This document shows, piece by piece, positions 1 through 64,000 of a stretch of DNA of 64,000 nucleotides; position 1 is the first letter of the stretch, and the number at the start of each line of letters is the position of its first letter. Source of the stretch: Gammaproteobacteria bacterium (GTDB lineage: Bacteria > Pseudomonadota > Gammaproteobacteria > CAJXQU01). Under the pieces are notes generated by a model. That model was not told the DNA's origin, did not search any database, and saw nothing but the letters and a program-made list of their open reading frames with translations. The position numbers were made by a program, and so were the translations under genes. The stretch lies in NCBI GenBank assembly GCA_965238175.1, contig CBDEGZ010000003.1:2304001-2368000 (forward strand). The letters are read 5' to 3'.

Positions 1-269
1 TTTATCAACATGCGGAAACACCGGGACTCGGTGGAGAAATAGATAATCCAAAATGGCAAGCCAAATGGGTTGGTAAAAAATTACATGATGACGAAGGTAA
101 TTTGAAAATTGGCGTGGCTCGCGGTCAAGCTGCTCAAGGTTCTATGCATCAGATAGATGGTCTTTCAGGTGCTACCCTAACCAGTCAGGGTGTTTCTAAC
201 ATGGTTAAATATTGGCTAAGTGTCGGTGGTTTCGGGCCTTATCTGGAAAAATTACGACCTCACGGTTAG
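1..269 (+). CDS. nqrC: Na+-translocating NADH:quinone reductase subunit C (3' part, truncated by window edge)
   Basis: Frame from position 3 reads [18 protein letters not shown]...[14 protein letters not shown] (FMN-attachment SGAT motif); TAG at 267-269; upstream of nqrD. Confidence 0.93.
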
Positions 270-325
270 TTAAGGGTTAATTAGCCTTGGTTTTTAACTT
301 AAATGGATACATAAAGAGATAAAGC

Positions 326-988
326 ATGAGTAGCGAAGCGAAATCTAACGTACTTGATCCACTCATAGATAATAACCCGATCACATTACAAGTATTGGGT
401 GTCTGTTCAGCATTGGCAGTTACCTCAAATATGATGACAGCACTTATCATGAGTATTGCACTGACCTCGGTTGTCGCCTGCTCCAACGCCTGCATCAGTT
501 TAATCCGTCACCATATTCCTTCCAATATCAGGATCATCGTTCAAATGACGATTATTGCTTCACTCGTTATTGTTGTTGATCAACTATTAAAAGCCTTTGC
601 CTATGAGGCGAGTAAATCACTCTCAGTATTCGTTGGTTTAATCATCACAAATTGCATTGTACTTGGCCGAGCTGAAGCTTATGCCATGAAAAACCCGCCT
701 TTTTTAAGCTTTCTGGATGGTCTGGGCAATGGTCTTGGCTATAGCCTTTTATTAATGGTTGTGGCTTTTTTCAGAGAATTACTGGGTGCCGGGAAACTAT
801 TTGGTTATCCCGTCTTGACGACAGCCAATGAGGGCGGTTGGTACATCCCGAATGGCTTAATGCTACTACCTCCTAGTGCATTTTTTGTTATCGGTTTATT
901 GATCTGGGCGGTGAGAAGTTGGAAACCAGAACAAATTGAGTCTCCTGATTATCAGATCCATCAAGTTCATCGTACGGAGGTTCTCTAA
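326..988 (+). CDS. nqrD: Na+-NQR subunit D
   Basis: [18 protein letters not shown] and [17 protein letters not shown] motifs; operon order. Confidence 0.96.
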
Positions 989-1597
989 ATGGAGCATTAC
1001 CTCAGCCTGTTTGTTAAATCGATCTTCATTGAAAATCTGGCGCTGTCCTTCTTTTTGGGCATGTGTACCTATCTTGCTGTTTCGAAAAAAATAGAAACAG
1101 CACTAGGCTTAGGCATCGCCGTCATTCTCGTACAAGCAATCACTGTCCCTGCAAATAATATTATTTACCAACATCTGCTAAAAGAAGGTGCTTTAGGTTG
1201 GGCTGGCTTACCCGAGGTGGATCTTAGCTTTCTAGGTTTAATTTGTTACATAGGTGTAATCGCTGCAATGGTACAAATCCTTGAAATGGCGATGGATAGA
1301 TACGCACCCGCTTTATATAACGCGCTTGGTATCTTCCTGCCCTTAATCACTGTCAACTGCGCGATTATGGGTGGTACTTTGTTCATGGTCGAGCGAAATT
1401 ACAATCTGGCTGAAAGTGCTGTTTACGGCGTCGGCAGTGGACTGGGCTGGGCACTGGCTATAACCGCTATTGCAGGCATTAGAGAAAAACTTAAATATTC
1501 AGATGTTCCAGATGGTTTACAAGGTCTGGGGATCACATTCATCACCGCTGGCCTTATGGCACTTGGTTTTATGGCATTTTCTGGAATTCAACTTTAG
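989..1597 (+). CDS. nqrE: Na+-NQR subunit E
   Basis: [34 protein letters not shown]; [10 protein letters not shown]; ends FSGIQL. Confidence 0.96.
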
Positions 1598-1609
1598 GGA
1601 TCCACGTTA

Positions 1610-2830
1610 ATGGAAATTCTATTAGGTGTAGTACTCTTTACATTCATCATCATGGCGCTGGTGGTTTTGATCATCAATGCAAAAGCCAAACTTGTTCCCA
1701 GTGGTGACATTGAAATATTGATCAATAACGAAAAGACCGTCAAGACACCTGCGGGTAGTAAGTTACTCGGTGCTCTTGCTGATGCAAATTTATTTGTATC
1801 TTCAGCCTGTGGCGGCGGTGGCACTTGTGGTCAATGCAAAGTAAAAATCTTTGAAGGTGGTGGATCAATACTTCCCACAGAAGAATCGCATATCACCAAA
1901 CGCGAAGCCTCAGAAGGAGATCGTCTTTCCTGTCAGGTTGCGGTTAAACAAGACATGAAAATTCAGGTGCCTGAAGAAGTTTTTGGCGTGAAAAAGTGGC
2001 AATGCACCGTCAAATCAAATCACAATATGGCGACCTTCATCAAAGAATTAGTCTTACAACTACCTGATGGTGAGAATGTCGATTTTAGAGCAGGTGGTTA
2101 TATCCAAATTGAATGCCCACCTCATCATATAAAATATAAAGATTTTGACATTGAAGAAGAATACCGTGAAGACTGGGATCGTTTTGATCTGTGGCGTTAC
2201 GAATCTATTGTTGATAAAGATGTAACCCGTGCTTATTCGATGGCCAATTACCCTGAAGAAAAAGGCATCATTATGCTGAATGTGCGGATCGCATCACCTC
2301 CTCCAGGGGCAAGTGACGACGTAGCACCAGGTCAAATGTCTTCTTATATCTACAATTTAAAACCAGGCGATAAAGTCACGATAGCTGGACCGTTCGGGGA
2401 ATTTTTTGCAAAAGATACTGAAAACGAAATGGTTTTTATTGGTGGCGGTGCGGGTATGGCGCCGATGCGATCACATATTTTTGATCAACTTGGTCGCTTG
2501 AAATCGAAACGCAAAGTCAGCTTTTGGTATGGTGCTCGCAGTTTGAGAGAAATGTTCTACGTAGAAGATTTTGATCAACTACAAGAACAGAACGATAATT
2601 TCAAATGGCATGTGGCGTTGTCTGACGCCATGCCCGAAGATAATTGGGAAGGTTATACTGGCTTTATTCATAATGTTCTTAAAGATAATTATTTAAAACA
2701 GCACCCTGCCCCTGAAGATTGCGAATACTATATGTGTGGGCCACCAATGATGAATGCTGCTGTTATCAGTATGTTAGAAGATCTTGGTGTTGAACGAGAT
2801 CATATATTCCTTGATGACTTTGGTGGCTAA
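1610..2830 (+). CDS. nqrF: Na+-NQR subunit F
   Basis: 2Fe-2S motif [35 protein letters not shown], ends LDDFGG. Confidence 0.97.
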
Positions 2831-2879
2831 AACGTAACAAACAACTAAATATTAACAAGCAACAACGGCGTAAAACTAA

Positions 2880-3074
2880 ATGACTACTTTTTTGATCGCA
2901 TTTTTCATTATTGGTATTGCGATTGTCGGAATGGCAATCGGCGTTATCGTCGGCAGACCAGCAATAAAAGGTAGCTGTGGTGGACTGAACCAACTTGGGC
3001 TAAACCAGAGTGACTGTGCATGCTCAGAGCAGAAAAAGAAAGTTTGTCCGAAAAGGATTATTATACAAGAATAA
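2880..3074 (+). CDS. nqrM: Na+-NQR maturation protein NqrM (DUF539)
   Basis: N-terminal TM helix, MAIGVIVGRPAIKGSCGGL plus Cys cluster; downstream of nqrF. Confidence 0.85.
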   Translation: MTTFLIAFFIIGIAIVGMAIGVIVGRPAIKGSCGGLNQLGLNQSDCACSEQKKKVCPKRIIIQE

Positions 3075-3120
3075 GACTTACTAACTAAAGAGTTGCACAC
3101 CTTTATAAGGAGAACAATCC

Positions 3121-3540
3121 ATGCTTGCATCAATAAAAGTTAAGGAGTACATGGGAAGAACCAGAACTACATTCACGCCTGATATGGATGTTTTACGCGC
3201 TATACATATCCTTATTGAACAAAAAATTTCCGGTGCACCTGTTATTGACGACCATGGCAATCTTGTCGGTTTTCTATCAGAGAAAGATTGTATGAAAGTT
3301 GCTCTAAATGCGGGTTATCATGGTGAATCTGGTGGTCGAGTATCAGAATTTATGGCAAATGAAATCCAGACCATAGACGTAGAAACACCTATCATCGAGC
3401 TCGCTGAGTTTTTCCTTAAATCTCCTTTTAGACGATATCCTGTTGTTGAAGATAATCGACTGGTTGGTGCGGTAAGCCGACGGGATGTACTGATGGCATT
3501 AGAAGTAATGTCAGCACCAGAGGCCAATAAGAAACAATAA
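3121..3540 (+). CDS. CBS-domain pair protein
   Basis: ISGAPVIDDHGNLVGFLSEKD and RRYPVVEDNRLVGAVSRRD CBS motifs. Confidence 0.9.
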   Translation: MLASIKVKEYMGRTRTTFTPDMDVLRAIHILIEQKISGAPVIDDHGNLVGFLSEKDCMKVALNAGYHGESGGRVSEFMANEIQTIDVETPIIELAEFFLKSPFRRYPVVEDNRLVGAVSRRDVLMALEVMSAPEANKKQ

Positions 3541-3711
3541 AGTATAAAAACAGAGCCTATACTGATTTTTTGTAGTCAAAAATGCATCAAAAAGTTGCTA
3601 TATTTTGTTTAAGGTGATTGTTTTCTATCGCTTTGTAATTTATTCTTAACACTTGGGAGTTGTGTAACTCCCTGCTATATATAATTCTAATATTAATAAA
3701 GGGGAATCTTT

Positions 3712-4011
3712 ATGAAAAAGTCATATATATCTTTAGGAGCAGTTGCTGGTATCGCTATCTTAGTTGCATCTTGTGCAGGTGGTGGTAGTGGCACAATGAG
3801 TGCCATGACTTCTTCTGAAGTTGCTGCAATGAAAAGCCAGACGACTGGCGTAGATACACAAGGTAATGTTGTCGAGCTGGGCGAATTCTTCACTTATGGT
3901 GGCGATAACATGGCTGAATACAACGGTGGTACGATAGCCACTGGTGCGAAAGATCCAGCAGTTTGCGGTTCATTCTCAGCAGCAAAATGCAGTGTTGGTC
4001 ACCTGAAATAA
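3712..4011 (+). CDS. small Gly/Ser-rich lipoprotein of unknown function
   Basis: MKK + hydrophobic stretch + lipobox LVASC; RBS AAGGGG; own terminator. Confidence 0.75.
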   Translation: MKKSYISLGAVAGIAILVASCAGGGSGTMSAMTSSEVAAMKSQTTGVDTQGNVVELGEFFTYGGDNMAEYNGGTIATGAKDPAVCGSFSAAKCSVGHLK

Positions 4012-4035
4012 GATCATTTCATGAGATTATTAAAT

Positions 4036-4063
4036 AACGCCCGGTTTACAACCGGGCGTTTTT
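4036..4063 (+). terminator. Rho-independent terminator
   Basis: AACGCCCGGTT-tac-AACCGGGCGTT followed by T tract. Confidence 0.85.
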
Positions 4064-4093
4064 GTTTAGAAAAAAAACCTAAAACTCACATCA

Positions 4094-4903
4094 GTGGAAT
4101 CAGATCCTTTTAGTCTTAGCCAGCTTCTACACACATTTAAAAATCCTAAGCTTAACCAATACTTTTGGTCTTCAATAGAAAAGATTTTCGGATTAAAAAA
4201 GACTTCTGAATTACATAAATCTATCGAACACAAAACTTCTGCTCCTGATTACATTAAATCAGTCCTTGAAAAACTTGATATCCGATATCAAATACATACA
4301 AAAACAAAAATACCCAACAAGGATCCTTTATTGATTCTTTGTAACCATCCCTTTGGCGCATTAGAAGCTTTGATTCTTTTCAATTACCTTTACGAGTCCA
4401 GATCAGACTTGCGAATAATTGCAAATCTCTTTCTAAAAAGGATCTATCCCCTATCAAACATATTATTTGGTGTTTTACCTTTCAAAGATAAATGCGCAAA
4501 AAAACAAAATATAAAAGTGATGTTGGAAATATCACGTTGGCTTGATAATGGCAATTCTCTGATCTGCTTCCCCGCAGGTGATGTATCGCACCTACAGTTT
4601 AAACCAATATCTATAAGAGATGGTTTATGGGAGAAACAAATTGCAAAATTAGCAAGAACCAGCAACTCAAATGTTTTGCCTATATATATTGAAGGCAGAA
4701 ATAGTCTATGGTTTTATCTTCTAAGCACTCAATTTCATGCGCTTAGATATGCCCTGGAACTATTAAACAAAAAGGGGAACACAATCAAAATACATATTGG
4801 TGATGTGATTGTTCCAGAGAATTTTAATTCTTATCCATCAGATATAGATCTGATTAAGTTCTTTCGAGATAAAAACAATCAGTTATCTGAGTTTCAAACC
4901 TGA
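4094..4903 (+). CDS. PlsC-superfamily (lysophospholipid/ornithine-lipid-type) acyltransferase
   Basis: LILCNHPFGALE, ICFPAGDVS, VLPIYIEGRNS motifs. Confidence 0.75.
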   Translation: MESDPFSLSQLLHTFKNPKLNQYFWSSIEKIFGLKKTSELHKSIEHKTSAPDYIKSVLEKLDIRYQIHTKTKIPNKDPLLILCNHPFGALEALILFNYLYESRSDLRIIANLFLKRIYPLSNILFGVLPFKDKCAKKQNIKVMLEISRWLDNGNSLICFPAGDVSHLQFKPISIRDGLWEKQIAKLARTSNSNVLPIYIEGRNSLWFYLLSTQFHALRYALELLNKKGNTIKIHIGDVIVPENFNSYPSDIDLIKFFRDKNNQLSEFQT

Positions 4904-7900
4904 CTGATCAGATACTTCAACCCATATTTTTTCCAATCTTTTTACAGAAATTGGACAACTTGTTCCGAGTTCCTGAGCAAATAACGATACTCGCAGTTCC
5001 TCTATCATCCATCGATAATTTTCATATTGTTCTGTTTTATCTCCATGTTCTAAATACCGCATCCAAAATTTAGAAACAGATAATGCTAAACCTTTATCTT
5101 TTTCAGGATCTCGATCAAATTTATCTAATCGTTTATCTATTGCGTTTAAATAACGTGGGATCTGTTGCAACCACTCAACTTTCGTCTGACTAATAAAACC
5201 AGGATAAATCAGATGATCAAGCTGCTCTTGAATTTCTTGTAAAACATTTAACCAGGTTAATGACGTTTTTCCGGATAGTCGTTTTTTGATTTTATGGAAT
5301 GCTTCTAGTGCTTCCTTGCTTGATTTGCAAATATCATTCGCCACAGAAATCAACTCCCCTCTTCCCTTTTCCAACCGCTGATTAAATTCATTTTGATTGC
5401 GAATTTCTATTTTATCAAAAAGAAAAGTCTGAACAATAATCGCATTAACCAAGTCCTCTTTTAATTGTTCTTTTTTACCAACAGATGAAAATAATAAACA
5501 CATTTTATCAAAGCTTGATAAATTTTTTCTTAAATATTTTATTTGTTCTGGTATCGAAATTTCGATTAATTTAATCAAACCCTGATGATTAACTTTAACC
5601 GCTTTTTCTTTTGTATCCTGAACCTGAATTGAAATCGAACCATTGTTAAAAACCAGTGATGGGTATCCACGTAATGGCATTCCGTGTCTGGTTGTCTCAA
5701 CTATTTCAGGCAAGTCCCCAAAATCCCATGCCTTTATACCATCTCGTTCAATTTTCCAATGTGTATGATCAGAAAATGTTTGCTCTACTTCACCGACCAG
5801 CTTGTTTTGCAATCGTTCTAAATTACGCCCCTCAGAAACTGCTTTGCCATTTGTATCGATCACTCTAAAATTCATGTGCAAATGAACAGGTATTTTAGTT
5901 TGATCCCAATCGGCAATTTTAATCTGAATACCTGTCATCTTTTTTAAATGATCAGACATACTCATAAATAAGTTACCTTTTCGATAAGATAAACTATTAC
6001 AACATGCTTCAGAAAAGTTAGGTGCAGGTACGAAATTACGTCGAAGTTGTTTAGGCAACGAACGAATAAGCTCGGTAATTTTTTCTCCGATCAATCCTGG
6101 CACTAACCAATCAAAATAATCAGAATGTAGTTGATTTAAAACTGCCATCGGTACGGATAAGGTCACCCCATCATCTTTTGATCCAGGTTTGAAGTGATAG
6201 CTTAATGGTAAATCCATTCCTAAAATAGATATCGTTTCTGGTAACGCTTGTTCACATATCTTCTCCGCATCCTCTCTAATCAAAAATTCTCGATCAAAAA
6301 ATAAAATTTGCGGATCTTTTTTCACAAACTCTCGATACCATTTTTCTAGTCCTAAAACATTATTCACATCCTGTGGGATTTTTTGATCATAAAAATCAAA
6401 TTGTGTTTGATCGTCAATCAAAATATCAAGCCGGCGTGATCGATGTTCCATTGATTCGATCTCTACTAGCAACTTTTTATTATGTTTGAAAAAAGCGAGG
6501 CGTGAATGCGTTTCTCCATTAACCAATGCACCTTGAATAAATAATCGTCGAGATTCAACTGGATCAATTGGTGCAAAATTCACCTTACGATCAACCGAAA
6601 GAATTAGTCCATACAAGACTATCTTCTCTAATGCTAAAACACATCCCGATTTTTTTGACCAATAGGCATCTGAATAACTACGTTTTACTAGATTTCCAGC
6701 AATTTTTATAACCCACTCTGGCTCAATTTTCGCATTGATTCTTGCATACAATTTCGTCGTCTCAACCAACTCAGTAGACATCATCCATTTTGGTGTTTTT
6801 TTAAACTGTCCTGATCCTGGAAAAATAAAAAACTTAATCCCTCTCGCTCCGATATACTCTTTTCTATCAGATAAAAAACCAATATTTCCGAGCAATCCAC
6901 TCAGCAAAGCACGATGCACAGCATCTTTATTTGCTGGCTGCTTGTTGATCAAAAAACCAAGATCGCCAGACAGACCTTTCAACTGTCTATGAATGTCGTA
7001 CCATTCACGCATACGCATATAATTAAGAAAATTTGTTCGACATAATTTACGTAATTTATTTTGTGATATTTGTTCCTTTTGTTGTTGATAAAACTCCCAT
7101 AAATTTAAGAGCCATATAAAGTCAGAATCTTCATCAGAAAACTTAGCATGTGCTTCATCCGCTTGCTGCATTTTTTCCATCGGTTTATCACGCACATCTT
7201 GTACGCTCAACGCACTGGCGATGATCAGAATTTCTGTCATGCAATTTTGATCATGCGCCGCTAAAATCATTCGTCCTATACGAGGATCCACAGGCAACTT
7301 GGCTAATTTATTTCCTATTGATGTTAAATTTCTGGAATGATCAACAGCACCAAGTTCTTCAAGTAGTTTATAGCCATCACTGATATAACGACCATCCGGT
7401 GGTTCTACAAATGGGAAATCTTCAATATCTCCAAAATGTAACGAAGACAGTTGTAAAATAACAGATGCTAAACTGGTTCGTTTTATTTCCGGATCAGTAA
7501 ACATCGGTCGAGCATTAAAATCATCTTCAGAATATAAGCGTATACAAACGCCTTCACTGACTCGTCCACAACGACCTTTCCGCTGGTTTGCTGAGGCTTG
7601 AGAAATATTTTCAATTGGTAAGCGCTGTACTTTGCTTCGAGGGTTGTAGCGACTTATCCGTGCAAAACCTGGATCAATTACATAACGTATCCCTGGAACT
7701 GTGAGTGATGTTTCGGCAACATTTGTTGCTAAAATAATGTGCCGCTTTTTATGTGCTTGGAAAATTAAATTTTGTTCTGCCGTGCCTTGCTTTGCATACA
7801 AAGCAATGACTTCAGTATTTTTCAAATTGTGTTTGCGTAGACTTTCCATCGTCTCACGAATGTCTCGTTCACCGGAAAGAAAGATCAAAATATCACCTTG

Positions 7901-8758
7901 GTCAAAATGCGATATTTCATCTACGGCCTCTTTAATTCCTTGTTGAAGATCTTTTTCGTTATCAACCCCTTCTGGCCCAGGTTCAATTAATGGTCGGTAT
8001 TGCAATTCAACAGGGAAAGTTCGACCAGATACTTCGATGATGGGAGCATTATTAAAGTGTCGTGAGAAACGTTCCGGATCAATGGTTGCTGAAGTAATAA
8101 TTATTTTTAGATCGGGTCGTCTGGAAAGCAATGTTTTTAAATAACCCATTAAAAAATCAATGTTAAGACTACGTTCGTGTGCCTCATCTATGATCAACGT
8201 ATCATAAGCATCTAAAAAACGATCACCCTGTGTTTCTGCAAGCAAGATCCCATCAGTCATCACCTTGATAGCCGTTTGAGAACTTACCTGATCATTGAAA
8301 CGAATTTTATAACCAACAATCTTACCAAGCTGACTTTTCATTTCGTCTGCAACACGTGCAGCGACGGTTCTGGCCGCTATTCGACGAGGTTGAGTGTGAC
8401 CGATAAGTCCCGTTACACCGCGGCCCATATCCAGGCAAATTTTCGGTAACTGGGTGGATTTTCCAGAACCCGTTTCACCACAAATAATCACAACCTGGTT
8501 ATCCGAAATCGCTTTGCGAATTTCTTCTCGCTTACCACTAATTGGTAATTCTTCTGGGAATTTGATATTAGGTATGTTTTTTTTACGTAATTCAACCTGT
8601 TCGGAAGAAACTAATATTTGATCTTCAAGTTGCTGCAAGGCAGAAACATTACCTTCGTTGCCTGTTTGTTTTTTTAGCCGTGATAAACGTTGTCGAAATT
8701 TATGCCGATCAAACTGCATACAGTTTTCAATGTTTTTAGCGAGCTGTGTTAAATCCAT
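4883..8758 (-). CDS. hrpA: ATP-dependent RNA helicase HrpA
   Basis: GETGSGKSTQLPK, DEAH, SAT, QRKGRCGRV; C-terminal WMIEELRVSLFAQELGT. Confidence 0.96.
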   Translation of the reverse strand: MDLTQLAKNIENCMQFDRHKFRQRLSRLKKQTGNEGNVSALQQLEDQILVSSEQVELRKKNIPNIKFPEELPISGKREEIRKAISDNQVVIICGETGSGKSTQLPKICLDMGRGVTGLIGHTQPRRIAARTVAARVADEMKSQLGKIVGYKIRFNDQVSSQTAIKVMTDGILLAETQGDRFLDAYDTLIIDEAHERSLNIDFLMGYLKTLLSRRPDLKIIITSATIDPERFSRHFNNAPIIEVSGRTFPVELQYRPLIEPGPEGVDNEKDLQQGIKEAVDEISHFDQGDILIFLSGERDIRETMESLRKHNLKNTEVIALYAKQGTAEQNLIFQAHKKRHIILATNVAETSLTVPGIRYVIDPGFARISRYNPRSKVQRLPIENISQASANQRKGRCGRVSEGVCIRLYSEDDFNARPMFTDPEIKRTSLASVILQLSSLHFGDIEDFPFVEPPDGRYISDGYKLLEELGAVDHSRNLTSIGNKLAKLPVDPRIGRMILAAHDQNCMTEILIIASALSVQDVRDKPMEKMQQADEAHAKFSDEDSDFIWLLNLWEFYQQQKEQISQNKLRKLCRTNFLNYMRMREWYDIHRQLKGLSGDLGFLINKQPANKDAVHRALLSGLLGNIGFLSDRKEYIGARGIKFFIFPGSGQFKKTPKWMMSTELVETTKLYARINAKIEPEWVIKIAGNLVKRSYSDAYWSKKSGCVLALEKIVLYGLILSVDRKVNFAPIDPVESRRLFIQGALVNGETHSRLAFFKHNKKLLVEIESMEHRSRRLDILIDDQTQFDFYDQKIPQDVNNVLGLEKWYREFVKKDPQILFFDREFLIREDAEKICEQALPETISILGMDLPLSYHFKPGSKDDGVTLSVPMAVLNQLHSDYFDWLVPGLIGEKITELIRSLPKQLRRNFVPAPNFSEACCNSLSYRKGNLFMSMSDHLKKMTGIQIKIADWDQTKIPVHLHMNFRVIDTNGKAVSEGRNLERLQNKLVGEVEQTFSDHTHWKIERDGIKAWDFGDLPEIVETTRHGMPLRGYPSLVFNNGSISIQVQDTKEKAVKVNHQGLIKLIEISIPEQIKYLRKNLSSFDKMCLLFSSVGKKEQLKEDLVNAIIVQTFLFDKIEIRNQNEFNQRLEKGRGELISVANDICKSSKEALEAFHKIKKRLSGKTSLTWLNVLQEIQEQLDHLIYPGFISQTKVEWLQQIPRYLNAIDKRLDKFDRDPEKDKGLALSVSKFWMRYLEHGDKTEQYENYRWMIEELRVSLFAQELGTSCPISVKRLEKIWVEVSDQSGLKLR

Positions 8759-8869
8759 TTGGTTTCAATTATTTTAGAGGTACATCAAGTAATGGTAACG
8801 CAACGAAATACATTAATATTGAAATTAAAAAATTCCTAAAAAGTTTAGCTCTAAGCCAGCCTTGCATAT

Positions 8870-9419
8870 TTACAATATGGTAATTCGTCTTGCAGAAAAA
8901 ACAATCGCGCTTGGTGCCGTTGCAACAAGGATCCTCCAGCTGATTGGTGAAAACAAAATCATAATAGATAGTCCAACGCCTAACCAGTGAACGAAACTGA
9001 TCTCATGATTAAATGTGTCTTTACTTATACATGAGACTAAAAATAAATGAGGTAGCGTTCCAATAAGCTGCCGATACCTCTTATGCAAACCCCATGTCTG
9101 TATCGCTAGCAAAATCATAAAACTGTCAAAGAATAAAAAGACTAAATAATGAATGTAAGCAGCAGCCCGTTTAATCGGCACAGCACCAAAAAGTAGACGT
9201 AAAATAACAAGTGAAAGTGCCGTCATATAGGTGGAGATCGCTTCTGTTAGCCACCAGATCGCTATCCAAACCGCAATTACAGCCGTGACCCTCCCTCATA
9301 GAAAACGAAATTTCAGAACCTTGAGCATCCGAATAAGTTACTGGCAATAATATGTAGGTGACCAGACCCAACATAGAACTTGTACTTAACCCAACCCACG
9401 GGATTATATTCTTTAACAT
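8870..9419 (-). pseudogene. degraded 5' part of a DASS/SLC13 Na+:dicarboxylate/sulfate symporter
   Basis: The two track ORFs join via a frameshift near 9295; second frame reads RVTAVIAVWIAIWWLTEAISTYMTAL...FLFFDSFMILLAIQTWGLHKR (family motifs WWxTEAIP, FLFLGGF, WxLHKR); remainder missing. Confidence 0.75.
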
Positions 9420-9546
9420 TTTATGTATCTGTGCTTGCCACATGCCGTTATAATAGCTCCCCAATTGAGTAATTTATCACACATTGCAACCTGGATCGGT
9501 AAGCTTTTTGCATAGGTATCTTTAGTCTGGGCTATAAAAAATATAT

Positions 9547-11361
9547 ATGGATCTGAAGTACGACATTTCCGGCGCACAAACTGATGGCGCTCGCGACTAT
9601 CAAGAAGATTCTTTTCTCACTTCTTACATACAAGCTGGTGAAAATGACGATCAAGTTACTTTAACCATTGTTGCTGATGGCATGGGTGGCCACGCCGCAG
9701 GAAATGTCGCAAGTAACCTTGCTGTCCAATCTTTCAATCAATATATTACAACCAACTACCCTGCTGATTCTATTCCAACACTTTTAAAAAGTGCGCTTGA
9801 TGAAGCCAATCAGGCTATTGCGAAAACCATAAGGGAAACAGCAGCACTTAAAGGTATGGGTTGTACCTTAGTAGCAGCACTTTTCATTAATCAGAAAATG
9901 TACTGGATCAGTGTTGGAGATAGCCATCTATTTCTTGTCCAAAGTGATGTTTTAAATAAGAAAAATGCCGATCATAGTTATGGTGGCTATCTAGACAAAA
10001 TGGCAGCAGAAGGGAATCAGGTTAAGGACAACAACAGCTATTCTCGGCATATGTTATTAAGTGCACTGACTGGAGAATCAATTCCAGCGATAGACTGTCC
10101 TGAACAGCCAGTCGAACTTAAAAATGGAGATCAAATCCTGCTTTGTTCTGATGGCATTGACACGCTTGATCAAAAAACTATCGAATCCCAATGTCTTATA
10201 ACTAAAGACGCAAAAAAGTTGACAAAAAAACTATTACGAGTAGTAGAAGATTTCCAACAACCTAAACAAGACAATACAACAATACTGGCCGTATGCTTAA
10301 CATCAAAAAACAATCCGAAAATTGCTTTATCTCCGATCAAGGCTGAGCAAAATTTTAATCCTATATCGAATAAAATAAAATCTCCTACAAGCATTCAAAA
10401 ACCGCTCACACCTCTCATTGAAGCAAAACTTAGTCGGCGAAAAAACAACGGATCTTCATTTTTATCCTGGCTATTCTTTCTCCTCGTTATCTCCGGGTTG
10501 GGAACCGGAGCGTGGTGGTATTTGAACGAAAACAAAGCCGTTATCCCAGAGCTATTACGCGAACAGGAAACGATAGCAAGTTCTCCAATACCTCCGATCA
10601 CCACCAAGACGAGTAAAAGCACTAAATCGACTAAGAAGGCCCGCACACACAAAATCATCAAGTTCAAAAATAAACTTTCAAAGGGCATCTATTCGCCAGA
10701 AATGGTTTGGATCCCTGCAGGCAGTTTCTGGATGGGCGGATCTGGAAGTTATCCACCAGTCAATGAACAACCCTACCATAAAGTAACAATTGCTAGATTC
10801 GCAATTAGTAGCAAGGAGATCACAAGAGGGGAGTTTTCTAAATATAGTGGTATTACTGTTTCCAATGCAAACAAAAACCAACCTATACGAAATGTCTCTT
10901 GGGAAACCGCAAAGAAATATACTCAATGGTTATCCAAGCAAAGCGGTAAACGTTACCGTTTGCCCAGTGAAGCAGAATGGGAATATGCCGCTCGAGCCGG
11001 AACGAAATCTCTTTACTGGTGGGGTGATAAGGTAGGGATCCATAACGCACTCTGTGTAGGGTGTACCTCTCCTCTGGAGCCAACCAGACCTAACGAAGTC
11101 GGTTCGTACCCCGCTAATGCTTTTGGATTAAGCGATACAGCTGGAAATGTCGCAGAATGGGTTGAAGATTGTTATCACGGCAATTACGACGGCGCGCCCT
11201 CAGATGGAAGTATTTGGAATAAGCAAGGCTGTAAAGTTCGTGTGATCCGTGGTGGATCCTATTTCAATGCTACGAAATCATTATACGTTTCACGCCGAGA
11301 CAAACTTCCACAGAAAAATGCAAATGTAACAGTCGGATTTCGGATAGTCAGAGAAAAATAG
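9547..11361 (+). CDS. PP2C Ser/Thr phosphatase - TM - FGE-sulfatase-like (SUMF1) domain fusion
   Basis: RDYQED, VADGMGGH, SVGDS, LCSDG, DNTT; TM near aa 305-325; RLPSEAEWEYAARAG, GNVAEWVED, RGGS, GFRIVR. Confidence 0.88.
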   Translation: MDLKYDISGAQTDGARDYQEDSFLTSYIQAGENDDQVTLTIVADGMGGHAAGNVASNLAVQSFNQYITTNYPADSIPTLLKSALDEANQAIAKTIRETAALKGMGCTLVAALFINQKMYWISVGDSHLFLVQSDVLNKKNADHSYGGYLDKMAAEGNQVKDNNSYSRHMLLSALTGESIPAIDCPEQPVELKNGDQILLCSDGIDTLDQKTIESQCLITKDAKKLTKKLLRVVEDFQQPKQDNTTILAVCLTSKNNPKIALSPIKAEQNFNPISNKIKSPTSIQKPLTPLIEAKLSRRKNNGSSFLSWLFFLLVISGLGTGAWWYLNENKAVIPELLREQETIASSPIPPITTKTSKSTKSTKKARTHKIIKFKNKLSKGIYSPEMVWIPAGSFWMGGSGSYPPVNEQPYHKVTIARFAISSKEITRGEFSKYSGITVSNANKNQPIRNVSWETAKKYTQWLSKQSGKRYRLPSEAEWEYAARAGTKSLYWWGDKVGIHNALCVGCTSPLEPTRPNEVGSYPANAFGLSDTAGNVAEWVEDCYHGNYDGAPSDGSIWNKQGCKVRVIRGGSYFNATKSLYVSRRDKLPQKNANVTVGFRIVREK

Positions 11362-11396
11362 TTTTTTTTTTAAAACTTTTGAGTTTACTTCAACAT

Positions 11397-11650
11397 TTAA
11401 CGGTCACTATGACCAAGTGATTTATCCGGTATAATTTGATCATGGCTCACTTACATAATTTCTTATGATGCTGGAAAGCGATCTTGTTCATTCACGTGCC
11501 AATAAAACTTCTCCATCCAAGCCTGATTTAAGAACAAGCTCTCCTGTCTCCCTTGCCAAATGTGATTGAAACCTCTTACGTTAACCAACTGGATCACAAA
11601 ATAAAATGACACTTTGAGCAATACTCTATCTCCACAAGTGATTTGAACAT
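11397..11650 (-). pseudogene. SelT/SelW/SelH (Rdx) family protein pseudogene
   Basis: Reads MFKSLVEIEYCSKCHFIL*SSWLT*EVSITF...DQIIPDKSLGHSDR*; CxxC and LGHSD terminus typical; several stops and frameshifts. Confidence 0.75.
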
Positions 11651-11722
11651 TACCTTTTTATCTTCATTAATAGATCTAATATAACGTGTAAATTTATAGG
11701 TAAACAATTTGATCAGTTTTCA

Positions 11723-11747
11723 AATCCCGACTAATATAGTCAGGATT
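11723..11747. promoter_or_regulatory. IscR/Rrf2 type-1-like palindromic operator
   Basis: AATCCCGACTAATATAGTCAGGATT matches the core of ATASYYGACTRwwwYAGTCRRSTAT, about 40 bp upstream of grxD. Confidence 0.65.
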
Positions 11748-11785
11748 AATCTGGGTTATCAGATCAAAACTAGACAGGATTTAAA

Positions 11786-12100
11786 ATGGATATTATAGAA
11801 AAAATCAAAGAAACCGTAGAAAGCACACCTATTGTATTATTTATGAAAGGCAATCCTCAGTTTCCACAATGTGGGTTTTCTGCAAAGACAGTCGAAGCAC
11901 TAAAAAGCTGTGAAGTAGAATTTTCATACGTAGATGTTTTAGAAGAACCTTCCGTTCGACAAAATCTACCAAAATATTCTGAGTGGCCTACATTCCCGCA
12001 ATTATTTGTTGGAGGAGAATTGGTCGGTGGTTGTGATATTGTGCTCGAATTGCATGAACAAGGTGAATTACAACAAATCACTAAGAATGCAATCTCTTAA
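11786..12100 (+). CDS. grxD: monothiol glutaredoxin Grx4
   Basis: LFMKG, CGFS, WPTFPQL, GGCD. Confidence 0.95.
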   Translation: MDIIEKIKETVESTPIVLFMKGNPQFPQCGFSAKTVEALKSCEVEFSYVDVLEEPSVRQNLPKYSEWPTFPQLFVGGELVGGCDIVLELHEQGELQQITKNAIS

Positions 12101-12186
12101 CAAAGATAATAGCTGATAGAGCTATCTGACCAAAAAACTTACGCTAACACAAGAAAGGTATGTAATTCAGTCTGGCAAAACTGTCA

Positions 12187-13542
12187 TCAGGCAGCCAGGG
12201 CTGAAATTGCACCTTTGACTGCCTCTGCTAATTCATTAGCCAGTTGTTTAACTTGTTTACCATCTTGACCTTCAACCATCACTCTTACCAGAGGTTCAGT
12301 CCCTGAAGGTCGAAGCAATACTCTACCCGTGTCACCCAGTTGAGCTTCAGTTTCCTGTACAGCAGCCTTAACCTCATCAATAGTCATAACATCAACCTGT
12401 TTACTCAAGCGGACATTAACTAGGGTTTGGGGATATTTGTTCATTCCTGATTTGAGGTTATTTAGTGTTTGGCCAGATCGTACCATTGCATCAAGAACTT
12501 GTAATGCTGAAACAACACCATCACCTGTTGTTGTCATATCCAGGCATATTAAATGTCCCGATGACTCACCACCTAACGTCCAATCGTTAACACGTAACAT
12601 TTCCATAATGTGCCGATCACCAACATTTGCTCGTTTAAAGTCTAAACCTAATGTTCGAATAGCATGCTCAAGACCGAGATTACTCATTAAAGTACCTACT
12701 ACAGCCCCATTCATACCTCGAGTTCGTTGCCGTTCACGAGCAATGATAAACAAGAGTTCATCACCATCTAAAACTTCTCCATGGTGATCAACCATTATTA
12801 ATCGATCGCCATCGCCATCAAGTGCAATTCCAAGATCAGCACCCTGTGCAAGTACAGCAGCTTGTAACGCATCTGGGCATGTAGCTCCGCAGTCGTCGTT
12901 AATATTCAAACCATTTGGAGAAACACCGATAGTAACAATATCAGCTCCTAGTTCTGCAAATACATCAGGGGCTATTTTATAGGTAGCACCATTTGCACAG
13001 TCGACAACTATTTTAAGGCCATTAAGATTAGCCCCTATGCCAAACGTACTTTTGCAAAATTCAATATAACGTCCTTCTGGATCTCTTACTCTATGCGCTT
13101 TACCAAGCTCTTTTGAAGGTGCAACTTTCATTGGTCGTTCAATCATAGACTCAATAGCTAACTCAATATCGTCGGCCAATTTCCGACCATCTCCCGAAAA
13201 AAATTTAATACCATTATCTTGATACGGATTATGAGAGGCGCTAATAACAATGCCAGCTTGAGCACGGAAAGTTCTAGTGAGGTAAGCTACACCAGGCGTT
13301 GGCATAGGTCCAAGGAGCATACTATCCACACCAGCGGCAGATAAACCAGCTTCTAATGCTGATTCGAACATATAACCGGAAATACGCGTATCTTTTCCAA
13401 TCAAGACACGACTATTACCCTGTTCAGCAAGTACTTGTCCGGCAGCCCAGCCAAGTTTCATTACAAAATCCGGACTTATCGGTGACGTACCCACTTCGCC
13501 ACGTATGCCATCAGTTCCGAAATATTTCCTGTTATTTGTCAT
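12187..13542 (-). CDS. glmM: phosphoglucosamine mutase
   Basis: [38 protein letters not shown]. Confidence 0.96.
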
Positions 13543-13714
13543 TAATGTTGTCTCCTGACCTATTCTTGCTAATGGTCATTCTATATATAACGACCATTCC
13601 AACAAAAAAATTACACCCTAATCAAATCAATCTAATTAGAAGAGAGCTTCTCAATCATGGATACTACATAAGTATTGGGCCCAAGAAAGTAAATTTCAGA
13701 AACATCAGAAAATC

Positions 13715-15655
13715 TTAATGAGAACTCGCAGGATCACCTATTTGATCGTCACCAGAGTTCTCATCTTTTTTATCAACTTTTAGTCCGGAGCCATCAGCCG
13801 TATCAATATCATCATCGTCGGACCAGTCAGATGGTGGCTTTGGGATCTTACCTTCCATAATTTGATCAATTTGTTTAGAGTCAATGGTTTCATACTTCAA
13901 CAAAGTTTCAGCCATTAAATGCAGCTTATCGATATTCTCCTCCAACAACTTTTCGGCTCGTTGATAATTTCTATCTATAAACCCTCGTATCTCTTCATCG
14001 ATAGCTCGAGAAGTTCCATCAGAAACCTGCTTATGTTGTGTTACCGAACGACCAAGGAAAACCTCACCTTCATCTTCAGAATAAGTTAGCGGACCTAAAC
14101 GCTCAGAAAGACCCCATTTTGTGACCATGTTTCTAGCAATTTCAGTTGCCCTTTCAATATCATTAGATGCTCCTGTCGTCACATGATCAACACCAAAGAT
14201 CATTTCCTCAGCAATACGGCCACCGTACATACTGGAGATCTGACTCTCAAGACGTTCTTTACTATAACTAACACGATCTTCTTCAGGTAAAAACATTGTC
14301 ACACCAAGTGCACGTCCTCGCGGAATGATACTGACCTTATAAACCGGATCATGCGAGGGTACCAACCTACCGACTATGGCATGACCTGCTTCATGGTATG
14401 CAGTCAATTTCTTTTCTGCTTCACCCATGACCATAGATTTACGTTCTGCACCCATCATGATTTTATCTTTAGCTTTTTCAAACTCTTCCATATTGACGAA
14501 CTTTTTATCTGCCCTAGCTGCAAACAAAGCAGCTTCATTGACCAAGTTTGCCAGGTCAGCACCAGAAAAACCGGGTGTTCCTCTTGCTAACACACCTGGT
14601 TTAACGTTTTCTCCAATAGGTACTTTCCTCATATGAACGCGCAGAATTTGATCACGACCACGAATATCAGGAAGCGGCACAACCACTTGTCGATCAAAAC
14701 GTCCTGGTCTGAGAAGTGCGGAGTCAAGTACGTCTGGTCGGTTTGTCGCTGCGATAACAATAACGCCCTCATTACCTTCAAAACCATCCATTTCAACTAA
14801 TAATTGGTTGAGTGTTTGCTCACGTTCATCATGCCCCCCTCCGAGTCCTGCACCACGTTGACGCCCTACAGCATCAATCTCGTCAATAAAGATAATGCAT
14901 GGCGAATGCTTTTTAGCCTGCTCAAACATATCTCTTACACGCGAAGCACCAACACCGACAAACATTTCAACAAAATCAGATCCCGAGATTGTGAAAAAGG
15001 GTACTTTTGCTTCACCTGCAATAGCTTTGGCTAAAAGCGTTTTACCTGTTCCCGGCGAACCTACCATGAGGACGCCACGTGGGATCTTTCCGCCTAGCTT
15101 TTGAAATTTACCGGGATCTCGTAAGAACTCAACTAACTCAGAAACTTCTTCTTTAGCCTCTTCAATGCCAGCTACATCGCTAAAAGTAACGCGTATTTGA
15201 TCTTCACCCAATAATTTTGCTCGGCTTTTACCAAATGACATCGCACCTCGTCCACCGCCACCGCCTTGCATCTGACGCATAAAAAATATCCAGACACCAA
15301 TTAATAGCAAGATAGGAAACCATGAAATCAAGATCTGTAATAAAATGCTCTCTTTTTCAGGCGGTGTAGATTGAATTTTCACATTGTTTTTCAACAAATC
15401 CCCAATCAAAGCATCGTTATCCGTTTCAGGGTTATATGTTCTGAAATATGAACCATCAGCTTTCTTGCCAATAATTGTGCTTTCACGCTTATCGATTAAA
15501 ACTTCGGCGATCTGCCCACTTTTCACATCCGAAATGAATTCGGAATACCCAAGGTCCTGACTTGTCTTTTGTGATGTTTCAAAGTTATTAAAAACCATCA
15601 TCAAAACTAAAGCGATGACGATCCAGAGGATCAGATTTCTTGCCATATCATTCAT
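13715..15655 (-). CDS. ftsH: ATP-dependent zinc metalloprotease FtsH
   Basis: Two TMs, [22 protein letters not shown]. Confidence 0.97.
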
Positions 15656-15725
15656 TAAATAAAATACCCCGTATGGACAGCCATTTGTAACAGATATCCA
15701 ACATAGAAAGAACTACCTATATCAA

Positions 15726-16349
15726 CTATACATTAAATGACCTTCCAATCACATAAAGCTCACTGGAACGATCTCGCGAAGATTTTGGTTTCTTTATAAC
15801 CACATTTTTAAATTGGCTACGCACATTTTTGGTAAATTCATCAAACCCTTCGCCCTGAAATGCTTTAGTAATAAAATCACCTTGCGGTTTTAAAATCTGA
15901 TTTGCACAATCCAACGCCAATTCTATAAGCGCCATACCTCTAGGTTGATCAATAGATTTCATACCACTCATATTGGGTGCCATATCTGAAATAACAAGGT
16001 CTACCTTGTTGTTGTCTATACTATTTAAGAGTTGATCAAGCACAGATTGTTCCAAAAAATCACCTTGAATAATAGTTGTGTTTTTAAGTGGGGTCATTTC
16101 GAGAAGATCTAAGGCGTAGACGTGACCAGTTTCGCCAACTAAATTTGAAGCTATCTGAGTCCATCCACCTGGCGCAGCACCGAGATCGACAATGTTCATT
16201 CCTGACTTAATGAGTCGGGTTTTATCCTGAATTTCCAGCAGTTTATAAGCAGCTCGTGATCGATAGCCGTCTTTTCTCGACGCTAGAACGTATTGATCTG
16301 ATTCATGCTCTTTAAGCCACCTTTGACTACTTCCGCCTTTCTTACTCGT
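15726..16349 (-). CDS. rlmE: 23S rRNA Um2552 methyltransferase; N-terminus extends past the track ORF to an apparent ACG start overlapping the greA stop
   Basis: In-frame upstream [14 protein letters not shown]...[10 protein letters not shown]; [24 protein letters not shown]; 207 aa from ACG at 16349. Confidence 0.9.
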
Positions 16350-16818
16350 AGCTAATCTCCAGAATTTCGTATTCTATTTGTCCACCAGGTGCATTCACTT
16401 CAATGACATCTTCTTCTTCTTTACCGATCATTGCTCTGGCAATGGGTGATTGGACAGAGATCCGGCCGGCTTTTATATCTGCCTCGTCTTCACCCACTAT
16501 CTGATAAACAATTTCAGATTCATCTTCTAAATGTAAAAGCTTAACTGACGCGCCAAAGACAATTTTCCCATCTGCATTAACTTCTTTAGGATCAATAATC
16601 ACCGCATTCGACATTTTGCCCTCAATATCTGCGATCCGCCCTTCGGTAAAGCTCTGCTGTTCACGTGCGGCATGATATTCAGCATTTTCTTTAAGATCAC
16701 CATGTTCACGAGCAGTTGCTATATCCTTAATAATCTTGGGTCTTGCAACTTTCTTTAACTCGTTAAGCTCTTCCTTGAGTTTTTCCGCACCCCTTAATGT
16801 CATTGGTGATTTATTCAT
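16342..16818 (-). CDS. greA: transcription elongation factor GreA
   Basis: [18 protein letters not shown]; [10 protein letters not shown]. Confidence 0.96.
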
Positions 16819-19800
16819 TTAACCTACACTCCCATGCAAATTCTGCAGACAGTTAACCCGTAAAACATCTTCTTCTTTCATTGCCTGTACCATCGCATAA
16901 GCACCCGCTATTGTGGTTGTATAGGGAACCTTATGCACGAGCGCCGATCCGCGAATGGTATAAGAATCCGAAATAGCCTGTTTTTTCTCACTGGTTGTAT
17001 TAACGATAAAATTGATCTCATCATTTTTGATCAAATCGACAATGTGCGGCTGACCTTCTAAAACTTTATTGATCACTTTACAACCTATCCTGGCATCAGA
17101 CAAACTTTGTTGAGTACCGCTAGTTGCCATCAGATCGAAACCTAAATCTTCAAGTTGACGGGCCACTTCAATCGCCCTTGCTCGATCGCTTTTACGTACA
17201 CTAATAAAGGCACTGCCTCTGGTTGGAAGTTCAACACCTGCAGCTTGTTGCGATTTAGCAAAAGCCTCTCCAAATGTTTCACCAACGCCCATAACCTCAC
17301 CGGTGGATTTCATTTCAGGACTTAATAAAGGGTCAACTCCAGGGAATTTCACGAAAGGAAAAACCGCTTCTTTGACCGAATAATAAGATGGCACTTTCTC
17401 TTCAGTCATACCTTGTTGTTTAAGAGTTTTACCCACCATACAGGCAGCTGCTATATTTGCTAGTGGCAAACTGGTAGCTTTAGACACAAATGGAGCGGTT
17501 CGCGATGCACGCGGATTGACTTCAAGAACATAGATGTCTTCACCTTGAATAGCAAACTGTACATTCATCAGACCAACCACTTTCAAAGCAAGTGCCATCG
17601 CGCGAGTTTGTTTTTTGATCTCCTCTTGAATTTCAGCACTCAAATGGTGCGGTGGCAAAGAACACGCAGAATCTCCAGAATGAACCCCCGCTTCTTCAAT
17701 ATGCTCCATTATGCCGCCGATCAAAACGTCTTCACCATCACAAATAGCATCAACATCAACCTCTACGGCTTGATTCAAAAATCGATCTAACAAAACAGGC
17801 GCATCATTTGAGACAGCTACTGCGCCAGCCATATATTTACGTAGATCAACTTCGTTGTAGACTATCTCCATACCTCGCCCACCCAATACGTAAGATGGTC
17901 TAACAACTAATGGATATCCTACTTCTTCAGCGCCTATCACCGCATCGTCGATATTACTTGCGGTTCTATTATCTGGTTGTTTCAGGTTCAGTTCTTGAAG
18001 CATTTTCTGGAAACGTTCACGATCTTCAGCCAAATCGATTGAATCGGGTGATGTTCCAATAATAGGAGCACCGGCTTCTTCTAACGCATTTGCAAGTTTT
18101 AAGGGGGTTTGCCCACCATACTGAACAATAATGCCTTTCGGTTGTTCAAGATGAATAATTTCTAATACATCTTCAAGTGTTAATGGTTCAAAAAAGAGTC
18201 GATCAGAGGTGTCATAGTCGGTTGAAACGGTTTCCGGATTACAATTGACCATGATGGTCTCATAACCAAGATCTCGCATGGTAAATGCCGCTTGTACACA
18301 GCAGTAATCAAATTCGATACCTTGTCCGATCCGATTTGGCCCACCACCCAGCACCATGATCTTTTCCTTATCAGTTGGTGCAGCTTCACATTCTTCTTCA
18401 TAGGTGGAATACATATAAGCTGTGCTTGAGGCAAACTCAGCAGCACAGGTATCAACACGTTTATAGACGGGTCTAATTTCAAGTTGATGCCTCAAATTAC
18501 GTACTTTAGATTCACCCACTCCTGTAAGCGCGGCGAGACGCGAATCGGCAAAACCCTTCCTTTTAAGGTTTCTAAGTCGTTCTTCATTGAACCCGGAGAA
18601 ACCATCGCTCTTAATTAGTGATTCTTCTTTGATCAGATCTTCAATCTGAATCAAAAACCAGGGATCAATCTTACAATGATCAAAAACCTCTTCCAACGTC
18701 ATTCCATAGCGAAAGGCATCACCAACATACCAAAGTCGATTAGATCTTGGAACACGCATTTCTTTGATCAGTTCGGCCTCTAAGTCCTCACTTTCAGAAT
18801 TAGCAACTTCGACCAAGCCATCCATACCTACTTCCAGCCCACGAATAGCTTTCTGTAGTGACTCCTGAAGAGTTCGTCCAATAGCCATGACTTCACCTAC
18901 AGATTTCATCTGTGTGGTCAGGCGGTCATCGGCTTGAGGAAATTTCTCGAAGGTGAAACGAGGTATCTTGGTAACGACATAATCGATCGATGGTTCAAAT
19001 GAAGCCGGTGTCACACCACCCGTTATTTCGTTTTCAAGTTCGTCCAATGTGTAACCAACGGCAAGTTTCGCTGCCACTTTTGCAATTGGGAAACCTGTCG
19101 CTTTTGATGCAAGTGCAGAAGATCTAGAAACGCGAGGATTCATTTCGATAATGATCATCGCACCGTTTTCAGGATTAATCGCAAACTGAACATTTGATCC
19201 GCCCGTTTCAACACCAATTTCACGCAAAACCGCTAATGAGGCATTCCGCATGATCTGATATTCCTTGTCAGTCAAGGTTTGGGCTGGAGCGACAGTAATT
19301 GAATCACCGGTATGAACGCCCATTGGATCAAGATTTTCAATGGCGCAGATAATGATGCAATTATCGTTTCGATCACGAACCACCTCCATTTCATACTCTT
19401 TCCAGCCCAATACAGACTCTTCAAGTAAAATCTCAGTTGTACGCGATGCATCAAGACCACGTTTGCAGATCGCATCAAACTCTTCTCGATTAAACGCAAT
19501 ACCACCGCCCGTTCCACCCATCGTGAAAGAAGGTCGTATTATTATCGGAAAACCGATTTCCGATTGCGCGTGATAAGCCTCTTCCATATTATGTGCAGCA
19601 AATGCTCTAGGCGTATTCAAACCAATTTTGGTCATGGCAGCACGAAATTTTTCTCTATCTTCGGCCTTATCTATTGCTTCACGAGTCGCGCCGATCAATT
19701 CCACACCAAATTTTTCAAGCACCCCTTCACTTTCGAGATCTAGTGCACAATTTAATGCCGTTTGCCCACCCATGGTCGGCAATAATGCATCAGGACGTTC

Positions 19801-20040
19801 CTTTTCGATAATATTTGCCACATTCTGCCAATAGACCGGCTCAATATAAGTCGCATCGGCCATGTCCGGATCCGTCATGATCGTAGCTGGATTAGAATTA
19901 ACCAGAATGACTCTATAACCCTCTTCTTTCAATGCTTTACATGCTTGAGTTCCAGAATAATCGAACTCGCATGCTTGCCCTATAACAATAGGACCTGCCC
20001 CAACGATGAGGATACTTTTTATATCAGTACGTTTCGCCAT
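16819..20040 (-). CDS. carB: carbamoyl-phosphate synthase large subunit
   Basis: [32 protein letters not shown]; 1073 aa. Confidence 0.98.
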
Positions 20041-20049
20041 CTTTGTGGG

Positions 20050-21204
20050 TTAGCTCCTTACCTGTGACATAAGATTAATAAAATGATCAAACAGTGATTG
20101 AATATCATGTGGGCCGGGACTTGCTTCGGGATGCCCCTGAAAACCGAATGCTGGATATTCAGTATGATGTACACCTTGTAAGGAACCATCGAATAATGAT
20201 CGATGTGTCGGTTTAAGATTTGCAGGCAAACTTTGTTCATCCACCGCAAAACCATGATTCTGACTAGTAATCATCACATTTTTAGCTTTTAGATCCTGTA
20301 CAGGATGATTTGCACCATGATGACCAAATTTCATTTTGATCGTTTTTGCACCACAGGCCAGTGATAACAATTGATGGCCTAGACAAATACCAAACGTTGG
20401 CATGCCAGAAGATATGATCTTACTAATAGCTTGAATCGCATAATCACATGGTTCTGGATCACCGGGACCATTTGAAAGGAAGACGCCATCAGGATCCATT
20501 GCCAGTACCTCTTCCGCAGGTGTTTTAGCCGGTACGATTGTCAATTCACAACCACGATCAATTAATAAGCGAAGAATATTACGTTTCACGCCAAAATCGT
20601 AAGCGACGACTTTCCATTTCGGCTTTTCTGTTGATAGTGGATGATCGTCCGATTCAAGTACCCAAGTACTTGCAGACCATTTATAAGATGTTTCAGTAGT
20701 CACGTCTTGAGCTAGATCTAATCCCTTGAGGCCAGGAAACTCTTTCGCTTTTGCCAAAGCATGGACATGCGCAGCAGACGTACTCGCATTTTCTTCCCCA
20801 GCGATGACACAACCTCTTTGGGCCCCTTTCTCACGTAAAATTCTAGTCAATCGGCGAGTATCAATCCCCGCTATGGAAACTACATTATTCTTCTTAAGAT
20901 ATTCACCTAAAGACATTGAAGCACGCCAGTTACTATGCAGCATAGAAAGATCGCGAATAACCAGAGCACTTGCATGTACCTGCGCTGATTCTTCATCCCC
21001 TTCATTGGTTCCTGTATTACCAATATGAGGATAAGTAAGAGTAACTATCTGTTGACAATAAGATGGATCAGTCAAAATCTCCTGGTATCCCGTCATTGCT
21101 GTATTGAAAACAACTTCACCAACAACACAACCAGGCGCGCCAATAGAAATACCACTAAATTCACTACCATCTTCGAGTACTAACAAGGCGGGTTGTTGGG
21201 TCAA
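20050..21204 (-). CDS. carA: carbamoyl-phosphate synthase small subunit (probable TTG start at 21204)
   Basis: [45 protein letters not shown]; GGAG RBS before TTG. Confidence 0.96.
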
Positions 21205-21248
21205 GTTTAACTCCAAAGTTCTATTGAAATTCCATGCTTCAGATGTAG

Positions 21249-21285
21249 AAAAACGGGAGTTGCCCACAAGACCCGTCCCGTTTTT
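21249..21285 (-). promoter_or_regulatory. terminator-like hairpin in the carA leader (candidate attenuator)
   Basis: Minus strand AAAAACGGGA...TCCCGTTTTT, about 45 nt upstream of the carA start. Confidence 0.55.
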
Positions 21286-21364
21286 AAAATTTCTCGAATT
21301 CTACTTCAAAGGACTATTTCTGTCCACGACAATTCCAGATTAAGTATATAAAGATTATCGGTAA

Positions 21365-21650
21365 ACCCATGGTGCATTTAGACGATGACAATTTTCAGAT
21401 GGTTGAACCATTGAAAAATAGTTAACACCATAATTTTCGCCAGTACTCTCGTCGAAAAGCCTTGAAACGATTTGCCATAATTACGTCCGTTCATAAATGG
21501 GTCACACAGCTGAGAGAAAAGTGTCTCAATACCTTTTCTTGCCTTTTTGAACATGAAGTTGAATGGTTTGAAATCCGTTTGATTTTTACGTTTAGGTGTT
21601 GCTACGCTAATAATACATTTGAAAAATCTGGATGTGGGTATAACTTATCA
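21365..21650 (-). mobile_element. IS982-family transposase 3' remnant with terminal IR
   Basis: Minus strand reads TPKRKNQTDFKPF...RKGIETLFSQLCDPFMNGRNYGKSFQGFSTRVLAKI; end begins ACCC(ATGGTGCATTTA), typical of IS982 termini. Confidence 0.75.
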
Positions 21651-21671
21651 TGCCCCTTCTAAAAATTGGAT

Positions 21672-22625
21672 TTATACGGCAGCAACCAGAACTTGTTTAG
21701 AATGGCTTCTCACACAATTTCGACCCTTACTCTTTGCTACATATAACGCATCATCGGCACTCTTAAGCAATGATTTTATTCCAGCTTCAGCATCAAGTTG
21801 TGAAGGTTCTATAGTGGCAATACCTGCACTGATTGTTAATACGCCTGATACTGATGACTCAGAATGCGCTATACGTGCTCCTTCTACTGCTACTCTACCT
21901 CTTTCGATCATCTTTGCAGCACCATCATGATCTGTATCTGGAAGAATGATCGCAAATTCTTCACCACCAAAACGACTGACCAGATCTCCAGGCCGTCGTA
22001 TTGCATTAAATAAACCATTTGCTACTTCACATAGCGCATCATCGCCAGCTTGATGACCATAAGTGTCGTTATATTGCTTAAAGAAATCCACATCGCATAT
22101 GCATAACGAGAGAGTATTCCCTTTTTTAGCAGAACGCTTCCATTCTGATTCTAAGTACTTATTAAACTTTCGACGATTGGCCAAGCCCGTTAATACATCA
22201 TAATCAGCCATACGTTTTAGCTGCTTATTCGCTATATCAAGTTGTTGCTGCATTTTGTAAATTCGCCGCATTGCATGTAGTTTAGCATTCAGGACAACCT
22301 GACTGACGGGCTTGCATATATAGTCATCCCCACCAACTTCCAGGCCTTTTACAACGGTAACATCTTCACTCAGCGCACTGATAAAAATAATCGGGATCCA
22401 GTTATTACTACTTTTGGTTCGTTCTCTAATTAGTTTAGCTGCAGCAATTCCATCCAGTTCTGGCATAATCACATCGAGCAATACAAGATCAGGGTGATGT
22501 TTATCAAAAGCTTCAACCGCTTCCTTACCATTCGTGGCAGTAATGACATCAAAACCTGCTTCTAGAATACAAGCCTCCAGATATGCTAGATTTGATTTTG
22601 TATCTTCTGCTACCAGAATCTTCAT
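21672..22625 (-). CDS. response regulator-diguanylate cyclase (REC-GGDEF)
   Basis: REC (VAEDT, LLDVIMP, DDYICKP); RPGD I-site and GGEEF. Confidence 0.93.
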   Translation of the reverse strand: MKILVAEDTKSNLAYLEACILEAGFDVITATNGKEAVEAFDKHHPDLVLLDVIMPELDGIAAAKLIRERTKSSNNWIPIIFISALSEDVTVVKGLEVGGDDYICKPVSQVVLNAKLHAMRRIYKMQQQLDIANKQLKRMADYDVLTGLANRRKFNKYLESEWKRSAKKGNTLSLCICDVDFFKQYNDTYGHQAGDDALCEVANGLFNAIRRPGDLVSRFGGEEFAIILPDTDHDGAAKMIERGRVAVEGARIAHSESSVSGVLTISAGIATIEPSQLDAEAGIKSLLKSADDALYVAKSKGRNCVRSHSKQVLVAAV

Positions 22626-22686
22626 TTTGTGCCTTATTATTTTAACTTCAAGATTTATGCTAGCGACCTATTCCGTGTTTTCTTGA

Positions 22687-22726
22687 ATTAAGGAGCATAA
22701 AAATCATATTTTTTATGCTCCTTAAT
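22687..22726. terminator. long perfect inverted repeat, likely terminator of the TonB receptor gene
   Basis: ATTAAGGAGCATAAAAA / TTTTTATGCTCCTTAAT, 17-bp arms. Confidence 0.6.
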
Positions 22727-22781
22727 CAAGATTGAACCAGTTAGAAGACTCGTATTTTATTTCCTCATGCATGCTCGAAAA

Positions 22782-24836
22782 TTAAAATTGAAGTTTAAAC
22801 CCAACGATAAGAGATCGCCCTTGTTGAGGAGCAATATCTTTCACAAATGAAGTGTGCTGGCGTATTTCTTCGTCTAATAGATTTGTACCTCTCATGAATA
22901 AGTTGAAATTCAATAGCTCTTTGTTAATCACCTCATAACTGAGACCTAAGGTAATATCCGTATAACTATCAGTAGAAGTTTCTAATTGAGCTAACTTTGT
23001 TTGTCGCGCCGTATGATTAGCATCAAAATACAGCTCGAAAGGTCCACGATGATAATCAAGACCTAAACCAACACGCCAAGGCGTGATCCGAGGTAAATTC
23101 TGGTTGTCCTCTAACTTTCCACGGACATAATCTGCCCACATTTTTAGATCTAGAGATTCATCAATATGATCGAAAATATTTAACCTGGTCTGTAGTTCTA
23201 TGCCATAGAACAGTGCATCAGATTGGATATGATTGACCAAAAGTAGTGCTTCCTCATCCGTTACTATTTGAGCGGTCTCTAAAAAATCATCTTCAACTCG
23301 ATCAGAAATACCATCACTATTTCGATCATTTTCACTGGTATAAATATAATCATCAATTTTTGAAACAAACAGGTTAGCTTCGCCAGTTAATCTTCCGTCT
23401 GTTTTATTAAAAATAAGGTCCAAAGAATGTGTGGTTTCCTCTTTAAGATCCAAATTGCCAATTTCAAAAGTATTAGTCGCTAAATGTGCGCCATTAGAAA
23501 ACAATTCTTCTATTGCTGGTGCTCTCTGTGATCGTGTAAAACTAAGACGCGTGTTCAAACTTTCCGTCCAGTGAAAACCTAAACCTGCTGAAAAACTAAA
23601 CAAGTCATGTGACACACTTGATACACTTTCGGAGTCAGTGGTTTGATGTTCATATCGTCCACCAACCTCGATATGTAACTGTTCAAACTCAGCCCTTTCC
23701 AAAACAAAAATACCGACTGAATTAAGGCTTGAATTAGGTAAGAATGCTTCTTCTCCAGAAGTGCTGAGCTTTCTGTTTTGGTGTTGAAATCCAAGAACGC
23801 CCTCCCAACCTGCAAGTGATTGATGTAATAGCTCCACCCGACCCTGCAATTCTTTATTATCGAGTTGTGTTCCGATCTCATCACCTTCTAGCTCCTCATG
23901 AGTGTGATCGTTATAGCCCCAACGAGATTTGATCAAAGTGAAACCTGGAAATGGATCTTCCAGTTCGCTTTTTATATCAAACCGTGTTTGTTCTTGTTTT
24001 ATACGAACACTTTCTTCCTCATGTTCTCCATCCTCTTCTTCATCCTCTTCTTCATGCCCCGGAATACCGTAATTATTGTCAAAATTATTAATTGAAAAAC
24101 CGATAAAGCCGCGGTCATGTACCCAGGATGATCCAAAGGTTGTATCATGAGATTCAATATTGGAATTTTGTAGAGTACCTCTAATGTCTCCTTCTTCTGG
24201 GACGCTTAGTGCAAAACCCGGTATATCAATATCTTGAGTCTTACGATGCGTAGTATCTAAATGAAACGTAAATTCATCGTAACCCACATTGAAACGAAGA
24301 CCACCCGTGAGATCATGGGATGCAGAATCAAAATGAGAATATAAATCACCCTCTAAACCTTCAGGCACATAATCGAGGATCTGATTAGAAATAACGTTTA
24401 TCAGACCTCCACTAGCACTGCTGCCATAAAGCAATGTCGCTGGGCCTCTTAATATTTCTATCCTGTCAACGAATATTGCATTAATCGCAACACCATGATC
24501 TGGACTTATAGTGGAAACATCCAAGCTACCAATCCCATCACTCAGAACTCCGACGCGAACACCACTTTGCCCTCGGATCACGGGGCGGCCAACACCCGGA
24601 CCAAAACCAGTAGAACTAATCCCTGGTGACTGTCCAACAAGATCAGAGATAGTATTTTTATTTCCTCTATCTAGTTCTTCATCCAAAAGTACTGAAACGG
24701 GTTTTAAAATATGCTGACTTGACGTTGATAAAGGATCAGATTGCACTTCCAGATCTTGTAAATGTAAAGTCTCTTCAGCAAACACGAACACACTAAACGA
24801 CAGCATAAATACCGCCGAATATTTTTTAGCAAACAT
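22782..24836 (-). CDS. TonB-dependent receptor, ZnuD-like (zinc/metal uptake)
   Basis: GRPVIRG, SPDH, RIEILRGPATLLYGS; acidic/His loop GHEEEDEEEDGEHEEE; ELFSNGAHLAT; HTSFVKD; C-terminal F. Confidence 0.88.
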   Translation of the reverse strand: MFAKKYSAVFMLSFSVFVFAEETLHLQDLEVQSDPLSTSSQHILKPVSVLLDEELDRGNKNTISDLVGQSPGISSTGFGPGVGRPVIRGQSGVRVGVLSDGIGSLDVSTISPDHGVAINAIFVDRIEILRGPATLLYGSSASGGLINVISNQILDYVPEGLEGDLYSHFDSASHDLTGGLRFNVGYDEFTFHLDTTHRKTQDIDIPGFALSVPEEGDIRGTLQNSNIESHDTTFGSSWVHDRGFIGFSINNFDNNYGIPGHEEEDEEEDGEHEEESVRIKQEQTRFDIKSELEDPFPGFTLIKSRWGYNDHTHEELEGDEIGTQLDNKELQGRVELLHQSLAGWEGVLGFQHQNRKLSTSGEEAFLPNSSLNSVGIFVLERAEFEQLHIEVGGRYEHQTTDSESVSSVSHDLFSFSAGLGFHWTESLNTRLSFTRSQRAPAIEELFSNGAHLATNTFEIGNLDLKEETTHSLDLIFNKTDGRLTGEANLFVSKIDDYIYTSENDRNSDGISDRVEDDFLETAQIVTDEEALLLVNHIQSDALFYGIELQTRLNIFDHIDESLDLKMWADYVRGKLEDNQNLPRITPWRVGLGLDYHRGPFELYFDANHTARQTKLAQLETSTDSYTDITLGLSYEVINKELLNFNLFMRGTNLLDEEIRQHTSFVKDIAPQQGRSLIVGFKLQF

Positions 24837-24904
24837 AAACTATTCTCCTACTCACTCGCCTATCACACTAGACGAATAAGATAATTAACTTTGAAATATG
24901 AAGG

Positions 24905-25195
24905 TTAAGTTGGAGAGTTAGCTGGAGGGGCCCGACTGAAGAAATTGTAATGAAAAACGGGTGTAAATACTGATAAGGATTTTTCTTCATGAAAATAATC
25001 AAAAAGAATATCTGAAATTACCAGTGGTGGTGTAAGACAGGCCTGATCATTATTCTGCCCGGCCAAATAGAGAGAACATTTATGATCATGATGCTCAACA
25101 GCATGATCGACTGTATGCATTGCCGTTAATATTTGCAGTCCTAGGAAGGAGAACAACAACAGCAATATCAAATAATGTTTTTTATACACTTTCAT
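24905..25195 (-). CDS. DUF2946-like small protein with His-rich motif and C-terminal RAPP (candidate regulatory leader)
   Basis: Signal/TM segment, HTVDHAVEHHDHKC, FFSRAPP; 68 bp upstream of the TonB receptor. Confidence 0.72.
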   Translation of the reverse strand: MKVYKKHYLILLLLFSFLGLQILTAMHTVDHAVEHHDHKCSLYLAGQNNDQACLTPPLVISDILFDYFHEEKSLSVFTPVFHYNFFSRAPPANSPT

Positions 25196-25291
25196 TCAAT
25201 CAATTATTCGTTAAAGTACACTGGATCATCATTAAACACCCCTAACTGATTACGAAGAAATTTAAATTAATACGTAAGTAATTATTATATA

Positions 25292-25368
25292 TGGGGTGAA
25301 CGACGGGGCTCGAACCCGCGACCACCGGAATCACAATCCGGGGCTCTACCAACTGAGCTACGCTCACC
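25292..25368 (-). tRNA. tRNA-His(GTG)
   Basis: Cloverleaf, anticodon loop TTGTGAT, GTTCGAG, encoded CCA. Confidence 0.95.
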
Positions 25369-25436
25369 ATTGTTTTCAACGACGATTTTAGTATGTCTGG
25401 TTGTAAACGACAAGCTGTCCAAACATAAATAACGTC

Positions 25437-25513
25437 TGGCGCGCCCGGCAGGACTCGAACCTGCAACCCCCGGCTTAGAAGGCCGGTGCTCTATCCGGTT
25501 GAGCTACGGGCGC
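25437..25513 (-). tRNA. tRNA-Arg(TCT)
   Basis: GCGCCCGTAGCTCAACCGGATAGAGC...CTTCTAA...GTTCGAGTCC...CCA. Confidence 0.95.
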
Positions 25514-25545
25514 TTAGAGTACCTTTGTAATTTGGACCTTCGAAA

Positions 25546-25622
25546 TGGTCGGGGCAGAGGGATTCGAACCCCCGACCCTCTGCTCCCAAAGCAGATGCGC
25601 TACCAGGCTGCGCTATGCCCCG
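25546..25622 (-). tRNA. tRNA-Pro(TGG)
   Basis: CGGGGCATAGCGCAGCCTGG...TTTGGGA...GTTCGAATCC...CCA. Confidence 0.95.
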
Positions 25623-25690
25623 ACTGATGAGTCGGTCGGAATAATACGCAGCCCTGCGGTCTGCGTCAACAATATTCCCACCAGACACAG

Positions 25691-27076
25691 CTATTTCCGT
25701 CGCCAACTCGTCCCTTCTGTATTGTCTTCCAGAGTGATCCCTTGGTCATTCAATAAATCGCGTATTCGATCAGATTCTGACCAGTCTTTTTGAGCCCGTG
25801 CAACGTTGCGTTGTTGAACATAATCCTCGACCTGGCGAGATGATAAAGCACCTTCTCTTTGATCATTTTCACCACGTAAGAAATATTCAGGATCACCTCC
25901 AAGCAGACCAAGAATACGGCCCAAACTTTTCAACCGCCCAGCCAGCCTAGTCGCTTTTTCAGGATCTTCTCGATTTGCATTTAGATCACGCGCCAGATCA
26001 AATAATACCGACAATGCATTTGGGGTATTGAAATCATCATCCATTGCAGCTTTAAACAGAGCTTCATATTCACTATCTTCTCCTATTTCTGCAATTTCAA
26101 CTCCACGCAGCGCAGTATACAGTCGTGTAAGTGCACTTTTTGCATTATCCAGATGTTCATTCGAATAATTTAGCGGACTACGATAATGGCTGGTGAGAAT
26201 GAAATAACGTATTACTTCTGCAGGATATTGTTCGAGAACATCACGAATAGTAAAAAAATTGCCCAATGATTTAGACATTTTCTCATCATCGACACGTACA
26301 AAACCATTATGCATCCATAGATTTGCAAAAGGTTCACCGGTTGCACCTTCGGATTGGGCGATTTCATTTTCATGATGAGGAAATTGTAAATCCTGACCAC
26401 CTCCGTGAATATCAAAGTTATTCCCTAGCTGACAGGTCGACATCGCCGAGCATTCTATATGCCATCCAGGACGGCCATTCCCCCAGGGCGATTCCCAGCT
26501 TGGTTCATCGGGCTTGGCAGCTTTCCATAAAACAAAATCCAAAGGATCATCTTTGGCTTCATCAACTGCAACCCGTTCTCCAACGCGTAGATCTTCTACA
26601 TTCTTGCCGGAGAGCTTGCCGTATTCAGCAAACTCACTGATATCGTAATAAACATCACCATTAGCCGCTGGATAGGCTTTTTTATTTTCGATTAGGGTTT
26701 CTATCATGCTAATGATGTCATCCACATGTTCGGTTGCTTTGGGTTCTTGATCAGGCCTTTTAACACCTAGCGCATCCGCATCTTCATTCATATAGGTAAT
26801 GCAGCGTTCGGTAAGCTCCGTGATACTTTCGCCATTTTCATTGGCTCTGGCGATAATTTTGTCATCAATATCCGTAATATTGCGCACATAGGTAACTTCA
26901 TAACCACTCACACGTAAGTAGCTTGCGACAACATCAAAAACCACCATAACCCGTGCGTGACCGATATGACAAAAATCATAGACCGTCATACCACAAACAT
27001 ATAAACCCACTTTGCCAGGTTCGATTGTTTTTAATGCTTCTTTTTTTCTGGTTAAGGTATTATAAATATTCAGCAC
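25691..27076 (-). CDS. cysS: cysteinyl-tRNA synthetase (probable GTG start 27076)
   Basis: [30 protein letters not shown]. Confidence 0.97.
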
Positions 27077-27163
27077 AGCGAGCTTTCTCATTAGCGTCTT
27101 ATAGGGCGCGCATGTTACATTAAACAATTGTCGTCATAAACCATATTGGAGAATTATTACCTG

Positions 27164-27736
27164 ATGAGAAACACAATTTTCAGTATTTTTTTGTTATTAG
27201 TATCCCCCCTTTTATATGCCGCGCCACAAGTTGCACTGCAGACCAATCAAGGGACGATAATCATAGAATTAAATGAGGATAAAGCACCGCTAAGTACAGC
27301 AAACTTTCTTACTTATGTTAAAGAGGGCTATTACGAAGATGTCATCTTCCATCGTGTGATCGAAAACTTTATGATCCAGGGTGGTGGCTTTAATGCGGAT
27401 TTCAATAAAAAAGAAACCCACGCGCCGATCAAAAACGAAGCCGATAATGGCTTATCCAACGAGCGTGGAACGGTTGCGATGGCAAGAACCAGCGATCCAC
27501 ATTCTGGCTCCGCTCAGTTTTTTATCAACACAGTAAATAATAGCTTTCTTGATCACTCAGCACCAACATCTCGTGGTTGGGGATATGCCGTTTTTGGAAA
27601 AGTGGTTGAAGGAATGGATGTTGTTGATAAAATCCGCTCAATGCAAACAGGTCCTAGTGGCCCTTTCCCATCGGATGTGCCACAAACACCTGTAATTATT
27701 GAGCGCGCGACTCTTATCGAAGCCGCATCCAACTAA
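27164..27736 (+). CDS. ppiA: periplasmic cyclophilin peptidyl-prolyl isomerase
   Basis: Signal peptide + [29 protein letters not shown]. Confidence 0.85.
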
Positions 27737-27768
27737 ATCTTATAAATTCAAACAAGAGATATAGAATA

Positions 27769-28254
27769 ATGAAAGTAAAATTAACCACCAGCAATGGTGA
27801 CATCACAATTGAGCTTAACGAAGAAAAAGCACCAGAAACTGTAAAAAATTTCATCTCTTATGTTGAATCGGGGCATTACGATGGAACAATTTTTCACCGC
27901 GTGATCAATAACTTTATGATTCAAGGCGGTGGCCATTTACCTGATATGAGTCAAAAGAAATGCAATGATCCGGTAAAGAATGAAGCTGACAATGGTCTGC
28001 AAAATAAAATAGGTACCATAGCAATGGCGAGAACCAGTGATCCTCATTCCGCTTCTGCTCAATTTTTTATCAATGTAGCTGATAATGACTTTCTGAATTT
28101 CAGTAGCGCGACCTCCAGTGGTTGGGGTTATTGTGTTTTCGGTGAAGTGACAGAAGGTATGGATGTTGTAAACCAAATCAAAGAAGTTGCAACTGCCGCA
28201 CAAGACGTTCCCGTCGAAGAAGTTTTGATCAATAAAGCTGAAGTTGTTGATTAA
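27769..28254 (+). CDS. ppiB: cytoplasmic cyclophilin peptidyl-prolyl isomerase
   Basis: [14 protein letters not shown]; WGYCVFG; cysS-ppiB-lpxH synteny. Confidence 0.9.
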
Positions 28255-28275
28255 TACTTATCCTAAGATTAAATA

Positions 28276-29007
28276 ATGACAATATTATTTATTTCCGATC
28301 TTCATTTAAGTAACGAACGCCCTGATAAACTGGATTTTTTTTTCCAGTTTATCAAGGGCCCTGCGCGACAAGTCGACACCTTATATATTCTTGGGGATTT
28401 TTTTGAATATTGGATTGGTGATGATGATGTTACTCCACCTAATCCAGATATTCTTCAAGCCTTATCCGAACTTAAAAATGCACAAACAAAATTGTATGTG
28501 ATGGTAGGCAATCGCGATTTTTTAATCGGGCAAGGATTTGAAAATATCAGTGGCGCAACGCTTATACCTGATCCTTCTGTCATCGATCTTTTTGGAGAAA
28601 AAACCTTATTAATGCACGGTGATCTATTGTGTACAAAAGATGTGGATTATTTAAAGTTTCGTGAAATGGTTCGCACACCTGAATGGCAAGAAGCCTTCAC
28701 TGATAAACCTTTTAATGAAAGGTTAGCCATTGCAAAAAATATGCGTCTTGAGAGTAAAGCAGCATTAAAAAATAAAATCCCTGTCATTATGGATGTTGAA
28801 CAACAGACCGTTGAACACTATATGAAAACACATAACGTAAACTCTCTGATCCATGGGCATACTCATCGTCCCGCCATACATCAATTTGAACTCGCAGGCG
28901 GTCAAGCTACAAGAACTGTTTTAGGTGATTGGTATCAAAATGAAAATGTTCTTGTTTGTGAATCTAACGAACAAAAGCTAGTCTCCATACAAGAACTGCT
29001 TTCATAA
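28276..29007 (+). CDS. lpxH: UDP-2,3-diacylglucosamine hydrolase
   Basis: FISDLHL, LGDFFEYWIGDD, GNRDFL, HGD, HGHTHRP, LGDW. Confidence 0.94.
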   Translation: MTILFISDLHLSNERPDKLDFFFQFIKGPARQVDTLYILGDFFEYWIGDDDVTPPNPDILQALSELKNAQTKLYVMVGNRDFLIGQGFENISGATLIPDPSVIDLFGEKTLLMHGDLLCTKDVDYLKFREMVRTPEWQEAFTDKPFNERLAIAKNMRLESKAALKNKIPVIMDVEQQTVEHYMKTHNVNSLIHGHTHRPAIHQFELAGGQATRTVLGDWYQNENVLVCESNEQKLVSIQELLS

Positions 29008-29026
29008 ACATAATGTTACGATCTAT

Positions 29027-29917
29027 CTAAACATTCGTTTTAGAGCGACTTACTAAATAAACACCAAAAATAACTAACACAGTACCTATAATCTGAACAA
29101 AATTAATTCGTTCTTGTAGAAAAAAATAAGCCAAAAATAAAGTACTTATCGGGCCTATAGAACTAATGATCGACGCTTTACTCGCACCAATTCTGCGTAT
29201 GCCTGCATTCATTAAAAAAGCAGGAATGACGGTAGATATAATCGCCAACAGAAAAGCCAAGTAATACACATTAACCTCAAATTCTGGCGGATAAAATCCG
29301 TAACTGAAACCATAATGTATTATCGTTACAACACATGAGATAGACATTGCATAGGCAGTAAAGCGAGTAGCGCCTATTCTCTTCGTCATTTCGCCACTTC
29401 CCATTAAAAATATTGCAAAAGTAAATGCACTGATAGCAATGTAAATTACACCTCTAATCATCCCTGCAGAATTTGCTTCAATCTGATCAATAACGACAAA
29501 AATAATCCCTGTATAACTTAGTAATAATGCAAATATTTCCAACCGGTTTATTTTTCGTTTCAAAAAAATAGCTGAAAGTAAAACGACAAAAGTTGGGTAA
29601 AGAAACAATATTATTCTTTCAAGCCCCGCAGAGATCAATTCAAGTCCTTTGAAATCAAATAAACTTGCTAAATAATATCCAATAATCCCAAGAAAAATTA
29701 CCGCACTCCATTCTTGTAAAGAAATAGGGATTTGATCAGAAGATTGTTGGTTTGTTAATGCAACCAATAAGAAAAAAGGCAAAGCCATGATCATACGTAG
29801 CACCATCAAAGACAATGCATCCACATGAGCACCGTAGGCATAGGCAAGTTTTATAAATATAGCTTTTGCTGAAAATGCAATTGCACCAATTAAAACAAAA
29901 ATAATTCCAATTAACAC
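29027..29917 (-). CDS. DMT/EamA family transporter
   Basis: About 10 TMs, FSAKAIFIKLAY, AGLERIILFLYPTFV. Confidence 0.88.
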   Translation of the reverse strand: MLIGIIFVLIGAIAFSAKAIFIKLAYAYGAHVDALSLMVLRMIMALPFFLLVALTNQQSSDQIPISLQEWSAVIFLGIIGYYLASLFDFKGLELISAGLERIILFLYPTFVVLLSAIFLKRKINRLEIFALLLSYTGIIFVVIDQIEANSAGMIRGVIYIAISAFTFAIFLMGSGEMTKRIGATRFTAYAMSISCVVTIIHYGFSYGFYPPEFEVNVYYLAFLLAIISTVIPAFLMNAGIRRIGASKASIISSIGPISTLFLAYFFLQERINFVQIIGTVLVIFGVYLVSRSKTNV

Positions 29918-30145
29918 ATCAGAACTTTTTTTTGTTGATTATTTTTCACAGTAACTCCTTAGTTGAACCGTGGATACTGTGTAGAGAATATGTGAATAGT
30001 CGCGACAGGATCCGCGGCTATTTTATTTTCAAGAAGTAATAAAAAGACCGCAACAAGCAGGTAGGCTTAACCAGAGTGTCAGCTTGCTCAAGCGTACTTT
30101 AATAACTGTATTTTTGCGGATTGCAATATTCATGATGCGCGGAGG

Positions 30146-30760
30146 TTAATGCCTATCGTTTTTATTGTCAATATACCGTTTTAAATCATCAGGTCGATCT
30201 AAATCCCATTGCATTGGTAGTGTGTACAAATTCAAATTTAACACATTAATTTTTACCATAGTCTGATCAAAAACAGTCTCGGTTCCCCATACAATATTTT
30301 CAAATATAGAACGGTAATACTTGTTCATTCCTATTAAGGTGTAACCACCATCTTCAGCAGGAGCTATGACAATTTCATTGTTTTTTTCAAGCTTAGTTAA
30401 AGCGAGATCAAGAATATCGATTGTCATTGATGGGCTGTCAGTACCTATTAAAATAGCAGAGGAACAGTTTTTAAGTGAGGTATATAAAGCATTACTCATA
30501 CGCTCACCAAGATCATTTCCTTGTTGCTGTTTAAGCGCAAGACCAAAGGTTTGGAAAAATGAGTGTTTGCTATCAGGACTGCACCAAAGCTCTGTAGGAC
30601 AAAGTTTGCTTTGAGTAACTAAGTTTATTGTTCTACTAGCCAGTTGCTTATGAATATCAGCAGCTTGATCAAATGTTAAGTGCGGTGTGAGTCTGGTTTT
30701 AACTTCACCAGACACCGGTGCTTTACAAAAAACTAATATTTTTGCGTTTGGATACTTCAT
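30146..30760 (-). CDS. DUF2064/TIGR04282-type glycosyltransferase (arsenosugar-cluster associated)
   Basis: FCKAPVSGEVKTRL, QQGNDLGERM, IGTDSP, PAEDGGYTLIG, DLDRPDDL. Confidence 0.85.
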   Translation of the reverse strand: MKYPNAKILVFCKAPVSGEVKTRLTPHLTFDQAADIHKQLASRTINLVTQSKLCPTELWCSPDSKHSFFQTFGLALKQQQGNDLGERMSNALYTSLKNCSSAILIGTDSPSMTIDILDLALTKLEKNNEIVIAPAEDGGYTLIGMNKYYRSIFENIVWGTETVFDQTMVKINVLNLNLYTLPMQWDLDRPDDLKRYIDNKNDRH

Positions 30761-30787
30761 TCTGATCAAATATTAATTTCGATTTTA

Positions 30788-31567
30788 TTATTGCTTGAAA
30801 GGCAACATTAAAACATTTTGAAATTTTTCATCTTCTGGTTTTCTAAAATAATCCAAACCTATTGTCATCTCTTCATGACCATCACGTGGTTGATCAATAT
30901 AGGTTCCGAAAATTCTATCCCAGATTGAAATTGAAAAACCGTAATTACTGTCGGTTTCATCCCGATGTATAGAATGATGAACTCGATGCATGTCCGGAGT
31001 TACTAATATTTTTCTCAGTTGTTTATCTACTGAAAGTGGAAGCTTTACATTACCATGATTGAAAACAGCACAAGTGTTAAGAATAACTTCAAATATTATT
31101 ACTGCGATGGGTGCTACACCGATTATAAAAACAGCAATTACTTTGATCAAAAGTGAAAAAAATATTTCAATGGGATGGAAACGAATTCCTGTCGATGTAT
31201 CGTAAACAAGATCAGTATGATGAACTTGGTGTAGCTTCCAGATCATCGAAATTTTATGCGACGCTACATGTTGACCATAAATAATCAGATCAAGAATAAT
31301 CAATGTGAGAATGATAGAAATAATGTTTTGAAAATCGATCAAATTGAGCAAGCCAATATTTTTTTCAGCTGCAATTACAGAAGTCTGGTAGACAATTCCA
31401 CCAACTGTAAATCGAACTAAAACTGAACCTAAAATCATTAAACCAAAATTGACTGGCCAGCGCGTTTTTCTTTTTTGATCATTTTTGCGTCTGGGATGTT
31501 TAATCTCCCAAATAATCATGATTGCAAGAACAATCAAAAAAGCACCTAAACGATAACCGGCATCCAT
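30788..31567 (-). CDS. sterol desaturase / fatty-acid hydroxylase family membrane protein
   Basis: His boxes HVASH, HQVHH, FHP, NHGN, HRVHH; NYG...WDRIFGTY. Confidence 0.88.
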   Translation of the reverse strand: MDAGYRLGAFLIVLAIMIIWEIKHPRRKNDQKRKTRWPVNFGLMILGSVLVRFTVGGIVYQTSVIAAEKNIGLLNLIDFQNIISIILTLIILDLIIYGQHVASHKISMIWKLHQVHHTDLVYDTSTGIRFHPIEIFFSLLIKVIAVFIIGVAPIAVIIFEVILNTCAVFNHGNVKLPLSVDKQLRKILVTPDMHRVHHSIHRDETDSNYGFSISIWDRIFGTYIDQPRDGHEEMTIGLDYFRKPEDEKFQNVLMLPFKQ

Positions 31568-31577
31568 CACATTACTA

Positions 31578-32291
31578 TCAGGTCGATTCTTTTTGGTAAT
31601 ATTGCTGAACAAGCACGCGTGGATGAGCACCAATAAAATAAAGAAAACGTAACCACCACATTAGTCCAATGGTTTTAAAAACCCCATTCCTTTCCCAACG
31701 TCTACTCGAGGTAATTGCTTTCTGTTTAAGACAAACTGGATAAGCTTTTTTTCTAAGCCGCTTACTGATCTCAATATCTTCCATAATCGGATAATCACGA
31801 AATCCTTTAATTTCTTCGAAAACATTCCGCATAACAAAAATTCCTTGATCGCCTGTTGCCACTCCAGTCAAGCCAGAACGTAAATTCATCATTGTTTCTA
31901 TCATTCGAAACACGAAGTTTTCGCCCGAAAGTTTCACATCAAACCTTCCCCAGACATGCGGTAATTCCATCGCTTGTAAAATAAGTTTATAAGCTTGCTC
32001 TGGGAGTTGCGTATCGGCGTGCAAAAATAACAAAACTCTACCCGTCGCATGAAAAGCACCAGCATTCATTTGTTTGGCCCGGTTATATTGGATCCCCTCT
32101 CCTGATTCAATAAGAAGATCAGCATAGGGTTCGGCTAAAACAATACTTTTATCATTGCTACCTCCGTCAACAACAATAATTTCGACACCACGTTTTCGCA
32201 ACGGTTGTAATCGCTGTAAGGCATACTCAATACGAGCAGCCTCATTCAGCATCGGTACAATGATAGTTAACTCAGGTCCTTCAAGAATCAC
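31578..32291 (-). CDS. GT2 glycosyltransferase, TIGR04283-type (arsenosugar-cluster associated)
   Basis: VVDGGSND, RAKQMNAGA, FLHADT, GDQGIF, MEDIE, TSSRRW. Confidence 0.88.
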   Translation of the reverse strand: MILEGPELTIIVPMLNEAARIEYALQRLQPLRKRGVEIIVVDGGSNDKSIVLAEPYADLLIESGEGIQYNRAKQMNAGAFHATGRVLLFLHADTQLPEQAYKLILQAMELPHVWGRFDVKLSGENFVFRMIETMMNLRSGLTGVATGDQGIFVMRNVFEEIKGFRDYPIMEDIEISKRLRKKAYPVCLKQKAITSSRRWERNGVFKTIGLMWWLRFLYFIGAHPRVLVQQYYQKEST

Positions 32292-32319
32292 TTATGTGTG
32301 TCCAGATTAGCTAAGAGTA

Positions 32320-33438
32320 TCAACAACACGACGATTCACTAACACCACCACTATGAGATCCACCTTTAGTCTCAGCTGGCGTTCGTAATGTTCCAGCAGG
32401 ATGACACCAATTTCGTGGTTCTGTTTTTACAGTTGGGGTAATGCCGATAAATTGATCGCCGTAAAAACCGCCGGTTAACAAATCAAAGCTACGTTCGCAA
32501 ACGGCGATCCGTTTTCCTCTTGGATAAATATGACCTTCATCATCATAAACTTCTTTAAACGGGCCTTTATAAATAACCGCATGACCATAATCTAAGCAAT
32601 CCACCGCTTCTGGCTTTGATGCGGTGATCGTAACAGTGCGGAATTCGATACCCTCAACCACTTGCCACGGTTCATCACCCCATTTATCTAAACTAACAGC
32701 AACGAAACCAGCATCAACGAATGCTTGTAAGAAATCATCTTCTGTTAGTGCACCAGAGATGCAACCACTCCAAAGTTCCGGATCATTTTTCATTTGCTCA
32801 GAGCTGTCTTCATCACTGACGATATCAGAAATAGCAACGCGTCCACCCGGTTTTGTTACGCGGAAAATTTCCTCGATCAGTTGTTGTTTTTCACTATCGT
32901 GGACTAAGTTTAGAACGCAATTTGAAACAACAAGGTCGATAGAATTATTTTTGATCAAAGGATCATTGTTTTTCTGTTGTTCCTGCCAGACTCTAAGATC
33001 ACTAGCACCGATAAAATCTTTCACAGGATTTTTAGATAAATAATGATCCATCGCTTCAAGATCTACTGCTAGATCTTGAATTTGTCCTTTTACAAACTCA
33101 ACACGATCTGAACCTATTTTTTCTGCCATTTCGTTTTGATATTTTTTTGCCAGTCCGAGCATGTCGTCATTCATATCAACACCGATGACTTTGCCTTTAT
33201 CGCCGACAAGCTGCGCGGCCATATAACAAATTTTTCCTGAACCGGAACCAAGATCAAGAACCACATCCCCTTCTCTTACATAACGCGATGGATCACCGCA
33301 ACCGTAATCTTTTTCGATGATTTCTTCGGGCAATAATTTTAATAAACTTGCGTCATAATCAACGGGGCAACACAGTTCTGGCTGTTGTTCTTTTGCGCCT
33401 TCAGAATAACGTTCTAGTACACTTGCTTCTTTATCCAT
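32320..33438 (-). CDS. ArsM/AS3MT-like SAM-dependent arsenite methyltransferase with C-terminal extension
   Basis: LCCPVDY, YGCGDP, LDLGSGSG, SNCVLNL, LWSGCISGA; ends SSCC. Confidence 0.8.
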   Translation of the reverse strand: MDKEASVLERYSEGAKEQQPELCCPVDYDASLLKLLPEEIIEKDYGCGDPSRYVREGDVVLDLGSGSGKICYMAAQLVGDKGKVIGVDMNDDMLGLAKKYQNEMAEKIGSDRVEFVKGQIQDLAVDLEAMDHYLSKNPVKDFIGASDLRVWQEQQKNNDPLIKNNSIDLVVSNCVLNLVHDSEKQQLIEEIFRVTKPGGRVAISDIVSDEDSSEQMKNDPELWSGCISGALTEDDFLQAFVDAGFVAVSLDKWGDEPWQVVEGIEFRTVTITASKPEAVDCLDYGHAVIYKGPFKEVYDDEGHIYPRGKRIAVCERSFDLLTGGFYGDQFIGITPTVKTEPRNWCHPAGTLRTPAETKGGSHSGGVSESSCC

Positions 33439-33461
33439 TATTTATTTCCTGTTTAGTTTCA

Positions 33462-34418
33462 TTAGTCTAATGCTCCACCGCAACTACTGCCCTGCCCGGC
33501 GGTACAGCCGTAACAATGATCGAGCACTGAGATAGGTCTGTTACTAAGCATTTTTGTGTTCAACTCGCTGATATGTTTTCGCCCTAAAGATGTCGGTAGA
33601 TCAAGCATTTGATTAAAATCACAGTCATATACATAACCTTGCCAGTCAACACTCAATATTGTCTTACACATAAGGGAGTCAAGGTTTTGCTCTTGGTAAT
33701 TATCACGCAGTGTTTGCATATAGGGTTCAAACTGTCCCTTGCTGACCAGCGTGCTACCGAAGCGTTTAATTGGCATATTAGTGATCGTAAATAAACTATT
33801 AAAGACGATGCCGTAATCTTGCTTTAGATGTTGCTTGTAAGCGATCTCCAATTCCATTTGTGCTGGTGGAAGTGCTGTACCTTGTGGATTGTAGACAAGG
33901 TTTAAAACCAACCCGGGGTTTTCTAACTTACCGTATCCAAGACAGTTTAGTTTTTGTAGAGACTTTATACTGTCGATAAATACACCATCACCACGCTGTT
34001 TATCGACATTGTCTTCCATATAACAAGGTAAAGAAGCGACAATTTCGACTTGATTCTCAGCAAGAAATTCTGCCGTAGTTTCATAACCTTCTTGCTGAAG
34101 TATGGTTAAGTTACAACGATCAACGACTTTGCAATCTTCATTTCTGGCAGCAATAACTAGATCCAGAAAATGTGGATTCATTTCAGGCGCGCCACCGGTC
34201 AAATCTAACGTTTTAATGTTTTCCGACTTTATGAATTCTATGATTTGATCGATGGTCTCACGATCCATAATTTCTTTGCGCTTTGGGCCTGCATTAACAT
34301 GGCAGTGCAGACAGATCTGATTACAAAGATAACCGAGGTTGACTTGAAGTGTTTCTAACTCCCGACGTGTAATTTCAGGAAAGTCCGTCGTTTGTAAAAG
34401 TGTGAGTGTATTATGCAT
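33462..34418 (-). CDS. arsS: arsenosugar biosynthesis radical SAM protein
   Basis: LQVNLGYLCNQICLHCHV (CX3CX2C), DLTGGAPEMNP, YDCDFNQML, HCYGCTAGQGSSCGG. Confidence 0.88.
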   Translation of the reverse strand: MHNTLTLLQTTDFPEITRRELETLQVNLGYLCNQICLHCHVNAGPKRKEIMDRETIDQIIEFIKSENIKTLDLTGGAPEMNPHFLDLVIAARNEDCKVVDRCNLTILQQEGYETTAEFLAENQVEIVASLPCYMEDNVDKQRGDGVFIDSIKSLQKLNCLGYGKLENPGLVLNLVYNPQGTALPPAQMELEIAYKQHLKQDYGIVFNSLFTITNMPIKRFGSTLVSKGQFEPYMQTLRDNYQEQNLDSLMCKTILSVDWQGYVYDCDFNQMLDLPTSLGRKHISELNTKMLSNRPISVLDHCYGCTAGQGSSCGGALD

Positions 34419-34461
34419 AGGTGGCAGAATTCTATTCTAAAAACTGAAATTTCAACAGGCT

Positions 34462-34608
34462 TATTCCCGTGAATGGTTAGAAATATTTATTTAAAGTGTA
34501 TCGGTTTTATTTAGAGCGAGGCTCGATCATCCTTGCAAAGAGAAGCAACGACACACTGGATAAAAACAGATCTGCTATAGACATGCATTTCCAAGTATCA
34601 CGGGGATA
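34462..34608. repeat. MITE/ERIC-like degenerate long inverted repeat (about 147 bp)
   Basis: Left arm TATTCCCGTGAATGGTTAGAAAT... vs reverse complement of right arm TATCCCCGTGATACTTGGAAAT...; similarity over about 55 bp; TA termini. Confidence 0.55.
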
Positions 34609-34704
34609 TAGTATCCTGCGTTTTTTACCAAACCAAATCCAATATATAACCAATCACTACTAAATATAACGATCTTAATCGTCGATAATAATCGCGAATC
34701 CATT

Positions 34705-36381
34705 ATGACCCAGAAAAACAAATACAGTTCACGCATCACACAACCGAAATCGCAAGGTGCTTCACAGGCAATGCTTTACGCTACCGGGCTAACAGAAAAA
34801 GATTTAGATAAAGCGCAAGTAGGTATATCCAGTGTCTGGTATGAAGGTAATCCTTGCAATATGCATCTTCTGGATCTTTCAGAAAAAGTGAAAGAAGGCG
34901 TTGTTGCAGCGGGTCTGGTCGGAATGCGCTTTAATACGATTGGGGTAAGCGATGGCATCTCCATGGGTACAGACGGCATGAGCTATTCCTTGCAATCACG
35001 TGATTTAATTGCAGATTCGATTGAAACAGTCATGGCTGGCCAATGGTACGACGCTAATATTTCGATTCCCGGTTGTGATAAAAATATGCCGGGTGTTTTG
35101 ATCGCGATGGGACGATTAAACCGACCTTCATTAATGATTTATGGTGGAACGATTAAACCCGGACATTGTAATAACGAGACATTAGATGTCGTATCGGCTT
35201 TTCAAAGCTACGGTCAATTTATTAGTGGAACCATTGATGAAGACACACGTCAGGAAATCATTAAAAAATCCTGTCCTGGTGCCGGTGCTTGCGGTGGTAT
35301 GTACACAGCGAACACGATGGCTTCAGCTATAGAAGCGATGGGTATGTCATTACCTTACAGTTCATCTATGCCAGCAGAAGATCCCGGTAAGTTAGAAGAA
35401 TGTAAGCGCGCGGGTGAAGCGATCCGAATTTTATTGGAACAAGATACTAAACCACGCGACATTATGACCCGTGAAGCGTTCGAAAATGCAATGGTTCTAA
35501 TTATTGTTCTGGGTGGATCAACCAATGCGGTTTTGCATTTGATCGCAATGGCGCGTTCTGTAGATGTTGAATTGACGATCGATGATTTTCAAAGTGTCAG
35601 TGATCGGATCCCTTTCCTGGCTGATTTAAAACCGAGTGGAAAATATGTAATGGAAGATGTTCACCACATTGGAGGTATTCCAGCAGTGATGAAGTTTCTA
35701 CTGGAAGAAGGCTTGATCAATGGTGATTGTATGACAGTAACAGGTAAAACAATCACCGAGAATTTGAATGATCTGCCTGGGCTAAAAGATGGTCAAGACA
35801 TTATCCGTACTTTAGACAATCCAATAAAAGAGTCCGGCCATATTCGTATCCTCAAAGGTAGTCTCGCACCTGAAGGTTCGGTGGCCAAAATCACTGGCAA
35901 AGAGGGACTTCACTTTAGTGGTCCTGCAAAGGTCTATGATTCTGAAGAAGATATGCTTGCAGCGCTTGAGCAAAATAAAATCGAAAAAGGCGATGTTGTG
36001 ATCATTCGTTATGAAGGACCACAAGGTGGGCCTGGAATGCCAGAAATGTTGACTCCAACATCAGCAATCATGGGTGCTGGTTTAGGATCGGATGTTGCAC
36101 TTTTAACTGATGGACGTTTTTCAGGTGGCTCGCATGGATTCATCGTTGGTCATATCGTACCGGAAGCTCAAGTCGGTGGTCCTATTGCGTTGGTTGAAGA
36201 AGGTGACATTATTACAATCAATGCAGAAACCAATCGTATTGATGTTGATGTGGCTGTAAACACGTTAGAAGAAAGACGCTCAAAATGGCAGCAACCACCC
36301 TATAAAGCGACGCGTGGAACATTATTCAAATATATAAAAACCGTCAAAACTGCCTCTGAAGGGTGTGTTACAGACGAATAA
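34705..36381 (+). CDS. ilvD: dihydroxy-acid dehydratase
   Basis: [50 protein letters not shown]. Confidence 0.95.
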
Positions 36382-36398
36382 AGTTTATTACTTTTTCT

Positions 36399-36740
36399 AT
36401 GATAGACGACAAATCAACCAATAAACCATCCAAGACATCGGAAAGCCTGATTTTGGATCACCCAGAAATTAAGGGCTGGGTTGCGATCAGAAATGATGAA
36501 ACACAAAGTGTGGCTTCTGATCCTGCCGCTGAAAAATTGGGTGAAGTTTTGATCTATTTTAGTGAAATGTCGAGCTTAATTGGGGAGTCATTTGGTTTAG
36601 AAAAACCTGACGAGATACATATAGTTTGCGATGAGCTTACTGCTGTTTGTCTACCTGGTGCTAAGGAAACGGTGGGGATTATTTTTGATCAAGATACCAA
36701 ACCTAATCAATTTTTGGCCAAATATAAAACGACAAGATAG
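36399..36740 (+). CDS. small roadblock/longin-like hypothetical protein
   Basis: Helix-beta-helix-beta pattern (HPEIKGWVAI...IGESFGLE...VGIIF); translationally coupled to next ORF. Confidence 0.5.
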   Translation: MIDDKSTNKPSKTSESLILDHPEIKGWVAIRNDETQSVASDPAAEKLGEVLIYFSEMSSLIGESFGLEKPDEIHIVCDELTAVCLPGAKETVGIIFDQDTKPNQFLAKYKTTR

Positions 36741-37189
36741 TGTGTTTTCAGAAATATATTGATTCCATTCTAGACACTCCAAAAGTTGAAGGCTTGTTAT
36801 TGTTTGATCATGACGGAATTGTACATTTCGAACAGGTGCCTGACTATGCAGTCCAAACGTCACTAGAAAAATTACCGCGACGAATACTAATGATGTATGA
36901 CGTAATCGCGGATAATACTCAAAACTGTTCCGACTTTATCTTGAAGTTTGAAAAGAAAAATTTTTACTTCCGCAAAAGTTCTAATAAAAAAAATGGAGAC
37001 TTTATACTTGCAGTCATTAGTGATGCAGGGGTTAACTTTATTGCTTTAAAACTGATTACAAACTTGGCAATCAAAATGATCGAACTGAACGATAAGAATA
37101 GTTTGAATCAAAATAAGAAAAGAAAAAAAGCTCGTTCTGCATTGACTCAAAGAGGTCGTAAATTAGTTATTAAAAAGAAGTCTTCCTAA
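36740..37189 (+). CDS. roadblock-like hypothetical protein with basic C-terminal tail
   Basis: ILDTPKVEGLLLFDHDG...ILAVISDAGVNFIALKL resembles the roadblock/LC7 fold; K/R-rich tail. Confidence 0.55.
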   Translation: MCFQKYIDSILDTPKVEGLLLFDHDGIVHFEQVPDYAVQTSLEKLPRRILMMYDVIADNTQNCSDFILKFEKKNFYFRKSSNKKNGDFILAVISDAGVNFIALKLITNLAIKMIELNDKNSLNQNKKRKKARSALTQRGRKLVIKKKSS

Positions 37190-37230
37190 GTTGCTAAAAA
37201 TACTGAAAAGTACTGGTTAAGACTTATAAA

Positions 37231-37863
37231 TCATAAAGTTCGGCTGTACTCTTTATAGTATTTTAAGACTTTTTTTACGTAATGCTGTGTTTCCTTATAA
37301 GGTGGTATTTCGTTTCCGTACTTGGCGACTGCACCCTCCCCGGCATTATAAGCAGCCAAGGCTAATTCTTTATCATTATCAAACATTTTTAGAAGATCCC
37401 GCAGGTAACGGGTCCCTCCGGCTATATTCGCTTCAGGATCTTTACTATTCTTAACGCCATACCGTTCAGCAGTTGCAGGCATTAACTGCATCATTCCAAC
37501 AGCACCTGCCTTTGAGATCGCTTTTGGATCATAAGCAGATTCAGCCCTGATTACCGCATGTACTAAAGCATTTGGAATTTTGTTTTTTTTAGCAGCTGTT
37601 TTAATCAGCTCACCAAATTTCTTCTGACGCTTGAGCATCGCTCCATAACTATATTTTTTCTCTCTCCAACCTTTCCATGTTTTAACTAATAATTTGTAGC
37701 CCTTATGATTTGGGCGATCTGTCAAATAGACATGACCATTTTTGTCAGTGTATTTGTAAACATCGGCATTAATAGAATTGGAAACGAATAATAAAGTAGT
37801 AATATACGTTACTGAAGCAAACATCTTCAATCGAGCAGAAAAACGTTTTTGCAATATCTTCAT
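37231..37863 (-). CDS. SLT lytic transglycosylase with DUF4124-like N-terminus
   Basis: VYKYTDKNGHVYLTD; AESAY, GAVGMMQLMP, AAYNAG, PPYKETQHYV. Confidence 0.92.
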   Translation of the reverse strand: MKILQKRFSARLKMFASVTYITTLLFVSNSINADVYKYTDKNGHVYLTDRPNHKGYKLLVKTWKGWREKKYSYGAMLKRQKKFGELIKTAAKKNKIPNALVHAVIRAESAYDPKAISKAGAVGMMQLMPATAERYGVKNSKDPEANIAGGTRYLRDLLKMFDNDKELALAAYNAGEGAVAKYGNEIPPYKETQHYVKKVLKYYKEYSRTL

Positions 37864-37920
37864 ATAGTTAAAAACTCAATTTAATCGACATGACAATCTC
37901 TGGTAACCAGCATTTAGTAA

Positions 37921-38409
37921 TTACTCTAAAACAACTAGAATCTGCATACTAATAAGTGCAAAAATTCCCGCTATTAAATCGTCCAACATTATTCCAAAAC
38001 CACCTGTAACACGTTGATCTACTAATCCTATAGGCCATGGCTTCCAAATATCAAATATTCGAAACAAGATAAAACCGATCAAAACCCATACCCAACCAGT
38101 TGGAGCAATAGTCATCGTTACTAAATAACCAACAACTTCATCCCAAACGATTCCTGGGTGATCATGAACACCTAACTCATTAGCAGTTCGTTCACAAAGC
38201 CAGATCCCAAATATAAACAAAGAGACTGAAACCAAACAATAAACTACAATCGATAAAGGCTTCATAAGTAGAAATAATGGAATTCCGATCAAAGTTCCAA
38301 AGGTACCTGGTGCCTTTAAGGCAAGACCTGTGCCAAAGCCTAGCGAGAGGCAATGAAATGGATCTTTGAGGAGAGTGGGTTCGATCTTAGGGTTTTCATG
38401 ACTTGCCAT
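37921..38409 (-). CDS. pgpA: phosphatidylglycerophosphatase A
   Basis: GFGTGLALKAPGTFGT, DHPGIVWDEVVG, FRIFDIWKPWPI, GIMLDD. Confidence 0.95.
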   Translation of the reverse strand: MASHENPKIEPTLLKDPFHCLSLGFGTGLALKAPGTFGTLIGIPLFLLMKPLSIVVYCLVSVSLFIFGIWLCERTANELGVHDHPGIVWDEVVGYLVTMTIAPTGWVWVLIGFILFRIFDIWKPWPIGLVDQRVTGGFGIMLDDLIAGIFALISMQILVVLE

Positions 38410-38424
38410 AGTTTGTGATAACTC

Positions 38425-38868
38425 TTATTTTCTGCACCGGTTTGACCACCATTCAGGAACGTCAATATTTTCAAAAACATCATAGTCATCGTAAGGCTTA
38501 AGATCCAGAATAGGTGTGCCATCAAACGCATCCAGCTTTTTTACTTTAAGATGATTTTCGTTTCGTTCTAATAATTCAACAACGGCCAAACCAATCGGGT
38601 TAGGCCTGTTCCTGCTCCGTGTAGCAAGGATCCCAGAAAGCGGCAAATTTTTGTCACCTCGTGGGTAAATATGTTGTTCTACAGCTTTAGATCCTATCTT
38701 ATGTAACCAGAATAAAACAAAAATATGTGAATATTCTTCAATATTAAGTAGAGAATCACTCCATTCTGGTTCAATAATTATTTTGGAAATGATCTCCGCT
38801 CGACATTTCGCGATCTGTTGATCCTCAATGTTGTTCTCAACGTATCCGATGGGCTTCAGATGAATCAT
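38425..38868 (-). CDS. TsaA/TrmO-like tRNA methyltransferase domain protein
   Basis: LKPIG, YSHIFVLFWLH, ATRSRNRPNPIGL, DGTPILDLKPY. Confidence 0.85.
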   Translation of the reverse strand: MIHLKPIGYVENNIEDQQIAKCRAEIISKIIIEPEWSDSLLNIEEYSHIFVLFWLHKIGSKAVEQHIYPRGDKNLPLSGILATRSRNRPNPIGLAVVELLERNENHLKVKKLDAFDGTPILDLKPYDDYDVFENIDVPEWWSNRCRK

Positions 38869-39124
38869 AGTTTCTTTCTTCCGACAAATATGGAAATGAT
38901 GTGTCGTTACCAATTGATTTTAAATAGATAATTACACATTAGTGAGCTATCTTTAATGTAGCTCAACCAGGAAATTATTTAAAATAATAGGCAAAGTTTA
39001 ATACACAATACTTGATTGCAAATTGTTTTTCTGACCCATTAGCTTGCAATCTATTATATTTGTTTATTTAAAGTAATTAGGAGGCCGCCCTAAGCAGATG
39101 TTTCCAATCAGTTTTTTTCTGAAA

Positions 39125-39141
39125 TTGGCTTGGATTTTGCT
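39125..39141 (+). promoter_or_regulatory. candidate sigma54 (-24/-12) promoter
   Basis: TTGGCTTGGATTTTGCT with GG-N10-GC spacing, about 100 bp upstream of the GGDEF-EAL gene. Confidence 0.5.
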
Positions 39142-39237
39142 TTAATTAACATATAAAAACGAAGCAGCATCATGTGTGAATTTTATAATAAAGCACAAGA
39201 TTGTTAGCGTAGGTTACTCAGGGGCTACGGTCAGGCA

Positions 39238-41676
39238 TTGAAACTACAAGCTAAAATTCTATTTATACTTTCACCCTTAGCGATAATTCCGTTGTTGTTA
39301 GTTGGCTGGATCACCTATTCTGAAATAACAACAAATAATCGGCAAAGTACTATAGAAATTCTTAAGCTTCTTAGCGAAGATACATCCGAGATCCTGAAAA
39401 TACGAATTAAAGAAACAGAAAGCGTTGCCAGTCTCTTAACAGAGTCTACATTGCTGAGCACATTCATTCGAAGCACTAATGTATATGAAAAGTATAATCA
39501 CCTGATGCCAAAAGTTTCAAGGCAATTTTCATACTATCTACAAATCTATCCGGAAATAGTTAATATTCGCTTAAGTGATTCTTCTGGTGACTTAATTTTA
39601 AACATACCAGAAGGTTCTAAACCTTCGATAAAAAGGAATAATTCGAAAAACACTAACTCTACGACCTCAGTATTCGAAGATCCCAATAAACAACCCTTAT
39701 ATCTTCACACTGTAGAACTCTTCAATGGAAACCATGACGCAAGGATAGGAGAATCTTTATTTGGATACCTTGATATCGTTTTGTCTATGTCTGTTATGGA
39801 TACTGCGATAGAAAAAGCCTTTAATGAAAAATACGGAACCATATTCTTCGTCGATAAGAGTGGGGATCGTATTCGCGATACCTTTGATTTGGGTTTAACT
39901 GGAAAATTATCATTACCGGATGTTAGCAATCTTATCCAACTAAAGAATGGTTTATTGCCCCAAGAAATTCAATTTGAAAGGGGTAAGGCCTATATACAAG
40001 GTTATAAAGTCGATCCTGATTTGTATATGTTTAGCTTACTTAATGATCAACAAATCATTGCTGATAGTAGTAGTTATTTCAAACATATAACTAGCATTGT
40101 AGGCATTAGTGTCTTCCTCTTTGTGATACTGAGTTTTCTTTCGATCAAATATCTATTGATCAAACCTGTTCAGAAATTAGGCTCTGCTGCACAAGAGATA
40201 GGTAGAGGTAATCTCGGCTTTAAACTCGATATCAACAGTAATGATGAATTGGGTGAACTATCAACCTCGTTAAAGGAAATGAGCCTGAATTTACGTCAAT
40301 CCAATGAGCAAATTCGTTATTTCGCCTACCATGATAGTTTAACAAAACTACCAAATCGATTGATGTTTGGAGAATATCTAGGCCATGCTTTGGCTCATGC
40401 GAAACGTCGTGATCAATCATTAGCTCTGATGTATCTTGATTTAGATGATTTTAAAGTGATTAATGACACACTAGGTCATCAAGCTGGTGACGCGGTTCTA
40501 AGAGAACTTTCTACCAGACTCTCAGACTGTTTACGAACAGAAGATTATTTAGGATATCCTGAAATCTCACGATCAGAAACTGAAACTGTAGCCCGACTTG
40601 GCGGTGATGAATTTATCATTTTCTTGCCTAATATCGACAATCCATATGAGGCGGCGACAGTGGCAAACCAAGTTCTTGAATCCATTGCAATTCCATTCCA
40701 TGTTGAAAATAGAGATCTACATGTCAGTGCCAGTATTGGCATTACAACTTTTCCTAAGGATGGCCAAGATGCTGAAACACTGATCAGAAATGCTGATATG
40801 GCAATGTATCATGCGAAGGAAAAAGGTAAAAACGCTTATAGCTATTATCAAGAGTCAATGAATATTGCAGCATTTGAGCGTTTAAATCTGCAAAATGAAC
40901 TACGTCAGGCACTCGCTAACGATGAGCTTGTTCTTTTTTACCAACCACAAGTAGATTTAAATAATGGCAACATTGTCAGTGTAGAAGCATTAATCCGTTG
41001 GCGACATCCTGTAAAAGGTTTAATTCGACCGGATCGATTTATTCCGATTGCTGAGCAGTCAGAACTCATTGTTCCTATTGGTGAATGGGTGTTAAGAGAG
41101 GCTTGTAAACAAGCGAAAATCTGGCATCAAGCTGGACATACCGATCTTTGCGTATCAGTAAATGTTTCTGCATCACAGCTGCACCGCCACGACTTAAAAG
41201 AAATTATTAACGAGACGCTAATCTCAAATAAATTACCTGCTGAAGCTCTTGAGATCGAATTAACAGAGACAACAATCAGTAACTCTGAAGAAATCGTGTT
41301 TGAAACATTAACCGCCATTAAATCGCTTGGTGTTCGTATTGCAATGGATGACTTTGGTACCGGCTATTCTTCATTAAGTTATCTTAATAAATTACCTATC
41401 GATAAGATCAAGGTTGATCGCAGTTTCGTACAAAAAATTACTTCAGAAACCACTCATGCACCAATTATCACAGCCATTCTAGCAATGGCTCACAGTCTGG
41501 ATTTACCTGTAACTGCAGAAGGTGTTGAGTTACAAGCTCAGGTTGATTTTCTCAAAGACAAAGGGTGCGGCTTAATTCAAGGCTATCTAATCAGCCATCC
41601 TGTTTCTACCGATGATATTTCGAAATTGCTTATGGAAAAAATATCTATTAAGGAAATTGTCAATCAGCCGATATAA
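39238..41676 (+). CDS. membrane sensor-HAMP-GGDEF-EAL protein
   Basis: Two TMs flanking a periplasmic domain, HAMP (DELGEL), GGDEF, EAL, DDFGTGYSS, AEGVE. Confidence 0.93.
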   Translation: MKLQAKILFILSPLAIIPLLLVGWITYSEITTNNRQSTIEILKLLSEDTSEILKIRIKETESVASLLTESTLLSTFIRSTNVYEKYNHLMPKVSRQFSYYLQIYPEIVNIRLSDSSGDLILNIPEGSKPSIKRNNSKNTNSTTSVFEDPNKQPLYLHTVELFNGNHDARIGESLFGYLDIVLSMSVMDTAIEKAFNEKYGTIFFVDKSGDRIRDTFDLGLTGKLSLPDVSNLIQLKNGLLPQEIQFERGKAYIQGYKVDPDLYMFSLLNDQQIIADSSSYFKHITSIVGISVFLFVILSFLSIKYLLIKPVQKLGSAAQEIGRGNLGFKLDINSNDELGELSTSLKEMSLNLRQSNEQIRYFAYHDSLTKLPNRLMFGEYLGHALAHAKRRDQSLALMYLDLDDFKVINDTLGHQAGDAVLRELSTRLSDCLRTEDYLGYPEISRSETETVARLGGDEFIIFLPNIDNPYEAATVANQVLESIAIPFHVENRDLHVSASIGITTFPKDGQDAETLIRNADMAMYHAKEKGKNAYSYYQESMNIAAFERLNLQNELRQALANDELVLFYQPQVDLNNGNIVSVEALIRWRHPVKGLIRPDRFIPIAEQSELIVPIGEWVLREACKQAKIWHQAGHTDLCVSVNVSASQLHRHDLKEIINETLISNKLPAEALEIELTETTISNSEEIVFETLTAIKSLGVRIAMDDFGTGYSSLSYLNKLPIDKIKVDRSFVQKITSETTHAPIITAILAMAHSLDLPVTAEGVELQAQVDFLKDKGCGLIQGYLISHPVSTDDISKLLMEKISIKEIVNQPI

Positions 41677-41736
41677 AACTTAATGTCGCAAAGTACGTGC
41701 ATCAACGTAAACCATAAGTTTACCTGGGGATAAAAT

Positions 41737-41886
41737 ATGGCTATTTCAAAATGGATCGGTGGTATCTTGATATTAATCGCCTTTGTTATTGCGGGGAAAT
41801 TACAAGCATCTACGCTTGAATATAGTGTATATCTCGAACAGGAAGAATCCAGTTTAAAATCAAAAAAATCATACGCCAGTTTCTGA
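41737..41886 (+). CDS. putative 49-aa small membrane/secreted protein (below track cutoff)
   Basis: GGGGA RBS; MAISKWIGGILILIAFVIAGKLQASTLEYSVYLEQEESSLKSKKSYASF. Confidence 0.4.
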   Translation: MAISKWIGGILILIAFVIAGKLQASTLEYSVYLEQEESSLKSKKSYASF

Positions 41887-42171
41887 TAGAAATAGAGGAT
41901 CTTAGGAAACTAAATATCAATGAAAGGTACTAAGTTCTAAAATAGTTTGCAAAATCGTTGATACGCTAGGTCTTAACATAACACCTGCGTAGTATTTCTT
42001 ATCTCAAGTTCAAGTTAAATAGTAATCTGTTTTAATTATCAATTCTAAATTAATTGTTAATTACGCTAATACATGTTTATTATGTGTGTTTTTAGCGCTT
42101 ATAATAACCGCTGATATTAAGCTTCGGGCACAGATATAATCTCTTGTCCGAAACAAAGGGGAAACCTTAAG

Positions 42172-42834
42172 ATGGATCCAGTTGAAATAGGTAAAGAAGA
42201 GTCACTTACTGAAGAACATAAAGTCACTCCAATAAACAGGAGCCGCGCAAAACGAACAAAAGCTTACCGAAAGCTTGAAAAGAAACAAATCCGAACTCGT
42301 AATATTGCTGCATTGATATTCCTTGTTCTTATCTGTGGGATCACACTCTCTGTAGCCTCGTTAAAACATTTTTCAAGTGAAAATAGAACCCTTGAGAGTG
42401 ATCTAAATCAAGCTAACCTACAAATAGAAGCATTGGTAACAGATACGCAATCGCTACGTTTGGAAAATGATAATTTAGTTCAGGGTCGCATCCCTGGTTT
42501 AATTCCAATCAAATTTGATGACCCTCATAAAATTGAAAATCAAATGCTAAAGAGTGTAGTTTTTACAAAAACAAAACATAACGGCCAAACCCGTTACGAG
42601 TATCTAGCTGTGGTGGCAAACAATACTGAAGACGTTATCAGACCAGCGAGTTTACTGATATTTTTCAACAAGCTCGGAGTTGAAGTTGGTAAAGGGCGTA
42701 TTGCAATTGCACTGGACTTTGATAATCAAGTTAAAATGATTGCGCTACAACCGGGAGAAAGTCATTCTTTTACTGGTGCAATAGATTTGATCAGCGACGA
42801 CGAACCAAAATATTTTAAACTCATCGAACAGTAG
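42172..42834 (+). CDS. hypothetical single-TM protein with coiled coil and beta-rich periplasmic domain
   Basis: Basic N-terminus, TM, heptad stretch, ALQPGESHSF motif. Confidence 0.65.
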   Translation: MDPVEIGKEESLTEEHKVTPINRSRAKRTKAYRKLEKKQIRTRNIAALIFLVLICGITLSVASLKHFSSENRTLESDLNQANLQIEALVTDTQSLRLENDNLVQGRIPGLIPIKFDDPHKIENQMLKSVVFTKTKHNGQTRYEYLAVVANNTEDVIRPASLLIFFNKLGVEVGKGRIAIALDFDNQVKMIALQPGESHSFTGAIDLISDDEPKYFKLIEQ

Positions 42835-42940
42835 TTATCTCTAGTAAATACCTCCGGGTCGTCAGAAGCGTTTCATTTATCTGGCCATCTATATGGCATG
42901 CTGGCTATAATGCCCGATTGTTTAATTTGCTTTGTTCTGA

Positions 42941-44146
42941 ATGACACCACGAATCTCACAATTACATGCCTACCCTTTTGAACGATTAGCAAAAATTAAA
43001 GCGGAATCTCAATCGAACTCTGGGAAAACACCAATAGATATGTCGATTGGTGAACCAAAGCATCCAACTCCGGCATTCATTAAAGAAGAATTAATCAATA
43101 AACTTGATTCAATGGCTGTATATCCCACGACACGCGGTCATGATCTACTACGAACGACGATTAGCGATTGGCTGATCAACCGCTTTAAATTGCCACTAGA
43201 TTCTCTCGAAATTGATCAAGTTTTACCGGTAAATGGTACGCGTGAGGCGTTATTCGCAATCGCACAATGTGTTGTTGATATTACAGCTCAGAAAAAACCG
43301 CTGATCATTTCCCCAAATCCTTTTTACCAAATTTATGAAGGAGCTGCCTTGCTCGCTGGTGCTGAACCTTATTATGCAAACTGCACACAAGAAACTAACT
43401 ACCTACCTGATTTCGATAGTGTTCCAACAGAAATCTGGAAGCAATGCCAGCTAGTTTATATCTGCTCTCCTGGTAATCCGACTGGCGCAGTTCTGCCAGA
43501 GCAAGATCTGATTAAGTTGCTAGCGCTTTCTGATCAATATAATTTTGTTATTGCTTCAGATGAATGCTACTCAGAAATTTATTTTGACGAAGAGAATCCA
43601 CCGATTGGTTTACTTGAAGCGGCGGCCCGATCAAATCGTCTTGATTATAAAAATTGTCTGGTATTTCATAGCTTATCCAAACGATCAAATGTGCCTGGCT
43701 TACGATCAGGTTTTGTCGCCGGCGACAAAGAGCTGATCAAAAAATTTTTGTTATATCGAACTTATCATGGTTGTGCGATGCCACTACCAACCCAGTATGC
43801 AAGTATTGCCGCATGGCAAAATGAAGAACATGTGATAGAAAACCGACAACAGTACCGCGAAAAATTCGATGTCGTTCTGGAATTACTCTCACCCGTATTG
43901 AATGTAGAGAAACCAGAGGCCGGGTTCTACTTGTGGCCCGAAGTGCCAATGAATGATGTAACATTTGCAAGTGAGCTAATGAAGACGCAAAATATAACCG
44001 TCTTGCCAGGTAGCTTTTTGGCCAGGGAGTCGAGTGGTATAAATCCCGGTGAAAACAGAGTGAGAATTGCGCTGGTAGCCACGCTTGATCAAACCGTTGA
44101 AGCGGCTGAAAGAATAAAAGAGTTTATCAAATCATCAACAATTTAA
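42941..44146 (+). CDS. dapC: succinyldiaminopimelate transaminase
   Basis: [47 protein letters not shown]; upstream of dapD. Confidence 0.92.
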
Positions 44147-44156
44147 GAGAATAATA

Positions 44157-44978
44157 ATGGAACAACTGGAAAAAATTATCGAAGAGAGCTTTGAGAATAT
44201 TTCTGACATCACACCGGCTAACGCCAGTGCAGAGTTGAAAGAAACTATTGAAGAATGCATTAGTAACTTAGATGCTGGCACTTACCGCGTTGCTGAGAAA
44301 AAGGGTGATGAATGGATTGTTAACCAGTGGCTTAAAAAAGCGGTACTGTTATCTTTCCGGGTAAGTGATAATGAAGTTATCTCAGAAAACTACACTAAGT
44401 TTTACGACAAGGTTCCTGGGAAATTCACTAACTACAGCGAAGAAGATTTCAAAAACAGCGGTATACGTGTGGTTCCGGCGGCAACAGCACGTCGTGGTAG
44501 CTATATCGCACCAAATACGGTTCTCATGCCTAGCTTCGTAAACATTGGTGCCTATGTTGACAGCGGCACAATGGTTGATACCTGGGTTACGGTCGGCTCA
44601 TGTGCTCAAATTGGTAAAAACGTCCATCTTTCAGGCGGTGTTGGTATTGGTGGTGTACTCGAACCATTGCAAGCAGGCCCAACGATCATTGAAGATAACT
44701 GCTTTATCGGTGCTCGATCTGAAGTGGTCGAAGGTGTTGTTGTTGGTCGTGGTTCCGTTATTTCCATGGGTGTTTATATTGGCCAAAGTACGCGCATTTA
44801 TGATCGCGCTACTGGTGAGGTCACTTATGGATATATTCCACCAGGTTCGGTGGTGGTTTCTGGTAATTTGCCTTCAAGCGATGGTAAATACAGTCTTTAC
44901 TGCGCGGTGATCGTGAAAAAGGTTGATGAAAAAACCTTGGGTAAAGTTGGAATCAACGCACTTCTCCGAGATATATAA
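44157..44978 (+). CDS. dapD: tetrahydrodipicolinate N-succinyltransferase
   Basis: [37 protein letters not shown]. Confidence 0.96.
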
Positions 44979-44998
44979 GCAAGATATTTAAGAACGAT

Positions 44999-45346
44999 AT
45001 GATTCTTTACGGAATTAGCAATTGCGACACGATCAAAAAAGCTAAAAAATGGCTTTCTGATCAAATGGTCGCATTTCAGTTTCATGACTTTCGTAAAGAC
45101 GGTCTGGAAGCAGAACAATTAAAAATTTGGATCGATGCGTTAGGTTGGGAAGTGCTTTTAAACAAACGCGGAACAACCTGGCGTAAATTAGATAAATCGG
45201 ATCAAACTGATCTTGATGTAGAAAAAGCTTGCTCTCTGATGCTAAAGCACCCTGCATTGATTAAACGACCTGTCTTAGTGGCAGCCGATGAGATCATTGT
45301 TGGTTTTAAACCGGAGGAATATGTAAGGTTAATCGATCAACTCTGA
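44999..45346 (+). CDS. ArsC/Spx-family (YffB-like) protein
   Basis: YGISNCDTIKKAKKWL, NKRGTTWRKL, LIKRPVL. Confidence 0.9.
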   Translation: MILYGISNCDTIKKAKKWLSDQMVAFQFHDFRKDGLEAEQLKIWIDALGWEVLLNKRGTTWRKLDKSDQTDLDVEKACSLMLKHPALIKRPVLVAADEIIVGFKPEEYVRLIDQL

Positions 45347-45393
45347 AATATTGTTTTTTAGAGGTGCCTTCTTAAGTTTTCTGCTAAGAAATT

Positions 45394-46110
45394 CTAGTGT
45401 TGCTCTAGCTTTTTCCACAAACACTCACCACCTAAAATCTGATCAAGTTTTTCGAGCTGTTCAAAATGCATTGCTAACTCGTCTTCATGAGGTTGTACTA
45501 CGATCAAAGGCGGTCTCTGTTTTGTCTTTCTTTTACTTATCACTTTTTGATTTTGTTGTGTCTGTTCCTCATTTGAGAATAAAAGATCGGCTTGCCCACC
45601 CGTCATAAGCAGATATACATCAGCAAGAATTTCTGCATCTAATAATGCGCCATGTAATTCACGCTGTGAATTATTGACATCATAACGCTTACAAAGTGCA
45701 TCAAGATTATTCTTTTGCCCTGGGTGCATTTCACGTGCGAGAATCAAGGTATCTAATACCTTGCAATGCTGTTCCATCGTTTCCTGACTGGACTCTAATA
45801 AAGATAATTCGTAATCAAGAAAGCCTATATCAAATGGCGCATTGTGAATGATCAATTCTGCGTCATTCACAAATTCGATAAACTCATTAACTATCTCGGC
45901 AAATTTGGGTTTATCCATCAGGAATTCATTGGTGATCCCATGAACTTCCAAAGCACCTTCGTCGACATCACGCTCTGGACAAATATAATGATGAAAATGT
46001 TTATTGGTTAATTTGCGATTAACCATTTCAACACAACCAATTTCTATAATCCGATGTCCATCAGCGGTTGAGAGTCCCGTTGTTTCAGTATCGAGTACGA
46101 TTTGCCTCAT
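45394..46110 (-). CDS. dnaQ: DNA polymerase III epsilon subunit
   Basis: [28 protein letters not shown]. Confidence 0.96.
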
Positions 46111-46559
46111 GCTGGTTTTTTACCTAATAGTTCATCGATACCGTCATTGGCTAATTGATCAGCAATGTCATTTTCGACATGACCAGAATGCCCTTTTACC
46201 CATTTCCATTCGACTTCGTGTACTTCAGCCGCTTTTTCCAGTCGTTGCCATAGATCCTGGTTTTTTACTGGCTTTTTATTGGCCGTTTTCCAATCACGTT
46301 TTTTCCAACCTTCGAGCCATTTTGTAATTCCATCTTTGACATAAGAGGAATCTGTTGTCAGTGTTACCTGACAACTTCTTTTTAAGCTTTCTAGCCCCAT
46401 AATTGCCGCCATCAGTTCCATTCTATTATTGGTCGTATCATGCTCACCGCCAAACAGGCGTTTTTCATGATCTCCACAACGTAGTAATGCACCCCATCCA
46501 CCTGGGCCAGGATTTCCGCGACATGCGCCATCGGTAAAAAGTGAAACCCTATCATTCAT
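46107..46559 (-). CDS. rnhA: ribonuclease HI
   Basis: [30 protein letters not shown]. Confidence 0.97.
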
Positions 46560-47355
46560 ATTTTGATCTGCTTTGTGTTTTAGTCGCGCGCGTCGTTGGC
46601 TCTGTTAAACCAGATGCAATAAGCCTTCGACGAATTCGCCATTCTACTTTGGTTGGAGTTATTGGTATCAGACGTTTTTTACCAATTATCATATAGGTAC
46701 CACCAAACCAGGGACAGAGATAATTACCCAATTTTTCTAAAAAAACGAGTCGCTTCATTATCCAGGAGGTTTTAACAGGTGGTCGAAAAAACATATATCT
46801 GGTTTTAACTACCTCAAACCCCAGTAGACCTAGCCAATCTTTAACCCGGGCAGCCCGATAAAAATGTCCACTCCAGGGAGGATTTTCTCGCCACGCTAAT
46901 AACATGCGCCATATCCCCCATAAGCTTAGCGGGTTAAAACCGATAATGATCAGACGCCCTTCTCCGATCAAAACCCTTTCTATCTCACGCAGGATATCGT
47001 GAGGATCTTCTTCATACTCCAATACATGCGGTAACAGGGCGACATCGACACTATTCTCATCTATTGGTAGATGTGTGGATCTACAAATGAGATGCCCATC
47101 CTGAATGACGTCTTGTGGATAAAGATCAAATAAAACCTGGTGCGAAATACGGCTTGATTCCAATAGTGTTGAGTCATTTAACGCGCCTAACTGAAGTATG
47201 TGATAGCCGAAAAGAAGTGGAAGCTCTTCTTCAAGTTGCCTCTTTTCAACATTAAAAAGCGCATCGCCTGCATGGCTTTTAAACCACTTTCGTAAACGTT
47301 GTCTTTTAGTTTCCTTGGGTTGGATTTCTTTAGACTCTACTTCGTTTGTCGTCAT
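46552..47355 (-). CDS. YafS-like class I SAM methyltransferase
   Basis: [25 protein letters not shown]; rnhA synteny. Confidence 0.85.
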
Positions 47356-47440
47356 GCGTGGATTTTACAATATAATCTGTTCTTATATCGACAATCAGTA
47401 ACATTAGTATCGATAAAGTCGTTAGATCACTTGACCTTAG

Positions 47441-48895
47441 ATGAACAACTCCTTAGGATCGCGACATGTTTTTGGGAACCGAAGCGTGATCTGCAGGTTT
47501 ACAGCTGCAATATCAGCAATTACAACAGTTTTTTTATTAGCAGGGTGTACAAGTTTAACACTTGAACAGGCACCCGACCCTAAAGAAACCACGTCTGGTG
47601 AGTTTTTTGTTGAATCTAAATCCCCTCCCCAAGTAGAGGAGATCCAAGTAGTCAACCCTTTTCCACAGCAGTTTTTCGAAATTGATGATCTCTGGAATCA
47701 TATTCGCAAGAGTGAGAGTCTAGCGACTTCCGCAAATGACGCTTCTCGCAAACAGGTTCAAAATCAGCTTGCAGAACTCAGGAAAAATCAACATTTTTTT
47801 GATGTGATGGCCACTCGCGCAACACCTTATATTCATCACATCATCGATGAGCTAAATAAGCGTAACATGCCACTTTATATCTCCCTATTACCCATCATTG
47901 AAAGTGGTTATCAAGTAAAAGTCACCTCATCTCAAAAAGCGGCGGGATTGTGGCAGATCATACCCTCAACAGGCAAATCTCTAGGGCTAAAACAAAACTG
48001 GTGGTATGACGGACGACGAGATTTGATCGCTTCAACCAATGCAGCATTGGACTATCTACAACAACTGCATGACCGCTTTGATGACTGGCAACTAACACTG
48101 GCAGCTTATAATAGTGGCGGAGCTACCGTCGCAAATGCTATAAAGAAAAATAAGCGTCTCGGTAAACCAACAGACTACTGGTCATTATCTCTTCCACCTG
48201 AAACAGAAAAATATATTCCAAAATTAATCGCACTTGAAATGGTGATAAAATCACCATCAAACTACAATGTGGAACTTATGACCATACCAAATCAACCGAT
48301 GTTTAAGGTGGTCGATTTAAAAGGACAGATCCAACTTCAAAAGGTGGCTGAACTGGCAAATGTTGAGTATGAGAAATTACGCATTCTTAATGCAGGTTTT
48401 AAACGTTGGGCGACTGATCCAGATGGACCTCATCAGCTACTTATTCCAGAAAACTCTGCTGAACAACTTAAATACGCACTTGCAGCTTTGCCAGAAGAAG
48501 AACGTATTGAATTGAAAAATCACACAATTACATCGGGCGAATCACTTTGGACGATCGCCAGGAAATACGATATCAGCATTAATCTGTTGAAAAGAACTAA
48601 TCACTTAACAACCGATAAACTCCGAATTGGAAAGAACCTTCTTATCCCGGCAGGAGCTGTGCCTGAATCGATTGTTTCTACTGTACCCACCAGTACAACA
48701 AAAATACCCGCGCTCAAAAATAATAAATACCGCGTTAAAAGTGGTGATTCACTCTGGTTAATCGCCAGACGATTTGATATCCATGTAAAACAAATTCTTG
48801 AATGGAATGACTTGAAAAAAGATCAGATTATAAAACCTGGTGAGGATTTAAAGATACTCATAGAGAAGCCGATACTAAACGCTGTCTCTCTCTAA
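47441..48895 (+). CDS. mltD: membrane-bound lytic murein transglycosylase D (LysM)
   Basis: Lipobox LAGC, IIESG, AAGLWQ, AAYNSG, ETEKYIPK, two LysM repeats; true start may lie slightly downstream. Confidence 0.88.
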   Translation: MNNSLGSRHVFGNRSVICRFTAAISAITTVFLLAGCTSLTLEQAPDPKETTSGEFFVESKSPPQVEEIQVVNPFPQQFFEIDDLWNHIRKSESLATSANDASRKQVQNQLAELRKNQHFFDVMATRATPYIHHIIDELNKRNMPLYISLLPIIESGYQVKVTSSQKAAGLWQIIPSTGKSLGLKQNWWYDGRRDLIASTNAALDYLQQLHDRFDDWQLTLAAYNSGGATVANAIKKNKRLGKPTDYWSLSLPPETEKYIPKLIALEMVIKSPSNYNVELMTIPNQPMFKVVDLKGQIQLQKVAELANVEYEKLRILNAGFKRWATDPDGPHQLLIPENSAEQLKYALAALPEEERIELKNHTITSGESLWTIARKYDISINLLKRTNHLTTDKLRIGKNLLIPAGAVPESIVSTVPTSTTKIPALKNNKYRVKSGDSLWLIARRFDIHVKQILEWNDLKKDQIIKPGEDLKILIEKPILNAVSL

Positions 48896-48918
48896 AAATT
48901 ACAGACAAGAGGTAGCTA

Positions 48919-51084
48919 ATGATAAATCTGATTAAAGTGCCTTTGCGATGGCTCTTCACTCTTCTCTTTAAAGTAAAAGTAGAAGACGTAGAGAATTATC
49001 ATGCTGCAGGCGATCGTGTTTTGATCGTAGCTAATCACACCTCGCTAATGGACGTTGCTCTGCTTTACCTATTTCTCCCTGATCAAGCCACTTATGCAGT
49101 GAATACGCATATTCATAAAAAATGGTATTTCAAACCTTTTTTCTTATTTTCTGATGTTTTTGTACTCGATCCACTTAACCCACACTCTTTAAAATCTCTG
49201 ATTAAATTTTTAAAACAAAAAAATAAGGCAGTTATATTTCCAGAGGGCAGGATCACAACAACGGGTACCTTAATGAAGGTCTATGATGGCACTGGAATGG
49301 TTGCGGCTCACTCAGAAGCAATGGTTCTCCCAATTGGGATTGCTGGGGCAGAGCATTCAAAATATTCCTATATGAAGGGACGCTATAAACTTTCTTGGCT
49401 GCCCAGAATTACTATGAAGTTCCATCCGCCCATGCGCATCATTGCACCTGATAAAACTGATCCTTCTGATACTCGACCAAGTACAACTCAACAGATGACA
49501 GATCTAATGCTTGATGTGGTTGCTTTCAATAACATTGATTCAGATCGAACCCTATTCATAGCCCTGCTCGATGCAATGCGAATGAATAGCGGCAGTATGC
49601 AAATTGCCGAAGATATCAATCGTGAGCCCATTACCTATCGACAATTGGTTACACGTAGTTTTGTCCTCGGAAAAATAATCGCTTCCGAAACATCCACTGG
49701 AGAAAGTATTGGCGTTTTACTTCCTAATACCGTTGGAAACCTTGTCACCTTAATGAGCTTGCAATGCTACGGTCGAGTACCAGCCATGCTGAATTTTACC
49801 GCTGGTCCGCAAGGTTTGATCACCGCTTGTGAGACAGCTTCGGTCAACGTTGTTTATAGCTCAAGAGCTTTCGTCGAAAAAGGTGGACTAGAAAGTAGTA
49901 TTGAAGCTTTGGAAAAAGTCGTCAAAGTGATCTACCTGGAAGATTTACGTAATCAAATAACAACTGTTGATAAACTAAAAGGCTTCGCTAAAAGCTATTT
50001 TCCTTATATGGCTCACAAAAAAATAGCTGATCAAATCCGTTGTGATGATCGCGCAGTCATACTTTTTACTTCAGGTTCAGAAGGTGTCCCCAAAGGGGTG
50101 ATCTTATCTCATAAAAACATCATCTCAAACTATGCTCAAGCACATACTTATATCGGTCTAAATAAAACAGACTTAGTGCTTAATTGCTTACCGATGTTTC
50201 ATTCCTTTGGTTTCACAGGTGGAACCATTTTACCTTTGTTTGATGGTGCAAAAATCTTCTTCTACCCCACTCCACTGCATTATCGAGTTATTCCCGAACT
50301 CTGTTACCAACTCAATGCAACAGTGATTTTTGGAACCAACACCTTCCTCGCCGGATACGCAAAAAACGCACACCCAGCAGATCTACAATCTTTACGCTAT
50401 GTTGTCGCAGGAGCTGAAAAGTTACAGGATGATACCCGTACACTCTGGAACGAAAAATTTGGTATTCGTATCCTCGAAGGTTATGGAGCTACAGAGTGCA
50501 GCCCAGTTGTTGCGGTCAATACGCCTCTTTACACGAAAATGAACACGGTAGGGCGTTTAGTGTCAGGAATGGATTACTACCTTGAACCTGTAGAAGGTTT
50601 AGAGGTTGGTGGACGACTTTTTGTTTCTGGTCCAAATATTATGAGCGGATATTTGTTTCATAATGGCGATGGTGAGGTTGTTCCACCTCAAACAGATCGT
50701 GGGGTTGGCTGGTATGACACTGGTGACATTGTCACAATCGATGAACAAAAATATATTACGATACAAGGGCGTGCAAAACGTTTCGCTAAAATTGGTGGTG
50801 AGATGGTTTCATTAACACGCGTGGAAGATCTTGCTAATGCAACCTGGCCGAATAAACTTCATGCAGCGACTGTTGTTCCTGACAGCAAAAAAGGTGAGCA
50901 GATAGTGCTGATCACTGAGCATGAAGGCGCCGTTCGAAAAGATCTGACAAAACAAGCGAAACAAGATGGATTATCTGAGCTCGCTGTGCCCAAAAAAGTA
51001 ATGGTTGTAAAAGCAGTTCCTATTCTGGGAACTGGAAAGGTAGATTATCCAGGTGTTGCCGATCTAGTTAAAGACGCAACTTAA
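48919..51084 (+). CDS. aas: acyl-GPE acyltransferase / acyl-ACP synthetase
   Basis: NHTSLMD, FPEGRIT, FTSGSEGVPKG, GYGATE, WYDTGD, RFAKIGGEMVSL. Confidence 0.9.
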   Translation: MINLIKVPLRWLFTLLFKVKVEDVENYHAAGDRVLIVANHTSLMDVALLYLFLPDQATYAVNTHIHKKWYFKPFFLFSDVFVLDPLNPHSLKSLIKFLKQKNKAVIFPEGRITTTGTLMKVYDGTGMVAAHSEAMVLPIGIAGAEHSKYSYMKGRYKLSWLPRITMKFHPPMRIIAPDKTDPSDTRPSTTQQMTDLMLDVVAFNNIDSDRTLFIALLDAMRMNSGSMQIAEDINREPITYRQLVTRSFVLGKIIASETSTGESIGVLLPNTVGNLVTLMSLQCYGRVPAMLNFTAGPQGLITACETASVNVVYSSRAFVEKGGLESSIEALEKVVKVIYLEDLRNQITTVDKLKGFAKSYFPYMAHKKIADQIRCDDRAVILFTSGSEGVPKGVILSHKNIISNYAQAHTYIGLNKTDLVLNCLPMFHSFGFTGGTILPLFDGAKIFFYPTPLHYRVIPELCYQLNATVIFGTNTFLAGYAKNAHPADLQSLRYVVAGAEKLQDDTRTLWNEKFGIRILEGYGATECSPVVAVNTPLYTKMNTVGRLVSGMDYYLEPVEGLEVGGRLFVSGPNIMSGYLFHNGDGEVVPPQTDRGVGWYDTGDIVTIDEQKYITIQGRAKRFAKIGGEMVSLTRVEDLANATWPNKLHAATVVPDSKKGEQIVLITEHEGAVRKDLTKQAKQDGLSELAVPKKVMVVKAVPILGTGKVDYPGVADLVKDAT

Positions 51085-51369
51085 TAGATCACTTAACCTA
51101 CATAAATGCACCACAGGTAGTAGTTTCACCTATGAAAGTAAATAAACTAATACCCGTTTCCCTTTTAAAATAGACTGGCTTTTTATGCGATAGATTTGGT
51201 GTGTTTTAGTTAACTTTTAATTAGGAATGATTACAGAACATGTCTCTTAAGCATATAATATTTAGAGAGATAAAATTGGTTGAGTCTCACTTTTCGTTTA
51301 TTTCAGAATGTTTTTATGCCCCATTTATGGGGTATATTTCTAGTTAGGACTCACAGCAGGTAAGTCGAT

Positions 51370-51573
51370 ATGGAAGCAAAGCTCAAACATCTCGAAATGA
51401 TCCAAGCTGTTATAAACCGAATGGCTGGAAATTCGTTTCTACTAAAGGGTTGGAGCGTTACATTGGTATCTGCATTGTTCGCTCTTGCTGCAAAAGATAC
51501 GAACTATTTTTTCATTTACCTTACATATTTTCCATCGCTATCGCTCGCACCCCATAGCATAGGCGTTATGTAA
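51370..51573 (+). pseudogene. truncated cassette ORF, membrane protein family KHLEMIQxVINRMAxNSF
   Basis: N-terminal half only; reads directly into a half attC (TCGCTCGCACCCCATAGCATAGGCGTTATGT), implying a deletion. Confidence 0.65.
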
Positions 51574-51577
51574 AAAC

Positions 51578-51969
51578 ATGAAAACTATCTACTGTATAAA
51601 AACTGATGGAATCAACGGGTACATAGAAGGTGTTAATAATCAAATTATCTCTTCCAATCCATCATACCATGAAAAATTTGGCTTGATAGGTTCAGACAAA
51701 TGGATAACCTTATATGAGGCTGGGAAAATTTCAAAAGATGTGAGGGCTGGAAGAATTTCATATATTGGTAAAGATAGATATGAACCCGACTGTGAACCAG
51801 ATGTAATTGAAATTGAAACTGACAGACGAACAATTTCCTACCCTAATGAAAAGGTTATTGGTTATCCGATGCAGTATCATTAGATCAATGGGTGAGTATT
51901 GAGTCTGTTAAAGTAAAGCTTCCAGAAGTAACATCGATTATTGATGTCAAAGTTGTACTATTGGCATAA
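51578..51969 (+). pseudogene. frameshifted cassette ORF, hypothetical protein
   Basis: Alternative frame after about 51850 (GYWLSDAVSLDQWV...VVLLA*) stops at 51969, 2 nt before attC R''. Confidence 0.6.
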
Positions 51970-51971
51970 GT

Positions 51972-52032
51972 ACATAACGAGTTGCTTCATCAGAACCTCG
52001 CTTCGCTCGTTCTGCTTAGCAAGGCGTTATGG
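51972..52032 (+). repeat. attC site (61 bp)
   Basis: ACATAAC-gagTTGCT-tcatCAGAAC-ctcgcttcgctc-GTTCTG-cttAGCAA-ggc-GTTATGG imperfect hairpin. Confidence 0.88.
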
Positions 52033-52042
52033 GTAAAAATGT

Positions 52043-52393
52043 ATGAACAGAGTATGGCGAGAAATAGCGGATCCCACAAAGCACTCTGATTTCATGAGTA
52101 CCACCAATGAAGGCGGTATCCCCATAGAAAAGAGCAGAGACAACTTAATTCAAAAGTGGGTATATTTGGCTGACGTTTGCAATTTTACTTTTCAATTCGC
52201 AAACATTGATCAAGTAAAGGAAGCAAAAGCTTACTTTGAAACAAAAGTTCACCCATCAACGCGGGGAGACCATCCGCCATTTGAACATTACTGGCATCCT
52301 TGGTATTGCAAATTACCCAGGGGAATCAATAAAGGGGCAAAGCGTCAAAAGGTACTAAAGGCGCTTAACAGTATATTAAATCAATGGGCATAA
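52043..52393 (+). CDS. cassette hypothetical protein (116 aa)
   Basis: Bracketed by TTATGGGTAA / TTACCCATAA complementary boxes; distant similarity to 56942-57346. Confidence 0.75.
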   Translation: MNRVWREIADPTKHSDFMSTTNEGGIPIEKSRDNLIQKWVYLADVCNFTFQFANIDQVKEAKAYFETKVHPSTRGDHPPFEHYWHPWYCKLPRGINKGAKRQKVLKALNSILNQWA

Positions 52394-52518
52394 TTACCCA
52401 TAAAAGGAAACATCGTTTCATTACTACTATTCTATTGGATACAGCTACTTTTTTTCTAGCTATAAAAAACATTAAATTACTAAAATACATTTTGGGTAAC
52501 TCTTAGGCTAGAAATGCA

Positions 52519-52734
52519 ATGCTGGCTTATGCTGTTTTAAACGTGGTTTTAATTCTATTCTTAGTATTTTTCATTCCAGAGAATAATGCTCTTGTAATGT
52601 GGATTGCTTTAATGCTTATGGCGCTGTTAGCTGCCATGTACTTTTATTTCTTTAAAAGCCAACGCGGTAAAGATGTTTTCAATAATTTTTATGGAAAAGC
52701 TAACAAAGCAATGTTACTAAAAGTCAAAGACTAG
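52519..52734 (+). CDS. small 2-TM membrane protein, probable cassette remnant
   Basis: Hydrophobic; 3' end reads through AGCTAACAAAGCA (R''-like; 'ANK' read-through is typical of cassette ORFs). Confidence 0.45.
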   Translation: MLAYAVLNVVLILFLVFFIPENNALVMWIALMLMALLAAMYFYFFKSQRGKDVFNNFYGKANKAMLLKVKD

Positions 52735-52895
52735 GCTACCGCCCACAAATAAGTAGGTACAGGCCTTTCAAAATCGTATTACTCATTCAGTAATCAAGCA
52801 ACTCCAATATGAAACATTGGGCTTATACTCAAGAATTATAGGAGTCCAGTAAAATCAACCTTACAAATCTCACACATGAACAAACTTATTTCTGA

Positions 52896-53831
52896 TCAGT
52901 TTCTCTTTTTACGACGTGTTTTCTTGTTTTCTTTTTCTAGGCGCTTAGCCGCTTTTTTAGCACGTATAATTTCAAGTTCAGCCAATTCTTTTTTCATATC
53001 GGTAGGCAATTCAAGACTAATATTGCCCAGTTCACCGGTTCTAAATTCGATCAAAAATAATCTCGAAACTTTTTCCAGATCAACACTTCCTCCAGAACGT
53101 AAGCAGCCTCGTTTTGATCCAATTAATTCTAGTAATTCAAGTTCCGTTCCAGGCACAGAATCAAGTTTATATCGCACAGCAAGAAGTTCTGGATAGTTTT
53201 TGATCAAATATTCTGCCAGAAAAAAAGCCACGGCTGGATAATCCATTGCCGTGTCTCGAACAGCACCCGTAGCGGCTAAGCGAAAACCACTATTTTTATT
53301 TTCAACATTCGGCCATAAAATGCCCGGCGTATCCAATAATAGAAAATCTTCTTCTAATTTGATCCGTTGTTGTCCTTTTGTAACCGCCGGTTCATTGCCG
53401 GTTTTTGCAATAGTTCGTCCAGCCAGTTTATTGATCAATGTTGATTTTCCGGCATTCGGTATTCCAACAATCATCGCTGTTATTCGGCGATTATTATTGT
53501 CGATTTTATCTCTAATTTTTTCGCGGATTATACTCGGTAATTTTTTTATTGTTTCAGGTTTTTTAGTCGTGATTGGAATCGCTGCTTCGGTATTTTTTTG
53601 TTGATCAAAATACACTATCCACTGTTTTGTGATTTCACTATCGGCAAGATCGATTTTGCTCAAAATTTTAATGCATGGCTTATCACCACGTAGATCGGCA
53701 AGCATTGGGTTTTCGCTACTAAAAGGAATTCGCGAATCAAGGATCTCTATGATCAAATCAACCTTAGGTAAGGATTCTTTGATCTCTTTTTTGGCCTTGT
53801 ACATATGGCCGGGATACCACTGGATTTGCAT
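52896..53831 (-). CDS. rbgA: ribosome biogenesis GTPase RbgA/YlqF
   Basis: IQWYPGHM, DSRIPFSSENP, GIPNAGKSTLIN, DTPGILWP (circularly permuted GTPase). Confidence 0.93.
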   Translation of the reverse strand: MQIQWYPGHMYKAKKEIKESLPKVDLIIEILDSRIPFSSENPMLADLRGDKPCIKILSKIDLADSEITKQWIVYFDQQKNTEAAIPITTKKPETIKKLPSIIREKIRDKIDNNNRRITAMIVGIPNAGKSTLINKLAGRTIAKTGNEPAVTKGQQRIKLEEDFLLLDTPGILWPNVENKNSGFRLAATGAVRDTAMDYPAVAFFLAEYLIKNYPELLAVRYKLDSVPGTELELLELIGSKRGCLRSGGSVDLEKVSRLFLIEFRTGELGNISLELPTDMKKELAELEIIRAKKAAKRLEKENKKTRRKKRN

Positions 53832-53913
53832 TAGCTTTCTAGATTCATATGAAAACCAAAGAGAGTATCAGGAATTAATGATTTAACCAGCAGATTAAAC
53901 CTAATTAACCTGA

Positions 53914-54380
53914 TGTGATGGTCCCCTCCCCCTTTCCAGCATCTCGGTGCCATGATTGAGCTTTACAAACAATCAACTGGGAGAAGGCCACCATGATGAT
54001 TACAACAATTGGATTAGACATAGCAAAAAACGTATTTCATATTGTTTGCTATAATAAACAAGGGTGATTAATCAGCAAGAAAATACTAAAGCGAGCATAC
54101 GTCTTGTCATTTTTCCAATCACAACCAGCTTGCCTGGTGACAATAGAACCCTACGCAATTTTGCAGTATTGGGCCCGCGCGATACAACACCATGGACATC
54201 AAGTGAAGCTGCTACCTCCCAACATGTCCACGCGTATTGATAACAAGAATGATTATAACGATGCCCTGGCCATCGCCGTTGCCGCGAACCACCAAGTATA
54301 GGGCTGATAGTTCCGAGTGCGTATTTCAATGAAGTGGGGAATGAGGCACATGATCGTAACGGACGTAATATATCTGCGTT
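53914..54380 (+). mobile_element. IS110-family (IS1111 group) remnant with internal deletion
   Basis: From ATG 53993: MMITTIGLDIAKNVFHIV..*..YWARAIQHHGHQVKLLPP..NKNDYNDALAI (DEDD RuvC-like domain); in-frame TGA; C-terminal domain missing. Confidence 0.82.
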
Positions 54381-54550
54381 ATTTTTATTATGTATTTTCT
54401 TCTTTGAGATCCATTAGATCTTTTTCAGTAACCCAGTCAGCGGTTTCAGATATGACCTCTTAACTAGCCAAGTAAATATATTTTTATATTTGGCTTTGGT
54501 TGAGAGGCATTCGGCCTCTCGTTTATCTGATCAAGTTAGATGGAAGCTTA

Positions 54551-54613
54551 TTACAGCTTTTTGCACTTCTCCATTGCTGATTCAAGTTTCTTTATATCTT
54601 CGATAATACTCAT
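54551..54613 (-). pseudogene. 20-codon mini-cassette ORF (MSIIEDIKKLESAMEKCKKL)
   Basis: Lies between R' GTTAGAT (54626-32) and a matching ATCTAAC (54535-41); probably internally deleted. Confidence 0.4.
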
Positions 54614-54625
54614 ATCTATCCGCGT

Positions 54626-54730
54626 ATCTAACATCCAGCTCACTGAGCAAATTTTTGATGGCGGCTTTTGTGTATGTTTCTGCGCAAAAGGTGACAGTGG
54701 AAGTTTGTCTGATGCAGCCGTTAGTTATGT
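54626..54730 (-). repeat. attC site (105 bp)
   Basis: Minus strand ACATAAC...CTTTTGCGCAG...CACAAAAG...GTTAGAT immediately after the stop of 54734-55120. Confidence 0.85.
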
Positions 54731-54733
54731 GTT

Positions 54734-55120
54734 TTAGTCTCCAAAGAATAGCACGGCTTTATTGCTCTCTTTGGCTTCTAAAACTATGGCTTTGAACTTG
54801 CTTAAGAAATTAGTAAATTCAGATTTTGACACCGTTTTGTATATTTCTTTTTTTTCGGGTTTAATTTGTGTGCCTACATGCTCTTTCCATATGTCGGTTT
54901 TCTTTTGAACTCTATCACCGACTTCACGCACCAATCTTTCTAAGTGCGCTAATTCATAAGGTTTAAAAATTGCGTAATCATATAATGTAACAAGTTTACC
55001 CGTTACTTTATGAAGCTTTTCGAATTCAGGACTGATAACCCAAAAGTAAACTTCTGGATCAAAGGCGAGCCTTACATGCATTGTTTCAAAGTCATCACCA
55101 ATTCCTATTGTAAGAGACAT
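54734..55120 (-). CDS. cassette hypothetical protein (128 aa, immunity-protein-like)
   Basis: Flanked by GTTATGT and ACATAAC; ends VLFFGD. Confidence 0.75.
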   Translation of the reverse strand: MSLTIGIGDDFETMHVRLAFDPEVYFWVISPEFEKLHKVTGKLVTLYDYAIFKPYELAHLERLVREVGDRVQKKTDIWKEHVGTQIKPEKKEIYKTVSKSEFTNFLSKFKAIVLEAKESNKAVLFFGD

Positions 55121-55133
55121 AACCGATTCCTAT

Positions 55134-55259
55134 ACATAACGCCTTGCCAAGATGTGCGTAACGCAGTTCCCAAGCTTCTGAAATTCACCTTGTTCACTAA
55201 GCTCACCGCAAACCCAAAATGCTACGCGTTGTGCATCACTCTTAAGCAACTTTTTAGCA
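55134..55259 (-). repeat. long VCR/VXR-like attC site (126 bp), R'' mutated to TGCTAAA
   Basis: AAGAGTGATGCACAACGCGTAGCATTTT...TGCGTTACGCACATCTTGGCAAGGCGTTATGT. Confidence 0.85.
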
Positions 55260-55264
55260 GAATT

Positions 55265-55666
55265 TTACTTCTTATGCTTGTTGTATAAAGAGTCTATCGA
55301 ATAATTAAATAGCTCTTTAATATGTTGTTTGGCTTCTGGAATTGAAACTAAATCAAAGCTTACTGAAACCGAGTTACGGCCAAAGATATTTAAGAAACCT
55401 GGTTTAATAACGATCTCTAAATCTAACAACCCAGCATCCTTTTCTACAGGTATGAATTGATAGCTAGCGAATTTGCTATTGTAGTCACCTAACACAAAGA
55501 GTAAACCGCCGCCTTCATCAAGTTCTTCGAACAGCTCAAGTTCTTTAACCCAAGGATAATTATCAATTATTTCACAAGCTTCACGATGAAGATTGATATC
55601 CCGCTGATGATCAACAAGTTCAGTTCCACCTTCCCGATGTTGATAATGTGCTTTAATTAGATTCAC
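55265..55666 (-). CDS. cassette hypothetical protein (133 aa)
   Basis: Begins after GTTAGCAGAAT with GAGGA RBS; ends before the complementary ATTCTGCTAAA. Confidence 0.75.
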   Translation of the reverse strand: MNLIKAHYQHREGGTELVDHQRDINLHREACEIIDNYPWVKELELFEELDEGGGLLFVLGDYNSKFASYQFIPVEKDAGLLDLEIVIKPGFLNIFGRNSVSVSFDLVSIPEAKQHIKELFNYSIDSLYNKHKK

Positions 55667-55682
55667 TAAACTTTCCTCATTC

Positions 55683-55752
55683 TGCTAACGTCTGCCACAA
55701 CGAGTAACTGGAACGCAGCGTAAGTTAATCCAATTGCTGGCGCTTGTTATGT
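55683..55752 (-). repeat. attC site (70 bp)
   Basis: Minus strand ACATAACAAGCGCCAGCAATTGGATTAACTTACGCTGCGTTCCAGTTACTCGTTGTGGCAGACGTTAGCA. Confidence 0.88.
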
Positions 55753-55785
55753 GTACTATCCGACTTCATAGTCCTCTCAATGCTA

Positions 55786-55914
55786 TCAATTTATCAGTTC
55801 TGACGCTGGTATATAATCCCTGCAAATTTCTCGGTACCTACTATTCTTGTTCTGAATAGAAATTTCATATGAATACCAATCCTCTGGATTTTTTGTAATG
55901 GAGTCATAAGAAAC
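55786..55914 (-). pseudogene. 3' fragment of a deleted cassette gene
   Basis: VSYDSITKNPEDWYSYEISIQNKNSRYREICRDYIPASELIN* fused directly behind a lone R'' box (55917-55923). Confidence 0.45.
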
Positions 55915-55926
55915 TTGTTATGTGTT

Positions 55927-56223
55927 TTACTCATAGAATTTTCCAGCATGTAATATATGGGCTGCTCTTTTCCATGGGTTTGTAGGTTTCTCATAAAACT
56001 CAAGTCCACTAACTGAAGCCTGGCCCCACGCCAACGCTGCATCAAGATATGATACAATATCACCATTTTCCCAGCCATTAACTCCTGGGCTGTAAGGCGA
56101 ACTGGGATTTACTTTTTCTTTTTTTTCTTCATCGTTACGATCTTCCATTAGTGCTTCTACAAAATTCAGGAAGTCTTGCTCTGTTTCTACGTTATCAGCT
56201 AGTTGGTATAGATCTTTATTCAT
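55927..56223 (-). CDS. cassette protein with WEN...PW..AAxILxAGKxYE motif (DUF7660-like, putative immunity protein)
   Basis: GWENGDIVSYLDAALAW...NPWKRAAHILHAGKFYE; AGGA RBS. Confidence 0.75.
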   Translation of the reverse strand: MNKDLYQLADNVETEQDFLNFVEALMEDRNDEEKKEKVNPSSPYSPGVNGWENGDIVSYLDAALAWGQASVSGLEFYEKPTNPWKRAAHILHAGKFYE

Positions 56224-56239
56224 GTTTTCCTACGTAGAT

Positions 56240-56296
56240 ACATAATGCCGCAATTAATAGCAAGCGTAGCGCATCCATTACATTATTTTGTTATAT
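56240..56296 (-). repeat. attC site (57 bp), R' mutated to ATTATGT
   Basis: Minus strand ATATAAC...GCGCTACGC...ATTATGT after the stop of 56307-56825. Confidence 0.72.
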
Positions 56297-56306
56297 TTTC
56301 ACTTAA

Positions 56307-56825
56307 TTAATAATTGATAAAAACAAGATCCTTATTTCTATCAGAAGTTATTTTGAAAATATAACTTATTTCATCTATATAATTAGTTTCTGCTGCATAA
56401 TCAGGAGCGTTTTTTAGAAAAAAATCTTTAGCTTCTTCTAATTGATTAAATTTAATACTATAAATATCAGGCCAATCATTTGAAGCGGGGATTGGGATGA
56501 ATGCTTTAAAATTCCCATCCGTTACTTCTGATAAGTATGATAAAAACTCTTCTCGTTCGATCTGCTCTCCAAAATCCCTACACATCATTTCATAGATATA
56601 ACCATAAATATAATGATGTGTTTCATCTCTTGTTATCGCGCCATTAATGATATCAGCTAGACAATCGCGATACACTTGGGGTTCTATTTCAAACCAATTT
56701 GCTCCTTCCTCAATATCACCCTTATGCTTAGCCATAAAATCATCTAAAAACTCTGTATTTTTACTTCCCCAAAGTTCTGCTATTTTTGAGGCATCTACTT
56801 GAAAAGCCATAGTGTTATAACTCAT
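56307..56825 (-). CDS. cassette acidic protein (172 aa; DUF7691-like, putative immunity protein)
   Basis: MSYNTMAFQVD...GSK...YGYIYEMMCRDFG...PIPASNDWP...KDLVFINY. Confidence 0.72.
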   Translation of the reverse strand: MSYNTMAFQVDASKIAELWGSKNTEFLDDFMAKHKGDIEEGANWFEIEPQVYRDCLADIINGAITRDETHHYIYGYIYEMMCRDFGEQIEREEFLSYLSEVTDGNFKAFIPIPASNDWPDIYSIKFNQLEEAKDFFLKNAPDYAAETNYIDEISYIFKITSDRNKDLVFINY

Positions 56826-56865
56826 AAATCTTTCTCAACCTCATTATTTATTCAATGCGACTAAA

Positions 56866-56936
56866 ACATAATGCTGCGCTTTGTGGCTGTTGTGGAACGC
56901 AGCGAAACAACAATCCGAAACAGCACTTTGTTAGCA
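56866..56936 (-). repeat. attC site (71 bp), R' mutated to ATTATGT
   Basis: Minus strand TGCTAACAAAGTGCTGTTTCGGATTGTTGTTTCGCTGCGTTCCACAACAGCCACAAAGCGCAGCATTATGT. Confidence 0.85.
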
Positions 56937-56941
56937 GTGAA

Positions 56942-57346
56942 TTACGGGTAAAGTAACTTCAAGTTACATAAGCCGCCTTCAATTGTTTTAATATACTTTT
57001 CTCTCTTTGGCCATGGCTTAAGTTTGGCAGGTAGCCTACTTAACCAATGACGATTTGGGCCGTAAACCACCTGCCGTTTTTGAGTTAACTGTGTTGATGT
57101 AGGCATGTTCTTTTGACAAACGACATCAAGAAAATGCTCGACCTCTTCAACTGAGGCGAATTCAAGCTCAACTCCCAAAATATCAATAATAAGTCGAGGA
57201 AACCCCTTCGTTGGAATGACGCGAGGGAGAGCTGGTTCATATAGTGTTGCATGCGGCCAAGCGTCACCGTCCAAGTGTTTATGAACCCAGAAACTCAATG
57301 GACTAGGCCTGTACTCCTTAGTAAATTCAATTCTCCATTTCTTCAT
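56942..57346 (-). CDS. cassette hypothetical protein (134 aa from MKKWRIE)
   Basis: Starts just after R' GTTAGTA; the longer track start overlaps the attC. Confidence 0.75.
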   Translation of the reverse strand: MKKWRIEFTKEYRPSPLSFWVHKHLDGDAWPHATLYEPALPRVIPTKGFPRLIIDILGVELEFASVEEVEHFLDVVCQKNMPTSTQLTQKRQVVYGPNRHWLSRLPAKLKPWPKREKYIKTIEGGLCNLKLLYP

Positions 57347-57357
57347 GATGAGTGTAC

Positions 57358-57424
57358 TACTAACGACAGAGATCAAGGATTTCTGAGCGAAGCGAAGAAA
57401 TTCCTCTGCAGCTCATAGTTAGAC
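57358..57424 (-). repeat. attC site (67 bp)
   Basis: Minus strand GTCTAAC...GGAATTTCTTCGCTTCGCTCAGAAATCC...GTTAGTA. Confidence 0.87.
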
Positions 57425-57432
57425 TTTGTTTT

Positions 57433-57777
57433 TTACCAAGGATCTATTTCAAAGTTTCTCATCCAACGCTCATAACCATCGAGCATTTTTTTTGATTCCT
57501 GTGGATCTAAAATACCATTATTTTCAACACTACTTAACTCTCCCCAATATTGTATTGAAGAAAGTAAATACCAAATCATGTCTACTCCGCTATTATAGTC
57601 CTCTTGAGATAGAGACGGAAATTTCTTTTTAACGTGATCTGGGATAGTTTCTTTTGCTGTTATTTCTTCAAATAAATCACTAAGGAATAAGCCTTGTTTT
57701 GATAACCCTAAACCTTGTTTTATTACACCACCTTCATCTGATTTTGATAACCAAGATACTTTAGATATTTTTTCCAT
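57433..57777 (-). CDS. first cassette ORF of array B, hypothetical (114 aa)
   Basis: AGGTGAG RBS; stop 8 nt before the attC. Confidence 0.72.
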   Translation of the reverse strand: MEKISKVSWLSKSDEGGVIKQGLGLSKQGLFLSDLFEEITAKETIPDHVKKKFPSLSQEDYNSGVDMIWYLLSSIQYWGELSSVENNGILDPQESKKMLDGYERWMRNFEIDPW

Positions 57778-58257
57778 TGTCTCACCTGATGTTGAACAAT
57801 GTGCACATAGTGCTGATTTTACATGATAAGAAACATTAGTTAATTTCTTGTCATGTGTCTTTTTTTATGAGTAATCTTGTAATAGGGATAAAAGAGGTTA
57901 TTTACCACTTGGCATTAATATTTCCTTTTTTTATTTTAGTCTATCGCCGCAATAATTGAATAAATCCAAGCTCTGCATATTTATAATGCTCGCCTGTGGA
58001 ATTATCAATGACCCTAAAAACATTAAAAGACAATCAGTTAGATGAAAACACTGTGACTATTTTGTCCAACGGACTTCTTTTAGTGGCTATTAAAGTGGAG
58101 TTGCGTAGCAATAACAGGCTATTGGAAACAACTTCAACGCAAAGAGGCGCTAAAAGAAGTCTGCTGGATGGGTATTTCTTATCCCGAGTCAAGGTTATTT
58201 GATAGGCCAATAAATAAACTGATAACTAAAGCAAGAACGAACTACAATAGTTTCAGG

Positions 58258-58629
58258 TTATAAAACCTTTGGAATGTCTTCAGCTGCACGGGACGCATCC
58301 AATAGTACAAGGCCGAGTTTTGCATCAGGACGAGCGAGAACACATAAGACCGCCTCATTGCCTGCACCAACCATAATCACATAACCGAGACGTCCTTTTA
58401 CGATTACTTGATCAAGCTCACCACGTTTTAATTCTTTAGCTGTTCTCTCGCCAAGCACCAGCATTGCAGCCGCCATCGCACCAACCATTTCCTGTTCAAA
58501 ACTAGTTGGCAAGGCACTAGCAATCATCAACCCATCAATTGAGATCACAGCACAACCTTGAATATCGGTGGTGGAACCGTTTAGTTCGTTTAAGATTGAA
58601 ACAAGCATGTCTTCGCGCATGGAAAACAA
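58258..58629 (-). CDS. roadblock/LC7 (MglB-like) protein
   Basis: DIQGCAVISIDGLMIAS, VGAMAAAML, RGELDQVIVKG, LGLVLLD. Confidence 0.92.
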   Translation of the reverse strand: MFSMREDMLVSILNELNGSTTDIQGCAVISIDGLMIASALPTSFEQEMVGAMAAAMLVLGERTAKELKRGELDQVIVKGRLGYVIMVGAGNEAVLCVLARPDAKLGLVLLDASRAAEDIPKVL

Positions 58630-58759
58630 AACTCCAAATTACTATTCTGCGGACTATAGCGGCCACTTAAAAGAAATCTTCAACATATTGGTTGAAAAAA
58701 AGGACTGTATATTACAGTAGAGTAGACATTTGATCTGCTTTTGATCTGATTTTAGTGGG

Positions 58760-59794
58760 TTACAAGAAGGTACTCTCATTATGTTCAGACTCATCCATCA
58801 CTGGGTCCATTGAGTAGAATAATGATTGAAGTAACATCGACATGTCCTGATGGCTTGCCGGATTAACAGAAAAAATCGGTGCTTGCTGTAATTGCGGCAA
58901 CTCCAGTCGCCGAATATGCTTATGATAGTCTGATATTGCTGGGATTCTATATCGATCAATATGCGTGACACCTATCACGAGTTTTTTAGTATTTTCGAAT
59001 GAGATATTTGAAAAGAATATTTCCAAATCACGGAGTGGATCTTTACGTCGATTATCGATGAGCAAGATGATACCAAGCAGTTTATCTTGTAGTATGTCCA
59101 GTGCTGAATTAAGAGAATATTGTCTGTGAACTGAGTAGAAGCGCAGCTTTTCCGACTCTGAAAATTTTAAATTACTGTATTCCATTAGCATCAGATCACC
59201 ACTATCTTTTGTTGTCTCACTACCACATAAAGTCTTTAATGAAACCGTATTATCACTTGCGGCCGAGCCATAAATAATAATCTTTTGATCTTGATTTTCG
59301 AGATATTGTTTATCCTTTAATGACTGCCAAGATTGAGAAATATTTTCTGATTCAATCCGTTGGCCAGTGAACAAAGCATTTTCTTCAAACGTGGTTTTAA
59401 TCGTTTCCAGATATTTAGTAGTGGTTTGCGCTTCGGTGTATTCTGCAACCATATATCCAGTTCCATTTATGGAAAAACAGCGCATTACTTTTACACCTCT
59501 ATCACTTTGTGGCGGAAGTTTGGCAATTTGTTTAACTTCATCTAAGAACTTACTTAGGTTAATGACATATTGATCAGCTTTGTGTGGCTCTCTGACAGAT
59601 ACAGAAAAATCCGTTTCTCTCATTGCTAAGACATCAGGGAAAAATTCTTTAATGATCACTTGCCGTTCGATATTCAAATCCAGAGCCAGGTAAAAATATG
59701 AGTTACCTGAATAAGCAAGAAATTTCTCAATTTGGTATTCACTAAGCAAATATCCGACAGGTAACGAATTTATATCTTCTTGATCAGTCATCAA
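58760..59794 (-). CDS. fusion of a degenerate Ser/Thr kinase N-lobe and a degenerate MglA-like small GTPase
   Basis: LPVGYLLSEYQIEKFL..YLALD...VIIKEFFP...NGTGYMVAEY; then KIIIYG..., LGIILLIDNRRKDPLRDL, VIGVTHID, PIFSVN; catalytic motifs absent. Confidence 0.75.
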   Translation of the reverse strand: MMTDQEDINSLPVGYLLSEYQIEKFLAYSGNSYFYLALDLNIERQVIIKEFFPDVLAMRETDFSVSVREPHKADQYVINLSKFLDEVKQIAKLPPQSDRGVKVMRCFSINGTGYMVAEYTEAQTTTKYLETIKTTFEENALFTGQRIESENISQSWQSLKDKQYLENQDQKIIIYGSAASDNTVSLKTLCGSETTKDSGDLMLMEYSNLKFSESEKLRFYSVHRQYSLNSALDILQDKLLGIILLIDNRRKDPLRDLEIFFSNISFENTKKLVIGVTHIDRYRIPAISDYHKHIRRLELPQLQQAPIFSVNPASHQDMSMLLQSLFYSMDPVMDESEHNESTFL

Positions 59795-60935
59795 GATTTT
59801 GTCCTTTTAAATGTTTCAGTATCCGTAAATAAAACTCTCTTTGATTTTTTTCTGATTTTATAAAAGGTTTCTCACCCGATTGTATTTGTGTCGGTTTAAC
59901 CGCTTCCGTGTCTTGTCGCACCAATCCTAACGTTGATGCGGCGGTATAAAAATTAAAGACATCTTTCTGTGGAATATTTAAAACATCAATGGTCTCCATC
60001 AACGTCATCGGACAAGATACCCATAAGGCTGCAATGCGCATTACATTTGGGATAGGAGATAAACGCGGTAGATCTGGCCATGAGGTTAAAATAATTTTCT
60101 TATCAATATCGGTACCTGCAGGAACAGAACCTTCATAGGTCCAAAGTGCCAGATCCCATAGAAAAGAATCTATGTCGACAGGTTTCAGCCGTGTTTCTTG
60201 CCACTCGTCCAAATATTTTGAAAACTCTCTTTCTGTAAATACACGTTTCACTACATCAGATTCGTTCAAAAAATGTTTACAAATGTCTTGCAAACCTGCA
60301 GGAGTGAAATCGGTATTGATCCAATGTTCAGCAGGATCTATAAAAATACTTCCTTGATTTGTAAACTGTAATCTTATTCCTCGTCCCTCTGAATTTGCCT
60401 CGACCACGGCTCGTTTCACTTCGTCTATAAGATAACCCTGTTCAGAAAAAAATCTGACAACTTGACCTTGCTCTTCTATAGGCTGAGAAGGTTCAACCTT
60501 CTTTGTTTTCGGTGGTTCCGTTTTGGGGTACTTAATATGTGTCGAAAGAAATTGGTTCCAGGATGATTGTCTTTTTTGATCAACCCCATGTTTTTTCCGT
60601 GCAATACTTAGCGTAAGAACCAGATCATCAATAGAAATTGGTTTTTTCAGATAAAAATGCGCTGGGCTTCGGCTTCGGCTTCGGCTTCGTTGGGTTTCAT
60701 TAACTGAGAGAAAAATAGCTCTTTGATCAGGCTTGCCTTGTAACAAGGCATTCCATTCGTCTTCTGCACCATAATTATCTAGATCAACAACTGATAATGA
60801 TGCCTGGTCAAAATTTGCAATAGCATAATATCCAGGAGGTTCTTTAGCTAAAACCATTTCAATCGCATTACGATTTCGCTGATCTATTCCAATCAAATTG
60901 ATCAATATGGTCTCATTATCACCTGATGATGCCAT
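59784..60935 (-). CDS. receiver-like / winged-helix hypothetical protein of roadblock-GTPase operons
   Basis: Receiver-like N-terminus (VVDLD...YLKKPIS); FLWDLALWT..G..P, LTSWPDLPRL, RIAALW, VFNFYTAASTLGL. Confidence 0.7.
   Translation of the reverse strand: MASSGDNETILINLIGIDQRNRNAIEMVLAKEPPGYYAIANFDQASLSVVDLDNYGAEDEWNALLQGKPDQRAIFLSVNETQRSRSRSRSPAHFYLKKPISIDDLVLTLSIARKKHGVDQKRQSSWNQFLSTHIKYPKTEPPKTKKVEPSQPIEEQGQVVRFFSEQGYLIDEVKRAVVEANSEGRGIRLQFTNQGSIFIDPAEHWINTDFTPAGLQDICKHFLNESDVVKRVFTEREFSKYLDEWQETRLKPVDIDSFLWDLALWTYEGSVPAGTDIDKKIILTSWPDLPRLSPIPNVMRIAALWVSCPMTLMETIDVLNIPQKDVFNFYTAASTLGLVRQDTEAVKPTQIQSGEKPFIKSEKNQREFYLRILKHLKGQNLDD
60665..60688. repeat. (GGCTTC)x4 in-frame tandem repeat encoding RSRSRSRS
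   Basis: Seen directly. Confidence 0.85.
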
Positions 60936-61196
60936 ACAGTAAGATCCTTAAAAGCTATGTTTTTATTAGTACGTTATAGTATATTTATTATAATTCTCTA
61001 TAAGTAGTTGTTGCATATGATTGTAACACAAGGTCTTTCTATTGAAAGCCTTTTTCACCTAAGATTAAACCTTGAACAATATTTTTCATTTCAATTCTAA
61101 CTCATACAACGATAAACTTTTTAGCGATTACGAATGTTTAGAGGTAGAATCCCCGGTTTAGTTCTTGCTTATGTTTCACCTATGACACAATCACTC

Positions 61197-64000
61197 ATGA
61201 TACGCGAAAATCGCCTCACTTCATTAAACCAATCACTTAAAGAAAGAATCTTAATTTTGGACGGTGCCATGGGCACCATGATCCAATCTTATAAGTTAGA
61301 AGAAGATGATTATCGTGGTGAACGATTTGCAAATCATCCTTGCGATCTAAAAGGTAATAATGATCTCTTATCACTTACCCGCCCCGAAATTATCAAGGCT
61401 ATTCACAATGCTTACTATGAAGCAGGCGCGGATATCGTCGAAACAAACACCTTTAATTCAACCTCCATTGCAATGGCAGATTATCAGCAAGAAGATCTGG
61501 TTTATGAATTGAACAAAACCGGTGCTGCGCTTGCGCGCGCGGTTGCAGATGGTTTAACCGAAAAGCAACCCTCGAAACCTCGCTATGTCGCCGGTGTACT
61601 TGGCCCAACAAATCGCACTTGTTCCATCTCGCCTGATGTAAATAATCCCGGTTATCGTAACGTTAAATATATGGAATTGGTTGAGGCATATACCGAAGCG
61701 ATTAAAGGTCTCGTCGATGGTGGCGCCGATATTTTGATGGTCGAAACAATCTTCGACACGCTAAATGCTAAAGCGGCTTTATTTGCGATTGATCAATTTT
61801 TTGATGACCACAATGTCAAATTACCGATCATGATCTCGGGAACTATCACCGATGCATCAGGGCGTACATTAACCGGTCAAACTACTGAGGCTTTTTATAA
61901 CTCACTACGACATTCAAAACCTCTTTCTATGGGCTTAAATTGTGCTCTAGGACCACAAGATCTTCGTCAATATGTTGAAGAACTTTCTACCGTTTCTGAA
62001 TCGTTGATCAGTGCCCACCCAAATGCTGGTCTTCCAAATGAATTTGGTGAATATGATCTGGAAGCCGATAGCATGGCCGACCATATTCGCGAATGGGCTG
62101 AATCTGGTTTATTAAATATTGTTGGTGGTTGTTGTGGAACATCCCCTGCACATATTAAAGCGATGGCGGATGCCGTTGAGGGACTGCCTCCAAGAGTTAT
62201 TCCAGATATTAAAGTCCATCAACGCTTAAGTGGACTAGAACCGTTTAACATCACACCGGAAGTTAATTTCGTTAATGTTGGTGAACGAACTAACGTTGCC
62301 GGTTCTCCCCTCTTCTTACGTCTGGTTAAAGAAGAAGAAAACCTGGATGCGGCGCTTGAAGTGGCACGCCAACAAGTCGAAAACGGCGCACAGATTATTG
62401 ATGTCTGCATGGATGAAGGCATGCTCGAATCCGAGCAGTTAATGGAAGAGTTTTTGAACCTGATCGCGTCTGAACCTGATATCAGTCGTGTACCCGTCAT
62501 GATCGATTCTTCTAAATGGTCGGTTATTGAATCAGGTTTGCGCTGTGTTCAAGGCAAATGTGTAGTCAACTCCATCAGCCTTAAAGAAGGCGAAGAGAAG
62601 TTTATTCAACACGCTAAATTAGTTCGTCGTTATGGTGCCGCTGTCGTTGTGATGGCCTTTGATGAAACAGGTCAGGCAGATACTACCGAGCGTCGTTTTG
62701 ATCTATGTAAACGCTCGTATGATATTTTGGTTAATCACGTTGGATTTCCTCCCGAAGATATTATTTTTGATCCCAATGTTCTCACGGTCGCAACTGGAAT
62801 GGCGGAACATAATAATTACGCAGTTTCGTTTTTTGAAGCGACGCGTTTAATTAAAGAACATTTACCGCATGCATTAATCAGCGGTGGTCTTAGTAATGTT
62901 TCATTCTCTTTTCGTGGCAACAATCCCGTACGTGAAGCGATGCACTCGGCATTTCTATATCACGGTATCCAAGCTGGTCTCGACATGGCAATTGTTAATG
63001 CTGGCCAATTAGGAATTTATGACGAGATCCCTAAAGATCTACTTACCTATATTGAAGATGTCTTGCTTAACCGTAGAGAAGATTCCACCGATCGAATGGT
63101 TGAATTTGCTGAGTCGGTTAAGGCTGGCCCCGGTAAAGAAAAAGTTGTTGATCACCAATGGCGAAAAGGATCCGTACAAGAACGGCTTACACATGCGCTA
63201 GTCAAAGGCATTGCCGAGTTTATAGAAGAAGATACGGAAGAAGCTCGCCAACAAGCTGAGAAACCATTACACGTAATCGAAGGGCCTCTAATGATCGGTA
63301 TGAACGTAGTTGGTGATTTGTTTGGTGCCGGCAAAATGTTCCTGCCACAAGTCGTGAAAAGTGCGCGCGTGATGAAAAAAGCTGTCGCCTATCTACTGCC
63401 TTATATAGAAGAAGAAAAAGGTGACGAAGTGATCAAAAGTAACGGCAAGATAATCATGGCAACTGTTAAAGGCGATGTACATGATATAGGTAAGAACATT
63501 GTGGGTGTTGTATTGCAATGTAATAACTTTGAAGTGGTTGATCTGGGTGTCATGGTTCCGGCCCAAGTGATTCTCGACAAAGCGAAAGAACTTAATGCCG
63601 ACATTATTGGCTTGAGTGGATTGATCACGCCTTCCTTAGATGAAATGGTTCACGTCGCTAAGGAAATGCAGCGTCAGGAATTTGCGCTACCATTAATGAT
63701 CGGTGGTGCAACCACTTCACGTGCGCATACTGCTGTGAAGATTGATCTCGGCTATGAACATCCTGTCGTCCATGTCAAAGATGCTTCCCGTGCAGTAGGC
63801 ATCTCAACACGCCTGCTTAATGTGGATTTAAAAACAGAACTCAGCAAAGAAATCACAGAAGAATATGACAAGGTTCGCGAACGTCACAAAGGTAAACAAG
63901 CCAAAACCAAATGGCTAACTCTAGAACAAGCGAGAGACAACCGTGTCAACATAGATTGGTCAAATTACACACCGCCTGTTCCAAAAAAATTGGGTACTCA
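61197..64000 (+). CDS. metH: B12-dependent methionine synthase (truncated by window edge; alternative ATG at 61182)
   Basis: [52 protein letters not shown]; missing from the ORF track because it has no stop in the window. Confidence 0.96.

Follow-up and report, generated by a model that had tools for sequence, protein, structure and literature searches.

Two separate, partly eroded integron cassette arrays with no integron integrase nearby, probably CALINs (we place the probability of this reading at about 0.6), flank rbgA in a Methylococcales-like bacterium. Within the window, the 64-kb stretch of DNA that was analysed, the arrays converge around rbgA, with array A on the + strand (51343 to about 52843) and array B on the - strand (about 58225 down to 54724). 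Here, a cassette unit consists of a single small gene without its own promoter and, after it, an imperfect palindrome of the attC type. Both arrays are small, with about three attC-type sites in A and about seven in B, and erosion is widespread: mutations have reached core triplets, two of the cassettes have lost part of their length and several of the hairpins are weak. An earlier note on this DNA had proposed two convergent, integrase-less, CALIN-like arrays around rbgA with an IS remnant, and this description is upheld by start/end complementarity, by the top three matches of covariance model R3, by the cassette content of a relative (locus L001) and by the finding of no recombinase in the scanned ORFs. 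The note's count of about 12 short ORFs or fragments is close to ours, which came to 10 cassette ORFs plus fragments across both arrays (ORFs of at least 30 aa were listed). Its span of 51343 to 57800 captures the array region and falls short at one end, where array B continues through an attC-like site (58169-58064) up to a junction near 58225. The kind of element is already known and fairly common, and its interest is modest.

Results

Start/end complementarity of cassettes

Read by eye, each unit begins after a G|TTR core, and its inverse core is complementary to its own first bases, not to those of the next unit, which is the mark that IntI recombination leaves at G|TT. The three box pairs quoted in the earlier note were all present in the sequence, namely GTTATGT (51565-51571) with ACATAAC (51972-51978) in cassette A-2, TTATGGGTAA (52027-52036) with TTACCCATAA (52394-52403) in cassette A-3, and, on the - strand, GTTAGCAGAAT (55689-55679) with ATTCTGCTAA (55262-55253) in cassette B-5. 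When the 10 nt that end each inverse core were scored by eye against the reverse complement of the cassette's own first 10 nt, the eight window cassettes gave 7, 10, 5, 7, 8, 8, 10 and 7 matches; against the start of the next cassette, the six scorable cassettes gave 5, 9, 5, 5, 6 and 4. The own start thus did at least as well as the next start in all six and strictly better in five, and complementarity was complete (10/10) in two cassettes, A-3 and B-5, the latter matching the next start at 4/10. The corresponding scores in L001 were 9 (own) and 5 (next).

The sites also share sequence. Exactly three copies of the 9-mer GGCGTTATG, the common 3' end of the sites, occur in the 64 kb, all within the array region, and a central CGCTNCG motif is common to the attC-type sites. 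The attC sites of one chromosomal array typically resemble each other. Both the AAC and the GTT triplet are intact in only three of the eight window sites (A2, B1 and B4), and the gap between the R and L boxes is 2-3 nt in A2 and B5, compared with 5-6 nt in the class 1 sites examined.

Structure of array A

Array A is preceded by a conserved non-coding platform of 235 bp (51112..51342, +), which was delimited by alignment with L001, the closest relative (rbgA 93% identical) and the sole close relative in our data. The platform aligns with about 12130-12400 of L001 (reverse complement), and homology stops exactly after ...ATTTCTAGTTA; of 88 loci, L001 alone has the exact 21-mer at the platform end. 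The platform carries a promoter-like site (ATTACA-18-TATAAT, 51230-51259) and a terminator-like hairpin (51315-51336), which is followed by TTTCTAG. The first core site of the array, G|TTAGGA (51343..51349, +), was identified by sequence reading; there is no inverse core upstream, so it lies outside any attC and would be an attI-like or secondary site. The homologous point in L001 reads G|TTATGT.

Cassette A-1 (51344..51565, +) is truncated and its inverse core is missing; its ORF (51370-51573, 67 aa) joins the N-terminal 57 aa of a 137-aa family to an attC 3' end (GGCGTTATGT). Cassette A-2 (51566..52026, +) combines a 101-aa ORF (51578-51883) with attC site A2 (ACATAAC...GTTATGG, 61 nt, 51972-52032, +), a site supported by its fold and its match to model R3. 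In cassette A-3 (52027..52495, +), a 116-aa ORF (52043-52393) is followed by a degenerate attC-like site, A3 (52394-52495, +), in which the inverse core ends in AAA instead of AAC and the core reads ATTTTGG instead of GTT...; the site folds no better than shuffled sequence (z -0.67). The last unit (52496..52843, +) contains a membrane-like 71-aa ORF (52519-52734) and no recognisable attC; homology to L001 resumes at about 52843.

Structure of array B and the rbgA flank

The left end of the 4.3-kb segment that holds array B (58170..58228, -) was placed by three-way alignment, and its junction on the - strand reads ...GCTTTAG|TTATCAG. The array then opens with 55 bp and an attC-like site, B0 (ATCCAGC...GTTGGAC, 106 nt, 58064..58169, -), rather than with a cassette start that matches B0, which is unlike the expectation for a simple secondary-site insertion. 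B0 was recognised as a hairpin whose 27-nt arms are 81% complementary.

Six cassettes and a remnant follow, all on the - strand. Cassette B-1 (57364..58069) carries a 114-aa ORF (57777-57433) and attC site B1 (GTCTAAC...GTTAGTA, 57424-57358), and cassette B-2 (56872..57363) carries an ORF of 134 aa from its ATG (57346-56942) and attC site B2 (TGCTAAC...ATTATGT, 56936-56866), which was found by sequence reading and in which the crossover G is changed to A. The same change is present in attC site B3 (ATATAAC...ATTATGT, 56296-56240) of cassette B-3 (56246..56871), whose 172-aa product (ORF 56825-56307) is a DUF7691 protein (Pfam PF24740, 4.7e-18). Cassette B-4a (55917..56245) encodes a 98-aa DUF7660 protein (ORF 56223-55927; Pfam PF24693, 3.5e-8) and ends at its inverse core, ACATAAC (55923-55917), beyond which the attC is cut off. 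Next lies a 5'-truncated cassette (about 55683..55916), consisting of the tail of a lost gene and attC site B4 (ACATAAC...GTTAGCA, 55752-55683). Cassette B-5 (55140..55688) has a 133-aa ORF (55666-55265) and a long attC, B5 (TGCTAAA...GTTATGT, 126 nt, 55259-55134), again found by sequence reading. Cassette B-6 (54724..55139) has a 128-aa ORF (55120-54734) and the inverse core ACATAAC (54730-54724); the remainder of its attC is missing.

The stretch between this last inverse core and the IS fragment (54302..54723) contains a G+C-rich hairpin at 54501-54521 and gave no Pfam match in nine scanned stop-to-stop frames. The fragment itself, from an IS110-family (DEDD) transposase (53897..54301, +), lies at that end of the 4.3-kb insert which is nearer to rbgA; it spans about 100 codons, is interrupted by an in-frame TGA (54065-54067) and breaks off after about position 107 of the 155 in the profile. 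When it was read through with X at the stop, the match to PF01548 had an E-value of 2.2e-6 and 28 bits, the cut-off being 29. The neighbouring rbgA (52896..53831, -), which encodes a YlqF-type ribosome-biogenesis GTPase for ribosome assembly (Pfam MMR_HSR1, 8.7e-17), is a host gene and belongs to neither array.

Tyrosine recombinases were sought with PF00589, using thresholds of E up to 0.01 in one scan and up to 1e-5 in another. The domain was absent from the 58 of the 75 window ORFs of at least 90 aa that were scanned (each of the remaining 17 overlaps a longer gene in a different frame) and from 15 stop-to-stop frames in stretches without an assigned gene, in agreement with the earlier statement that the window holds no such recombinase. 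It was likewise absent from the L001 ORFs scanned (13 plus the two cassette ORFs).

Hairpin folding and covariance models

Only two of the eight full-length sites folded clearly better than shuffled sequence on the bottom strand, A2 (-13.7 kcal/mol, z -4.3) and B0 (-23.3 kcal/mol, z -5.2); in either case, none of 200 shuffles folded as well. B1 (bottom-strand z -1.55) and B5 (bottom strand, -13.9 kcal/mol, z -1.2) were marginal, and B2, B3 and B4 were no better than shuffles on either strand. The imperfect hairpins of the earlier note are therefore uneven, being clear at A2 and B0 and weak or marginal at the other full-length sites.

Covariance model R3 was trained only on eight rows of class 1 integron attC sites from plasmids. 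Searched over the whole window with filters off, it returned four matches at E up to 10, of which the top three were the predicted sites A2 (16.1 bits, E 0.18), B3 (15.3 bits, E 0.29) and B1 (12.5 bits, E 1.5), on the correct strand and with ends that were exact for A2 and B3 and 1 nt short for B1. These matches are individually weak over the window (E 0.18-1.5); in a local search, the E-values were 0.021 for A2 and 0.17 for B1. A held-out true attC (blaOXA-2 in R46) scored 13.8 bits (E 0.55), in a range like that of the window matches. The other five full-length sites (A3, B0, B2, B4 and B5) were missed by R3, and its top match in L001 was attC site L001a. Model R2, built from two attC sites, had no candidate site among its six matches, yet in control plasmids it found five of eight presumed untrained class 1 attC instances. 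Repeat model R1, for which six of the present sites were used (five from the window and L001a), matched only its own training sites, five in the window and L001a among 80 loci; B-6 reached only 11.3 bits (E 9). The earlier note had held that hairpins below threshold in an attC model, together with identical and syntenic ORF content in relatives, would refute its reading: the sites do score weakly, under a home-made model, and the ORF content of L001 is neither identical nor syntenic.

Comparison with the closest relative

The cassette content of array A differs between the two genomes. Both share the platform up to ...CTAG|TTA, after which L001 encodes proteins of 245 aa (PvuRts1I-like) and 83 aa, compared with 67, 101, 116 and 71 aa here. 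A larger ancestral array from which the two genomes lost different parts could account for this difference. Synteny breaks upstream of the platform, where L001 has a galE-like epimerase and the present genome has aas, 258 bp from the first core site. Both array B and the IS110-family fragment are absent from L001, where they correspond to a clean 4.3-kb indel (53897-58225) between the roadblock gene and rbgA, and the empty site reads G|AT; a deletion in L001 could explain this absence. The comparison of synteny and cassette content, made with one relative, thus found different content at the same site and array B in only one of the two genomes. L001 has the roadblock gene next to rbgA and pointing the same way, just as in the window, so the earlier suggestion of a sedentary integron split by inversion is not supported.

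Origin of the cassette genes

Two cassette genes have close homologues in Vibrio. The 67-aa ORF of A-1 is 86% identical to a Vibrio cholerae protein in an alignment that covers residues 1-57; its family has 2138 longer homologues, the best 120 of which are mostly 137 aa long and 78-88% identical, and the full-length family matches PADLOC PDC-M50A (2.6e-56). The 116-aa ORF of A-3 has 68 homologues, and those listed are 56-89% identical and most are full-length, with hosts that include Vibrio campbellii (81% identical), Alkalilimnicola, Thalassolituus and Microbulbifer. Since the housekeeping gene rbgA reaches only 56-61% identity in the other 79 loci listed, most of which bear the label Methylococcales, identities of 81-86% to Vibrio make the cassette genes look horizontally mobile.

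Discussion

We propose that an IntI-type tyrosine recombinase that cuts at G|TT joined the units of both arrays. Array A hangs on a conserved non-attC chromosomal site (...CTAG|TTA) that ends the platform, 3' of rbgA, and that holds different cassettes in two related species. Array B is a 4.3-kb block between the roadblock/LC7 gene and rbgA, co-directional with both and presumably gained here rather than lost in L001, with the IS110-family fragment capping its downstream end. The integrase probably worked in trans, supplied by an integron at another place in the genome or by an integron since lost, and cassette insertion by such an integrase at secondary sites would agree with the G|TT junctions. 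Genomic GWT sites can receive cassettes through the action of IntI (Loot et al., bioRxiv 10.1101/2022.09.11.507474). Most sites now look unable to recombine, so the cassettes are likely to be largely fixed. Expression, if any, would come by read-through from upstream host genes, with aas or the platform promoter as the source for A and the roadblock operon for B.

Three other explanations were weighed. The arrays could be remnants of a once-complete sedentary chromosomal integron whose intI and attI were lost or separated by rearrangement, including inversion around rbgA, and Cury et al. (PMC4889954) name intI loss and rearrangement as origins of CALINs. The likeness of the attC sites, as within sedentary integrons, the erosion and truncated cassettes suited to an old, inactive element, the presence of an IS fragment and the synteny break upstream of the platform all accord with this. 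We nonetheless consider it unlikely, given that the PF00589 scans of 58 of the 75 long ORFs and of 15 small frames recovered no trace of intI, that aas and the first core site are separated by 258 bp, too short a distance for an integrase gene, that rbgA is not inverted and array B is a clean indel, and that array A begins at a non-attC site conserved in both species. There is a small but real chance that array B arrived ready-made, as a piece of a larger array elsewhere, through an IS110-family element or through homologous or illegitimate recombination. That it opens with a complete attC (B0), preceded by a short stretch lacking ORFs, suits such an arrival; the left junction, TAG|TTA, is like that of array A and also suits an IntI crossover. 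The IS110-family fragment directly abuts the host flank, and IS elements are reported in a quarter of integrons (PMC4889954), but the fragment is truncated and its original target and ends are beyond reconstruction, no second copy of either the IS or the block was seen within the window, and blastn against plasmids gave no match.

It is highly improbable that the locus is not integron-related at all and consists of lineage-specific REP- or MITE-like palindromic repeats, or of terminators, between ordinary small genes with coincidental complementarity. Neither REPs nor terminators predict that an inverse core should match its own start (10/10 twice) over the adjacent sequence. The weak folding of most hairpins, the lack of individual significance of the R3 matches, the failure of R2, the restriction of R1 to its training sites and the absence of an integrase would fit such repeats, yet the three best matches of a model trained on plasmid class 1 sites are predicted sites on the right strand, the content of L001 differs at an identical G|TTA breakpoint, and the Vibrio homologues are 81-86% identical.

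The preferred assignment, to CALINs, follows the definition as two or more attC sites without a nearby intI (PMC4889954), in which 95% also lack an intI pseudogene. Here, two or more attC-type sites share a strand at distances of less than 4 kb and the cassette ORFs are co-oriented, neither intI nor an intI pseudogene was recognised in the vicinity, the arrays are small, and the cassettes are of unknown function and are not resistance genes. The assignment rests on sequence reading and a home-made attC model rather than on IntegronFinder, and several sites are eroded, perhaps past its acceptance. The locus is also set apart by its two opposed arrays, which enclose a housekeeping gene and lie within 2 kb of one another. 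Methylococcales is one of 11 taxa with an attC model of its own (Ghaly et al. 2021, PMC8352920); the attC family described here differs from the roughly 48-nt type in two Methylococcales-related loci (L034 and L055).

Sedentary chromosomal integrons of Gammaproteobacteria, such as the Vibrio VCR arrays, share with this locus a chromosomal position, attC sites that are alike within the locus and small cassette genes of unknown or defence-like function, whereas the present arrays are short and have no intI and no recognised attI or Pc beside an integrase. In the IS1111-attC group (Tetu and Holmes 2008; Post and Hall 2009, cited in PMC11187229), where ISKpn4 and ISPst6 of the IS1111 family target one end of attC sites, there is a parallel to the DEDD/IS110-family fragment that ends array B at an incomplete last attC, although only about 100 codons remain here, just under the Pfam cut-off, and the IS110/IS1111 subgroup is indeterminate. 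The locus also resembles attG or secondary-site insertions (SALINs or small CALINs; Loot et al.) in that cassettes lie outside an integron, downstream of and co-directional with host genes, and have G|TT junctions. The empty array B site in L001, G|AT, fits GWT, a match that carries very little information, and only two of the four positions of the right-hand CRGM motif were matched there, by eye. In contrast to attG insertions, the present arrays hold multiple cassettes, and one site carries different content in two species.

Anatomy of the cassette arrays

The integrase-less gene-cassette arrays that an earlier note had placed on either side of rbgA (52896-53831, minus strand) are real and had been read correctly. 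The complementary boxes it described are present on both strands, and reading of both strands added further ones. In gene cassettes, attC is an imperfect palindrome of ~57-141 bp, enclosed by the inverse core RYYYAAC and the core GTTRRRY, and lies 3' of a single ORF. This form was found, with erosion, in eight full-length sites of 57-126 nt (read by eye).

Array A lies on the plus strand and begins only 258 bp past the end of aas (51084), at the first core (G/TTAGGA, the slash marking the junction) at 51343. It comprises a 67-aa ORF ending inside GGCGTTATGT (core 51565-51571), a 101-aa ORF followed by site A2 (61 nt, ACATAAC...GTTATGG; 51972-52032), a 116-aa ORF followed by the degenerate site A3 (102 nt; 52394-52495), and a last ORF of 71 aa without a site after it. 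Array B lies on the minus strand, downstream of a roadblock/LC7 gene that ends at 58258, and opens with site B0 (106 nt; 58169-58064), which falls outside the range first reported. Its six ORFs of 114, 134, 172, 98, 133 and 128 aa are separated by B1 (57424-57358), B2 (56936-56866), B3 (56296-56240), B4 (55752-55683) and B5 (55259-55134), and two lone inverse cores were read at 55923-55917 and 54730-54724. Array A was credited with A2, the degenerate A3 and a half-site, A1, and array B with B0 to B5 and two half-sites.

The gap from array B to rbgA contains a fragment of an IS110-family transposase gene (53993-54301) with an in-frame stop. Once this stop was replaced by X, the fragment matched PF01548 at E 2.2e-6 and 28 bits, against a cut-off of 29, over the N-terminal domain only; the C-terminal domain (PF02371) is absent, family-typical ends were not identified, and blastn of the fragment against plasmids gave no match. 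The 420 bp separating it from array B contain a G+C-rich hairpin of eight pairs followed by a T-run (54501-54521, plus strand), which is adjoined by a 20-codon ORF on the minus strand. At the other end of array B, the roadblock/LC7 gene and two conserved genes preceding it (344 and 383 aa, without significant Pfam matches) occupy 58258-60935 (minus strand); the same trio is present in L001, the locus of the closest relative, and may form an MglB-like regulatory module.

Pfam searches found no PF00589 in 58 of the 75 window ORFs of at least 90 aa, the other 17 overlapping longer genes in another frame. No recombinase match was obtained with 15 stop-to-stop frames from the unassigned stretches of the window, or, by Pfam, with 13 flanking and two cassette ORFs of L001. 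The feature of a complete integron, an array preceded by intI together with its neighboring attI and Pc, was not encountered in the scanned ORFs of the window, which reaches 51 kb beyond the arrays on one side and ~6 kb on the other, or in those of L001. According to Cury et al. 2016 (PMC4889954), a CALIN comprises two or more attC sites that share one strand, lie within 4 kb and have no integrase nearby. By the site calls made here the locus falls within this definition, and because the arrays lie on opposite strands it holds two CALINs, not one.

The neighborhood consists of housekeeping genes (nqr, hrpA, ftsH, carAB, cysS, ilvD, dapD, mltD, aas and metH). Window G+C is mostly 0.35-0.44, and that of the arrays (0.35-0.39) is slightly below the typical window range of 0.38-0.43, a difference that is not diagnostic. 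The rbgA gene is 93% identical to that of one metagenome-assembled genome (MAG), L001, and 56-61% identical to those of Methylobacter, Crenothrix, Methyloglobulus and the other loci listed, which are mostly labelled Methylococcales or Methylococcaceae; the host is therefore considered to be a Methylococcales-like gammaproteobacterium. Rfam at gathering thresholds returned three tRNAs only over the whole window, and at E up to 10 it returned two chance-level matches and no attC-like family in the array region.

Complementarity at cassette boundaries

The integron integrase, IntI, crosses over between the G and the TT of the core, so that the inverse core and the first bases of one and the same cassette are complementary. 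Scored over 10 nt, own-start matches numbered 7, 10, 5, 7, 8, 8, 10 and 7 in the eight window cassettes, two of which thus match in full, and matches to the start of the next cassette numbered 5, 9, 5, 5, 6 and 4 in the six that were scorable. The own start matched at least as well as the next in all six and strictly better in five, by counts made by eye without a permutation test. The L001 cassette gave nine own-start matches, versus five for the next start. What decides against chance is the position of the complementarity, in the cassette itself and not in the sequence past the site. It is the expected product of G/TT recombination as circular cassettes insert successively, and it is not predicted for repeats of the REP or terminator type.

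The array sites also share a central CGCTNCG motif, and of the 9-mer GGCGTTATG the 64 kb contain exactly three copies, all located at 3' ends of array sites. At three upstream array boundaries the sequence reads TAG/TTA: CTAG/TTAGGA at 51341-51346, TTAG/TTATCAG at 58228-58223 (minus strand), and CTAG/TTAAAC at ~12590-12600 in L055, a Methyloglobulus MAG. The shared reading may reflect a favored sequence context for crossover, or coincidence.

Covariance models of attC

Two home-made covariance models, R2 and R3, served as stand-ins for the attC model of IntegronFinder. Three attC sites were read on plasmid R46 (aadA1, orfD and blaOXA-2), the first two of which made up R2. This model was used to gather class 1 integron attC sites from other plasmids (aadA1, aadB, aadA2, aac(6')-29a/b, blaVIM-2, aac(6')-Ib and one partial site), and these eight rows made up R3, with no window sequence in training. 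A tblastn search of plasmids with IntI1 was so filled with class 1 integrases that it supplied no other integron classes for training. R2 recovered five of eight presumed untrained attC instances in control plasmids and, over the window, matched none of the candidate sites.

Run over both strands of the whole window with filters off and E up to 10, R3 gave four matches, of which the top three were array sites on their predicted strands: A2 (51972-52032, plus strand; 16.1 bits, E 0.18) and B3 (56240-56296, minus strand; 15.3 bits, E 0.29), both ending exactly as predicted, and B1 (57359-57424, minus strand; 12.5 bits, E 1.5), 1 nt short. When the search was limited to 51000-58400, the respective E values were 0.021, 0.033 and 0.17. 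Five of the eight window sites were missed (A3, B0, B2, B4 and B5). In L001, the top match was the attC of that locus. A genuine attC held out of training (blaOXA-2) scored 13.8 bits (E 0.55), and a second blaOXA-2 copy was absent from the list; R3 is thus insensitive, and the window scores lie in the range of real but atypical attC sites. As far as such a model can speak to it, the R3 result is supportive of attC identity without settling it. The fourth window match, in the intergenic region before mltD (47370-47427, plus strand; 10.0 bits, E 6.2), is probably noise.

A further model, R1, was built from six sites of the locus itself. It recovered nothing beyond these training sites (five in the window, and L001a among 80 loci) and was rejected as overfitted; its outcome says only that the repeat family is private to the lineage. 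A MAFFT alignment of all eight sites lost the register of the 3' cores, and the six short sites aligned better.

Folding and decay

In the single-stranded bottom strand of attC, an unpaired spacer separates the R box from the L box, which has extrahelical bases, and a variable loop follows. Folded as single-stranded DNA, the bottom strands of A2 (-13.7 kcal/mol, z -4.3) and B0 (-23.3 kcal/mol, z -5.2) were far better than shuffles, with the cores pairing and the R box paired. In minimum-energy folds the core ends were paired in B1, B2 and B4 and not in B5, and none of these four beat shuffles (z -1.55 to +0.8); B1, B5 and the L001 site were marginal (z -1.2 to -1.6). Neither strand of B2, B3 or B4 folded better than chance, and B3 lacked an attC-type core-pairing fold.

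The AAC and GTT triplets are both intact in three of the eight sites (A2, B1 and B4); B0, B2, B3 and B5 each have one mutated triplet, and A3 has two. The changes include G to A at the crossover position in B2 and B3 and mutation of the inverse-core triplet in B5, A3 and B0. The cassettes themselves are also damaged: in A-1, the first of array A, only residues 1-57 of a 137-aa protein family remain, joined to half a site, and the 5' part of the cassette that ends in B4 is missing. Given the mutated triplets, truncated cassettes and weak folds, the arrays look largely frozen.

Comparison with related loci

The close-relative comparison comprises one locus, L001. A 235 bp segment upstream of array A, termed here the platform, is conserved in L001 and contains a hairpin and the best promoter-like match of the region (ATTACA-18-TATAAT). 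Its homology stops exactly at ...ATTTCTAG/TTA, past which L001 carries a 245-aa PvuRts1I-like nuclease gene (11380-12117, minus strand), an 81-nt attC (ACATAAC...GTTATGG) and a gene for an 83-aa membrane protein; homology on the array A side resumes ~40 bp 3' of the rbgA stop. Array B and the IS fragment (~58225 down to 53897, 4.3 kb) are absent from L001, where 93 bp lead from the roadblock gene to rbgA and the flanks can be aligned across the gap. The left junction of array B reads GCTTTAG/TTATCAG in the window, versus CTTG/ATCTG at the empty site in L001. The comparison of synteny and cassette content proposed earlier therefore yields different cassettes past a shared breakpoint and presence versus absence of array B.

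The earlier note had also considered that one integron was broken by inversion. The orientation of rbgA relative to the roadblock gene is identical in the window and L001, which argues that the segment between the arrays is not inverted and leaves that scenario unsupported. In L012 (Methylobacter svalbardensis) and L002, the gene upstream of rbgA is a different one, an unannotated ORF of 199-203 aa on the opposite strand, and so these loci provide no ancestral polarity for the roadblock-rbgA adjacency. Just upstream of the platform there is a break in synteny (51085-51112 in the window, 12400-12472 in L001), beyond which the window has aas and L001 has a galE-like epimerase gene followed by cysC; platform, array and rbgA therefore stayed together while the upstream gene changed.

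Cassette genes

Most cassette proteins gave no functional match. DUF7660 and DUF7691, families that were defined recently, were each found by Pfam in one window cassette; Pfam at E up to 1 matched none of the seven window cassette ORFs lacking an earlier match, NCBIfam matched none of 13 cassette proteins, and PADLOC gave one marginal (E 0.0044) and no convincing match among nine window cassette ORFs. A PDB sequence search with the DUF7691 protein returned chance-level matches only, and in the Atlas the 133-aa ORF lay near unnamed 'hypothetical protein' clusters only.

Two families are widespread. The 116-aa ORF has 68 homologues, in Vibrio campbellii, Alkalilimnicola, Thalassolituus, Thalassomonas, Microbulbifer and others, 56-89% identical among the matches listed and mostly full-length. 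The 137-aa family represented by the fragment at 51370-51573 is 78-88% identical in the best 120 matches, with named members in Vibrio, Agarivorans, Pseudanabaena (cyanobacteria), Cloacimonadota and Methylococcales; it also occurs, at lower identity, on 140 plasmid records. Genes this small are not usually so well conserved across phyla. Set against the 56-61% that rbgA shows in the other loci listed, the identities of both families are far higher, which points to horizontal transfer, and the sequence comparisons indicate that the cassette ORFs are real, mobile genes. In annotating the genome, the ten small ORFs around rbgA should be treated as horizontally acquired cassettes and not as core genes.

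Candidate anti-phage genes occur among the cassettes and those of relatives. The 137-aa family matches the PADLOC candidate defense family PDC-M50A (2.6e-56), of which the window holds a truncated member, and the first L001 cassette encodes a putative PvuRts1I-like methyl-directed restriction nuclease (Pfam 1.2e-26; PADLOC mREase_II 1.5e-25). Such candidates fit the view of arrays as defense-gene stores.

Origin of the arrays

CALINs are common, and it is debated whether they derive from integrons as leftovers or were inserted as cassettes by an integrase working outside the integron it belongs to. The locus is a small natural test case on this question: array A shows different content in two related species past a conserved, non-attC breakpoint, and array B, between two co-directional host genes, is cleanly present in one species and absent from the other. 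We favor, with moderate confidence, an origin in which an integrase acting in trans would have seeded both arrays, which would then have decayed. Loot et al. (bioRxiv 10.1101/2022.09.11.507474) report that genomic GWT sites can receive cassettes through IntI and that nearby promoters can express them, a picture that fits the co-directionality of both arrays with their upstream host genes. Both upstream junctions read TAG/TTA. Confidence is no more than moderate for several reasons. GWT is too short a motif to discriminate and is nearly uninformative. Array B opens with an attC and not with a matching cassette start. Its downstream junction is occupied by the IS110-family fragment that caps the array, and some IS1111-family elements target attC sites (PMC11187229). 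The difference in array A content could also be explained by loss from a larger ancestral array.

Over 80 rbgA loci, R3 gave three further matches, each a convincing single cassette on inspection. Two of them, 0.15-1.2 kb from rbgA on its 3' side, point toward the gene as array A does. In L020, a Methylobacter MAG, a cassette with a 266-aa ORF (cassette 11067-11957, minus strand; start G/TTATAC, attC GCATAAC...GTTGAGC, 22.6 bits) lies ~150 bp 3' of the rbgA stop. In L055, a cassette with a 160-aa ORF (cassette 11978-12750, minus strand; start G/TTAAAC, 48-nt attC, 26.4 bits) has an inverse core, GTTTAAC, that matches its own start at six of six positions; this cassette is flanked on both sides by a ~125-bp unit beginning TTATCC. 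The third match, in the region 5702-6792 (plus strand) of L034, is an attC (AGCTAAC...GTTAGCA, 27.1 bits) overlapping the end of a 358-aa ORF that is RelA/SpoT-like by eye, next to ORFs of 529 and 207 aa that are transposase-like by eye. These cases hint at repeated landing of cassettes in the 3' flank of rbgA, and three are too few to claim it. A stronger version, which we consider rather unlikely, is that the platform, with its hairpin and CTAG/TTA, is a stand-alone, integrase-less docking site (an evolved attI-like site or an attG hotspot, attG being a genomic secondary site) that is serviced in trans and has been reused since the two species diverged, with the rbgA 3' flank as a recurrent landing place in Methylococcales. 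If true, the genomic route of cassette spread, proposed from experiments, would gain comparative evidence from nature.

The arrays belong to a known, common element type. Integrons with an attC type of their own are known from Methylococcales (Ghaly et al. 2021, PMC8352920), and the core of the L034 attC is nearly identical to that of L055, a likeness that may mark the typical Methylococcales type. Beyond this, there is a small chance that the locus represents a useful natural example of genomic, attG-type cassette spread.
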